A stretch of 64,000 nucleotides of DNA from Balanoglossus misakiensis (taxonomy: Eukaryota > Animalia > Hemichordata). Below, one piece after another: positions 1-64,000 of the stretch (positions are counted from its first letter, which is position 1; each line of letters begins with the position of its first letter). The notes under the pieces were generated by a model. That model saw only the letters and a list, made by a program, of their open reading frames with translations. It searched no databases and was not told the DNA's origin. Made by a program: the position numbers and the translations under genes. The stretch covers positions 10,560,461-10,624,460 of the forward strand of contig CM082596.2 of assembly GCA_040954595.2 (NCBI GenBank). Direction: 5' to 3'.

Positions 1-3000
1 CTGGTCACAATATGTCTATAGACACATCACGTACATGGACATGAATGCAAGAATGGACACAGATCATTAATGAAGTCAATGTGAACAACTTTACTTGAAG
101 TCAGTAAATTGTAAACAGAATACCAGAGTTGTAATAATTTGTATGGTCACAATATGTCTATCGACACATCACGTACACGGACATGACTGAAAGAAGGGAC
201 ACAGATCATTTATGAAGTCAATGTGAACAAATTTACTTGAAGTCATTACATTGTAAACAGAATACCATAGTTGTATTAATTTGTCTGGTCACAATATGTC
301 TATAGACACATCACGTACATGGACATGAATGCAAGAATGGACACAGATCATTAATGAAGTCAATGTGAACAACTTTACTTCATGTTAGTACATTGTAAAC
401 AGAATACCAGAGTTGTAATAATTTGTCTGGTCACAATATGTCTATAGACACATCACGTACATGGACATGAATGCAAGAATGAACACAGATCATTTATGAA
501 GTCAATGTGAACAACTTTACTTGAAGTCAGTAAATTGTAAACAGAATACCAGAGTTGTAATAATTTGTATGGTCACAATATGTCTATCGACACATCACGT
601 ACACGGACATGACTGAAAGAAGGGACACAGATCATTTATGAAGTCAATGTGAACAAATTTACTTGAAGTCATTACATTGTAAACAGAATACCATAGTTGT
701 ATTAATTTGTCTGGTCACAATATGTCTATAGACACATCACATACATGGACATGAATGCAAGAATGGACACAGATCATTTATGAAGTCAATGTGAACAACT
801 TTGCTTGAAGTCAGTAAATTGTAAACAGAATACCAGAGTTGTAATAATTTGTCTGGTCACAATATGTCTATAGACACATCACGTACATGGACATGACTGC
901 AAGAATGGACACAGATCATTTATGAAGTCAATGTGAACAACTTTACTTGAAGTCAGTAAATTGTAAACAGAATACCAGAGTTGTAATAATTTGTATGGTC
1001 ACAATATGTCTATCGACACATCACATACATGGACATGAATGCAAGAATGGACACAGATCATTTATGAAGTCAATGTGAACAATTTTACTTTATGTCAGTA
1101 CATTGTAATCAGAATATCAGAGTTGTAATAATTTGTCTGGTCACAATATGTCTATAGACACATCACGTACATGGACATGAATGCAAGAATGAACACAGAT
1201 CATTTATGAAGTCAATGTGAACAACTTTACTTGAAGTCAGTAAATTGTAAACAGAATACCAGAGTTGTAATAATTTGTATGGTCACAATATGTCTATCGA
1301 CACATCACGTACACGGACATGACTGAAAGAAGGGACACAGATCATTTATGAAGTCAATGTGAACAAATTTACTTGAAGTCATTACATTGTAAACAGAATA
1401 CCATAGTTGTATTAATTTGTCTGGTCACAATATGTCTATAGACACATCACGTACATGGACATGAATGCAAGAATGGACACAGATCATTAATGAAGTCAAT
1501 GTGAACAACTTTACTTCATGTTAGTACATTGTAAACAGAATACCAGAGTTGTAATAATTTGTCTGGTCACAATATGTCTATAGACACATCACGTACATGG
1601 ACATGACTGCAAGAATGAACACAGATCATTTATGAAGTCAATGTGAACAACTTTACTTGAAGTCAGTAAATTGTAAACAGAATACCAGAGTTGTAATAAT
1701 TTGTATGGTCACAATATGTCTATCGACACATCACGTACACGGACATGACTGAAAGAAGGGACACAGATCATTTATGAAGTCAATGTGATCAAATTTACTT
1801 GAAGTCATTACATTGTAAACAGAATACCATAGTTGTATTAATTTGTCTGGTCACAATATGTCTATAGACACATCACATACATGGACATGAATGCAAGAAT
1901 GGACACAGATCATTTATGAAGTCAATGTGAACAACTTTGCTTGAAGTCAGTAAATTGTAAACAGAATACCAGAGTTGTAATAATTTGTCTGGTCACAATA
2001 TGTCTATAGACACATCACGTACATGGACATGACTGCAAGAATGGACACAGATCATTTATGAAGTCAATGTGAACAACTTTAAATGAATTCAGTACATTGT
2101 AAACAGAATACATGAGTTGAAATAGTTTGTCTGATCACAATATGTCTATAGACACATCACGTAAATTGACACAAATGAAAGAATGGTCACAGATCATTTA
2201 TGAAATCAATGTGAACAACTTTACTTGAAGTAAGCACATTGTAAACAGAATACATGAGTTGGAATAGTTTGTCTGATCACAATATGTCTATAGACACATC
2301 ACGTACATGGACATGAATGCAAGAATGGACACAGATCATTTATGAAGTCAATGTGAACAATTTTACTTTATGTCAGTACATTGTAAACAGTATATCAGAG
2401 TTGTAATAATTTGTCTGGTCACAATATGTCTATAGACACATCACGTACATGGACATGAATGCAAGAATGTACACAGATCATTTATGAAGTCAATGTGAAC
2501 AACTTTACTTGAAGTAAGCACATTGTAAACAGAATACATGAGTTGGAATAGTTTGTCTGATCACAATATGTCTATAGACACATCACGTACATGGACATGA
2601 ATGCAAGAATGGACACAGATCATTTATGAAGTCAATGTGAACAATTTTACTTTATGTCAGTACATTGTAAACAGTATATCAGAGTTGTAATAATTTGTCT
2701 GGTCACAATATGTCTATAGACACATCACGTACATGGACATGAATGCAAGAATGTACACAGATCATTTATGAAGTCAATGTGAACAACTTTACTTGAAGTC
2801 AGTAAATTGTAAACAGAATACCAGAGTTGTAATAATTTGTCTGGTCACAATATGTCTATAGACACATCACGTACATGGACATGACTGCAAGAATGGACAC
2901 AGATCATTTATGAAGTCAATGTGAACAACTTTACTTGAAGTCATTACATTGTAAACAGAATACCATAGTTGTATTAATTTGTCTGGTCACAATATGTCTA

Positions 3001-6000
3001 TAGACACATCACGTACATGGACATGAATGCAAGAATGGACACAGATCATTTATGAAGTCAATGTGAACAACTTTACTTGAAGTCAGTAAATTGTAAACAG
3101 AATACCAGAGTTGTAATAATTTGTCTGGTCACAATATGTCTATAGACACATCACGTATATGGACATGACTGCAAGAATGGACACAGATCATTTATGAAGT
3201 CAATGTGAACAACTTTACTTGAATTCAGTACATTGTAAACAGAATACATGAGTTGAAATAGTTTGTCTGGTCACAATATGTCTATAGACACATCACGTAC
3301 ATAGATATGAATGCAGGAATGGACACAGATCATTTATGAAGTCAATGTGAACAACTATACTTCATGTCAGTACATTGTAAACAGAATACCACAGTTGTAA
3401 TAATTTGTCTGATCACAATATGTCTATAGACACATCACGTACATGGACATGAATGCAAGAATGGACACAGATCATTTATGAAGTCAATGTGAACAACTTT
3501 GCTTGAAGTCAGTAAATTGTAAACAGAATACCAGAGTTGTAATAATTTGTCTGGTCACAATATGTCTATAGACACATCACGTACATGGACATGACTGCAA
3601 GAATGGACACAGATCATTTATGAAGTCAATGTGAACAACTTTAAATGAATTCAGTACATTGTAAACAGAATACATGAGTTGAAATAGTTTGTCTGATCAC
3701 AATATGTCTATGGACACATCACGTAAATTGACACAAATGAAAGAATGGTCACAGATCATTTATGAAGTCAATGTGAACAACTTTACTTGAAGTAAGCACA
3801 TTGTAAACAGAATACATGAGTTGGAATAGTTTGTCTGATCACAATATGTCTATAGACACATCACGTACATGGACATGAATGCAAGAATGGACACAGATCA
3901 TTTATGAAGTCAATATGAACAACTTTACTTGAAGTCATTACATTGTAAACAGAATACCATAGTTGTATTAATTTGTCTGGTCACAATATGTCTATAGACA
4001 CATCACGTACATGGACATGAATGCAAGAATGGACACAGATCGTTTATGAAGTCAATGTGAACAACTTTACTTGAAGTCAGTAAATTGTAAACAGAATACC
4101 AGAATTGTAATAATTTGTCTGGTCACAATATGTCTATAGACACATCACGTATATGGACATGACTGCAAGAATGGACACAGATCATTTATGAAGTCAATGT
4201 GAACAACTTTACTTGAATTCAGTACATTGTAAACAGAATACATGAGTTGAAATAGTTTGTCTGGTCACAATATGTCTATAGACACATCACGTACATAGAT
4301 ATGAATGCAGGAATGAACACAGATCATTTATGAAGTCAATGTGAACAACTATACTTCATGTCAGTACATTGTAAACAGAATACCACAGTTGTAATAATTT
4401 GTCTGATAACAATATGTCTATAGACACATCACGTACATGGACATGAATGCAAGAATGGACACAGATCATTTATGAAGTCAATGTGAACAACTTTACTTGA
4501 AGTCAGTAAATTGTAAACAGAATACCAGAGTTGTAATAATTTTTCTGGTCACAATATGTCTATAGACACATCACGTACATGGACATGAATGCAAGAATGG
4601 ACACAGATCATTTATGAAGTCAATGTGAACAATTTTACTTTATATCAGTACATTGTAAACAGAATATCAGAGTTGTAATAATTTGTCTGGTCACAATATG
4701 TCTATAGACACATCACGTACATGGACATGAATGCAAGAATGGACACAGATCATTTATGAAGTCAATGTGAACAACTTTACTTGAAGTCAGTAAATTGTAA
4801 ACAGAATACCAGAGTTGTAATAATTTGTCTGGTCACAATATGTCTATAGACACATCACGTACATGGACATGACTGCAAGAATGGACACAGATCATTTATG
4901 AAGTCAATGTGAACAACTTTACTTGAAGTCATTACATTGTAAACAGAATACCATAGTTGTATTAATTTGTCTGGTCACAATATGTCTATAGACACATCAC
5001 GTACATGGACATGAATGCAAGAATGGACAAAGATCATTTATGAAGTCAATGTGAACAACTTTACTTGAAGTCAGTAAATTGTAAACAGAATACCAGAGTT
5101 GTAATAATTTGTCTGGTCACAATATGTCTATAGTCACATCACGTACATGGACATGACTGCAAGAATGGACACAGATCATTAATGAAGTCAATGTGAACAA
5201 CTTTACTTCATGTTAGTACATTGTAAACAGAATACCAGAGTTGTAATAATTTGTCTGGTCACAATATGTCTATAGACACATCACGTACATGTACATGAAT
5301 GCAAGAATGGACACAGATCATTTATGAAGTCAATGTGAACAACTTTGCTTGAAGTCAGTAAATTGTAAACAGAATACCAGAGTTGTAATAATTTGTCTGG
5401 TCACAATATGTCTATAGACACATCACGCACATGGACATGACTGCAAGAATGGACACAGATCATTTATGAAGTCAATGTGAACAACTTTAAATGAATTCAG
5501 TACATTGTAAACAGAATACATGAGTTGAAATAGTTTGTCTGATCACAATATGTCTATAGACACATCACGTAAATTGACACAAATGAAAGAATGGTCACAG
5601 ATCATTTATGAAGTCAATGTGAACAACTTTACTTGAAGTAAGCACATTGTAAACAGAATACATGAGTTGGAATAGTTTGTCTGATCACAATATGTCAATA
5701 GACACATCACGTACATGGACATGAATGCAAGAATGGACACAGATCATTTATGAAGTCAATGTGAACAATTTTACTTTATGTCAGTACATTGTAAACAGAA
5801 TATCAGAGTTGTAATAATTTGTCTGGTCACAATATGTCTATAGACACATCACGTACATGGACATGAATGCAAGAATGGACACAGATCATTTATGAAGTCA
5901 ATGTGAACAACTTTACTTGAAGTCAGTAAATTGTAAACAGAATACCAGAGTTGTAATAATTTGTCTGGTCACAATATGTCTATAGACACATCACGTACAT

Positions 6001-9000
6001 GGACATGACTGCAAGAATGGACACAGATCATTTATGAAGTCAATGTGAACAACTTTACTTGAAGTCATTACATTGTAAACAGAATACCATAGTTGTATTA
6101 ATTTGTCTGGTCACAATATGTCTATAGACACATCACGTACATGGACATGAATGCAAGAATGGACACAGATCTTTTATGAAGTCAATGTGAACAACTTTAC
6201 TTGAAGTCAGTAAATTGTAAACAGAATACCAGAGTTGTAATAATTTGTCTGGTCACAATATGTCTATAGTCACATCACGTACATGGACATGACTGCAAGA
6301 ATGGACACAGATCATTAATGAAGTCAATGTGAACAACTTTACTTCATGTTAGTACATTGTAAACAGAATACCAGAGTTGTAATAATTTGTCTGGTCACAA
6401 TATGTCTATAGACACATCACGTACATGGACATGAATGCAAGAATGGACACCGATCATTTATGAAGTCAATGTGAACAACTTTACTTGAAGTCAGTAAATT
6501 GTAAACAGAATACCAGAGTTGTATTAATTTGTCTGGTCACAATATGTCTATAGACACATCACATACATGGACATGAATGCAAGAATGGACACAGATCATT
6601 TATGAAGTTAATGTGAACAACTTTGCTTGAAGTCAGTAAATTGTAAACAGAATACCAGAGTTGTAATAATTTGTCTGGTCACAATATGTCTATAGACACA
6701 TCACGTACATGGACATGACTGCAAGAATGGACACAGATCATTTATGAAGTCAATGTGAACAACTTTAAATGAATTCAGTACATTGTAAACAGAATACATG
6801 AGTTGAAATAGTTTGTCTGATCACAATATGTCTATAGACACATCACGTAAATTGACACAAATGAAAGAATGGTCACAGATCATTTATGAAGTCAATGTGA
6901 ACAATTTTACTTTATGTCAGTACATTGTAAACAGAATATCAGAGTTGTAATAATTTGTCTGGTCACAATATGTCTATAGACACATCACGTACATGGACAC
7001 GAATGCAAGAATGGACACAGATCATTTATGAAGTCAATGTGAACAACTTTACTTGAAGTCATTACATTGTAAACAGAATACCATAGTTGTATTAATTTGT
7101 CTGGTCACAATATGTCTATAGACACATCACGTACATGGACATGAATGCAAGAATGGACACAGATCATTTATGAAGTCAATGTGAACAACTTTACTTGAAG
7201 TCAGTAAATTGTAAACAGAATACCAGAGTTGTAATAATTTGTCTGGTCACAATATGTCTATAGACACATCACGTATATGGACATGACTGCAAGAATGGAC
7301 ACAGATCATTTATGAAGTCAATGTGAACAACTTTACTTGAATTCAGTACATTGTAAACAGAATACATGAGTTGAAATAGTTTGTCTGGTCACAATATGTC
7401 TATAGACACATCACATACATAGATATGAATGCAGGAATGGACACAGATCATTTATGAAGTCAATGTGAACAACTATACTTCATGTCAGTACATTGTAAAC
7501 AGAATACCACAGTTGTAATAATTTGTCTGATCACAATATGTCTATAGACACATCACGTACATGGACATGAATGCAAGAATGGACACAGATCATTTATGAA
7601 GTCAATGTGAACAACTTTACTTGAAGTCAGTAAATTGTAAACAGAATACCAGAGTTGTAATAATTTGTCTGGTCACAATATGTCTATAGACACATCACGT
7701 ACATGGACATGACTGCAAGAATGGACACAGATCATTTATGAAGTCAATGTGAACAACCTTACTTGAAGTCATTACATTGTAAACAGAATACCATAGTTGT
7801 ATTAATTTGTCTGGTCACAATATGTCTATAGACACATCACGTACATGGACATGAATGCAAGAATGGACACAGATCATTTATGAAGTCAATGTGAACAACT
7901 TTACTTGAAGTCAGTAAATTGTAAACAGAATACCAGAGTTGTAATAATTTGTCTGGTCACAATATGTCTATAGTCACATCACGTACATGGACATGACTGC
8001 AAGAATGGACACAGATCATTAATGAAGTCAATGTGAACAACTTTACTTCATGTTAGTACATTGTAAACAGAATACCAGAGTTGTAATAATTGGTCTGGTC
8101 ACAATATGTCTATAGACACATCACGTACATGGACATGAATGCAAGAATGGACACAGATCATTTATGAAGTCAATGTGAACAACTTTATTTGAAGTCAGTA
8201 AATTGTAAACAGAATACCAGAGTTGTAATAATTTTTCTGGTCACAATATGCCTATAGACACATCACGTACATGGACATGACTGCAAGAATGGACACAGAT
8301 CATTTATGAAGTCAATGTGAACAACTTTAAATGAATTCAGTACATTGTAAACAGAATACATGAGTTGAAATAGTTTGTCTGATCACAATATGTCTATAGA
8401 CACATCACGTAAATTGAAGCAAATGAAAGAATGGTCACAGATCATTTATGAAGTCAATGTGAACAATTTTACTTTATGTCAGTACATTGTAAACAGAATA
8501 TCAGAGTTGTAATAATTTGTCTGGTCACAATATGTCTATAGACACATCACGTACATGGACATGAATGCAAGAATGGACACAGATCATTTATGAAGTCAAT
8601 GTGAACAACTTTACTTGAAGTCAGTAAATTGTAAACAGAATACCAGAGTTGTAATAATTTGTCTGGTCACAATATGTCTATAGACACATCACGTACATGG
8701 ACATGACTGCAAGAATGGACACAGATCATTTATGAAGTCAATGTGAACAACTTTACTTGAAGTCATTACATTGTAAACAGAATACCATAGTTGTATTAAT
8801 TTGTCTGGTCACAATATGTCTATAGACACATCACGTACATGGACATGAATGCAAGAATGGACACAGATCATTTATGAAGTCAATGTGAACAACTTTACTT
8901 GAAGTCAGTAAATTGTAAACAGAATACCAGAGTTGTAATAATTTGTCTGGTCACAATATGTCTATAGACACATCACATATATGGACATGACTGCAAGAAT

Positions 9001-12000
9001 GGACACAGATCATTTATGAAGTCAATGTGAACAACTTTACTTGAATTCAGTACATTGTAAACAGAATACATGAGTTGAAATAGTTTGTCTGGTCACAATA
9101 TGTCTATAGACACATCACATACATAGATATGAATGCAGGAATGGACACAGATCATTTATGAAGTCAATGTGAACAACTTTACTTGAAGTCATTACATTGT
9201 AAACAGAATACCATAGTTGTATTAATTTGTCTGGTCACAATATGTCTATAGACACATCACGTACATGGACATGAATGCAAGAATGGACACAGATCATTTA
9301 TGAAGTCAATGTGAACAACTTTACTTGAAGTCAGTAAATTGTAAACAGAATACCAGAGTTGTAATAATTTGTCTGGTCACAATATGTCTATAGTCACATC
9401 ACGTACATGGACATGACTGCAAGAATGGACACAGATCATTAATGAAGTCAATGTGAACACATTTACTTCATGTTAGTACATTGTAAACAGAATACCAGAG
9501 TTGTAATAATTTGTCTGGTCACAATATGTCTATAGACACATCACGTACATGGACATGAATGCAAGAATGGACACAGATCATTTATGAAGTCAATGTGAAC
9601 AACTTTACTTGAAGTCAGTAAATTGTAAACAGAATACCAGAGTTGTAATAATTTTTCTGGTCACAATATGTCTATAGACACATCACGTACATGGACATGA
9701 CTGCAAGAATGGACACAGATCATTTATGAAGTCAATGTGAACAACTTTAAATGAATTCAGTACATTGTAAACAGAATACATGAGTTGAAATAGTTTGTCT
9801 GATCACAATATGTCTATAGACACATCACGTAAATTGACGCAAATGAAAGAATGGTCACAGATCATTTATGAAGTCAATGTGAACAATTTTACTTTATGTC
9901 AGTACATTGTAAACAGAATATCAGAGTTGTAATAATTTGTCTGGTCACAATATGTCTATAGACACATCACGTACATGGACATGAATGCAAGAATGGACAT
10001 GGATCATTTATGAAGTCAATGTGAACAACTTTACTTGAAGTCAGTAAATTGTAAACAGAATACCAGAGTTATAATAATTTGTCTGGTCACAATATGTCTA
10101 TAGACACATCACGTACATGGACATGACTGCAAGAATGGACACAGATCATTTATGAAGTCAATGTGAACAACTTTACTTGAAGTCATTACATTGTAAACAG
10201 AATACCATAGTTGTATTAATTTGTCTGGTCACAATATGTCTATAGACACATCACGTACATGGACATGAATGCAAGAATGGACACAGATCATTTATGAAGT
10301 CAATGTGAACAACTTTACTTGAAGTCAGTAAATTGTAAACAGAATACCAGAGTTGTAATAATTTGTCTGGTCACAATATGTCTATAGACACATCACGTAT
10401 ATGGACATGACTGCAAGAATGGACACAGATCATTTATGAAGTCAATGTGAACAACTTTACTTGAATTCAGTACATTGTAAACAGAATACATGAGTTGAAA
10501 TAGTTTGTCTGGTCACAATATGTCTATAGACACATCACATACATAGATATGAATGCAGGAATGGACACAGATCATTTATGAAGTCAATGTGAACAACTTT
10601 ACTTGAAGTCATTACATTGTAAACAGAATACCATAGTTGTATTAATTTGTCTGGTCACAATATGTCTATAGACACATCACGTACATGGACATGAATGTAA
10701 GAATGGACACAGATCATTTATGAAGTCAATGTGAACAACTTTACTTGAAGTCAGCACATTGTAAACAGAATACCACAGTTGTAATAATTTGTCTGGTCAC
10801 AATATGTCTATAGACACATCACGTGCATGGACATGACTGCAAGCATGGACACAGATCATTTATGAAGAAAATGTGGACAACTTTACTTCATGTCAGTACA
10901 TTGTAAACAGAATACCGGAGTTATAATAATTTGTCTGGTCACAATATGTCTATAGACACATCACATACATGGACATGAATGTAAGAATGGACACAAATCA
11001 TTTATGAAGTCAATGTGAACAACTTTACTTCATGTTAGTACATTGTAAACAGAATACCAGAGTTGTAATAATTTGTCTGGTCACAATATGTCTATAGACA
11101 CATAACGTACATGGACACGAATGCAAGAATGGACACAGATCATTTATGAAGTCAATGTGGACAACTTTACTTGAAGTCAGTAAATTGTACACAGAATACC
11201 AGAGTTGTAATAATTTGTCTGGTCACAATATGTCTATAGACACATCACGTACATGGACATGACTGCAAGCATGGACAAGATCATTTATGAAGAAAATGTG
11301 AACAACTTTACTTCATGTCAGTACATTGTAAACAGAATACCAGAGTTGTAATAATTTGTCTGGTCACAATATGTCTATAGACACATCACGTACATGGACA
11401 TGACTGCAAGCATGGACACAGATCATTTATGAAGAAAATGTGAACAACTTTACTTCATGTCAGTACATTGTAAACAGAATACCGGAGTTATAATAATTTG
11501 TCTGGTCACAATATGTCTATAGACACATCACGTACATGGACATGAATGCAAGAATGGACACAGAACATTTATGAAGTCAATGTGACCAACGTTACTTGAA
11601 GTCAGTAAATTGTAAACAGAATACCAGAGTTGTAATAATTTGTCTGGTCACAATATGTCTATAGACACATCACGTACATGGACATGAATGTAAGAATGGA
11701 CACAGATCATTTATGAAGTCAAAGTGAACAACTTTACTTGAAGTCAGTAAATTGTAAACAGAATACCAGAGTTGTAATAATTTGTCTGGTCACAATATGT
11801 CTATAGACACATCACATACATGGACATGAATGTAAGAATGGACACAAATCATTTATGAAGTCAATGTGAACAACTTTACTTCATGTTAGTACATTGTAAA
11901 CAGAATACCAGAGTTGTAATAATTTGTCTGGTCACAATATGTCTATAGACACATAACGTACATGGACACGAATGCAAGAATGGACACAGATCATTTATGA

Positions 12001-15000
12001 AGTCAATGTGGACAACTTTACTTGAAGTCAGTAAATTGTACACAGAATACCAGAGTTGTAATAATTTGTCTGGTCACAATATGTCTATAGACACATCACG
12101 TACATGGACATGACTGCAAGCATGGACAAGATCATTTATGAAGAAAATGTGAACAACTTTACTTCATGTCAGTACATTGTAAACAGAATACCAGAGTTGT
12201 AATAATTTGTCTGGTCACAATATGTCTATAGACACATCACGTACATGGACATGAATGCAAGAATGGACACAGAACATTTATGAAGTCAATGTGAACAACT
12301 TTACTTGAAGTCAGTACATTGTAAACAGAATACCACAGTTGTAATAATTTGTCTGGTCACAATATGTCTATAGACACATCACGTACATGGACATGAATGC
12401 AAGAATGGACACAGATCATTTATGAAGTCAATGTGAACAATTTTACTTCATGTCAGTACATTGTAAACAGAATATCAGAGTTGTAATAATTTGTCTGGTC
12501 ACAATATGTCTATAGACACATCACGTACATGGACATGAATGCAAGAATGGACACAGATCATTTATGAAGTCAATGTGAACAACTTTACTTGAAGTCAGTA
12601 CATTGTAAACAGAATACCACAGTTGTAATAATTTGTCTGGTCACAATATGTCTATAGACACATCACGTACATGGACATGAATGCAAGAATGGACACAGAT
12701 CATTTATGAAGTCAATGTGAACAACTTTACTTGAAGTCAGTAAATTGTAAACAGAATACCAGAGTTGTAATAATTTGTCTGGTCACAATATGTCTATAGA
12801 CACATCACGTACATGGACATGAATGCAAGAATGGACACAGATCATTTATGAAGTCAATGTGAACAACTTTACTTGAAGTCAGTACATTGTAAACAGAATA
12901 CCACAGTTGTAATAATTTGTCAGGTCACAATATGTCTATAGACACATCACGTACATAGATATGAATGCAAGAATGGACACAGATCATTTATGAAGTCAAT
13001 GTGAACAACTATACTTCATGTCAGTACATTGTAAACAGAATACCACAGTTGTAATAATTTGTCTGATCACAATATGTCTATAGACACATCACGTACATGG
13101 ACATGAATGCAAGAATGGACACAGATCATTTATTAAGTCAATGTGAACAACTTTACTTGAAGTCAGTAAATTGTAAACAGAATACCAGAGTTGTAATAAT
13201 TTGTCTGGTCACAATATGTCTATAGACACATCACGTACATGGACATGACTGCAAGAATGGACACAGTTCATTTATGAAGTCAATGTGAACAACTTTACTT
13301 GAATTCAGTACATTGTAAACAGAATACATGAGTTGAAATAGTTTGTCTGGTCACAATATGTCTATAGATACATCACGTACATGGACATGACTGCAAGCAT
13401 GGACACAGATCATTTATGAAGAAAATGTGAACAACTTTACTTCATGTCAGTACATTGTAAACAGAATACCGGAGTTGTAATAATTTGTCTGGTCACAATA
13501 TGTCTATAGACACATCACGTACATGGACATGAATGCAAGAATGGACACAGAACATTTATGAAGTCAATGTGAACAACTTTACTTGAAGTCAGTAAATTGT
13601 AAACAGAATGCCAGAGTTGTAATAATTTGTCTGGTCACAATATGTCTATAGACACATCACGTACATGGACACGAATGCAAGAATGGACACAGATCATTTA
13701 TGAAGTCAATGTGGACAACTTTACTTGAAGTCAGTAAATTGTACACAGAATACCAGAGTTGTAATAATTTGTCTGGTCACAATATGTCTATAGACACATC
13801 ACGTACATGGACATGACTGCAAGCATGGACAAGATCATTTATGAAGAAAATGTGAACAACTTTACTTCATGTCAGTACATTGTAAACAGAATACCAGAGT
13901 TGTAATAATTTGTCTGGTCACAATATGTCTATAGACACATCACGTACATGGACATGAATGCAAGAATGGACACAGAACATTTATGAAGTCAATGTGAACA
14001 ACTTTACTTGAAGTCAGTACATTGTAAACAGAATACCACAGTTGTAATAATTTGTCTGGTCACAATATGTCTATAGACACATCACGTACATGGACATGAA
14101 TGCAAGAATGGACACAGATCATTTATGAAGTCAATGTGAACAATTTTACTTCATGTCAGTACATTGTAAACAGAATATCAGAGTTGTAATAATTTGTCTG
14201 GTCACAATATGTCTATAGACACATCACGTACATGGACATGAATGCAAGAATGGACACAGATCATTTATGAAGTCAATGTGAACAACTTTACTTGAAGTCA
14301 GTACATTGTAAACAGAATACCACAGTTGTAATAATTTGTCTGGTCACAATATGTCTATAGACACATCACGTACATGGACATGAATGCAAGAATGGACACA
14401 GATCATTTATGAAGTCAATGTGAACAACTTTACTTGAAGTCAGTAAATTGTAAACAGAATACCAGAGTTGTAATAATTTGTCTGGTCACAATATGTCTAT
14501 AGACACATCACGTACATGGACATGAATGCAAGAATGGACACAGATCATTTATGAAGTCAATGTGAACAACTTTACTTGAAGTCAGTACATTGTAAACAGA
14601 ATACCACAGTTGTAATAATTTGTCAGGTCACAATATGTCTATAGACACATCACGTACATAGATATGAATGCAAGAATGGACACAGATCATTTATGAAGTC
14701 AATGTGAACAACTATACTTCATGTCAGTACATTGTAAACAGAATACCACAGTTGTAATAATTTGTCTGATCACAATATGTCTATAGACACATCACGTACA
14801 TGGACATGAATGCAAGAATGGACACAGATCATTTATTAAGTCAATGTGAACAACTTTACTTGAAGTCAGTAAATTGTAAACAGAATACCAGAGTTGTAAT
14901 AATTTGTCTGGTCACAATATGTCTATAGACACATCACGTACATGGACATGACTGCAAGAATGGACACAGTTCATTTATGAAGTCAATGTGAACAACTTTA

Positions 15001-18000
15001 CTTAAATTCAGTACATTGTAAACAGAATACATGAGTTGAAATAGTTTGTCTGGTCACAATATGTCTATAGATACATCACGTACATGGACATGACTGCAAG
15101 CATGGACACAGATCATTTATGAAGAAAATGTGAACAACTTTACTTCATGTCAGTACATTGTAAACAGAATACCGGAGTTGTAATAATTTGTCTGGTCACA
15201 ATATGTCTATAGACACATCACGTACATGGACATGAATGCAAGAATGGACACAGAACATTTATGAAGTCAATGTGAACAACTTTACTTGAAGTCAGTAAAT
15301 TGTAAACAGAATGCCAGAGTTGTAATAATTTGTCTGGTCACAATATGTCTATAGACACATCACGTACATGGACATGAATGTAAGAATGGACACAGATCAT
15401 TTATGAAGTCAAAGTGAACAACTTTACTTGAAGTCAATAAATTGTAAACAGAATACCAGAGTTGTAATAATTTGTCTGGTCACAATATGTCTATAGACAC
15501 ATCACGTACATGGACATGAATGTAAGAATGTACACAAATCATTTATGAAGTCAATGTGAACAACTTTACTTCATGTTAGTACATTGTAAACAGAATACCA
15601 GAGTTGTAATAATTTGTCTGGTCACAATATGTCTATAGACACATCACGTACATGGACATGAATGCAAGAATGGACACAGATCATTTATGAAGTCAAAGTG
15701 AACAACTTTACTTGAAGTCAGTAAATTGTAAACAGAATACCAGAGTTGTAATAATTTGTCTGGTCACAATATGTCTATAGACACATCACATACATGGACA
15801 TGAATGTAAGAATGGACACAAATCATTTATGAAGTCAATGTGAACAACTTTACTTCATGTTAGTACATTGTAAACAGAATACCAGAGTTGTAATAATTTG
15901 TCTGGTCACAATATGTCTATAGACACATCACGTACATGGACACGAATGCAAGAATGGACACAGATCATTTATGAAGTCAATGTGGACAACTTTACTTGAA
16001 GTCAGTAAATTGTACACAGAATACCAGAGTTGTAATAATTTGTCTGGTCACAATATGTCTATAGACACATCACGTACATGGACATGACTGCAAGCATGGA
16101 CAAGATCATTTATGAAGAAAATGTGAACAATTTTACTTGAAGTCAGTAAATTGTAAACAGAATACCAGAGTTGTAATAATTTGTCTGGTCACAATATGTC
16201 TATAGACACATCACGTACATGGACATGAATGCAAGAATGGACACAGATCATTTATGAAGTCAATGTGAACAACTTTACTTGAAGTCAGTACATTGTAAAC
16301 AGAATACCACAGTTGTAATAATTTGTCTGATCACAATATGTCTATAGACACATCACGTACATGGACATGAATGCAAGAATGGACACAGATCATTTATTAA
16401 GTCAATGTGAACAACTTTACTTGAAGTCAGTAAATTGTAAACAGAATACCAGAGTTGTAATAATTTGTCTGGTCACAATATGTCTATAGACACATCACGT
16501 ACATGGACATGACTGCAAGAATGGACACAGTTCATTTATGAAGTCAATGTGAACAACTTTACTTGAATTCAGTACATTGTAAACAGAATACATGAGTTGA
16601 AATAGTTTGTCTGGTCACAATATGTCTATAGATACATCACGTACATGGACATGACTGCAAGCATGGCCACAGATCATTTATGAAGAAAATGTGAACAACT
16701 TTACTTCATGTCAGTACATTGTAAACAGAATACCGGAGTTGTAATAATTTGTCTGGTCACAATATGTCTATAGACACATCACGTACATGGACATGAATGC
16801 AAGAATGGACACAGAACATTTATGAAGTCAATGTGAACAACTGTACTTGAAGTCAGTAAATTGTAAACAGAATACCAGAGTTGTAATAATTTGTCTGGTC
16901 ACAATATGTCTATAGACACATCACGTACATGGACTTGAATGTAAGAATGGACACAGATCATTTATGAAGTCAAAGTGAACAACTTTACTTGAAGTCAATA
17001 AATTGTAAACAGAATACCAGAGTTGTAATAATTTGTCTGGTCACAATATGTCTATAGACACATCACGTACATGGACATGAATGTAAGAATGGACACAAAT
17101 CATTTATGAAGTCAATGTGAACAACTTTACTTCATGTTAGTACATTGTAAACAGAATACCAGAGTTGTAATAATTTGTCTGGTCACAATATGTCTATAGA
17201 CACATCACGTACATGGACATGAATGCAAGAATGGACACAGATCATTTATGAAGTCAAAGTGAACAACTTTACTTGAAGTCAGTAAATTGTAAACAGAATA
17301 CCAGAGTTGTAATAATTTGTCTGGTCACAATATGTCTATAGACACATCACATACATGGACATGAATGTAAGAATGGACACAAATCATTTATGAAGTCAAT
17401 GTGAACAACTTTACTTCATGTTAGTACATTGTAAACAGAATACCAGAGTTGTAATAATTTGTCTGGTCACAATATGTCTATAGACACATCACGTACATGG
17501 ACACGAATGCAAGAATGGACACAGATCATTTATGAAGTCAATGTGGACAACTTTACTTGAAGTCAGTAAATTGTACACAGAATACCAGAGTTGTAATAAT
17601 TTGTCTGGTCACAATATGTCTATAGACACATCACGTACATGGACATGACTGCAAGCATGGACAAGATCATTTATGAAGAAAATGTGAACAACTTTACTTG
17701 AAGTCAGTAAATTGTAAACAGAATACCAGAGTTGTAATAATTTGTCTGGTCACAATATGTCTATAGACATATCACGTACATGGACATGAATGCAAGAATG
17801 GACACAGATCATTTATGAAGTCAATGTGAACAACTTTACTTGAAGTCAGTAAATTGTAAACAGAATACCAGAGTTGTAATAATTTGTCTGGTCACAATAT
17901 GTCTATAGACACATCACATACATGGACATGAATGTAAGAATGGACACAAATCATTTATGAAGTCAATGTGAACAACTTTACTTCATGTTAGTACATTGTA

Positions 18001-21000
18001 AACAGAATACCAGAGTTGTAATAATTTGTCTGGTCACAATATGTCTATAGACACATCACGTACATGGACACGAATGCAAGAATGGACACAGATCATTTAT
18101 GAAGTCAATGTGGACAACTTTACTTGAAGTCAGTAAATTGTACACAGAATACCAGAGTTGTAATAATTTGTCTGGTCACAATATGTCTATAGACACATCA
18201 CGTACATGGACATGAATGCAAGAATGGACACAGATCATTTATGAAGTCAATGTGAACAACTTTACTTGAAGTCAGTAAATTGTAAACAGAATACCAGAGT
18301 TGTAATAATTTGTCTGGTCACAATATGTCTATAGACACATCACGTACATGGACATGACTGCAAGAATGGACACAGATCATTTATGAAGTCAATGTGAACA
18401 ACTTTACTTCATGTTAGTACATTGTAAACAGAATACCAGAGTTGTAATAATTTGTCTGGTCACAATATGTCTATAGACACATCACGTACATGGACACGAA
18501 TGCAAGAATGGACACAGATCATTTATGAAGTCAATGTGGACAACTTTACTTGAAGTCAGTAAATTGTACACAGAATACCAGAGTTGTAATAATTTGTCTG
18601 GTCACAATATGTCTATAGACACATCACGTACATGGACATGACTGCAAGCATGGACAAGATCATTTATGAAGAAAATGTGAACAACTTTACTTGAAGTCAG
18701 TAAATTGTAAACAGAATACCAGAGTTGTAATAATTTGTCTGGTCACAATATGTCTATAGACATATCACGTACATGGACATGAATGCAAGAATGGACACAG
18801 ATCATTTATGAAGTCAATGTGAACAACTTTACTTGAAGTCAGTAAATTGTAAACAGAATACCAGAGTTGTAATAATTTGTCTGGTCACAATATGTCTATA
18901 GACACATCACATACATGGACATGAATGTAAGAATGGACACAAATCATTTATGAAGTCAATGTGAACAACTTTACTTCATGTTAGTACATTGTAAACAGAA
19001 TACCAGAGTTGTAATAATTTGTCTGGTCACAATATGTCTATAGACACATCACGTACATGGACACGAATGCAAGAATGGACACAGATCATTTATGAAGTCA
19101 ATGTGGACAACTTTACTTGAAGTCAGTAAATTGTACACAGAATACCAGAGTTGTAATAATTTGTCTGGTCACAATATGTCTATAGACACATCACGTACAT
19201 GGACATGAATGCAAGAATGGACACAGATCATTTATGAAGTCAATGTGAACAACTTTACTTCATGTCAGTACATTGTAAACAGAATACCACAGTTGTAATA
19301 ATTTGTCTGATCACAATATGTCTATAGACACATCACGTACATGGACATGAATGCAAGAATGGACACAGATCATTTATTAAGTCAATGTGAACAACTTTAC
19401 TTGAAGTCAGTAAATTGTAAACAGAATACCAGAGTTGTAATAATTTGTCTGGTCACAATATATCTATAGACACATCACGTACATGGACATAACTGCAAGA
19501 ATGGACACAGTTCATTTATGAAGTCAATGTGAACAACTTTACTTGAATTCAGTACATTGTACACAGAATACATGAGTTGTAATAATTTGTCTGATCACAA
19601 TATGTCTATAGACACATCACGTACATGGACATGAATGCAAGAATGGACACAGATCATTTATGAAGTCAATGTGAACAACTTTACTTGAAGTCAGTAAATT
19701 GTAAACAGAATACCAGAGTTGTAATAATTTGTCTGGTCACAATATGTCTATAGACACATCACGTACATGGACATGAATGTAAGAATGGACACAGATCATT
19801 TATGAAGTCAATGTGAACAACTTTACTTGAAGTCAGTACATTATAAACAGAATACCACAGTTGTAATACTTTGTCTGGTCACAATATGTCAATAGACACA
19901 TCACGTACATGGACATGAATGTAAGAATGGACACAAATCATTTATGAAGTCAATGTGAACAACTTTACTTCATGTTAGTACATTGTAAACAGAATACCAG
20001 AGTTGTAATAATTTGTCTGGTCACAATATGTCTATAGACACATCACGTACATGGACATGAATACAAGAATGGACACAGATCATTTATGAAGTCAATGTGG
20101 ACAACGTTACTTGAAGTCAGTAAATTGTACACAGAATACCAGAGTTGTAATAATTTGTCTGGTCACAATATGTCTATAGACACATCACGTACATGGACAT
20201 GACTGCAAGCATGGACACAGATCATTTATGAAGAAAATGTGAACAAGTCAGTAAATTGTAAACAGAATACCAGAGTTGTAATAATTTGTCTGGTCACAAT
20301 ATGTCTATAGATACATCACGTACATGGACATGACTGCAAGCATGGACACAGATCATTTATGAAGAAAATGTGAACAACTTTACTTCATGTCAGTACATTG
20401 TAAACAGAATACCGGAGTTGTAATAATTTGTCTGGTCACAATATGTCTATAGACACATCACGTACATGGACATGAATGCAAGAATGGACACAGAACATTT
20501 ATGAAGTCAATGTGAACAACTTTACTTGAAGTCAGTAAATTGTAAACAGAATACCACAGTTGTAATAATTTGTCTGGTCACAATATGTCTATAGACACAT
20601 CACATACATGGACATGAATGTAAGAATGGACACAAATCATTTATGAAGTCAATGTGAACAACTTTACTTCATGTTAGTACATTGTAAACAGAATACCAGA
20701 GTTGTAATAATTTGTCTGGTCACAATATGTCTATAGACACATCACGTACATGGACACGAATGCAAGAATGGACACAGATCATTTATGAAGTCAATGTGGA
20801 CAACTTTACTTGAAGTCAGTAAATTGTACACAGAATACCAGAGTTGTAATAATTTGTCCGGTCACAATATGTCTATAGACACATCACGTACATGGACATG
20901 ACTGCAAGCATGGACAAGATCATTTATGAAGAAAATGTGAACAACTTTACTTGAAGTCAATAAATTGTAAACAGAATACCAGAGTTGTAATAATTTGTCT

Positions 21001-24000
21001 GGTCACAATATGTCTATAGACACATCACGTACATGGACATGAATGCAAGAATGGACACAGATCATTTATGAAGTCAATGTGAACAACTTTACTTGAAGTC
21101 AGTAAATTGTAAACAGAATACCAGAGTTGTAATAATTTGTCTGGTCACAATATGTCTATAGACACATCACGTACATGGACATGAATGCAAGAATGGACAC
21201 AGATCATTTATGAAGTCAATGTGAACAACTTTACTTCATGTTAGTACATTGTAAACAGAATACCAGAGTTGTAATAATTTGTCTGGTCACAATATGTCTA
21301 TAGACACATCACGTACATGGACACGAATGCAAGAATGGACACAGATCATTTATGAAGTCAATGTGGACAACTTTACTTGAAGTCAGTAAATTGTACACAG
21401 AATACCAGAGTTGTAATAATTTGTCTGGTCACAATATGTCTATAGACACATCACGTACATGGACATGACTGCAAGCATGGACAAGATCATTTATGAAGAA
21501 AATGTGAACAACTTTACTTGAAGTCAGTAAATTGTAAACAGAATACCAGAGTTGTAATAATTTGTCTGGTCACAATATGTCTATAGACATATCACGTACA
21601 TGGACATGAATGCAAGAATGGACACAGATCATTTATGAAGTCAATGTGAACAACTTTACTTGAAGTCAGTAAATTGTAAACAGAATACCAGAGTTGTAAT
21701 AATTTGTCTGGTCACAATATGTCTATAGACACATCACATACATGGACATGACTGCAAGCATGGACACAGATCATTTATGAAGAAAATGTGAACAACTTTA
21801 CTTCATGTCAGTACATTGTAAACAGAATACCGGAGTTGTAATAATTTGTCTGGTCACAATATGTCTATAGACACATCACGTACATGGACATGAATGCAAG
21901 AATGGACACAGAACATTTATGAAGTCAATGTGAACAACTTTACTTGAAGTCAGTAAATTGTAAACAGAATACCACAGTTGTAATAATTTGTCTGGTCACA
22001 ATATGTCTATAGACACATCACATACATGGACATGAATGTAAGAATGGACACAAATCATTTATGAAGTCAATGTGAACAACTTTACTTCATGTTAGTACAT
22101 TGTAAACAGAATACCAGAGTTGTAATAATTTGTCTGGTCACAATATGTCTATAGACACATCACGTACATGGACACGAATGCAAGAATGGACACAGATCAT
22201 TTATGAAGTCAATGTGGACAACTTTACTTGAAGTCAGTAAATTGTACACAGAATACCAGAGTTGTAATAATTTGTCCGGTCACAATATGTCTATAGACAC
22301 ATCACGTACATGGACATGACTGCAAGCATGGACAAGATCATTTATGAAGAAAATGTGAACAACTTTACTTGAAGTCAATAAATTGTAAACAGAATACCAG
22401 AGTTGTAATAATTTGTCTGGTCACAATATGTCTATAGACACATCACGTACATGGACATGAATGCAAGAATGGACACAGATCATTTATGAAGTCAATGTGA
22501 ACAACTTTACTTGAAGTCAGTAAATTGTAAACAGAATACCAGAGTTGTAATAATTTGTCTGGTCACAATATGTCTATAGACACATCACGTACATGGACAT
22601 GAATGCAAGAATGGACACAGATCATTTATGAAGTCAATGTGAACAACTTTACTTCATGTTAGTACATTGTAAACAGAATACCAGAGTTGTAATAATTTGT
22701 CTGGTCACAATATGTCTATAGACACATCACGTACATGGACACGAATGCAAGAATGGACACAGATCATTTATGAAGTCAATGTGGACAACTTTACTTGAAG
22801 TCAGTAAATTGTACACAGAATACCAGAGTTGTAATAATTTGTCTGGTCACAATATGTCTATAGACACATCACGTACATGGACATGACTGCAAGCATGGAC
22901 AAGATCATTTATGAAGAAAATGTGAACAACTTTACTTGAAGTCAGTAAATTGTAAACAGAATACCAGAGTTGTAATAATTTGTCTGGTCACAATATGTCT
23001 ATAGACATATCACGTACATGGACATGAATGCAAGAATGGACACAGATCATTTATGAAGTCAATGTGAACAACTTTACTTGAAGTCAGTAAATTGTAAACA
23101 GAATACCAGAGTTGTAATAATTTGTCTGGTCACAATATGTCTATAGACACATCACATACATGGACATGAATGTAAGAATGGACACAAATCATTTATGAAG
23201 TCAATGTGAACAACTTTACTTCATGTTAGTACATTGTAAACAGAATACCAGAGTTGTAATAATTTGTCTGGTCACAATATGTCTATAGACACATCACGTA
23301 CATGGACACGAATGCAAGAATGGACACAGATCATTTATGAAGTCAATGTGGACAACTTTACTTGAAGTCAGTAAATTGTACACAGAATACCAGAGTTGTA
23401 ATAATTTGTCCGGTCACAATATGTCTATAGACACATCACGTACATGGACATGACTGCAAGCATGGACAAGATCATTTATGAAGAAAATGTGAACAACTTT
23501 ACTTGAAGTCAATAAATTGTAAACAGAATACCAGAGTTGTAATAATTTGTCTGGTCACAATATGTCTATAGACACATCACGTACATGGACATGAATGCAA
23601 GAATGGACACAGATCATTTATGAAGTCAATGTGAACAACTTTACTTGAAGTCAGTACATTGTAAACAGAATACCACAGTTGTAATAATTTGTCAGGTCAC
23701 AATATGTCTATAGACACATCACGTACATAGATATGAATGCAAGAATGGACACAGATAATTTATGAAGTCAATGTGAACAACTATACTTCATGTCAGTACA
23801 TTGTAAACAGAATACCACAGTTGTAATAATTTGTCTGATCACAATATGTCTATAGACACATCACGTACATGGACATGAATGCAAGAATGGACACAGATCA
23901 TTTATTAAGTCAATGTGAACAACTTTACTTGAAGTCAGTAAATTGTAAACAGAATACCAGAGTTGTAATAATTTGTCTGGTCACAATATATCTATAGACA

Positions 24001-26369
24001 CATCACGTACATGGACATAACTGCAAGAATGGACACAGTTCATTTATGAAGTCAATGTGAACAACTTTACTTGAATTCAGTACATTGTACACAGAATACA
24101 TGAGTTGTAATAATTTGTCTGATCACAATATGTCTATAGACACATCACGTACATGGACATGAATGCAAGAATGGACACAGATCATTTATGAAGTCAATGT
24201 GAACAACTTTACTTGAAGTCAGTAAATTGTAAACAGAATACCAGAGTTGTAATAATTTGTCTGGTCACAATATGTCTATAGACACATCACGTACATGGAC
24301 ATGAATGTAAGAATGGACACAGATCATTTATGAAGTCAATGTGAACAACTTTACTTGAAGTCAGTACATTATAAACAGAATACCACAGTTGTAATACTTT
24401 GTCTGGTCACAATATGTCAATAGACACATCACGTACATGGACATGAATGTAAGAATGGACACAAATCATTTATGAAGTCAATGTGAACAACTTTACTTCA
24501 TGTTAGTACATTGTAAACAGAATACCAGAGTTGTAATAATTTGTCTGGTCACAATATGTCTATAGACACATCACGTACATGGACATGAATACAAGAATGG
24601 ACACAGATCATTTATGAAGTCAATGTGGACAACGTTACTTGAAGTCAGTAAATTGTACACAGAATACCAGAGTTGTAATAATTTGTCTGGTCACAATATG
24701 TCTATAGACACATCACGTACATGGACATGACTGCAAGCATGGACACAGATCATTTATGAAGAAAATGTGAACAAGTCAGTAAATTGTAAACAGAATACCA
24801 GAGTTGTAATAATTTGTCTGGTCACAATATGTCTATAGATACATCACGTACATGGACATGACTGCAAGCATGGACACAGATCATTTATGAAGAAAATGTG
24901 AACAACTTTACTTCATGTCAGTACATTGTAAACAGAATACCGGAGTTGTAATAATTTGTCTGGTCACAATATGTCTATAGACACATCACGTACATGGACA
25001 TGAATGCAAGAATGGACACAGAACATTTATGAAGTCAATGTGAACAACTTTACTTGAAGTCAGTAAATTGTAAACAGAATACCACAGTTGTAATAATTTG
25101 TCTGGTCACAATATGTCTAAAAACACATCACGTACATGGACATGAATGTAAGAATGGACACAGATCATTTATGAAGTCAAAGTGAACAACTTTACTTGAA
25201 GTCAGTAAATTGTAAACAGAATACCAGAGTTGTAATAATTTGTCTGGTCACAATATGTCTATAGACACATCACGTACATGGACATGAATGTAAGAATGGA
25301 CACAAATCATTTATGAAGTCAATGTGAACAACTTTACTTCATGTTAGTACATTGTAAACAGAATACCAGAGTTGTAATAATTTGTCTGGTCACAATATGT
25401 CTATAGACACATCACGTACATGGACATGAAAGCAAGAATGGACACAGATCATTTATGAAGTCAATGTGGACAACTTTACTTCATGTCAGTACATTGTAAA
25501 CAGAATACCACAGTTGTAATAATTTGTCTGGTCACAATATGTCTATAGACACATCACGTACATGGACATGAATGCAAGAATGGACACAGATCATTTATGA
25601 AGTCAATGTGAACAACTTTACTTGAAGTCAGTAAATTGTAAACAGAATACCAGAGTTGTAATAATTTGTCTGGTCACAATATGTCTATAGACACATCACG
25701 TACATGGACATGACTGCAAGAATGGACACAGTTCATTTATGAAGTCAATGTGAACAACTTTACTTGAATTCAGTACATTGTACACAGAATACATGAGTTG
25801 AAATAGTTTGTCTGGTCACAATATGTCTATAGACACATCACGTACATAGATATGAATGCAAGAATGGACACAGATCATTTATGAAGTCAATGTGAACAAC
25901 TATACTTCATGTCAGTACATTGTAAACAGAATACCACAGTTGTAATAATTTGTCTGATCACAATATGTCTATAGACACATCACGTACATGGACATGAATG
26001 CAAGAATGGACACAGATCATTTATGAAGTCAATGTGAACAACTTTACTTGAAGTCAGTAAATTGTAAACAGAATACCAGAGTTGTAATAATTTGTCTGGT
26101 CACAATATGTCTATAGACACATCACGTACATGGACATGAATGTAAGAATGGACACAGATCATTTATGAAGTCAATGTGAACAACTTTACTTGAAGTCAGT
26201 ACATTGTAAACAGAATACCAAAGTTGTAATAGTTTGTCTGATCACAATATGTCTATAGACGCATCATGTACATGGACATGAATGCAAGAATGGACACAGA
26301 ACATTTATGAAGTCAATGTGAACAACTTTACTTGAAGTCAGTACATTGTAAACAGAATACCACAGTTGT
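1..26369. repeat. 142-bp satellite tandem array (about 185 monomers), open at the window start
   Basis: Monomer CTGGTCACAATATGTCTATAGACACATCACGTACATGGACATGAATGCAAGAATGGACACAGATCATTTATGAAGTCAATGTGAACAACTTTACTTGAAGTCAGTAAATTGTAAACAGAATACCAGAGTTGTAATAATTTGT recurs head-to-tail every 142 bp (1, 143, 285...) with few substitutions. Confidence 0.99.
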
Positions 26370-26542
26370 TGTAATATATTGATATATTATTGTGGGCTCA
26401 TTCCTAGAGAGATTAGACAGACGCAGGACATGTTCAACTGAACGACAGCCGTGCTGCTTCTTTATTGCTAACTGCGCATGCTCACAAGCACAGCCTCGTA
26501 CACAGCACTTTTACATAGCAGTTAATATACCAATACATAACA
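26370..26542 (-). repeat. 3' LTR of Gypsy element 1
   Basis: Identical by eye to 30893-31065; AATAAA on the minus strand. Confidence 0.96.
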
Positions 26543-26554
26543 CTGCTTCCCCCT
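26543..26554 (-). other. Polypurine tract of Gypsy element 1
   Basis: Minus strand AAGGGGGAAGCAG-like purine run directly before the 3' LTR. Confidence 0.8.
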
Positions 26555-26601
26555 TGAAATTTGGGTAGCTTACATGGTAACACAACTCAACAGAAAACAC
26601 T

Positions 26602-29600
26602 TCACAGATCAAGTTTTACAACAGGCTTTCTCACTCTCTGAGACCTTCTAAGAGGTACGCTTTCTGGAGTAGTATTTGAAACCTCTGTACTAACTTCATC
26701 TGTTTTGAAACTCTCAATAGCAACATTTGAACTTTGTTTCACTGGTGAATGATCAATGCTTTCAGAAGGAATATTTCTCTTAGTGTGTACAGCATCATTC
26801 TCAATGAAATCAGGTACAACAACTTCTGGTTCATTAACATAATCAGGTACATTGTCATGTGCTCTAATCAAATGATCAGTATGAACAAATCTCATCGAAT
26901 GACCAACTCTAACTACATAACGTCGTGGTCCACACACTTTCACAATAGTGCCTGGGATCCATTTCTCCAGCTTCGAATTTGGTCTTTTGTTTCGTACACG
27001 AACTCTATCATACATCTGAAAGGTTCTTTCATTGACAGACATGTCATGATATTGCTTTTGTTTTTCTTGTTTCTTTTCAACCATTTGTGCAAGATTAGGT
27101 TTAACCAAACTCAATCTGCTTCGCAAAATTCTCTTTACCATCATCTCAGCTGGACTGACACCAGTAACACTATATGGTGTTATCCTATATCTCAGTAAGA
27201 AATTGGCAAGTCGGTGTTTCATGGACATTCCCTTTATACCATGAAAAACTTGTTTCAACAATGCCTCCTTGACAATTCTCACTGATCTCTCAGCTGCCCC
27301 ATTTGACTGTGGGTGGTAGGGCGGAACTAAAGTATGCTTTATACCATTCTTACTCATAAACTCTGCAAACTCTGCTGAAGTAAATTGTGGTCCATTATCT
27401 GACACAAGTTCTTCAGGCAGACCATGATTCGCAAAAATCAAACGCAACTCATCAATTGTGCGGTCACTTGTGGTCGAAGTCATATGTTTCGCCTCAATCC
27501 ACTTTGAGTGACTGTCAACTAATATCAAAAAGTAATCAGTGCCTTTCTGACAGAAATCAATATGTACACGTTGAAATGGACGTGTGGGCCATTTCCATGG
27601 TATCAATGGAGCACTAGATGGAGCACTCCTCACACTCTGACAAACAGTGCAAACTTTCACCGTTTTCTCAATTTCCTCATCCATTCGAGGCCACCAGACA
27701 CATGTACGCGCAATTGCTTTCATACTTCACACACCAGGATGTTCCCAGTGTAATTCGCTCAACATTTTCTCTTGGAAAACTGCTGGAATTATAACCCTGG
27801 TTCCCCAAAGTACACAGCGTTGTTCACATGATAACTCATGCCGTCTACTGTGATATGGTTTCATTGACTCGTCAATACAATGCTCAGGCCAACCAGTCAT
27901 TACAAACTGATGGACCCGACTCAATACTGGATCAGTGCATGTTGCTTTGGCAATGTCGGTTGCTGTAATCGGAAAATCATCATCCACAGCCCTTACTGTA
28001 TATATCCTACTCTCACTAGCTACATTAGAAATCTCATGTGGTAAACGCGAAAGAGCATCACAATTTGCATGATCTTCTGATCTCCTATACTCTATCTCAT
28101 AGTCGTAGGCTGATAATATCAATGCCCATCTCTGCATGCGTGCTGCAGCTAAAGTAGGAATAGCTGATTTTGGACCTAAGAGTGCCAATAACGGTTTATG
28201 GTCAGTAATCAAAGTGAACTTACGACCGTATAGAAACTGGTGAAATTTCTTCACTCCAAATACAATAGACAATGCTTCACGTTCGATCTGCGCATAATTC
28301 TTTTCGCTGGCATTCAAGCTGCGCGATGCATATGCAATAGGTCTCTCTTGACCATTATCCATCACATGGCTAATCACTGCACCTAGTCCATAACTAGACG
28401 CGTCACAAGCTAGTCTCAGTTCGCGCTTTGTATCATAATGCACTAATAAAGCATCACTGGACAGACCATTTTTACACAGATCATACGCCTTCTGGCAATC
28501 AGATGTCCATTTCCACTTGACATCCTTTTTGAGCAACTTGTGCAATGGTGCTAGTATAGTAGCAAGATCTGGCAGAAATGAATGGTAATATTGAACCATG
28601 CCTAGGAAAGATCTCAACTCGTGAACATTTCTGGGAATTGGTGCTTTCTTTATAGCATCAACTTTCTCATCAACTGGATGTAGCCCATCGGCATTAATCC
28701 TGAGACCAAGATAGACAACTTCAGATTTTAGGAATTTACATTTATCCAATTTCAGATGAATATTGTGTCGATCCAATCTTTCTAACACTTCATCAAGGAT
28801 ATGGAGGTTTTCTTGCCAATTTTCTCCACCAAGAAGTATGTCATCTTGTTTACATACACATTTTTCAACTCCTTGCAAAATTTGATCCATTTTTGCCTGA
28901 AATATCTTGGGTGCGGATTTTACCCCATAAGGCAATTTGGTATATGAATACAACCCTTTATGAGTGTTAATTGTGAGGTACCCCTGACTCTCCTTATCAA
29001 CACTAAGTTGTGCGTATGCATGTGACAAATCAAGTTTTGTGAAAACTTTGGACCCAGCTAATTCAGCATACAAGTCTTGAGTAGTGGGAAGTGGATACTG
29101 CTCATCCTCTACAGCTTGGTTTATGGTAACTTTGTAGTCACCACATATTCTCACAGACTTGTCGGCCTTTGGAACTACTACAATAGGACTGGCCCAATCC
29201 GACCTCTCGGTTTTTACAATCACGCCGTTTTTCTCGAGTTTTTCCAACTCTTTTTCGACTGCATCTTTCAAAGCATAAGGAACTCTACGTGGATTGATAA
29301 ACACAGGCTTTGCATTATCGCGAACAGTGATGTGCGCTTCAAACCCTTTCATACCCTCATAGCTGTCATCAAACAACTGTGCATGTTTTGACAGAAGTTT
29401 ATCAAGTTGTTTCTTTGCATTGCTCTGATTCGAGAAACTCGTGGCAGATGAATTGGTTACACTGAATATCTCACCCCAATTCAACCTGATCTTATTGAGC
29501 CAATTTCTGCCCAATAAAATAGGTTTTCTTACAACATTAGCCACTACCATGGGCAATATGACCTTTTGACCATTGTATTCTACTTTGCAGCTCATTTCAC

Positions 29601-30744
29601 CACAAATATCGAGCATTTCACCTGTGTAGGTTTTCAGTTTTACCTTGGAGGGAAAAAGAGGTACTTTCCTGAACTTTTCAGTGTACTCACTCCTGCTCAT
29701 AATCGAAAAATCAGCAGCAGTATCTACCTGCATGTCGCATGTGACATTGTTTACTGACATTTTCACTGTGTAACCTTTTGTACTATTTTTGGTGGGATTG
29801 GCTGTGTTGGTAGAATACAATGAAAATACACCCATATTATTTTCATCTCCGCTACTTTCTGTAGCATCTAACTCAGGCATATATACATTATGCACTTTTC
29901 CCTTTGTCTTGGTTGACTGGGAATTTACACCTTTGACACCAGATTTTTCATTTACACTGGCATTACTGTGACAAACAGATGCAATGTGACCAACTTTCTT
30001 ACATTTGAAACATTTCGCATCCTTAAATTTACACATTTGTGGGTTGTGCTCACCCCTACATCTATAACATAGTTTTTGTCCACTAGTCTTTGCCTGGGGT
30101 TTTCTGTAACCCTTCGAAAGTTTATTGACGACACCACTCTTGTCGCTGACACTGCTACTAGTACTGCTGGCAGGTCGAAACTCCTTTGCGTTCTTCTCCG
30201 CCATCTCCATGGACGTTGCTATCTGACAAGCACGGTCGAAGGTAAGGCCCTCTGTGTTCAACAGCTTGTTTTGGATCCTTACGTCATCCAGACCACAGAC
30301 AAATCTGTCTCTCAAAGCTCGATTCAGAAAATCGCCATAGTTGCAGTGTATGGAAAGTTTCTTCAATGACACAATATAGTCACTGACTGACTCACCAGGC
30401 TTCTGGTTACGAGTGCCAAAATGAAAACTTTCCGCTATCTCTAACGGTGCTGGGTTGTAGTGTCCCTCAAGTGCTTGGACGATTGCATTCAAAGGCTTGT
30501 CTTTAGGTTTGGTGGGCGCCAACAAATTACTGAGCGTAGAATACGCTTCCGGTCCGATTTTACTGAGAAAAATCGCTTGTTTTCTGCCTTGGACAACTGC
30601 ATTCGCCGCAGCGTGTACTTCACCTGGAACTTCCACGATGTTGTTCGCCTCAAAGAACATTTCCATCCGCTCTACATACGAACTGAATGTCTCTCGATCT
30701 GGCGAAAACTCACCGACACTTCCAACAAACCCAGTTGCTGCCAT
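26602..30744 (-). pseudogene. Gypsy gag-pol polyprotein with one in-frame TGA at 27727-27729
   Basis: ORFs 27727-30744 and 26602-27723 are in the same frame (HPGV*SMKAIARTCVWWP). Zinc knuckles CYRCRGEHNPQMC and CFKCKKVGHIASVC, protease VDTAA, RT (KLDLSHAY, LPYG, KQDD), RNase H (CDAS, EREAL, TDHKPL), integrase (HIDF, SDNGPQF, NGAAER). Confidence 0.93.
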
Positions 30745-30874
30745 TGCTAGTGTGACAAAGTTTGATTACCGCTCGTCCTGGTCACGTAGGAACTTTCACT
30801 TCGTAGTTCTCTGACAAAAGTCTAATGTTCTACTCTGGAATTCTCTCGTGCTACTCAGCGCACGTAGGAAGCCA

Positions 30875-30889
30875 CCATCCTCGTCGCCA
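30875..30889 (-). other. Primer binding site, probably tRNA-Ser(GCT)
   Basis: Minus strand TGGCGACGAGGATGG begins 3 nt after the 5' LTR and is complementary to the metazoan tRNA-Ser(GCT) 3' end as recalled. Confidence 0.8.
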
Positions 30890-30892
30890 AAA

Positions 30893-31065
30893 TGTAATAT
30901 ATTGATATATTATTGTGGGCTCATTCCTAGAGAGATTAGACAGACGCAGGACATGTTCAACTGAACGACAGCCGTGCTGCTTCTTTATTGCTAACTGCGC
31001 ATGCTCACAAGCACAGCCTCGTACACAGCACTTTTACATAGCAGTTAATATACCAATACATAACA
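30893..31065 (-). repeat. 5' LTR of Gypsy element 1
   Basis: Direct repeat of 26370-26542, next to the PBS. Confidence 0.96.
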
Positions 31066-31244
31066 GTTGTAATACTTTGTCTGGTCACAATATGTCAATA
31101 GACACATCACGTACGTGGACATGAATGTAAGAATGGACACAAATCATTTATGAAGTCAATGTGAACAACTTTACTTCATGTTAGTACATTGTAAACAGAA
31201 TACCAGAGTTGTAATAATTTGTCTGGTCACAATATGTCTATAGA
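31066..31244. repeat. 142-bp satellite, about 1.3 monomers between the two Gypsy elements
   Basis: Resumes in register after the GTTGT TSD and ends at the ATAGA TSD. Confidence 0.97.
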
Positions 31245-31434
31245 TGTAACGTTATGGACAAAAACATGAGCACCCCCCCAAGTAGAGTAGTATGTGCTGT
31301 GCACATGCGTTGTTGTGTTCGTTAGGTGTTCTAGTTACTGATTAAAACCTACATGCGTGGGACAAGTTGTTCGTTACGAAATAGCGTGTTTCAGTCGTTA
31401 TTTGAGAACGTCATTTTCGAGGCATGACGTTACA
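31245..31434 (+). repeat. 5' LTR of Gypsy element 2
   Basis: Matches 35903-36093 except in the poly-C tract and one A/G substitution. Confidence 0.96.
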
Positions 31435-31447
31435 TGGTGTCAGAAGT
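31435..31447 (+). other. Primer binding site, probably tRNA-Leu(CAA)
   Basis: TGGTGTCAGAAGT directly after the 5' LTR; complementary to a tRNA-Leu 3' end (...ACTTCTGACACCA) as recalled. Confidence 0.8.
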
Positions 31448-31606
31448 AAACCGATGCTAAAATAAAAGCATTTTCAGACGTCGGGAGACTGGAAATCGTG
31501 CGTGAAAACCAACTTCCTCCCAGCGACGTGTGAGTACACTGCACTGTACAGAACAGTCCAGAACTTTCTCATTTGCATAATTTCCAGCCACTGTCTATGA
31601 TCGACA

Positions 31607-34600
31607 ATGTCAAACGATCAGGCCGCCGCACCAGCCCAGTCGTCGACGTTCGTGTCAAATGTTCCATTGCCGCCCAGACTAGAGTTGAAGGGTGACCTCT
31701 CCAGAAATTGGAAGAAATGGAAGCAGATTTGGGACGCGTATGAGACTGTGACGAAATTGGATGAGAAAGCTGACAATGACAAAGGCCGTGTCGCCACGTT
31801 CATCACGTGTATTGGGCTAGACGCCCTGGATACACATAACAGCCTGCCTTACCAGAATGAAGGTGAGAAAAAGAGCATGAAGAAAATCATTGAACTCTGG
31901 ACAAATTACTGTGTGGGTGAAACCAACGTCATCTATGAAAGATATGTATTTAACAATCGAGCCCAAGAGCCAGATGAATCCATAGATGCGTATGCTACAG
32001 TCTTGCGTGGTCTGGCTGCTACATGCAACTACGGCGCACTGAAAGACGAACTGATACGTGATAGGATTGTCTGTGGTCTGCGTGAGAATAGTGTTAGAAG
32101 AAAATTGCTGCAGGAAGCAGGACTAACACTGAGCAAATGTATACAGATTTGCCGTGCCTCTGAGAGCACAACAGTACAAGTCAAAGCCATCGCTGGTGAA
32201 GCCACTGAGCAAACCCAGGTCAACGCAGTAAACAGAAAGAAAAGCAGATATAGTCAACCCAGCAATCAGCAGAATATGGTGACTGACTTCAAATTCTGTG
32301 GCCGAGACCATGAGAGGAGAAAAGAGAAGTGCCCAGCTTATGGAAAATCCTGTGCTGTGTGTGGCAAAAAGAATCACTTTGCCAAAAAGTGTGATAAGAA
32401 AGGCAAAGCAGATGAGAAGAAGAAGAAGAAGAAAGTGTATGTCCTGGAACAGGAAGATGACACTGATGGATCATCTTCAGAAGACGGAGTCTTGTCTGTG
32501 TCCTTCGACAGTGAAAACTTTCAGGTGAACAGTATAAACACTTCAGGCTACATAAACAAAATAATGGTAACCATGGAAATTGCAAGAAAACCAGTCAAGA
32601 TGCAGATAGACTGTGGTGCCACTTGCAATGTGCTACCAGTGAGATATGTGCCAATAGGGACAAAGATCAGAGAGTCCAGTGGTAACCTGAAGATGTATAG
32701 CAAGTCGAGTATGCCGATACTTGGAATCAGCAAACTTCCCGTATATAACCCGAAGACCCGCAAGAAATATGTCGTGGACTTTGTTGTGGTAAAAGGCAAC
32801 TACACACCACTATTGGGGTCACTCACAGCCCAAGTGATGAAATTGATAACTGTAGAACGCAACAACATGGAAATAAACAATGTTGGTATTCCCTGTCCTG
32901 TGCCAGATGTAGAGCCAGGTGAGATGTTGACAAAAGAATCGATACTGTCATCATACAGTGATCTGTTCAAGGGATTAGGCCGCATGGAAGGACAGCTACA
33001 CTTGGAAGTAGACAAGTCAGTTGTTCCAGCAATAATGCCGCCCCGCCGAGTACCAGTCGCATTGAAACAGAAACTCAGAGACGAGCTAGATCGTCTGGAG
33101 AAGCGTGGTACCATAAAGAAGTTGACGAGCCAACACAATGGGTGTCCAGCCTTGTGATTGTGAAGAAAGCGAATGGAGCCATTCGTGTATGTATTGATCC
33201 AGAACACTTGAATAAAGCGTTGAAGAGGAGTCACTACCCCCTCCCAGTAATCGAAGATGTATTACCAGAGCTCACCAAAGCGAAAGTCTTCAGCAAAGCA
33301 GACCTGAAGGAAGGTTTTCTGCAGATTGAGCTAGACGAAGAATCGAGTCTACTGACCACATTCCAAACCCCATGGGGCCGATACAGATGGTTGAGGATGC
33401 CGTTTGGTATCTCACCAGCACCTGAGTATTTCCAGCAGAAACTTGACCAGAATCTAGAAGACCTGCCAGGTGTATACAAGATTGCAGATGATATCCTGAT
33501 ACTAGGTCAAGGTGATACCATAGCAGACGCCAACAGGGATCATGACAGGAACATGATAGGCCTATTGAAGCGTTGAAGAGAGAGAAATATCAGATTGAAC
33601 AAAGACAAGCTAGAGTTGAGACTCACAGAGATGCCTTTCTACGGACATCTGTTGACGAATCAAGGATTGAAACCAGATCCGAAGAAAGTAGAAGCAGTAC
33701 AGAAAATGGAGAAGCCAACCGATGCTGCCGGTGTACAGCGAATAGTTGGAGTGGTGAAATATCTGTCAAAATTCTTGCGTGGTTTGTCAGACATGTGCGA
33801 GCCACTGAGGAGACTAACTCACAAGGGAGTTGAGTTTGAATGGTCTCAGGAACAAGACAACGCGTTTGAAGAAATCAAACGAGCAGTGACTGCTGCACCA
33901 GTGTTGAGGTACTTTGATCCGACACTACCCACAGAAGGGCAGGGTGATGCGTCATCCAAAGGACTCGGATTTGTGCTTATGCAACAGGGCCAGCCAGTCA
34001 CATATGCCAGTAGAGCACTCACCGCCGCTGAGCAGAAATACTCTCAGATAGAGAAAGAGCTGCTTGCTCAAGTTTTCGGTATGGAGCGCAACCACCAGTA
34101 CGTTTATGGTCGGCGAGTCACACTATGGACAGACCATAAGCCGTTAGTTTCCATACACAAGAAGCCGTTGGCCGCAGCACCACGTAGGTTACAGCGACTT
34201 CTACTGCGGTTGAACAACTACAATGTGGAGATCCGTTACAAGTGTGGTAAGGAAATGTACCTTGCAGACACCCTATCGAGAGCTTCGCTTGATATCGGTG
34301 ACAGATCGGAAATCGAGAAAGAAGTAGAGAGTATCCATATGGTGGATTACCTACCCATCTCAGAACCACAACTGCGTGAAATCCAGATGGAGACAGCAAA
34401 AGATCCGACACTGCAGTCTCTGAAGCAGATCATACTGAAAGGATGGCCAGATCAGAAGACTGATTTGCCCCCAGATGTACACGTATACTTTGACAGCAGA
34501 GACGAGCTTGCAGTGCAAGATGGAGTGATATTCAAGGGCCTGAGATGTGTTGTACCCTTACAGTTGAGACCGAAGATACGTGACAAACTTCACAGTGCAC

Positions 34601-35772
34601 ACCTAGGTATACAAAGTTGTTTGAGGAGAGCCAGAGAAGTTGTCTACTGGCCAGGGATGAATGCAGATATCACAGATTTCATCTCCAAATGCGATGTATG
34701 CAACACATACCAGAGAAACCAGCAGAAAGAGCCACTGATATGTCACGAGATTCCAGAACGACCATGGGAGAAGATAGGTTCCGACATCTTCACCTTCAGC
34801 GGCAGAGATTACCTCTGCACGGTCGATTATTATTCCAACTACTTCGAAGTGGACCGACTGTATGAGAAAACTGCAGCTGAAATCATCAAGAAGACCAAGA
34901 GACATTTCTCAGTACATGGTATTCCTGATCAGCTACACAGCGACAATAGTCCATACAACTCCAGGGAATTCCAGTCATTTGCCAAAGCCTATGAGTTTGA
35001 ACACATCACGAGCTCACCTGAGTACCCCCAGAGCAATGGAAAGGTGGAAAACGCCGTGAAGACAGCCAAAATGCTGATGAGGAAAGCAAGAGAAGCCGGT
35101 ACAGACTTCTACCTAGCATTATTGGATTGGAGAAATACTCCGAGCGAGGGTATCACAGCATCTCCAGCACAGCGATTGTTCGGCAGAAGAACGAAAACAC
35201 TACTGCCAACAGCTAGGAAGCTACTCAAGCCGAAAGTCGTAGAAGATGTACATAGCAAACTGTACAAGAGAAAACTGGAACAAACCAAGCACTACAACAG
35301 TCAAGGTGTGAAAGAACTGCCAAGTTTGGTGAAAGGAGACATTGTGCGTATCAGGCCACTTACGCATGATAGATCTGGAAAATGGATAAAGGCACAAGTA
35401 CTTCATCAGGATGATGTGAGATCGTACAACGTCAGAACAGAAGATGGACGAGTGTTCAGGAGAAATCGCAAATTCCTGAGGAAGTCATCTGAGTCTTTCA
35501 TACCAGTTTCGCCTCGCTTGCTGCCGCCTCCACAAGTACAGCCATCGAAGACATATACATCAGCGAGTGATATCACAGAGCCAGCACAAGCACCGAAATC
35601 TCCGTTGAAACAGCCAGTTCCAACCCGGATGACAAGTGAAACCAGAGATGTACCTGTGTCCAGTTCGCCACTGAAGCCAGCGCCAGCGCCGAAGCAAGAA
35701 CACTGCACTACGCGAACACGTAGCGGTCGTGTTTTGACACCACCAAAGTATCTCAGAGACTTTGTTTCATAA
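31607..35772 (+). pseudogene. Gypsy gag-pol, disrupted by a 1-nt frameshift near 33120 and an in-frame TGA at 33574-33576
   Basis: Gag (LIRDRIVCG, CAVCGKKNHFAKKC), protease IDCGA, RT (RMPFG, IADD), RNase H (GDAS, EKELL, TDHKPL), integrase (HSAH...CDVC, GSDIF, SDNS, NGKVE). Fragments 31607-33157, 33142-33576 and 33595-35772 join into one polyprotein. Confidence 0.93.
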
Positions 35773-35889
35773 AAGTGAACTGAACAGTTGAACTGATCAC
35801 AGTGACATTTGAGTATTCTGCCATTTTGAGATTTTTGTGATTTCCTTGTTATGTACTTTCATGATACGACATGCGCACACACTTTCTGT

Positions 35890-35902
35890 AAAGAAAGAAA
35901 GG
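35890..35902 (+). other. Polypurine tract of Gypsy element 2
   Basis: AAAGAAAGAAAGG directly before the 3' LTR. Confidence 0.85.
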
Positions 35903-36093
35903 TGTAACGTTATGGACAAAAACATGAGCACCCCCCCCCAGTAGAGTAGTATGTGCTGTGCGCATGCGTTGTTGTGTTCGTTAGGTGTTCTAGTTACTGA
36001 TTAAAACCTACATGCGTGGGACAAGTTGTTCGTTACGAAATAGCGTGTTTCAGTCGTTATTTGAGAACGTCATTTTCGAGGCATGACGTTACA
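35903..36093 (+). repeat. 3' LTR of Gypsy element 2
   Basis: Direct repeat of 31245-31434. Confidence 0.96.
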
Positions 36094-39000
36094 ATAGACA
36101 CATCACGTACATGGACATGAATGCAAGAATGGACACAGATCATTTATGAAGTCAATGTGGACAACAGTTACTTGAAGTCAGTAAATTGTACACAGAATAC
36201 CAGAGTTGTAATAATTTGTCTGGTCACAATATGTCTATAGACACATCACGTACATGGACATGACTGCAAGCATGGACACAGATCATTTATGAAGAAAATG
36301 TGAATAAGTCAGTAAATTGTAAACAGAATACCAGAGTTGTAATAATTTGTCTGGTCACAATATGTCTATAGATACATCACGTACATGGACATGACTGCAA
36401 GCATGGACACAGATCATTTATGAAGAAAATGTGAACAACTTTACTTCATGTCAGTAAATTGTAAACAGAAAACCGGAGTTGTAATAATTTGTCTGGTCAC
36501 AATATGTCTATAGACACATCACGTACATGGACATGAATGCAAGAATGGACACAGAACATTTATGAAGTCAATGTGAACAACTTTACTTGAAGTCAGTAAA
36601 TTGTAAACAGAATACCAGAGTTGTAATAATTTGTCTGGTCACAATATGTCTATAGACACATCACGTACATGGACATGAATGTAAGAATGGACACAGATCA
36701 TTTATGAAGTCAAAGTGAACAACTTTACTTGAAGTCAGTAAATTGTAAACAGAATACCAGAGTTGTAATAATTTGTCTGGTCACAATATGTCTATAGACA
36801 CATCACGTACATGGACATGAATATAAGAATGGACACAAATCATTTATGAAGTCAATGTGAACAACTTTACTTGAAGTCAGTACATTGTAAACAGAAGACC
36901 AGAGTTGTAATAATTTTTTTGGTCACAATATGTCTATAGACACATCACGTACATGGACATAACTGCAAGAATGGACACAGTTCATTTATGAAGTCAATGT
37001 GAACAACTTTACTTGAATTCAGTACATTGTACACAGAATACATGAGTTGAAATAGTTTGTCTGGTCACAATATGTCTATAGACACATCACGTACAGAGAT
37101 ATGAATGCAAGAATGGACACAGATCATTTATGAAGTCAATGTGAACAACTATACTTCATGTCAGTACATTGTAAACAGAATACCACAGTTGTAATAATTT
37201 GTCTGATCACAATATGTCTATAGACACATCACGTACATGGACATTAATGCAAGAATGGACACAGATCATTTATGAAGTCAATGTGAACAACTTTACTTGA
37301 AGTCAGTAAATTGTAAACAGAATACCAGAGTTGTAATAATTTGTCTGGTCACAATATGTCTATAGACACATCACGTACATGGACATGAATGTAAGAATGG
37401 ACACAGATCATTTATGAAGTCAATGTGAACAACTTTACTTGAAGTCAGTACATTGTAAACAGAATACCACAGTTGTAATACTTTGTCTGGTCACAATATG
37501 TCAATAGACACATCACGTACATGGACATGAATGTAAGAATGGACACAAATCATTTATGAAGTCAATGTGAACAACTTTACTTCATGTTAGTACATTGTAA
37601 ACAGAATACCAGAGTTGTAATAATTTGTCTGGTCACAATATGTCTATAGACACATCACGTACATGGACATGAATGCAAGAATGGACACAGATCATTTATG
37701 AAGTCAATGTGGACAACGTTACTTGAAGTCAGTAAATTGTACACAGAATACCACAGTTGTAATAATTTGTCCGGTCACAATATGTCTATAGACACATCAC
37801 GTACATGGACATGACTGCAAGCATGGACAAGATCATTTATGAAGAAAATGTGAACAACTTTACTTGAAGTCAATAAATTGTAAACAGAATACCAGAGTTG
37901 TAATAATTTGTCTGGTCACAATATGTCTATAGACACATCACGTACATGGACATGACTGCAAGCATGGACACAGATCATTTATGAAGAAAATGTGAACAAG
38001 TCAGTAAATTGTAAACAGAATACCAGAGTTGTAATAATTTGTCTGGTCACAATATGTCTATAGATACATCACGTACATGGACATGACTGCAAGCATGGAC
38101 ACAGATCATTTATGAAGAAAATGTGAACAACTTTACTTCATGTCAGTACATTGTAAACAGAATACCGGAGTTGTAATAATTTGTCTGGTCACAATATGTC
38201 TATAGACACATCACGTACATAGACATGAATGCAAGAATGGACACAGAACATTTATGAAGTCAATGTGAACAACTTTACTTGAAGTCAGTAAATTGTAAAC
38301 AGAATACCAGAGTTGTAATAATTTGTCTGGTCACAATATGTCTATAGACACATCACGTACATGGACATGAATGTAAGAATGGACACAGATCATTTATGAA
38401 GTCAAAGTGAACAACTTTACTTGAAGTCAGTAAATTGTAAACAGAATACCAGAGTTGTAATAATTTGTCTGGTCACAATATGTCTATAGACACATCACGT
38501 ACATGGACATGAATGTAAGAATGGACACAAATCATTTATGAAGTCAATGTGAACAACTTTACTTCATGTTAGTACATTGTAAACAGAATACCAGAGTTGT
38601 AATAATTTGTCTGGTCACAATATGTCTATAGACACATCACGTACATGGACATGAAAGCAAGAATGGACACAGATCATTTATGAAGTCAATGTGGACAACT
38701 TTACTTCATGTCAGTACATTGTAAACAGAATACCACAGTTGTAATAATTTGTCTGGTCACAATATGTCTATAGACACATCACGTACATGGACATGAATGC
38801 AAGAATGGACACAGATCATTTATGAAGTCAATGTGAACAACTTTACTTGAAGTCAGTAAATTGTAAACAGAATACCAGAGTTGTAATAATTTGTCTGGTC
38901 ACAATATGTCTATAGACACATCACGAACATGGACATGACTGCAAGAATGGACACAGTTCATTTATGAAGTCAATGTGAACAACTTTACTTGAATTCAGTA

Positions 39001-42000
39001 CATTGTACACAGAATACATGAGTTGAAATAGTTTGTCTGGTCACAATATGTCTATAGACACATCACGTACATAGATATGAATGCAAGAATGGACACAGAT
39101 CATTTATGAAGTCAATGTGAACAACTATACTTCATGTCAGTACATTGTAAACAGAATACCACAGTTGTAATAATTTGTCTGATCACAATATGTCTATAGA
39201 CACATCACGTACATGGACATGAATGCAAGAATGGACACAGATCATTTATGAAGTCAATGTGAACAACTTTACTTGAAGTCAGTAAATTGTAAACAGAATA
39301 CCAGAGTTGTAATAATTTGTCTGGTCACAATATGTCTATAGACACATCACGTACATGGACATGAATGTAAGAATGGACACAGATCATTTATGAAGTCAAT
39401 GTGAACAACTTTACTTGAAGTCAGTACATTGTAAACAGAATACCAAAGTTGAAATAGTTTGTCTGATCACAATATGTCTATAGACGCATCATGTACATGG
39501 ACATGAATGCAAGAATGGACACAGAACATTTATGAAGTCAATGTGAACAACTTTACTTGAAGTCAGTACATTGTAAACAGAATACCACAGTTGTAATACT
39601 TTGTCTGGTCACAATATGTCAATAGACACATCACGTACGTGGACATGAATGTAAGAATGGACACAAATCATTTATGAAGTCAATGTGAACAACTTTACTT
39701 TTAGTCAGTAAATTGTAAACAGAATACCAGAGTTGTAATAATTTGTCTGGTCACAATATGTCTATAGACACATCACGTACATGGACATGAATGTAAGAAT
39801 GGACACAGATCATTTATGAAGTCAATGTGAACAACTTTACTTGAATTCAGTACATTGTACACAGAATACATGAGTTGAAATAGTTTGTCTGGTCACAATA
39901 TGTCTATAGACACATCACGTACATAGATATGAATGCAAGAATGGACACAGATCATTTATGAAGTCAATGTGAACAACTTTACTTGAAGTCAGTAAATTGT
40001 AAACAGAATACCAGAGTTGTAATAATTTGTCTGGTCACAATATGTCTATAGACACATCACGTACATGGACATGAATGTAAGAATGGACACAGATCATTTA
40101 TGAAGTCAATGTGAACAACTTTACTTGAAGTCAGTAAATTGTAAACAGAATACCAGAGTTGTAATAATTTGTCTGGTCACAATATGTCTATAGACACATC
40201 ACGTACATGGACATGAATGCAAGAATGGACACAGATCATTTATGAAGTCAATGTGAACAACTTTACTTGAAGTCATTACATTGTAAACAGAATACCAGAG
40301 TTGTAATAATTTGTCTGGTCACAATATGTCTATAGACACATCACGTACATGGACATGAATGCAAGAATGGACACAGAACATTTATGAAGTCAATGTGAAC
40401 AACTTTACTTGAAGTCAGTAAATTGTAAACAGAATACCAGAGTTGTAATAATTTGTCTGGTCACAATATGTCTATAGACACATCACGTACATGGACATGA
40501 ATGTAAGAATGGACACAGATCATTTATGAAGTCAAAGTGAACAACTTTACTTGAAGTCAGTAAATTGTAAACAGAATACCAGAGTTGTAATAATTTGTCT
40601 GGTCACAATATGTCTATAGACACATCACGTACATGGACATGAATGTAAGAATGGACACAAATCATTTATGAAGTCAATGTGAACAACTTTACTTCATGTT
40701 AGTACATTGTAAACAGAATACCAGAGTTGTAATAATTTGTCTGGTCACAATATGTCTATAGACACATCACGTACATGGACATGAAAGCAAGAATGGACAC
40801 AGATCATTTATGAAGTCAATGTGGACAACTTTACTTCATGTCAGTACATTGTAAACAGAATACCACAGTTGTAATAATTTGTCTGGTCACAATATGTCTA
40901 TAGACACATCACGTACATGGACATGAATGCAAGAAGGGACACAGATCATTTATGAAGTCAATGTGAACAACTTTACTTGAAGTCAGTAAATTGTAAACAG
41001 AATACCAGAGTTGTAATAATTTGTCTGGTCACAATATGTCTATAGACACATCACGTACATGGACATGACTGCAAGAATGGACACAGTTCATTTATGAAGT
41101 CAATGTGAACAACTTTACTTGAATTCAGTACATTGTACACAGAATACATGAGTTGAAATAGTTTGTCTGGTCACAATATGTCTATAGACACATCACGTAC
41201 ATAGATATGAATGCAAGAATGGACACAGATCATTTATGAAGTCAATGTGAACAACTATACTTCATGTCAGTACATTGTAAACAGAATACCACAGTTGTAA
41301 TAATTTGTCTGATCACAATATGTCTATAGACACATCACGTACATGGACGTGAATGCAAGAATGGACACAGATCATTTATGAAGTCAATGTGAACAACTTT
41401 ACTTGAAGTCAGTAAATTGTAAACAGAATACCAGAGTTGTAATAATTTGTCTGGTCACAATATGTCTATAGACACATCACGTACATGGACATGAATGCAA
41501 GAATGGACACAGATCATTTATGAAGTCAATGTGAACAACTTTACTTGAAGTCATTACATTGTAAACAGAATACCATAGTTGTATTAATTTGTCTGGTCAC
41601 AATATGTCTATAGACACATCACGTACATGGACATGAATGCAAGAATGGACACAGATCATTTATGAAGTCAGTGTGAACAACTTTACTTGAAGTCATTACA
41701 TTGTAAACAGAATACCATAGTTGTAATAATTTGTCCGGTCACAATATGTCTATAGACACATCACGTACATGGACATGAATGCAAGAATGGACACAGATCA
41801 TTTATGAAGTCAATGTGAACAACTTTACTTGAAGTCATTACATTGTAAACAGAATACCATAGTTGTATTAATTTGTCTTTTCACAATATTTCTATAGACA
41901 CATCACGTACATGGACATGACTGCAAGAATGGACACAGTTCATTTATGAAGTCAATGTGAACAACTTTACTTGAATTCAGTTCATTGTAAACAGAATACA

Positions 42001-42412
42001 TGAGTTGAAATAGTTTGTCTGGTCACAATATGTCTATAGTCACATCACGTACATGGACATGACTGCAAGAATGGACACAGATCATTAATGAAGTCAATGT
42101 GAACAACTTTACTTCATGTTAGTACATTGTAAACAGAATACCAGAGTTGTAATAATTTGTCTGGTCACAATATGTCTATAGACACATCACGTACATGGAC
42201 ATGAATGCAAGAATGGACACAGATCATTTATGAAGTCAATGTGGACAACTTTACTTGAAGTCAGTAAATTGTACACAGAATACCAGAGTTGTAATAATTT
42301 GTCTGGTCACAATATGTCTATAGACACATCACGTACATGGACATGACTGCAAGCATGGACACAGATCATTTATGAAGTCAATGTGAACAACTTTACTTGA
42401 AGTCAGTAAATT
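36094..42412. repeat. 142-bp satellite array (about 44 monomers)
   Basis: Same monomer and orientation; ends at ...AGTCAGTAAATT at the Ngaro junction. Confidence 0.99.
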
Positions 42413-42550
42413 TAGGCCCAACCCCTTGGGTGTAATTGGGGGCGCCCTCTGTGTAGTGCGTCTTCCCGCCTTCCGGAGAGAATTGCTACTTTTGTAGGGC
42501 TTCCGCCATCTTGTAGAGTCACTTTTTCCGAGCAGTCGCTCGCTTAAAAC
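42409..42550 (+). repeat. Split direct repeat A1
   Basis: Matches 61189-61330 with one substitution. Confidence 0.95.
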
Positions 42551-42593
42551 TTCTCCCAAAAATCCGTCTTTTTCGCCGCTTTGTCGTCACAAT

Positions 42594-43751
42594 ATGTCCG
42601 ACCACTCAGACAGCGAAACTCTCCCACAGTCCGAAAGGCGGACTCCCAACTGCTCTGGCTGCAAACAAGCAGTAAAAGGGCATCGCGCTCTTGGATTACA
42701 GCCAGGCCCAAACTGCACAGGCGTGCCCCAACCGCAAGGCGCAGATGGAAGCTCTGCCATTCCCACCATATCCGTCGTCGTCGAACAGACTGGCTCACTC
42801 CAGCTCGAAGATCTACAAGCCAGACAGGCAGAACTGTTACAGGAAAAGCAACTCCTACTGCAGAAACGAGAGCAGCGTGCATTACAGACCCGCTCCAGCA
42901 TCTCAGAACTAGACCACGAACTTCCCGCCCTCCGAGTGCGGGTTGCCAACACAAGTCCCATGCAACCGCCTCCATCGATCCCTTTATCGTCGGGCAACGG
43001 CTGTCCACCAACACTGGACACCCTTCGTCAAAACCCAGCGGCCAACCAAGCAGTCGACGCACAACTCTCTCACATCGTGAATTCGGCATTTGGCGCCTCC
43101 GCATTGCCAAAGTCCATCGGACAGTCTACTCGTGCTGAATGGCCGATCGGCTACATGTCACAAGGTAAGCCAGGAAAGTCCCCTCGTGACTCTCAAGCCC
43201 CTAGCTTCGCAGACGAATCCAGAGTGAAATGGCCACATTTGCGCCTACCTCGCGAAAAAGGAGGAAAAGTCCCCAAATTCGACAACTTAACCATCGCACA
43301 ACTGGTCAGAGGTGAATTAGAAATACTCAACTCCGTCTACCTGCCCATCTCGTCTGAGGAACGCGCTCCAAGATCACTGCATCTCCAGAACTTAATGAGA
43401 CTCGCTCATAAGCACGATTGGTCAGACGTACTGAATTTCCATGGTACCATCTTAGAAAAGATACAAAGCGCAGAACTACGTTGGCAAGACTGCTTCGACC
43501 GTTATGAAAAAGAACTTCTCTCACCCGACACCCTGAAATCCGTCAAACAAGGCACTGATAGCGGCAAGACACAGGCCGTCAAGAAGAGCGATATTTGTTA
43601 CAAGTACAACCTCCAGACATGCGAATGGGGCGACAAGTGTTTTAGACGCCACATCTGCTATCGCTGTTTCAAAATTAACAACACAGCCACACCTCACAGC
43701 GGCAAAGATTGCCCACTCGCCATCAGCAAGAAGAATGACACTCCCAAATAG
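42594..43751 (+). CDS. Gag-like ORF1 of the Ngaro element (385 aa)
   Basis: Open ORF after A1; Q/L-rich coiled coil; HDWSDVLNFH helical region; C-terminal Cys/His finger CYKYNLQTCEWGDKCFRRHICYRC...H...C. Confidence 0.8.
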   Translation: MSDHSDSETLPQSERRTPNCSGCKQAVKGHRALGLQPGPNCTGVPQPQGADGSSAIPTISVVVEQTGSLQLEDLQARQAELLQEKQLLLQKREQRALQTRSSISELDHELPALRVRVANTSPMQPPPSIPLSSGNGCPPTLDTLRQNPAANQAVDAQLSHIVNSAFGASALPKSIGQSTRAEWPIGYMSQGKPGKSPRDSQAPSFADESRVKWPHLRLPREKGGKVPKFDNLTIAQLVRGELEILNSVYLPISSEERAPRSLHLQNLMRLAHKHDWSDVLNFHGTILEKIQSAELRWQDCFDRYEKELLSPDTLKSVKQGTDSGKTQAVKKSDICYKYNLQTCEWGDKCFRRHICYRCFKINNTATPHSGKDCPLAISKKNDTPK

Positions 43752-43961
43752 TAATTCACCTATTTCGGATTGAACTTCAGACGTTGGGTTGCATCCCACG
43801 TTCACAGACTACATTGTGTTCTCTCTCTTCCTCACAGAACACTTCTGCATCGGAAGAATTTTCTAGCGCTCGGTTACCGTCCAACGCTAACATTCGGGCT
43901 CCCTGGTCCCATACACCACGCCCTTCATGTATCTCAGGCCATACAGCCGCATCATCGACAT

Positions 43962-44619
43962 TGTGTCTCACTCAGCGAACGAGGACCCACCGTTCTCGTC
44001 CACTTCAAACATTGTAACAATTCCTGTGATTTCAGCTTCGCCTCTGACATCGCGGTATTTTATCATTCCGTCGAGCACTTCCCCACCTTCGGAATTTTCT
44101 TCAAACTGTGCCCAAGGAGGTCTCTACACGCCGTCGCGTCGTCATGGACCTCAACTTTCCATCATCTGACATTGTGTCTCACTCAGCGAACGAGGACCCA
44201 CCGTCCTCGTCCACTTCAAACATTGTAACAATTCCTCCGATTTCAGCTTCGCCTCTGACATCGCTGTATTTAAACTTTCCTCGAGCACGTCTCCCTCATC
44301 GGAACTTTCTTTAGCCATATATGTGTCTCACTCAGCGAACGAGGACCCACCGTCCTCATCCACTTCAAACATTGTAACAATTCCTCCGATTTCAGCTTCG
44401 CCTCTGACATCGCTGTATTTAAACTTTCCTCGAGCACGTCTCCCTCATCGGAACTTTCTTTAGCCATATATGTGTCTCACTCAGCGAACGATGACCCACC
44501 GTCCTCGTCCACTTAAAACATTGTAACAATTCCTCCGATTTCAGCTTCGCCTCTGACATCGCTGTATTTAAACTTTCCGTCGAGCACGTCTCCCTCATCG
44601 GAACTTTCTTTAGCCAATA
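43962..44619 (+). repeat. Internal tandem repeat, 4 copies of a ~149-bp unit
   Basis: TGTGTCTCACTCAGCGAACGAGGACCCACCG... starts at 43962, 44173, 44322 and 44471. Confidence 0.92.
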
Positions 44620-44627
44620 TTTGTGCC

Positions 44628-46164
44628 TTGCATGCGCAAGTTTCTACATCCGGGTTACCAAACTACCAAGGTCTCAAATATCCCGTTCCGACTAAATTAG
44701 TGTTGCCGTTATGGAGATCACTGCTGGCACATTATGCTGACAATATCATTTGTGACTATCACCATCTTGGCTGGCCTATCGGTTATACCCGTGACACGTT
44801 ACCAGTCTTCGACATCCGTAATCACCCTTCGGCCTTGATGTTTCCCGACGATGTGGACCACTTCATCAGCACTGAAGTCGCCGCTGGGGCCACAGCCGGA
44901 CCTTTCACAATCAGCTTCAAACTGTGCCCAAAAAGGACTCTTCACGCCGTCGCGTCGTCATGGACCTCAGCTTTCCAGAACACTTTCTGTCAATGACGGA
45001 ATCTCTTCAGACTTTTATGATGGTTATCACATAAAACTGTCGTACCCATCTTTAGATCATTTCTCACAAATTATCCAGGACAAAGGCCCCGGTTGCCTGT
45101 TATACAGAGAGACTTACGCCGAGCATATCGGCAAATTTTCATTGACCCTCGAGATTATAATCTCCTTGGTTTTTCATGGCATCATTTATTCTTTTTTGAT
45201 CGTGTTTTTCCCTTCGGGCTTCGCTCTGCTGCATTAGCCTGCCAACGTACCACAAATGCAGTCATGTATTTATTTAGACAGAATGGTTAGGCTGGCATCA
45301 ATTATTTAGATGATTTTGGGGGTGCAGAGGCGCCAGACAAAGCCATGGCAGCCTTTGAATCCCTTGGTCGACTTTTATCACAGCTCGGTCTAGAGGAGGC
45401 GCAGGATAAAGCAGTAGCGCCGTCCACTTGCATGGTTTTTCTCGGTATTGAATTCGACACTGTGTCTATGACCATGCGCATTCCAGCACACAAGTTATCC
45501 ACCCTACTCACAGAGCTTGATGAGTGGGACACAAAAGTCTCTGTTCCCAAGCGTCAATTTCAGTCTTTGTTAGGCAAGCTTAATTCAGTTGCCACATGTG
45601 TTCGCTCAGGACGAGTGTTTTTCTCCCGTATGTTACAGTTACTTAGACAGCAGTTTAAATCACCTCGCATTTTTCTAGATTCGCAATTCTTCGCTGCCTT
45701 AGTTTGGGGGCGTACCTTTTTACCTTTTTACAACGGAGTATCTGTTATCCCAGCTTCTAGATGGAGTACACCAGATGCCGTTTTTTTTCTACTGACGCCT
45801 GCCTCTCAGGCTGCGGGGGCTTTTCTCAAGGACTGTATTTTCACACAGAATTTCCTTTACCTGTTACTAGTCAGGGTTTACATATTAATGCGTTAGAACT
45901 TTTAACAGTGCTTGTTGCGTGTCGTCTGTGGGGCCATCTGTGGAAAGGCCAGCGCATTCAGGTGTTTTGCGATAATATGGCAACAGTCACTGTCATTAAT
46001 TCAGGTCGCTCACGAGACCTTCATATGCTTCAATATTTACGAGAGTTATGGCTAGTGTCCGCACTCAATAGTTTTGAACTTAAAGCGGTGCTATTCAGGG
46101 TCAGGATAATCGCTTAGCTGACCATTTAAGCAGATGGCACATTTCTCAGCATCACAGTTTTGAA
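44628..46164 (+). pseudogene. Ngaro reverse transcriptase / RNase H, frameshifted
   Basis: Motifs spread across frames: GWPIGY, TVPKKDSSRRRVVMDLSFP, DLRRAYRQI, PFGLRSA, NYLDDFGG (~45300), FLGIEFD, TDACLSGCGG, HINALEL, CDNMATV, ADHLSR. Several frameshifts and a TAG near 45288. Confidence 0.9.
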
Positions 46165-46198
46165 AACACAACGACATAGAAATCCCAATTTCCGAAAA
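46165..46198 (+). repeat. Left TIR
   Basis: AACACAACGACATAGAAATCCCAATTTCCGAAAA; reverse complement of 60778-60811 with 2 mismatches. Confidence 0.92.
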
Positions 46199-46727
46199 AC
46201 AAGGTTGTTTGAGATTTTTTTGACAAAATAGCTCAAAATCCTTATTAAATTATATTGATTCTTGTATATTATCAATCAAAAATTAAAAAGCTAAAAAATA
46301 TAACTTTAAACTGACTTTTTTTCTTAATATTCTTCTCAAATAAGGAAAACACTGGAATTTGTGTCTTTGGTTAATATTTAGGAAAAACATATATTTGGAA
46401 TAATTTCCCAGAATTGCCTTGTCAGACTTTTAATTTTCCTCAGAAAAAATACGCACAACTTATACTTGCTTTTATCCTTGGACAAATACTTATTTTTTTA
46501 GCATTTGTTCATAACTTGTAGCAACAAATGTTGATGAGACAAGTTTTTTTCTTGGAAATATACAAACATGTAAAGAATGGCTTTTCGGACAGAATATTTC
46601 TATAGAAAATCAGAGTTTTATTGCACTTAAAAATAATACATCAAGAATTGACAAAGAAAAATCAGAATTCAGACATTCAAAAGTGTACTTAATTTTTCTA
46701 TTGAAAAAAATGCTTTCTTTTACTGTA

Positions 46728-47638
46728 TCTCTGCCAATCGGCAGAAAGTCTGCCTTTTAGCCTTCCAAGCAAGATACAAGATAGTCAACTCTGCCAATTG
46801 GCAGAGGCCAGAGACAAGATTGCTGACTCTGCCAATCGGCAGAGGCCAGAGACAAGATGGCTGACTCTGCCAATTGGCAGAGGCTAGAGACAAGATGGTT
46901 GACTCTGCCAATCGGCAGAGGCCAGAGACAAGATGGCTGACTCTGCCAATCGGCAGAGGCCAGAGACAAGATGGCTGGCAGACAAGATGGCTGCAGACTC
47001 TGCCAATCGGCAGAGGCCAGAGACAAGATGTCTGGCAGACAAGATGGCTGGCAGACAAGATGGCTGCAGACTCTGCCAATCGGCAGAGGCCAGAGACAAG
47101 ATGGCTGGCAGACAAGATGGCTGCAGACTCTGCCAATTGGCAGAGGCCAGAGACAAGATGGCTGACTCTGCCAATTGGCAGAGGCCAGAGACAAGATGGC
47201 TGACTCTGCCAATCGGCAGAGGCCAGAGACCAGATGGCTGACTCTGCCAATCGGCAGAGGCCAGAGACAAGATGGCTGACTCTGCCAATCGGCAGAGGCC
47301 AGAGACAAGATGGCTGGCAGACAAGATGGCTGCAGACTCTGCCAATCGGCAGAGGCCAGAGACAAGATGGCTGGCAGACAAGATGGCTGCAGACTCTGCC
47401 AATTGGCAGAGGCCAGAGACAAGATGGCTGACTCTGCCAATTGGCAGAGGCCAGAGACAAGATGGCTGACTCTGCCAATCGGCAGAGGCCAGAGACAAGA
47501 TGGCTGACTCTGCCAATCGGCAGAGGCCAGTGACAAGGTGGCTGACTCTGCCAATCGGCAGAGGTCAGAGGCAAGGTGGCTGACTCTGCCAATCGGCAGA
47601 GGTCAGAGGCAAGCTGGCTGATGCTGCCAAGTGGCAGG
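46728..47638. repeat. Left subterminal 38-bp tandem array
   Basis: Unit GACTCTGCCAATYGGCAGAGGCCAGAGACAAGATGGCT; some units carry an extra GGCAGACAAGATGGCT. Confidence 0.96.
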
Positions 47639-48243
47639 ATTTTTGAAAGCACAACTATTTTTAAAGCCCCATGATCACAGATTTTTTTTACTTTTTTTCA
47701 GTATTTTTTTTGTATGTGTATGAAATCAACCTCCAGTTCTACTTCCTGAATTACGATGAAATGCACACTAAGAATCTCAACATAGTCTGTATATGATAAA
47801 TGTTAAGAATTTTGATATTATCATCTCAAATATTGCTAACAATAGGGCACAAAATACAAAAAAATACCGTCAATGAGACTGATACACTCACATTTTGGCA
47901 GAATGGGTTTTAATACTTAAATATCTGAAAACAACAAGTAGATACAAAATTAAGATACAAGTACTTCTATGTTACGAATTTGATCAGTAATTAAAGATAC
48001 AAAAACTAAATTACAACAAATAAAAAATTGTCAAAAATTAATAGAAGTTGCGCATATACATGTATGTGTTCATAAACCTGTATCCCAAATTTCAAAGCAA
48101 TCATTTTACATCACCTGATTTGAGTTATCCCTAAGACATTCCCAATAAATGTCAAGCAATAAGACAAGCAGTTTTAAACAAAACAATATTTGTTCAAAAT
48201 CAAAAACACAAATATGCAAATATCACAGAATTGTACAATGTGT

Positions 48244-51200
48244 CTAATCACTTGCTTCTTGCATAGAGACATCACTGCCAGTGTCAGCTTCATTCTCCAA
48301 ATGATACCCAAAGTTTTCAACTTTCATCCTGGCATGTTGGACTTGTTTCTCGTCGAGATCAATGCCAATGGCGTTCCTGCCGGTTGACAGAGCAGCAATC
48401 ACAGCAGATCCTGCATTGTAAATAGATGGATTTGTTACTTACTCATAAAATGCATTTAATTTACTAGAATGAAATACATTTTAACACAATACACTCTGTA
48501 TGACCTTAAAGGGACAAGCACATGTGATCATTTTGTGTGTATTTGGCTTTGACTCAGGGATAATGTTTGCATACACAAACAAGTATGATATTTACTATGA
48601 AAGTATGTGTTAGAACAAAACTTAAAAAGGTGTGTTTCCTATAACATTACACTTTAAGAGTAACATCAGTAAGTCAGAATATTCTTTTTCTACTTTTTTG
48701 TTGTTGAATGAAAATGCAATAAATTATGCTAGGAAGAAAATCTTTGCAATGTGATAGCAAAATAATCATGTTGGAATTTCATAAACAGAAAAATCCTTCC
48801 AAAAAATGCACAACAACAATATCAGTACAAACCTGTGCCACAGCATGCATCCAGGACCCATTGCTTATGGTAGGAGAATGTACTAATTATGGATTCCATT
48901 AGTTCAACTGGCTTTTGATCTGCATTGATTATCACACCATCTCCATCTCTGTCCAGTACAGGCTGTTTGCATTGCCATAGATTGTGTCGCTGTCTTGATG
49001 GTCCTGTGGCCAGGTTCCTGCTGACATGGTTGTCACTAGTCCAGTACCCGATAACAATTGGATGAACTGCCTGGGTTAGAGTTTGTGAATCTGATTGGGT
49101 AAAAGAAAAAAAAATCTCTTTGACCATTGTTTTTAAAATACACCCTCCTTTAAATGTTTGGTCAACCAATTGAAATGCAATCAACAAATAGTAAAAAAAA
49201 ATAAAAAAGTAAACAAAAAAACAGGAAAACATTTTAAAAATACAAATAAAATTATGAAACATAAACATCACTGCATCATTACACCAAACTTGGTAAATGG
49301 GTAGTGATGTTATGTCAATAATGCATACAATCTTAATTACTGACACAAAATACACTAACCTTGTCCTTTAATGTTACAGTGTGTCGATATTCTCCTGTTG
49401 CATTGTGTCTCATTGACAGCCACTGTTGCTGCTCGGTGGTGAGACCACAGTACACAACACAATTCCGTGATTTAAATCTGTCATCATTACTGTATTTTGT
49501 CATTTCACTTATTGCCTTTGTTGCACTCAGGCAATGTTGGCCACCAATCACGTTGTACGTGTAACCATTGATCTGTAAAGCAACACAGTGAACAGAATAG
49601 TGTGAGCATTGTGAAACACTGATTTTCTTTGAAGTAGTCCTGGTAATCTGCATGTCCAAATCCCAAGTACAAGCTGACAACACAGCAATACTAAAATGCA
49701 ATACTACTTAGGGGATCCAACACATTTGGCATGGCTTCTCATACTGTAGCAAAACACAGTAAGCAGTACTGAAGGATCAGAAGAAGACCTTACCTTTTTG
49801 CTATCGAATTCTTGTGGTGATTCAACCCCATCCACGATAACACACAGCGGTTGGTAGGATTCGTCAGCAAAATCCTCCATCTGCTTGATGAGGTTTTTTA
49901 AAAACACCTGATCAGGCTCTCTGATATTCCCCTTAACTTCTAAAACTTCAACACTGATCTTGTGCATACCTGTTAATTCAATTGGTAAGATGGCAAAATG
50001 TTTTACTACAATTCTAAATTCATATTATCCCATGCTACCGTCCACCCTTCTGATTGGACGAGAGCTCAACCCAGTAATGGTAATATACTGCTTTATCACG
50101 GCTAGCTGAACTAGAATGCAGTAGCGAAAATGTTGGGTTAAACCATAGGCATACGGGGGGGGGGGGGGTTATTGCTTGAATAATAAACAGTTGATTAGGA
50201 CATGTGAGAAAAAAACAGTCTTGTATTGTCACGCAATTCTTTGGGGGACCACTGGAATTTGGTTTGGGACCAGTGAAAAAAAACGGTCATATGCACTCGT
50301 CATGTGACCAGTGACAAATGAAGAAAATTCTCAGGCCCTGTACTAGACAACAATTTATTTTTTAAGGTTTGCATGTTTTCACCTATATTCATAAGCCTGT
50401 ACATACAAATTGAACAGATTTGTCTCTTTCACCCTACTCACCACAGTATGCTTGCTGCACATCTTGGGCAATAGTGTCGGGACAATCGGTGTTGGAAGTT
50501 GCCTTCTTCTTAAGTAATACACTTGACACTTCAATATTGTCATCGTGTTTTCTTCTCCTCTTCTTTTTTGTTTTTTTCAGAGATGCTGTAGATAGTGAGA
50601 AAACTGGCTTGGTAGTATCATAAAAAACTTACACAGGTCATAAATGTCCTAGTATAAACGGTTAATGCACTGCACATGGTAATAGATAAAAGTTCTACCT
50701 TTTACTACACTATAAAACACACTAGAAGTCTATTCTACAAAAATATATACATTGTACATTTGATTCAACAGGATGAACTCCAGGACCATAAGCTATAACA
50801 GAGTAAATTCAGTCCATTCAACAATGGATAATATAAACAATGGACAGCTGTGACTGTTTATCTATTTACACTCCCTCCAACTCTGGCCCAGGTGTTGTGT
50901 TAGGTGTGAAATACCATGCTGATAAAGCTTGATATGCATGGGTCTCGGATTTTGTCACCCCTTTTTTCTTATCACTCAGTATAACTCACCTTACTGTCCG
51001 CTTTTGGCATCTCCCAGAGCTAGAACTGGAACTACCTCCTTCTCCATTGCTGTCATCTGACCCCGAGTTGTCGTCTCTGTCTTCATCTAGTGATGAGTTG
51101 GTTGTGGATAAATCACTGCTGACACTAAGCCCAGCCTCCCGACGAAGATCTTTATAGAACTTCACAAATTCATCGACACTGGAATGCTCTTTGAATTTGT

Positions 51201-52194
51201 TACTGAACTCAGAGCGGTTCCACTCAAATTTTTGTCTGTTCAGGACAAATGCGTCATTTGCCCCATTTGCACCTTCAAAAAAAACCTGTGAAATGAACAT
51301 TTTCAGGCATAGATAAGAAAGGTGACATGCTATAAACAACAAAAAAAAAGGTTGTTCTCCAAACCACTGACCAGCAAAACCAGATATTTGGGAAAGGGTT
51401 GTTCCCTAATTTAGTGACAGTGACTTCGATTTTGCGTAGAAAGCAGTATACTGTGACTAGCAAAATATGTCAATCCATCAGTCTGAATGTAATGCTGTGA
51501 ACAAACAGTCTCTGAACGTAGCTCTGCGTACAGGTCTGTGTGTTCCCGGCGTGGTGGAGGCCGTGTAACGCCGGGAGCACACAGACCTGTACGCAAGGCT
51601 ATCTCTGAACGCAGTGCATGAGGCCTTATTATTCGGCCCCGAGAACACAAGCATATATCAGCCGGTAAAGGTTCCAGCTTGATGCGTTTTTTTTATAGCT
51701 TTGACGACCATGAATATCGGTCTTATACACGGAAACAGAGACTGAGAGAGTCCCCTCTTTCCGTGTACATGTATTTTGACCCGAGTTTTAGAAAATAGAA
51801 CTTGAAGACAAGCGACTTTGGATGACGACCATTCTTACCTTGATATGTGTGTCCTTGTACGCTTTACAAGTTTTAACCGGCCCGAACGGTTCACCATTTC
51901 GCTTGTTGACAAGCCTTGAAGTTTTCTTGGATTCGTGGACATTGACGTAAATACGTCGATCTTCCTCAACAAACCACCAAGCACGCATTTTTTCAATGAT
52001 AGAACAGTATAACGTTGGAAAGTTTTCGCTGTGCATGCACTCTTCTCACTCTCAGGTCTGAATCGAAACTGTGAGCACTTAGCGCAAATCGTCGGTATAA
52101 ATACCATCGCTGTACACAGAAACAATAGAATTTTTTGTCGTTCTATTGTCGAAATTTCCGGCAATCCATAGATTTTCCATTGTTTCATAGACAT
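48244..52194 (-). CDS. Spliced cargo gene: acidic/basic N-terminus, ParB/Srx-like domain and C-terminal half of a beta-class N6A/N4C DNA methyltransferase (probably incomplete; 5' end uncertain)
   Basis: GT-AG exons on the minus strand: ~52036-51839, 51285-~50990, 50585-50442 (KKTKKKRRRK), 49969-49794 (NIREPDQVFLKNLIKQME...QPLCVIV), 49572-49360 (YNVIGGQHCLSATK...CVVY...HN), 49090-48833 (HNLWQ...QKPVELMESIISTFSYHKQWVLDACCGTG), 48410-48244 (SAVIAALSTGRNAIGIDLDEKQVQHA...TAG). The last junction is in phase and rebuilds SAM-binding motif I. Confidence 0.72.
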
Positions 52195-52638
52195 GTTTAT
52201 ACGTTTCGGCGATTCACACCTTTGCCTCGCGTGCGGCCTCCGTGCCTGGATACGAGTTCTTAACCCTTAACCTTTACTATATTCAAATAAGCATCCCAGA
52301 AGAGGTAAATCATTACAGTGTAGGTTGACCCAGCCTGGAAAAAGCACTTCAATGATTGACTATTTTTCAATAAAATAATACAATCTGACAGATATATGTT
52401 ACTGAAATCTTTCATGCGTTATGAATTTAAAGTATGACTACTTTCTAGTATTTCTAGCTGGTAAAAGTCCAGTTGTTTCCCATACTTGACCGATACTTTG
52501 GATCGGAAACCCCTTCAATTGAATGGAATCTACTAGCTCGTCACATCACCAAACTAAGCTTGGTGCACGGCGTTTGAGGTCAGGTCTACTGCAAGGTACG
52601 TTCGGTCGTGTACGGGGCCATATTCTGGGCCCGTCAGC
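52195..52638. promoter_or_regulatory. Putative bidirectional promoter region between the divergent cargo and transposase genes
   Basis: Inferred only from the head-to-head gene arrangement and local CpG enrichment around both 5' exons. Confidence 0.35.
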
Positions 52639-55600
52639 ATGTCCCGTTCAAATGATTCTTTCAACGATACAAGCATTTTTTCGATATCCAACACCACTAC
52701 ACAATTTTCTTCAAGCTACGAAGAAGATCCGCAGCCTGCCTCCCGCTCCCCCGTGGTGAACGCTGAACTGGTGGTATCTCTCTGTCAACCCGACATCACG
52801 AACGCTAGTTCGATCAACGCACAATCACCCCACGGTGGAGTGACCGTGATCAACGGCAGTAATTTGTCATCAACCAGTACGCAATATGATTCAAATGACG
52901 AAGATATCGTACTGAGCGATCGTTCGCTCGAAAATACGTGCTCACTTCTGCAATTTGACAGCGACGATGACCTGGAGCTGGAATTCATGCCAGTGGCCTC
53001 ATCAAGTCCTCGCCCACAACGTCAACGGATTTCTGCACCTAAACGGCGTCGAATTTCTCAGCCGATTAGAGACCCACTATCAGTATTGTGCCAGCAGTGT
53101 TGTAGTGACTCGTGTATGGACCATTTGTCAAAGCACGATGTGACGGCTGCAGAACGAAAATATAAAGCGTTGGGCAACGAAACAAAACAGCGCCAGTATA
53201 TTCTTGACACAATTCGACAACATTCGTTCAAAAGGTATCTGTCAACTTCAAGTTCAAGTTCAAGGAGGAGAAAAGTTGTGGTTGAGACCAACTTGGTGTT
53301 GATGGGCCGACCGGTTTGTCCTGCAGCTTGGCGGCATGTTCACAACGTCAGCGAATACCGCTGGAAAAGCTGTGAACTGGACTTTATCAAAGGTTTGTTT
53401 TCACACTATTTAATAATCACTCAGTTAAAAAGCGAAAGAGTTGCAAATTGTAACACTATTTTCACGAAATGTTTGGAGTCATATACTATTGATACTTTTT
53501 TGTGCATTTTAGCAAGAAGAATGGAATTTTTTTTCCAGTAAAGAGTTCTGTATTCAGATATTACTTTACTCACAAGTGTGTGTTGCAATGTGCAGCTAAT
53601 ACAATATTGATCATTTTCTACTCAGACATAGAAGCTGTTGAACATAAGAATATTTGGAGGACAGGCTTTAAAGACAAAACCACAGATGCAATTGCTTGGA
53701 TGCGTCATCTATTTGAACGCATAGGTGATTACATGCCACATAAGGAAGAGATTCATCTGCCATCATGCTACACGAAGAAGTCCCTGTATGAACGCATGAC
53801 AAAGGAGATGAAAGCCCGTGGTCATCCTGAAAGACATATTATTTGCTATGATTATTTCACCAGGATATGGAGTATCCATCTCTCAGAGTTCATTATACCA
53901 AAGGTACATTTAATCTTATTGATAATAATATATTATTTTTATTATAAAAACACACTACATAGCTATACTGCCTGTAGTCAATGTGACACACGTCCAATTT
54001 TACTGTCTGTCTGCTGACTTTAGTACATTAACAAAATAATTTTTTTGTACATCAATCTTGCAGAGAAATGAATTTGTGAAGTGTACTGACTGCACAGAAC
54101 TAGAAGAATTGGTGGCGAAAGCTAAAACAGACCATGAAAGAACAAGAGTCCGGTCACTCATGACTCTACACATGGAGCAAGTAGAGTAAGTAAAGTTTGT
54201 GTTGTTATCCTATATTTGGCTCACATTTGGTATACCAATCCAGGGGTCTCTGCACGTGCCCTTTTTACTTGCTGGAAGGAAAAATCTGCTTGCCCACCAT
54301 CTTGGATCAACTTAGCTATGGTGTATACCTTATTTTGTATGTGTAATTGTCTCTAAGTACCCTTTCCATCTCAAAATTATTTCGAAGCCCACCCCACCCC
54401 CCAAAAGATTGCTTGGCAGCATGTTTCAATTGTTGTCATGTATTAGTTTTGAGGGGGACCTATACTTTTCGACGTAAAAAGGGTCCTTGGACTCGCTTTG
54501 TGTAATCGCTAGTGCTATTCCAGAATCCAGACATGGGATTTAACAAGAAGATTTCAAATTGCAGATTTAGAATTTTCACATTCCATAATGTGAGCACCTT
54601 TGTCTCAAGTAATTTTTAATTTTATATTATCTGTTTGTTAAGAACTGAACGCAAGCGATACCACTACAACCGAGAAAGAGCAGAGAAGGAGCCAGAGGAA
54701 ATGTTGACTATTATAATCGATGGAATCGACCAGAACAAAACAAACTTGCCTCATCTGTACAAGGAAGACAAGAGTACCAGCAATCTACTGCGTCTCAGAA
54801 CACATATTACAGGTGCGTTGACCGTGTATGGATTTGTGAACTGATTAAGTCTTTCTTAACACATCCATTGGACTATCCAATAATTGTAAATTATTCACAT
54901 TGTGGTTTATCAATTAATGAACAGTAGCCATAGTGCCATGAATTTCATTTTATATTGTACTCTCAAAGTCATGTCAAAATGCACAGTGTTGTACAATTAC
55001 CTTTAACTGGGATGTGTGTGATGCCCTCTAATACTGACAAATTTATGTTAGTATTTAATTGTAGAATTAATTTGTAGCCTTTTAAAGTACAAATGAGAAA
55101 CTTACCAGATAGGTGTTACTGTATTGTCAATAATTGCAGCTATTCTTTAATTAACCCTTTCACCCCCAGTTCCCTGTGTAGAGGTCCAACTTCATTATAG
55201 AAACAAATGGACTTAGGACAAACCGTGGTGGTGAAAGGGTTAAGCATGATTTCCAGGCGGTTAGTGACATGTAACTATTTAAGTTGTGTTTCAGTATGAA
55301 CATCTTGTCACTGTTGTAAGGTTTCAAGTACCATGTTTTTTTATTTATTTCAGGGTCCCTTGTGCATACTGGTGTAACTGGTGGCAAAATACCTTTTGTA
55401 TATTTGGATGTCAACCACATTCCACATGACTCCAACCTCACTATGAATGTGCTTCTTGAAATCCTCAATGAATGTGGTGATCATTTAGCCAAGGTATTAT
55501 ACTTACAACTCGACAACTGCTTCCGTGAAAATAAAAACAGATATTTACTGTCCCTTCTGCAACTACTGGTTCAACTCGACATATTTGAAGAGGTAAGTTG

Positions 55601-58600
55601 ATTATTAATTGGCATGTCAGTCTTTTGTTTAATTTTTAGCTTTCCTGTCAGTAATGGTGGAGCTTGTCAGACAGGCGGATTGTCCTCTGTCTTCCGCCTG
55701 TCTTCTTCTCTTCTCTGAAATCCCTTTTAGTGAAATTTGCAGTTATCAGCTGGGCCTACTCAACTCATACCATGCAAACGTTATAATAATTTAGAAATAT
55801 TTTACAGTACATCTTTAAACTATTTACTAAATTTGTGGCATGGAAGTTTACTTACAAAATTTCAACATTTCAAAATACATCTTAGGTATTCACTCATTCA
55901 TGTGAGCGAATCCAAAGATGGTATTGGATGTATATATTTATATATATATATATATAATTATCTATGTTTATAATAACAGGTGTTAGTGAACTTTCTACCC
56001 GTTGGACACACGCACGAAAATGTCGACCAGATGTTCTCGAAAATTGCAACGGAACTGAGAAGAACAAATGCATACACCATAAATGGTAATATGTTGTGAT
56101 ATTAAATATTTTATATAACCCTGTGTAGTTGTTAAAGGGGAAATCCAGTCCAGCTGATTTATATATAATGTGGTAGCTTTGAGGTCACTCTTTCAGAAAA
56201 ATAACAACATTTTTTCGCCATGTTTAAGTCGCGTGATATTTTACAAACTTATGAGGGAAAGTTGGCAGAAGTTCCAGTATGGCGTTTACTGTAATTTGAA
56301 TCATGGGAAAAATACAGGGCGAATGTTTTTTTCAATGGCAACAATTTCTTTTTTTCCATAAAGCCACAGTATCAGTGATTGTTGGCTATTGGTTTTTGTT
56401 CCTTGTTTCAACAGTCTTGTCTTGTTCAACTACTCAAAGTACAGTGAAATGCCAAATATCTAGTTTCTCAACACAGCCATTATGTGTACAATAAGCAATA
56501 TTATTGTTGACAATATGAACATATATGGTCCATTTTTTTTTGGGGGGGGGTCAAGATTGTACTTATGATATTGACGTTGACAGTATCTTGTTTTATCAGA
56601 TCTGGAGAGCACAGTTGTGGGATCGTACACGCCTGTTATCAAATGGAGAAATCTTACAGAGAAACCCATCCTGAATATTAAAGAATGGCTGATACCCCAC
56701 ATGGCTGGGAAAATGCAGGGACATTCCAAACAGCATAACTTCAGATTTTACAAGGCTAATGGTGTTGCTTTCATGCAGTATAGACTGTGGTCTACTGATC
56801 CTTGGGAGCCAAGCCAGATGGATGAGAATGGGGAACAACTTCCAGGAATCAACTGTTTTAAGGTGAGATTTTCAACACTCATCACAAACAGATAGAGACC
56901 CTTGATGTAACCTATCACAAACAGTCCCTTGATGTAACCAATGTTTGCTTGTCTTTCACTGTATAACAAGAGCCCCAACCAATAATTTGGTGAGATGACA
57001 TATTATGGTTTTAGCTCTATCTGTCTGGATTCATTTCACATATGTGCCTACATCAGTTTTGGCCCCTGGAAAATATATGTGGACATACATATGAATGGCA
57101 TATTTTTTTTCACAATGCGACCAAAATGGCCATTCAGCAGCCATATTATTACCAATAGCCATTACTCAAAATATTCAAGAACTGATATTGTTGATGTTTG
57201 GGTTACGTCCGTCCAGAGTGAGTTCTCAGAAGTGCCTGGACCGAATTCATTCAAACTTGGTACAAAGACAGAACAAAACAGAACTCAACAAATTATCAAA
57301 TAAATTAAGTAAAGTTGCTTTACTCAAAACATCCATTTTCCTTTCAGAGTATGCCATGTCTGGATGATGTGCCGGCCTATGTGCTTCCAAGCATTGAAAA
57401 ACTGGATGTGAATTCTTTGAGGAGAGACGTACCCAATGGATTTGGTGTCAGAATGCCACCGTCTGGAGTACAATGGTGGAATAACTTCCTTCGTAATGTG
57501 GAAGATATTGAAAAGGTAGCTACAAAGACAATTCTTATTAAAACTTGTGTACTAGTATTTAGTTGAAAACAAAAAGTGAATCCATGTGAATATCTCTTTA
57601 TATATTATTGCGTGAATACATGGTAACTCTCGTTGGCTCACATTTGGCATACCAATGTGTGTATAGTATAACAAGGCATCTGAATGTGACAGTGACATTG
57701 TCACTATTTTGTAACTTTAACCATCAATGAGCATGTCAGTCAGCTAACACAAATAATGTATTGCTGTCCTTTCAATAATTCCAGGTTCCCACTCAATCAG
57801 AAGAGTTATGGCTGCTGCCCCAAATAAAGGAAAAAGCAGAAAGAAAGAAGGCTGACAGACAATGTCTTCAAAATGAAGAACTTGACAGTCAAGTGTCAAA
57901 AATTAGAGAAAAGTTGACAAGAACGTGTCAGGAGGTGAGCTACAAAAAATGGTGTAATATTTCCCAACAACACGCATTGACATATTTTAAGTATTTCTAT
58001 TGACATCTTGTGATTACCATGTCATTTTAAACTCATCAAGTAAACAGAAGGTTTTTTGTGCAAGGTGACTGTTTGAGAAATTATCATTTACTTTTGCCAG
58101 AAAGTGGAACAGAAAAAAGTTTTGTTGAATAGCAAAAAATACATGGACTGATGACTTGTTAAATAGCAATTTTTAATATTAACCTTATATGCACTTTCAT
58201 TACATGCAGACATTGTCGTTTTCTTAGGAGAGTGGCTAATCATAAATCATCATTTCAATCTACAGATTACTGTCCAGGGGATGCGGCCCACCATTCATCA
58301 TGTTGACAGCTATGACTGTATTAGTGTTGGTGACATGGTTGCAGTTTACTGTCCGACGTACACAGAGATTCCTCAAATTGGAAAAGTGACGGAAAGAAGG
58401 GAACAAGAATTTGTCCTCCAATGGTATGAAGGGACATGGACAAGTTCCTGGAAACCATCCTACCAAACCCAGGGAAGGAAGCAGGTGCTGTACACGGACA
58501 CACAACCAGTTCATGCAGCAATTTTTGGGGGGTTCAAACTAAATGGCAGAAAGATGCTGGGTAAAGAAACAAAGCTTGTCCTACAAGAAAAGTACAAGAA

Positions 58601-58625
58601 TGCCATATCAAATATTGTGCAATAG
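52639..58625 (+). CDS. 10-exon DD(D/E) transposase, Sola1-like, about 869 aa, with a C-terminal Tudor/SH3-like domain
   Basis: Exons 52639-53392, 53626-53903, 54064-54185, 54643-54812, 55354-55592, 55980-56085, 56600-56862, 57348-57515, 57785-57934 and 58266-58625. All junctions are GT-AG and phase-compatible, 2610 nt in total. Motifs: VCPAAW, HLP, KCTDC...H, IIIDGIDQ, LQLDNCFRENKN, FLPVGHTHENVDQMFS. Confidence 0.85.
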
Positions 58626-58916
58626 ACTATTATTTAAAGAATAATGTATGCCACAAAGACTGGACTGGACTCCTTGTTTTGTAGTAAATTACATTTTTGT
58701 GTTTTTAAGAGATAACAATGTCACCAAACACTGTTAAAATGATTAAAGATTTATGAAACCAAACTTTCTCTTTAATTAATCGATTTAGTGCCAGAGAGAG
58801 AAAGAGAGAACAAAAGTGACTTTGTACGTTGTGATGGATGTTTCTTAGTTGATGACATAAACTTTACCAGTCTCCCTGCCAATAGTGAGTGGGTGGATTA
58901 CACAGTGTACCAGTAG

Positions 58917-60495
58917 GGCCCGGAAATCTTGCTGATTAGCAGGGAGTCTAGTACAGCCTGGACGTCTTGCCAATTGGCAGAGAGTCTAGTACAGCGTGGA
59001 CGTCTTGCCAATTGGCAGAGTCTTGTACAGCTTGGAAATCTTGCCGATTGGCAGAGAGTCTTGCACAGCCTGGACATCTTGCCAATTGGCAGAGAGTCTT
59101 GTACAGCTTGGAAATCTTGCCGATTGGCAGAGAGTCTTGTACAGCTTGGAAATCTTGCCGATTGGCAGAGAGTCTTGCACAGCCTGAAAATCCTGCCAAT
59201 TGGCAGAGAGTCTTGTACAGCCTGGAAATCTTGCCAATTGGCAGAGAGTCTTGTACAGCCTGGAAATCTTGCCAATTGGCAGAGAGTCTTGTACAGCCTG
59301 GAAATCTTGCCAATTGGCAGAGAGTCTTGTACAGCCTGAAAATCCTGCCAATTGGCAGAGAGTCTTGCACAGCCTGAAAATCCTGCCAATTGGCAGAGAG
59401 TCTTGCACAGCCTGGACATCTTGCCGATTGGCAGAGAGTCTAGTACAGCCTGGACATCTTGCCGATTGGCAGAGAGTCTTGTACAGCCTGAAAATCTTGC
59501 CGATTGGCAGGAGTCTTGTACAGCCTGAAAATCCTGCCAATTGGCAGAGAGTCTTGCACAGCCTGAAAATCCTGCCAATTGGCAGAGAGTCTTGCACAGC
59601 CTGGACATCTTGCCGATTGGCAGAGAGTCTAGTACAGCCTGGACATCTTGCCGATTGGCAGAGAGTCTTGTACAGCCTGAAAATCTTGCCGATTGGCAGG
59701 AGTCTTGTACAGCCTGAAAATCTTGCCGATTGGCAGGAGTCTTGTACAGCCTGAAAATCCTGCCAATTGGCAGAGAGTCTTGTACAGCCTGAAAATCTTG
59801 CCGATTGGCAGAGAGTCTTGCACAGCCTGGACATCTTGCCGATTGGCAGGAGTCTTGTACAGCCTGAAAATCTTGCCAATTGGCAGAGAGTCTTGTACAG
59901 CCTGAAAATCTTGCCGATTGGCAGGAGTCTTGTACAGCCTGAAAATCCTGCCAATTGGCAGAGAGTCTTGTACAGCTTGGAAATCTTGCCGATTGGCAGA
60001 GAGTCTTGCACAGCCTGGACATCTTGCCGATTGGCAGAGAGTCTTGTACAGCCTGAAAATCCTGCCAATTGGCAGAGAGTCTTGTACAGCCTGGAAATCT
60101 TGCCGATTGGCAGAGAGTCTTGCACAGCCTGGACATCTTGCCAATTGGCAGAGAGTCTTGTACAGCCTGGAAATCTTGCCGATTGGCAGGAGTCTTGTAC
60201 AGCCTGAAAATCCTGCCAATTGGCAGAGAGTCTTGTACAGCTTGGAAATCTTGCCGATTGGCAGAGAGTCTTGCACAGCCTGGACATCTTGCCAATTGGC
60301 AGAGAGTCTTGTACAGCCTGGAAATCTTGCCGATTGGCAGGAGTCTTGTACAGCCTGAAAATCCTGCCAATTGGCAGGGAGTCTTATACAGCCTGGAAAT
60401 CCTGCCGATTGGCAGAGAGTCTTGTACAGCTTTGAAATCTTGCCGATTGGCAGGGAATTCTAAGTCGTTACACTATTCCTGCCAATTGGCAAGAT
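58917..60495. repeat. Right subterminal 38-bp tandem array (about 40 units)
   Basis: Unit CTTGCCRATTGGCAGAGAGTCTTGTACAGCCTGGAAAT with 36-bp variants; its core is the inverted counterpart of the left array core. Confidence 0.96.
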
Positions 60496-60777
60496 TTTTA
60501 AGCTATGCAAGACTCCCTCCACATTGACAATTGAAGTGTGCTTGTTTTTCTGTTGAAAAAAGTCACATGAAATTTATCATCCCTCAAACTTATCTTTTAT
60601 TCAATAAAAATAATAATAAGTGGTGTTTAATGTAACTCTTATGAACTTTTCCATTGAAAAATCTATTTCAAAATTTCTTTTTGACCACCATGGGTTTTTT
60701 CAAAGGAATTTCGTAATTTATGTTTGGGCTGACATTGATAATGAGTATTTCCATACAAAAATCCGATTTTATCTTCG

Positions 60778-60811
60778 TTTTCGAAAATTGGAATTTCTAT
60801 GTCGTTGTGTT
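60778..60811 (-). repeat. Right TIR
   Basis: TTTTCGAAAATTGGAATTTCTATGTCGTTGTGTT. Confidence 0.92.
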
Positions 60812-60899
60812 TGAATTTCATGAGTTAACCAATAGTATGCATGTGATAGAGGTGGCAGTGCCAGTCACATATTTCACTAATTTTCACTATGACTTCTAG
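60812..60899 (+). pseudogene. C-terminal remainder of the Ngaro RT/RNase H ORF
   Basis: Continues the frame of ADHLSRWHISQHHSFE as FHELTNSMHVIEVAVPVTYFTNFHYDF*. Confidence 0.7.
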
Positions 60900-60975
60900 T
60901 AAGTTCCTAGGCAGTTTTGTATTTTACTCGCTAATGGGAACTCCCTGAATGCTTCCCCTCCCCTGGTTTGGCGGC

Positions 60976-61192
60976 TTGGAGCTGGTTTTGTCAAACTCTT
61001 TTTCATCTGCATATTAAAGATTTTGCCAAGTTTCCGCCAACCCATGAGTGTGTCGCATTCTGTTCCTTCCCATTAGCCCACTAGTTTTCAAGCATTTATA
61101 CTGTTCGAGTGTTTCAGGTGTATTTGTATGCAAGACGTGTTTTCCTGTACAATTATTATATAAGTAGAGTTCCACAGAGGCAGCCACTAATT
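60976..61192 (+). repeat. Split direct repeat B1
   Basis: 217 bp; matches 61414-61630 with one substitution; overlaps A2 by AATT. Confidence 0.95.
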
Positions 61193-61330
61193 TAGGCCCA
61201 ACCCCTTGGGTGTAATTTGGGGCGCCCTCTGTGTAGTGCGTCTTCCCGCCTTCCGGAGAGAATTGCTACTTTTGTAGGGCTTCCGCCATCTTGTAGAGTC
61301 ACTTTTTCCGAGCAGTCGCTCGCTTAAAAC
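61189..61330 (+). repeat. Split direct repeat A2
   Basis: Copy of A1, directly after B1. Confidence 0.95.
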
Positions 61331-61413
61331 CCCACCCACCACTACCCATGGCTTTTCCTTGTATGTTTGTTATATTTATTTTATTTACCTTTATTCACAT
61401 GGTTTATAAGTGG

Positions 61414-61630
61414 TTGGAGCTGGTTTTGTCAAACTCTTTTTCATCTGCATATTAAAGATTTTGCCAAGTTTCCGCCAACCCATGAGTGTGTCGCATTCTG
61501 TTCCTTCCCATTAGCCCACTAGTTTTCAAGCATTTATACTGTTCGAGTGTTTCAGGTGTATTTGTATGCAAGACGTGTTTTCCTGTACAATTATTATATA
61601 AGAAGAGTTCCACAGAGGCAGCCACTAATT
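61414..61630 (+). repeat. Split direct repeat B2 (element 3' end)
   Basis: Copy of B1, followed directly by satellite. Confidence 0.95.
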
Positions 61631-63916
61631 GTAAACAGAATACAATATCATTTATGAAGTCAATGTGAACAACTTTACTTGAAGTCAGTACATTGTAAAC
61701 AGAATACCAGAGTTGTAATGATTTGTCTGATCACAATATGTCTATAGACACATCATGTACATGGACATGAATGCAAGAATGGACACATATCATTTAAAAA
61801 GTCAATGTGAATAATTTTACTTGAAGTCAGTTCATTGTAAACAGAATACCAGAGTTGTAATAATTTGTCTGATCACAATATGTCTATAGACACATCACGT
61901 ACATGGACATGAATGCAAGAATGGACACAGATCATTTATGAAGTCAACATGAACAACTTTATTTGATGTCAGTACATTGTTAACATAATACCACAGTTGT
62001 AATAATTTGTCTGGTCACAATATGTCTATGGACACATCATGTACATGGACATGAATGCAAGAATGGACACAGATCATTTATAAAGTCAATGTGAACAATT
62101 TACTTAAAGTCAGTACATTGTAAACAGAATACCACAGTTGTAATATTTTGTCTGCTCACAATATTTCTATAGACACATCACGTACATGGACATGAATGCA
62201 AGAATGGACACAGATCATTTATGAAGTCAATGTGAACAACTTTACTTGAAGTCAGTACATTGTAAACAGAATACCACAGTTGTAATAATTTGTCTGCTCA
62301 CAATATGTCTACAGACACATCACATACATGGACATGAATGCAAGAATGGACACAGATCATTTATGAAGTCAATGTGAACAACTTTACTTGAAGTCAGTAC
62401 ATTGTAAACAGAATACCAGAGTTGTAACAATTTGTCTGGTCACAATATGTCTATAGACACATCATGTACATGGACATGAATGCAAAAATGGACCCAGATC
62501 ATTTATGAAGTCAATATGAACAAATTTATTTGATGTCAGTACATTGTAAACAGAATACCACAGTTGTAATAATTTGTCTGGTCACAATATGTCTATAGAC
62601 ACATAATGTACATGGACATGAATGCAAGAATGGACACAGATCATTTATGAAGTCAATGTGAACAACATTACTTGAAGTCAGTACATTGTAAACAGAATAC
62701 CAGAGTTGTAATAATTTGTCTGGTCACAATATGTCTATAGACACATCCTGTACATGGACATGAATGCAAGAATGGACCCAGATCATTTATGAAGTCAATA
62801 TGAACACATTTATCTGATGTCAGTACATTGTAAAAAAATACCAGAGTTGTAATAATTTGTCTGGTCACAATATGTCTATAGACACATCACGTACATGGAC
62901 ATGAATGCAAGAATGGACACAGATCATTTATGCAGTCAATGTGAACAACTTTACTTGAAGTCAGTACATTGTAAACAGAATACCACAGTTGTAATAATTT
63001 GTCTGGTCACAATATGTCTATAGACACATCACGTACATGGACATGAATGCAAGAATGGTCACAGATCATTTATGAAGTCAACGTGAACAACTTTACTTGA
63101 AGTCAGCACATTGTAAACAGAATACCACAGTTGTAATAATTTGTCTGCTCACCATATGTCTATAGACACATCACGTACATGGACATGAATGCAGGAATGG
63201 ACACAGATCATTTATGAAGTTAATGTGAACAACTTTACTTGAAGTCAGTACATTGTAAACAGAATGCCAGAGTTGTAATAATTTGTCTGATCACAATATG
63301 TCTATAGACACATCATGTACATGGACATGAATGCAAGAATGGACACAGATCATTTATGAAGTCAATGTGAACAACTTTACTTGAAGTCAGTACATTGTAA
63401 ACAGAAGACCAGAGTTGTAATAATTTTTTTGGTCACAATATGTCTATAGACACATCACGTACATGGACATGAATGCAAGAATTGACACAGATCTTTTATG
63501 AAGTTAATGTGAACAACTTTACTTGAAGTCAGTACATTGTAAACAGAGTACCAGAGTTGTAATAATTTTTTTGGTCACAATATGTCTATAGACACATCAC
63601 GTACATGGACATGAATGCAAGAATGGACACAAATCATTTATGAAGTCAATGTGAACAACTTTACTTGAAGTCAGTACATTGTAAACAGAATACCAGAGTT
63701 GTAATAATTTGTCTGATCGCAATATGTCTATAGACACATCACGGACATGGACATGAATGCAAGATTGGACACAGATCATTTATGAAGTCAATATGAACAA
63801 CTTTACTTGAATTCAGTACATTGTAAACAGAATACCAGAGTTGTATTAATTTGTCTTATCACAATATGTCTATAGACACATCACGTACATGGACATGAAT
63901 GCAAGAATGGTCACAG
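61627..63916. repeat. 142-bp satellite array, more diverged (about 16 monomers)
   Basis: Same monomer and orientation with many private substitutions; the first monomer is internally deleted; ends near 63916. Confidence 0.97.
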
Positions 63917-64000
63917 CTTATTCGTAAAGACAATATCTTGTCAAACGAACCCCAAAACAAATTCTTAGCAAGTCCATAAGTAAGCTTCCTTTATTGCGAA

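What the first reader, a model, noticed from the sequence alone, without database searches (positions are those of the whole stretch)
46165..60811. Large two-gene TIR transposon whose ends fit no superfamily cleanly
Seen: 14,647 bp, 34-bp TIRs starting AACACAACG, a TGAA duplication (a 2-bp GA duplication with AAAC termini fits equally well), subterminal arrays and divergent genes. Known: DNC..xNKN and FL..GH.....D motifs and 4-bp TSDs are Sola1-like, but Sola1 prefers AWWT targets and is usually a single-gene element. Subterminal arrays plus an accessory gene are more typical of CACTA/EnSpm. Inference: possibly a distinct or poorly characterised lineage with a DGxDQ / LDNC.RENKN / GHTHE.VDQ transposase.
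Basis: partly seen in the sequence, partly recalled or inferred. Interest (0 to 1): 0.78.

Follow-up and report, generated by a model that had tools for sequence, protein, structure and literature searches.

The report
Animal Sola1-like transposon with ParB-methylase cargo
This is a real 14.6-kb jumping gene, likely from a marine invertebrate and likely of the Sola1 group, with an unbroken transposase gene and an internally deleted passenger gene whose complete relatives join a likely bacterial-type ParB DNA-binding module to a methylase-shaped domain predicted to act on the palindrome arrays at both ends, a design so far described in algae.

Summary
In detail: a 14,647-bp element with TIRs 32/34 identical, a TGAA duplication, two 38-bp arrays, an unbroken 869-aa DUF7869 transposase and a divergent second gene. 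Flanks of other insertions favour AACAC termini and a 4-bp duplication that usually ends in A.

It is a ParB-like plus N6/N4 amino-methyltransferase-like fusion. This copy lacks about 270-300 residues, including the catalytic loop. Four of four homologs covering that loop read D-x-P-x-x-W, not DPPY.

Both arrays share one palindrome (61 copies there, 0 elsewhere in the window), a candidate ParB site.

The design closely matches Ectocarpus Sola1-1_Ec32 (AACCG termini, 4-bp TSD biased to end in A, opposite-strand ParB-methylase gene). So this is not a new superfamily and not CACTA, but a Sola1-like variant in animals. My paper searches found no animal report. This scan noted the same design earlier on other DNA (e1-6729163, e1-6729164).

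Side finding: the transposase's last exon matches the C-terminus of human NIPBL (E 1.7e-9).

The parts
46161..46164 (+). left target-site duplication TGAA
   Evidence: empty site carries one copy
46165..46198 (+). left TIR, starts AACAC
   Evidence: 32/34 identical to right TIR; other insertions break at 46163-46165
46732..47637 (.). left subterminal array, 38-bp period, 20 exact copies of palindrome TGCCRATYGGCA (21 with one mismatch)
48244..49090 (-). gene 2 last two exons (49090-48833, 48410-48244): C-terminal part of an N6/N4 amino-methyltransferase-like domain with SAM-loop-like LDACCGTG; 5' boundary uncertain, coding remnant may start near 49130
   Evidence: Pfam PF01555 E 2.4e-5, below the curated cut-off; PHROG methyltransferases E 9e-5 to 1.5e-3; tblastn to P0018, P0011, P0050
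49091..49359 (-). 269-bp gap where homologs have about 270-300 residues (helical linker and catalytic half of the methylase): internal deletion
49360..49969 (-). gene 2 exons 4-5 (49969-49794, 49572-49360): ParB/Srx-like domain with IGGQH motif
   Evidence: 48-52% identical to P0018 202-335; P0018 hits ParB-like PHROGs at E 3.3e-4 and 5e-3; the window exons alone hit no PHROG
50442..51988 (-). gene 2 exons 1-3 (51988-51839; 51285 to 51036 or 50990; 50585-50442): N-terminal globular domain and acidic/basic linker; exon 2 donor ambiguous
   Evidence: alignment A3; donor options
51989..52638 (.). intergenic region, likely bidirectional promoter (CpG o/e 1.06 against 0.37-0.47 in most of the gene bodies)
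   Evidence: function inferred
52639..58625 (+). 869-aa DUF7869 (Sola1-like) transposase, 10 exons; predicted catalytic D411, D495, D537
   Evidence: 57% identical to Saccoglossus P0002 over 796 columns
58266..58625 (+). last transposase exon: domain similar to the extreme C-terminus of human NIPBL
   Evidence: E 1.7e-9 alone, 5.7e-15 with profile A1
58918..60491 (.). right subterminal array, 38-bp period, 41 exact copies of the same palindrome
60778..60811 (-). right TIR
60812..60815 (+). right target-site duplication TGAA

Best explanation
This is a 14.6-kb multi-copy TIR element that likely moves by cut-and-paste using its Sola1-like DUF7869 transposase, leaving a likely 4-bp duplication, and whose head-to-head accessory protein (ParB-like plus methylase-like in complete relatives, internally deleted here) is predicted to bind the palindrome repeated in both end arrays. 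Shown: ends, duplication, empty site, further insertion flanks, both gene models, the deletion in gene 2, the shared palindrome, and a CcrM-like predicted fold in the full-length homolog. Inferred steps: (1) D411/D495/D537 form the DDD active site. (2) The ParB-like domain loads on the 38-bp-spaced palindromes as ParB does on parS, marking the element's own ends to aid synapsis or keep them out of silent chromatin. (3) The methylase-like domain is more likely a non-catalytic or atypical DNA-binding module than a normal DPPY enzyme. (4) This copy would at most make a ParB-only protein of about 315 aa, so any methylase-domain function would come in trans or be dispensable. My odds: about 0.85 for Sola1-like of the Sola1-1_Ec32 kind, about 0.45 for ParB binding to the arrays.
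For: Transposase exons 5-7 hit DUF7869 above the curated cut-off. The published Sola1 profile reads ilysDncagqNknsfvlaall at states 82-102, which matches YLQLDNCFRENKNRYLLSLL by eye. Of six contigs with loose ends at 46163-46165, two lack the A at 46164, and none of the 12 listed rows breaks at 46166-46167; 5 of 7 flanks, this copy included, end in A. Sola1-1_Ec32 has AACCG termini, a 4-bp TSD biased to end in A, 21,549 bp and an opposite-strand ParB plus N4/N6 methylase gene. Full-length homolog P0018 (Ptychodera, 722 aa) aligns collinearly to gene 2; its C-terminal domain is predicted to fold like CcrM (Z 12.9, rmsd 3.2, 159 aligned). One phage family, phrog_498, weakly matches the ParB part of P0047 (E 0.0046) and strongly the methylase part of P0044 (E 4e-12). 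The palindrome occurs 20 + 41 times in the arrays and 0 times elsewhere in 64 kb, while one left/right unit pair agreed at only 10 of 26 positions outside it. Red-algal Plavaka elements have inverted-repeat arrays next to ParB-like genes. Partners elsewhere: Saccoglossus transposase P0003 and accessory P0050 both lie on a 576,650-bp scaffold; locus L004 has a transposase and an accessory-like exon on opposite strands.
Against: The target is not the AWWT called a Sola1 hallmark. The Sola1 profile prefers 'gq' where this lineage has 'RE'. No tree with reference Sola1 proteins was possible. The TIR is about 34-40 bp against 282 bp in Ec32. TSD length was not read from paired flanks; 11 loose-end rows were hidden, X1 and X2 are one sample, and the decisive row is a consensus of two contigs at 0.7 agreement. 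ParB support is weak: best E 3.3e-4 for P0018, 0.015-0.044 for P0047 and P0050, no Pfam ParB hit, and the predicted ParB region was too poor for a fold match. Only 1 of 80 metagenome loci gave a clear accessory-gene hit (most are short), and in L004 it is tail-to-tail with no methylase part found. Same scaffold length is not adjacency. Nothing shows expression or binding.
Confidence: 0.6

Rival explanations
1. Same element class, but intact family members encode an active amino-methyltransferase with an unusual catalytic loop that writes 4mC or 6mA on the element's own arrays or promoter as an anti-silencing or self-marking signal.
For: D, P and W of the loop are kept in 4 of 4 homologs from two hemichordates and a starfish. 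A SAM-loop-like [LF]D...G.G motif is present in 19 homologous proteins (a list that includes near-copies). The fold matches active beta-class enzymes. The Ectocarpus authors propose this role for their protein. 26 CAATTG sites lie in the arrays.
Against: None of the 4 homologs has the aromatic residue of DPPY/SPPY (motif recalled, not from a call), and the SAM loop has C in place of F. This copy lacks the catalytic half yet has near-perfect TIRs and an unbroken transposase. P0018 and P0050 as annotated end before or within the SAM-binding part.
Confidence: 0.17
2. The arrays are transposase-binding sites, as in CACTA or hAT subterminal repeats, and gene 2 is a decaying passenger with no role in transposition.
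For: Gene 2 is broken in this copy, and many homologs in the databases are fragments. Subterminal transposase sites are common in DNA transposons (recalled).
Against: The pairing of a ParB-like gene with palindrome arrays recurs in unrelated superfamilies (Plavaka). The ParB-like part is 48-52% identical to the Ptychodera protein and has no stop codon within its exons.
Confidence: 0.13
3. The DGxDQ/RENKN transposases form a lineage separate enough from Sola1 to count as their own group.
For: A distinct, conserved motif set across 80 loci; target not AWWT; 'RE' is a minority state in the Sola1 profile.
Against: The core matches the Sola1 profile around the second aspartate. Sola termini are described as very variable with 4-bp TSDs. 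An element with matching ends and cargo was curated as Sola-1 with best hit Sola1-1_PPa.
Confidence: 0.08
4. An EnSpm/CACTA-type element with a 2-bp duplication.
For: GA is a possible 2-bp duplication; two opposite-strand genes and 2-bp TSDs occur in Ectocarpus EnSpm families.
Against: The termini are not CAC; boundaries at 46167/60809 give no duplication; no listed flank breaks at 46167; the only Pfam family passing its cut-off in the transposase exons is DUF7869.
Confidence: 0.02

Closest known systems
Sola1-1_Ec32 of Ectocarpus (PMC12477816; passages, part of the reference list and supplement table rows read; figures and FASTA supplements not seen)
   Same: AAC-starting termini, 4-bp TSD biased to end in A, giant size, opposite-strand gene fusing ParB-like and N4C/N6A methyltransferase domains
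   Different: Brown alga against a likely invertebrate; 21.5 against 14.6 kb; 282-bp against about 34-40-bp TIR; 1104-aa accessory protein against about 750 aa expected here (722 aa in P0018) and deleted in this copy. Whether Ec32 has arrays or a DPPY motif was not seen.
Canonical Sola1 (Bao et al. 2009, not held, recalled; definitions read second-hand as passages in PMC10741241 and PMC3845634; profile states 82-107 read in the PMC5751038 supplement)
   Same: DDD-type core with D-N-C-x-x-x-N-K-N, 4-bp TSD, variable termini
   Different: Target not AWWT, RENKN rather than GQNKN, second gene, arrays, larger than the usual 2-9 kb
Red-algal Plavaka (EnSpm) with PAG2/PAG3 (bioRxiv 10.1101/2025.02.11.637652; passages read, supplements closed)
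   Same: ParB-like accessory gene next to tandem arrays of inverted repeats; a PF01555 methylase domain on the element
   Different: Different superfamily; there ParB is fused to a 2OG oxygenase and the methylase to SET, in separate genes
Beta-class amino-methyltransferases CcrM, M.MboII, M.RsrI, M.PvuII and bdelloid N4CMT (PMC8885841, passages read)
   Same: Permuted fold (Z 9.6-12.9), PF01555 match
   Different: Catalytic loop reads D[VMF]P[NDKE]xW; ParB-like fusion; transposon-borne rather than a host gene; no activity shown

Membership tests
Sola1 (canonical) | 4-bp target-site duplication | tested here: met
   TGAA duplication; 2 of 6 other flanks exclude an AAAC terminus; paired flanks not available
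Sola1 (canonical) | Sola1 catalytic-core profile around the second Asp | tested here: met
   By eye only, 21 profile states against residues 491-510; no score computed
Sola1 (canonical) | AWWT target preference | tested here: not met
   TGAA here; 5 of 7 flanks end in A. Filed therefore as Sola1-like of the Ec32 kind, not as canonical Sola1
Sola1 (canonical) | Nests among Repbase Sola1 transposases in a tree | not testable with these tools
   No reference sequences available; the tree has none
Sola1-1_Ec32 kind | AAC-starting termini and TSD biased to end in A | tested here: met
   AACAC against AACCG, 3 of 5 bases shared
Sola1-1_Ec32 kind | Opposite-strand ParB-like plus amino-methylase gene | tested here: met
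   internally deleted in this copy
Sola1-1_Ec32 kind | Direct protein homology to the Ec32 transposase and accessory protein | not testable with these tools
   FASTA supplements cannot be read
Sola2 | DF.ENY / SDG...QYKN / FATSHGK motifs | tested here: not met
   By eye against the Sola2 alignment, part 1 of 2
Sola3 | TTAA duplication, GAG termini, long TIRs (recalled) | tested here: not met
   TGAA, AACAC, about 34-bp TIR; definition from recall, protein not compared
EnSpm/CACTA | CAC termini with 2-3-bp TSD | tested here: not met
   definition
Active beta-class N6A/N4C methyltransferase | Permuted methyltransferase fold | tested here: met
   Model of homolog P0018: CcrM Z 12.9, rmsd 3.2, 159 aligned; Foldseek E 6.8e-6
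Active beta-class N6A/N4C methyltransferase | DPPY/SPPY catalytic motif (recalled) | tested here: not met
   Region absent in this copy; DVPN, DVPD, DMPK, DFPE in 4 of 4 homologs covering it
ParB/Srx | Profile match to ParB families | tested here: inconclusive
   PHROG ParB-like hits at E 3.3e-4 to 0.044 in P0018, P0047, P0050; none in Pfam or NCBIfam
ParB/Srx | ParB fold | tested here: inconclusive
   Region modelled at pLDDT about 37-71; no Foldseek match at E <= 0.001
ParB/Srx | Binds a palindromic parS-like site | not testable with these tools
   Candidate site only

The most novel reading that the evidence does not exclude
Deuterostome Sola1-like giant transposons carry a bacterial-derived ParB/parS-like self-recognition system: the ParB-like protein loads on the element's own palindrome arrays and its methylase-shaped domain, active with an unusual loop or repurposed as a reader, protects or assembles the ends. 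In addition, the C-terminal domain of these transposases is the source, or a captured copy, of the extreme C-terminus of the vertebrate cohesin loader NIPBL.
Probability: 0.3. Interest if true: 0.8.

Novelty: new variant of a known kind. Interest (0 to 1): 0.5.

Why it matters
[quoted passage not shown] An animal family with a single sharply defined candidate site and full-length proteins in sequenced hemichordates makes the self-marking idea directly testable. It also widens the known spread of PF01555-type genes in animals beyond bdelloid N4CMT, which was reported to have no eukaryotic homologs. The NIPBL match could point to a transposon origin for part of a cohesin loader. This particular copy is a poor experimental subject because its accessory gene is deleted.

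Tried and rejected
No whole genome is held for this window, so insertions could not be tabulated. No RNA holder was listed; this is no evidence on expression, and all exon models are predictions.

Whether other copies share the gene 2 deletion stays open; no contigs could be laid on that part.

A word-index search with gene 2 exon 6 found none of 39 candidates. The full HMMER search found 23 proteins; at least one, P0019, is a spurious repeat protein and was left out of alignments.

Viral contigs gave 0 loci in two scans. The prokaryote scan with A3 could not run for lack of a conserved stretch.

A TIR plus 4-bp TSD scan of 18 of the 80 metagenome loci gave no convincing complete element.

The tree of 22 core sequences (7 window or named proteins plus the 15 of 80 loci that had all three motifs in one segment) places the window protein with Ptychodera and Saccoglossus proteins (98/93), but it has no reference superfamilies and long branches meet.

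The ParB fold search was inconclusive and the wider structural search never ran. The protein atlas did not complete. The match of A3 to a Gordonia phage methylase N-terminus was picked by the same query at E 0.6 and is not independent support.

Bao 2009 and the journal version of the Bostrychia paper are not held. The Majorek supplement search gave nothing on Sola1. PMC9004415 has no mention of NIPBL or Sola. PMC4738411 passages describe other ParB-linked methylase clades but not this one.

A CAC terminus with an imperfect 8-bp duplication was considered and rejected: it needs two substitutions, and no listed flank breaks at 46167.
Full report
Observation. The element runs 46165-60811 (14,647 bp) with TGAA on both sides; 46164-60812 with GA on both sides fits this one insertion equally well, and four other boundary pairs give no duplication. 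The TIRs are identical for 19 bases and 32 of 34. Both subterminal arrays have a 38-bp period. The element sits in the RNase H region of a DIRS-like retrotransposon, itself inside a 142-bp satellite. Contigs of runs X1 and X2 read from 46164 directly into the sequence starting at 60816, so the empty site exists and the insertion added 14,651 bp. These runs are one sample and may be the window's own source.

TSD length. One search lists 12 of 23 loose-end rows. Six contigs enter the element at 46163 (1), 46164 (1 + 2) or 46165 (2). The two at 46165 lack the A at 46164, which an AAAC terminus would require. None of the listed rows breaks at 46166 or 46167, which a CAC terminus would predict; one further contig breaks at 46173. 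With this copy, 5 of 7 flanks end in A. This favours AACAC termini and a 4-bp duplication biased to end in A. It is not a paired-flank count, and some contigs may be right ends or duplicates between the two runs.

Transposase. Ten exons, all introns GT-AG, give 869 aa without a stop. Exons 5-7 hit DUF7869. The closest proteins come from Saccoglossus, Ptychodera and Apostichopus (57% identity to P0002 over 796 columns), so the host is likely a marine invertebrate. The lineage is broad: 209 of 320 pattern matches in metagenomes were confirmed, and 62 of the 80 loci kept show DGMDQ in their best segment. The published Sola1 profile (PMC5751038 supplement, part 59 of 94, states 82-107) reads ilysDncagqNknsfvlaall and matches residues 491-510 by eye, except 'RE' for 'gq'. 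Sola2 motifs differ (PMC3627910 supplement, part 1 of 2). Sola is described as DDD with 4-bp TSDs and very variable termini (PMC10741241 passages). AWWT is called a Sola1 hallmark (PMC3845634 passages) and is not met here.

Gene 2. Seven exon-like segments on the minus strand (51988-48244) align collinearly with Ptychodera P0018 (722 aa) and Saccoglossus P0047/P0050. Exons 4-5 match a region with weak ParB-like PHROG hits (E 3.3e-4 for P0018). Exons 6-7 match the C-terminal part of PF01555; homologs P0044, P0011 and P0020 pass the curated cut-off. A model of P0018 (mean pLDDT 57, higher in the C-terminal domain) matches CcrM at Z 12.9, rmsd 3.2, 159 aligned, followed by other beta-class enzymes. 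P0018 residues 336 to about 620-638 have no counterpart in the element, and only 269 bp separate exons 5 and 6. This copy is therefore internally deleted and lacks the catalytic half. Splicing exon 5 to the acceptor at 49090 shifts the frame and stops near residue 316. The exon 2 donor and the exon 6 5' edge are ambiguous without RNA. In the 4 homologs that cover the catalytic loop it reads DVPN, DVPD, DMPK or DFPE followed by xW, not the DPPY/SPPY of active enzymes (motif recalled).

Arrays. The two arrays share TGCCRATYGGCA: 20 exact copies on the left, 41 on the right, none elsewhere in the 64 kb even with one mismatch allowed. One unit pair compared agreed at 10 of 26 positions outside the core. 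A conserved palindrome at fixed spacing in otherwise unrelated units suggests a protein-binding site. Which protein binds is not shown.

Comparison. Sola1-1_Ec32 of Ectocarpus is 21,549 bp with AACCG-CGGTT termini, a 4-bp TSD biased to end in A, best hit Sola1-1_PPa, and an opposite-strand 1104-aa ParB plus N4C/N6A methylase gene (PMC12477816 passages and supplement rows). The paper was in my first listing; I read it after an earlier scan note pointed to it. Its FASTA supplements could not be read and would allow the direct homology test. Bostrychia Plavaka elements have inverted-repeat arrays beside ParB-like genes (bioRxiv passages; supplements closed). Five searches (listings only) showed no paper reporting such cargo in an animal transposon; Repbase Reports and most subscription journals are outside the library. 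Earlier scan notes describe the same design on other DNA; I did not check their sequences.

Linkage in other genomes is only suggested. Saccoglossus P0003 and P0050 share a scaffold length of 576,650 bp, and Ptychodera P0004/P0005 and P0018 share a 53-Mb chromosome. Of 80 loci, only L004 had a clear accessory-like hit, tail-to-tail and with no methylase part found.

Side result. The last transposase exon matches residues 1541-1621 of the 1642-aa human NIPBL chain in PDB 6wge (E 1.7e-9; about 24 of 81 identical by eye; E 5.7e-15 with profile A1), with a weak MSL3 hit at E 0.45. The domain was found in 6 of 80 loci. One paper search (listing only), one paper check and the scan's notes showed no report of this link. 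The direction of transfer is unknown.

Verdict. A real, probably recently mobile Sola1-like transposon of the Sola1-1_Ec32 design in an animal, with a broken accessory gene in this copy. Not a new superfamily and not CACTA. New variant of a known kind; interest 0.5.

Noticed in passing
window 58266-58622: The transposase C-terminal domain matches the extreme C-terminus of human NIPBL (E 1.7e-9) and weakly MSL3; a Saccoglossus cluster-mate (P0049) is auto-named Nipped-B-like. Possible domestication or capture.
   Followed up: partly
window 42413-46164 and 60816-61646: Host DIRS-like retrotransposon with split direct repeats (217-bp repeat at 60976 and 61414; start sequence repeated near 61190), frameshifted RT/RNase H and no tyrosine recombinase ORF seen; depth suggests many copies.
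   Followed up: partly
window 26370-36305: Gypsy-like retroelement ORFs on both strands, apparently one element nested in or beside another, inserted in the satellite.
   Followed up: no
window 1-26369, 36306-42412, 61647-63916: 142-bp satellite, about 245 copies, 93% matches; possibly centromeric or heterochromatic.
   Followed up: no
window 51285-51988 (P0018/P0047 residues 1-110): The N-terminal domain of the accessory protein is modelled confidently and weakly resembles PH-like folds (Z up to 6.1; Foldseek E 0.02), below the level that shows kinship.
   Followed up: partly
window 51989-53392: CpG o/e 1.06-1.13 in the intergenic region and first transposase exon against 0.37-0.47 in the rest: CpG-island-like promoter in an otherwise CpG-depleted element.
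   Followed up: no
L004 4083-4367: Accessory-like exon tail-to-tail with a DUF7869 transposase, ending before any methylase part: a different gene arrangement in the same lineage.
   Followed up: partly
window 46207-46780: The deepest contig differs from the window's left end at 23 of 540 bases plus 7 gaps, and a second lower-depth variant exists: at least two subfamilies.
   Followed up: no
window 44173-44625: 149-bp tandem repeat, 3 copies, inside the DIRS-like element.
   Followed up: no

Follow-up and report, generated by a model that had tools for sequence, protein, structure and literature searches.

A hemichordate Sola1-like DNA transposon carries a broken accessory gene of predicted ParB-like and amino-methylase make

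The 64,000-nucleotide stretch of the Balanoglossus misakiensis genome analysed here (hereafter the window) contains a 14,647-bp Sola1-like DNA transposon (46165..60811), a cut-and-paste element whose transposase frame is open and whose accessory gene has suffered a deletion. That gene lies head-to-head with the transposase, and in a longer homolog its product is predicted to join a ParB/Srx fold, a helical domain and a beta-class amino-methylase fold. An accessory architecture known from a brown alga in 2025 is thus extended to animals; what is new is the animal variant of this known architecture, here in a broken copy. In the animal branch, catalytic motifs have been lost, and the gene, its intron positions and its head-to-head layout have been kept. 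We consider it probable, if by no means certain, that the gene product is a non-catalytic DNA-binding helper of the element and that the window copy of it is broken. An earlier sequence-only reading of this DNA was mostly right: its idea of a transposon cargo holds, and its idea of a methyl-writing enzyme fails for the window copy and is unlikely for the animal branch.

The element has termini AACAC...GTGTT, placed by its junctions and by an empty-site contig, and is flanked by a TGAA target site duplication read from the junctions (46161..46164 and 60812..60815, plus strand). Its terminal inverted repeats (46165..46198, plus strand, and 60778..60811, minus strand) align over 35 nt at 94% in blastn, and a longer local alignment extends weak similarity from the left repeat for ∼300 bp further. 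In runs X1 and X2, which represent one sample, possibly the source of the window, a contig leaves the left flank at 46164 and enters the right flank directly. The junctions can alternatively be fitted with a 2-bp GA duplication and termini 1 bp longer. In X2, unrelated DNA is joined to the left end at 46164 and at 46165 (2 contigs each, with a loose consensus), and this loose end before 46165, together with the TTAG duplication of a related element described below (locus L009), favours the 4-bp duplication.

The transposon is nested inside a retrotransposon, which we take to be of the Ngaro class (42409..46164 and 60812..61630, plus strand), itself lying within satellite DNA. This host element was delimited by split direct repeats (42409-42558 = 61189-61338; 60976-61192 = 61414-61630), by gag- and RT-like frames in its left part and by the junctions and empty-site contig in its right part. 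A 142-bp satellite makes up most of the window and is interrupted by three inserts (26376-31086, 31229-36093, and 42413-61646), the third being the retrotransposon, and Rfam gave no matches in 42000-62000. In the one sample, the left end of the transposon occurs in variant contigs at far higher depth than the last two cargo exons, which show one flat depth; contig depth, which is not a copy number, hints that most copies of the element are without the cargo gene.

The transposase gene (52639..58625, plus strand) has 10 exons (52639-about 53392, 53626-53903, 54064-54185, 54643-54812, 55354-55592, 55980-56085, 56600-56862, 57348-57515, 57785-57934, and 58266-58625) and an open frame of ∼870 aa, 56% identical to the Saccoglossus protein P0159 over ∼800 columns. 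All eight inner exons are flanked by AG and GT, and four donors of the first exon each give an open frame. The protein matches DUF7869 (PF25273) and carries the acidic motifs IIDGID, QLDNC, and GHTHENVD; from its sequence it appears to be an intact transposase of DDD type, and its DNC and GH motifs presumably resemble those of Sola1 transposases. Viral contigs gave no matches to the transposase alignment. The 4-bp duplications (TGAA in the window, TTAG in L009), the inverted repeats and the AAC termini are Sola1-type features, and we call the element Sola1-like because its termini and duplication match those of Sola1-1_Ec32, named Sola1 elements being known here by description only. Sola2 was rejected, as its DF(A/S)ENY, SDG, and FATSHGK motifs were not seen in a comparison by eye with the first part of the Sola2 alignment in file S10 of PMC3627910.

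The cargo gene comprises seven minus-strand exons, and its ATG lies 650 bp from that of the transposase. Exon 1 (51839..51988, ATG at 51988), whose N-terminal domain has no assigned fold, and exon 2 (50990..51285, donor between 50990 and 51036) match residues 4-65 (tblastn, E 0.002) and 58-125 (E 1e-8) of the Ptychodera flava protein P0009. A basic KKTKKKRRRK run lies in exon 3 (50442..50585, acceptor 50585-50627), the end of which matches the start of P. flava P0002. The two halves of the putative ParB/Srx-fold domain fall in exon 4 (49794..49969) and exon 5 (49360..49572), the latter reading GGQHCLSA, with no arginine, and ending in phase 0. Exon 6 (48833..49090), which needs a phase-1 acceptor, holds methylase motifs X and I (ADQKP, DACCGTG), and exon 7 (48244..48410) holds motifs II-III and the stop. 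The sequence-only reading had set the gene at 48244..50585; the exons it saw are real and every peptide it quoted is present on the minus strand, but the start lies further up and two more exons, to 51988, were missed. Its in-phase joint of two exons is confirmed for exons 6 and 7, which join via a GT..AG intron that P. flava P0001 (70% identical to exon 6) reads through. P0002 reads through the joints of exons 3, 4, and 5, the joint of exons 2 and 3 allows 10 open-frame combinations, and P0009 (722 aa) matches exons 1, 2, 4, 5, and 6 in order.

The middle of the gene is missing. The intron between exons 5 and 6 (49091..49359, minus strand) is 269 nt long and stands where ∼310 codons, for the helical domain and the motif IV strand, would be expected; residues 336-638 of P0009 have no match anywhere in the window. 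Exon 5 ends in phase 0 and exon 6 needs phase 1, a direct join of the two stops after 4 codons, and the 269-nt intron contains no candidate for a frame-restoring mini-exon. In L009, the ParB exon likewise ends in phase 0, the exon-6-like exon starts in phase 1, the motif I intron sits in the same place as in the window, and four exons totalling 931 nt (310 codons plus one base) span the corresponding gap, which indicates that the window copy lost those exons. Since ∼310 residues including motif IV are absent and the phase is broken, the window copy cannot encode the intact ParB-methylase fusion that had been claimed for it.

The fold model is that of the homolog P0013, not of the window protein (AlphaFold on a 74-row alignment, pLDDT 81, pTM 0.63). 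It predicts three parts: a ParB/Srx fold, a beta-class methylase fold and, aligning with the region that follows ParB-N, a helical domain. The methylase part (residues 442-663) superimposes on CcrM with Z 22.5 (rmsd 2.8, 211 aligned) and on the N4CMT structure with Z 19.3, and is modelled as a permuted Rossmann fold with the motif IV strand ahead of motif I. Its top structure matches, CcrM, M.BceJIV, PvuII, and MboII, set it apart from ordinary host RNA or protein methyltransferases. Profiles agree with the beta-class motif X-I-II pattern first recognized from the letters: window exons 6 and 7 match PF01555 at positions 137-192 (E 2.6e-4) and 196-219 (E 0.11), P0001 scores 42.2 bits against a cut-off of 26.7, and the family profile finds CcrM at E 1.8e-13 versus N4CMT at E 0.02. 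The homologs searched gave no match to a chromodomain.

For the ParB-like part, the N-terminal domain of the P0013 model (113-234) matches PadC (Z 9.7, rmsd 2.6, 94 aligned), sulfiredoxin (Z 8.4), and KorB (Z 7.9), and residues 107-376 match Pnob8 ParB-N (Z 9.4, rmsd 5.2, 212 aligned); the alignments to Pnob8 and to Spo0J (Z 5.9) reach into the helical part. ParB Z-scores of 8-10 are moderately above the background of 7-8 reported for the tool, and the predicted assignment draws on three concordant families with moderate scores. A match of P0009 to phrog_1033 in PHROG (E 3.3e-4) adds weak ParB-like support. Pfam ParB_N (PF02195) matched neither the window exons nor six long homologs, the window exons alone had no ParB profile match in Pfam or PHROG, a profile search of the PDB had no ParB chain among the matches listed, and the Foldseek matches listed from the PDB were all methylases. 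The ParB/Srx domain of the sequence-only reading is thus backed by the fold of a homolog and the PHROG match, and not by any profile match from the window itself.

Both putative functional parts have lost signature residues. The GxxR motif, which we take to be the nucleotide-binding arginine motif of the ParB/Srx domain, is without its arginine in all six family proteins checked (GQHC, GQHT, GCHN, GNHT, and GCNS) and retains it in both prokaryote-type fusions, P0022 and P0135 (GMRR, GERR). At motif IV, the aromatic in position 4, described as the stacking residue in the literature on N4CMT, is present in none of the 11 animal-clade rows that cover the motif, which read DMPK, DMPQ, DVPN, SIPE, DFPE, LLPT, and DKPQ; the loop that follows it is absent from all 11. 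The D is kept in 7/11 rows, the P in third place in 11/11, and a W two places further in 10/11. Plant-side and unnamed rows include DIPY, DIPH, DLPR, DPPY, and DMPY, plant-side relatives retaining DIPY or DIPH, and DPPY occurring in unnamed ones. Conservation of motifs X and I extends over the rows of hemichordate, sea cucumber, sea star, and brittle star, and most animal rows preserve motif I (DxCxGTG), which P0012/P0155 have lost. With its 7 exons, the L009 cargo keeps an open frame of 551 aa; its motif IV reads ISLDADC and it has no QKP of motif X. The canonical (D/N/S)-P-P-(Y/F/W) is thus found neither in the window, where the region is missing, nor in any of the 11 animal rows, nor in L009. 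Motif erosion on such a scale in open genes points to a role without need for methyl transfer, and the proposal that the window gene writes 4mC or 6mA does not survive: its catalytic half is gone, and the aromatic or the whole of motif IV is lost in the animal clade.

Searched against 1.84 billion representatives, P0001 had 403 matches. Among the 150 matches listed, named homologs belong to P. flava, Holothuria, Patiria, Amphiura, Riccia (a liverwort), and Ginkgo, and the nearest named proteins are those of the hemichordates P. flava and Saccoglossus kowalevskii. Five distinct long proteins (P0009, P0013, P0014, P0057, and P0067) combine all three parts, ParB-like, helical, and methylase. Cargo homologs occur on at least 13 different contigs of P. 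flava, mostly as fragments. P0009 and the P. flava transposase P0162 are 28 accession numbers apart on one chromosome, an observation too weak to count. Pairwise identity between cargo proteins is 23-26%, with exon frames still open. Viral contigs gave no matches to P0013, the 8 loci from a metagenome scan with P0001 match it in 17 residues of motif I and nowhere else, and the best 20 of 134 phage tblastn records match the methylase end only, weakly; phage "ParB/Sulfiredoxin" models in BFVD align over ∼600 columns (E 1.9e-10).

We placed 65 methylase domains in a quick, midpoint-rooted tree, leaving out 4 near-duplicates and all short rows; the set contained neither N4CMT nor DN4MT1. Nine named animal rows and three unnamed rows form one clade (SH-aLRT 97) inside a 32-row clade (SH-aLRT 95) that includes the plants Riccia and Ginkgo; the two prokaryote-type ParB_N fusions lie outside the latter, on long branches. 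The tree is compatible with an old family of eukaryotes whose make is, in the end, prokaryotic. The prokaryotic derivation proposed earlier may hold in that ultimate sense, but direct capture from a bacterium by an animal is unsupported, the animal rows grouping with Riccia, Ginkgo, and unnamed rows, away from the two prokaryote-type fusions.

Linkage of cargo and transposase was found beyond the window. Scanning prokaryote genomes with an alignment of the transposase yielded 22 candidates and 2 confirmed loci, L009 and L010, both on intron-rich, eukaryote-like contigs filed in MAGs; in both, the cargo lies upstream of the transposase on the opposite strand. The L009 element measures 13,750 bp and ends in AACAC termini. 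At L010, ParB-like and helical exons are accompanied by 18-bp arrays in direct orientation with no obvious palindrome; no methylase match and no element ends were found there, and the locus supports linkage, not a role for palindromes. The two MAGs contain no further cargo copy with a ParB part. Lying within the termini in the window and in L009, and linked to the transposase in the window and in 2/2 other loci, the cargo is a transposon accessory gene.

Both ends of the element carry subterminal arrays of a 12-bp palindrome or its one-letter CpG variant. The left array (46732..47598) has 20 copies of the (near-)palindrome TGCCAAT[TC]GGCA, mostly at a 38-bp period, and the right array (58968..60491) has 41 copies of TGCC[AG]ATTGGCA at a 36-39-bp period. 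All 61 palindromes of the 64 kb fall within the two arrays, which have only core and period in common, their spacers differing. L009 has arrays on a palindrome core of its own (9 left, 38 right, and none elsewhere in 22.5 kb). Subterminal arrays are classically transposase sites, as in EnSpm and other elements. Between the two start codons lies a 650-bp divergent spacer (51989..52638) in which CpG is not depleted (o/e 1.06 versus 0.37-0.47 in the gene bodies) and which is likely a shared promoter of cargo and transposase.

The closest described system is Sola1-1_Ec32 of the brown alga Ectocarpus, a 21.5-kb element with an opposite-strand gene for a ParB-like and N4C/N6A methylase protein, for which self-modification is suggested by Dinatale et al. 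2025 (PMC12477816), who also refer to comparable cases in algae. As far as the available part of that paper describes it, the element shares with ours a large DDE/D make, AAC...GTT termini, a 4-bp duplication, a long imperfect TIR, and the opposite-strand gene. It differs in size and host, the brown-algal element having 21.5 kb and 1104 aa compared with 14.6 kb and ∼700-780 aa in animals; the window copy is deleted, and the likeness is one of architecture, drawn from the description only. The question of the family's novelty, on which the sequence-only reading had not ruled, thereby has a partial answer: this architecture is already described. PMC12477816 is the only report combining Sola1, ParB, and transposon in the literature searched, in which no animal report of such cargo was found, Iyer 2011 and Repbase lying outside that search. 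In red algae (Bostrychia), the Plavaka PAG2 and PAG3 genes are PF01555 and ParB-like transposon cargo, and tandem inverted-repeat arrays beside ParB-like PAG3 genes are proposed ParB sites in the accessible text of bioRxiv 10.1101/2025.02.11.637652; there, in EnSpm/Plavaka elements, the domains sit on separate genes (PF01555 with SET, ParB with a 2OG oxygenase).

Phage and bacterial ParB_N + N6_N4_Mtase fusions (P0022, P0135; BFVD) have the identical domain order and, unlike the cargo, keep GxRR and DIPY/DPPY, have no introns and have a shorter linker. Bdelloid N4CMT (PMC8885841, PMC10406627) and Marchantia DN4MT1 share the beta-class fold in a eukaryote; in the portions of the reports at hand, both are active host enzymes with SPPY or TSPPY and no ParB domain is described for them, whereas the cargo is without the SPPY motif IV and chromodomain of N4CMT. 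Identity with DN4MT1 was ruled out on motif IV (bioRxiv 10.1101/2021.02.12.428880, in part). DAM-like domains of DIRS/LTR retrotransposons are also prokaryote-type adenine methylases in eukaryotic transposons, the DIRS copies being described as likely inactive in the parts available of PMC4738411 and bioRxiv 10.64898/2026.05.21.726589; unlike the cargo, they belong to another methylase group, lie inside retroelement polyproteins and are described there with no ParB.

Under the helper reading, a full-length cargo protein would be expressed jointly with the transposase from their common, CpG-rich spacer and would enter the nucleus. Through its ParB-like and helical domains it would bind element-specific 12-14-bp palindromes, spaced 38-43 bp apart inside both ends, and the methylase fold would act as a module for dimerization and for binding of DNA or SAM; the protein could then help to pair the element ends or shield them from host silencing, with no mark written. 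The head-to-head linkage in 2/2 loci together with the P. flava contigs, the eroded motif IV, motif X, and ParB arginine in open genes, and the confinement of palindromes to arrays in the window and L009, combined with the folds and the PAG3 parallel, argue for it. Against it stand the classical use of such arrays by transposases, the kept motif I and the recurring D, P, and W at motif IV, which could mark an active enzyme, the properties of L010, and ParB scores only moderately above background on a model of P0013.

It is fairly unlikely, in our judgement, that the cargo is instead an old enzyme travelling as a decaying passenger, the transposase alone binding the palindrome arrays. The mostly fragmentary P. 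flava models, the deletion in the window and the failure to find a methylase half at L010 agree with decay, and the high-depth variant contigs of the left end are a hint in the same direction; however, the window, L009, L010, and the brown alga all show the head-to-head layout, and frames open at 23-26% identity are not expected from long neutral decay. More doubtful is the view that in animals the full-length copies are enzymatically active, amino-methylases that use a non-canonical D-x-P-x-x-W site, placing 4mC or 6mA on their own element, and that only the window copy is dead. Conserved motifs X and I, the recurrence of D, P, and W, the complete methylase fold predicted for P0013, the DIPY/DIPH and DPPY of plant-side and unnamed relatives, and the self-modification proposed for the Ectocarpus protein (PMC12477816, in the part available) are in its favour, but the stacking aromatic and its loop are gone from all 11 animal-clade rows, and the L009 cargo is open though motifs IV and X are gone, with P0012/P0155 also lacking motif I. 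The fullest form of this idea, in which Sola1-like elements of hemichordates, echinoderms, and other animals carry an active D-x-P-x-x-W amino-methylase, ParB-loaded on parS-like arrays and marking their own ends with 4mC or 6mA, is a slim prospect; if true, it would give animals a second source of bacterial-type DNA marks, one carried by transposons.

That an assembly error accounts for the missing middle, the copy in the genome being complete, strikes us as very improbable. No listed contig spans the intron between exons 5 and 6, those examined covering the exon 6 side, yet run X1 contains 0.97 of 880 sampled words of 48100-57000, the intron donor and acceptor are ordinary at both ends, and DNA transposons commonly suffer internal deletions. 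Hardly credible is a host gene caught by chance between transposon ends: its homologs do carry annotations as ordinary uncharacterized genes, but the gene sits between termini flanked by a target duplication, in an element that is itself nested within a retrotransposon in satellite DNA, and is linked to a transposase in 2/2 other loci, and the empty site, which is without the cargo, already contradicts this reading for the window copy.

The element offers a testable case of the use of a second protein by DNA transposons, with candidate binding sites in view. In sea cucumber and sea star, the UniRef entries called "DNA methylase N-4/N-6 domain protein" probably represent transposon cargo of this kind rather than evidence of 4mC or 6mA in animals.

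Six relatives (P0021, P0031, P0033, P0062, P0085, and P0129), several of which have an intact DPPY-like motif, bear Cys-rich fingers at the C-terminus that match PHD or RING weakly; these proteins are possibly active methylases from microbial eukaryotes. The fusion of a ParB-like domain to a methylase is also found in the Riccia and Ginkgo gene sets (P0057 and P0067), and judged by motif these two proteins are distinct from DN4MT1, the beta-class methylase of Marchantia.

The C-terminal domain of the transposase, encoded by its final exon (58266–58625), is well conserved (53% to the Saccoglossus homolog P0159). A Pfam search of this exon returned no match, and it may form a chromatin-reader-like barrel.

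The contigs that carry the related transposase loci L009 and L010 (G001:C41 and G002:C3), one of which is 589 kb long, are eukaryote-like, rich in introns, and contain microsatellites; their assignment to two prokaryotic MAGs is likely a binning error. The L010 transposase is split by a nested insert (14567–21330 of that locus) with 613-bp inverted repeats (99%).

The retrotransposon whose two parts flank the DNA transposon (42409–46164 and 60812–61630) has split direct repeats and is presumably of the Ngaro type. A short stretch separates its RNase H from the right repeats, no recombinase frame was seen, and the left part contains three 149-bp tandem copies (44173–44625).

Apart from three inserts, the entire window (1–64000) is occupied by a 142-bp satellite of about 245 copies, mostly 89–100% alike. 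Two Gypsy-type LTR retrotransposon-like inserts within it, at 26376–31086 (minus strand) and 31229–36093 (plus strand), have long gag-pol frames interrupted by stops and are separated by a single satellite repeat unit.

In X1 and X2, two sequencing runs of one sample that is possibly the source of the window, the contigs matching the 38-bp palindrome unit (46780–47550, within the transposon's left subterminal array) add up to a very high depth, which hints that the unit is abundant in the source genome, depth being no measure of copy number.
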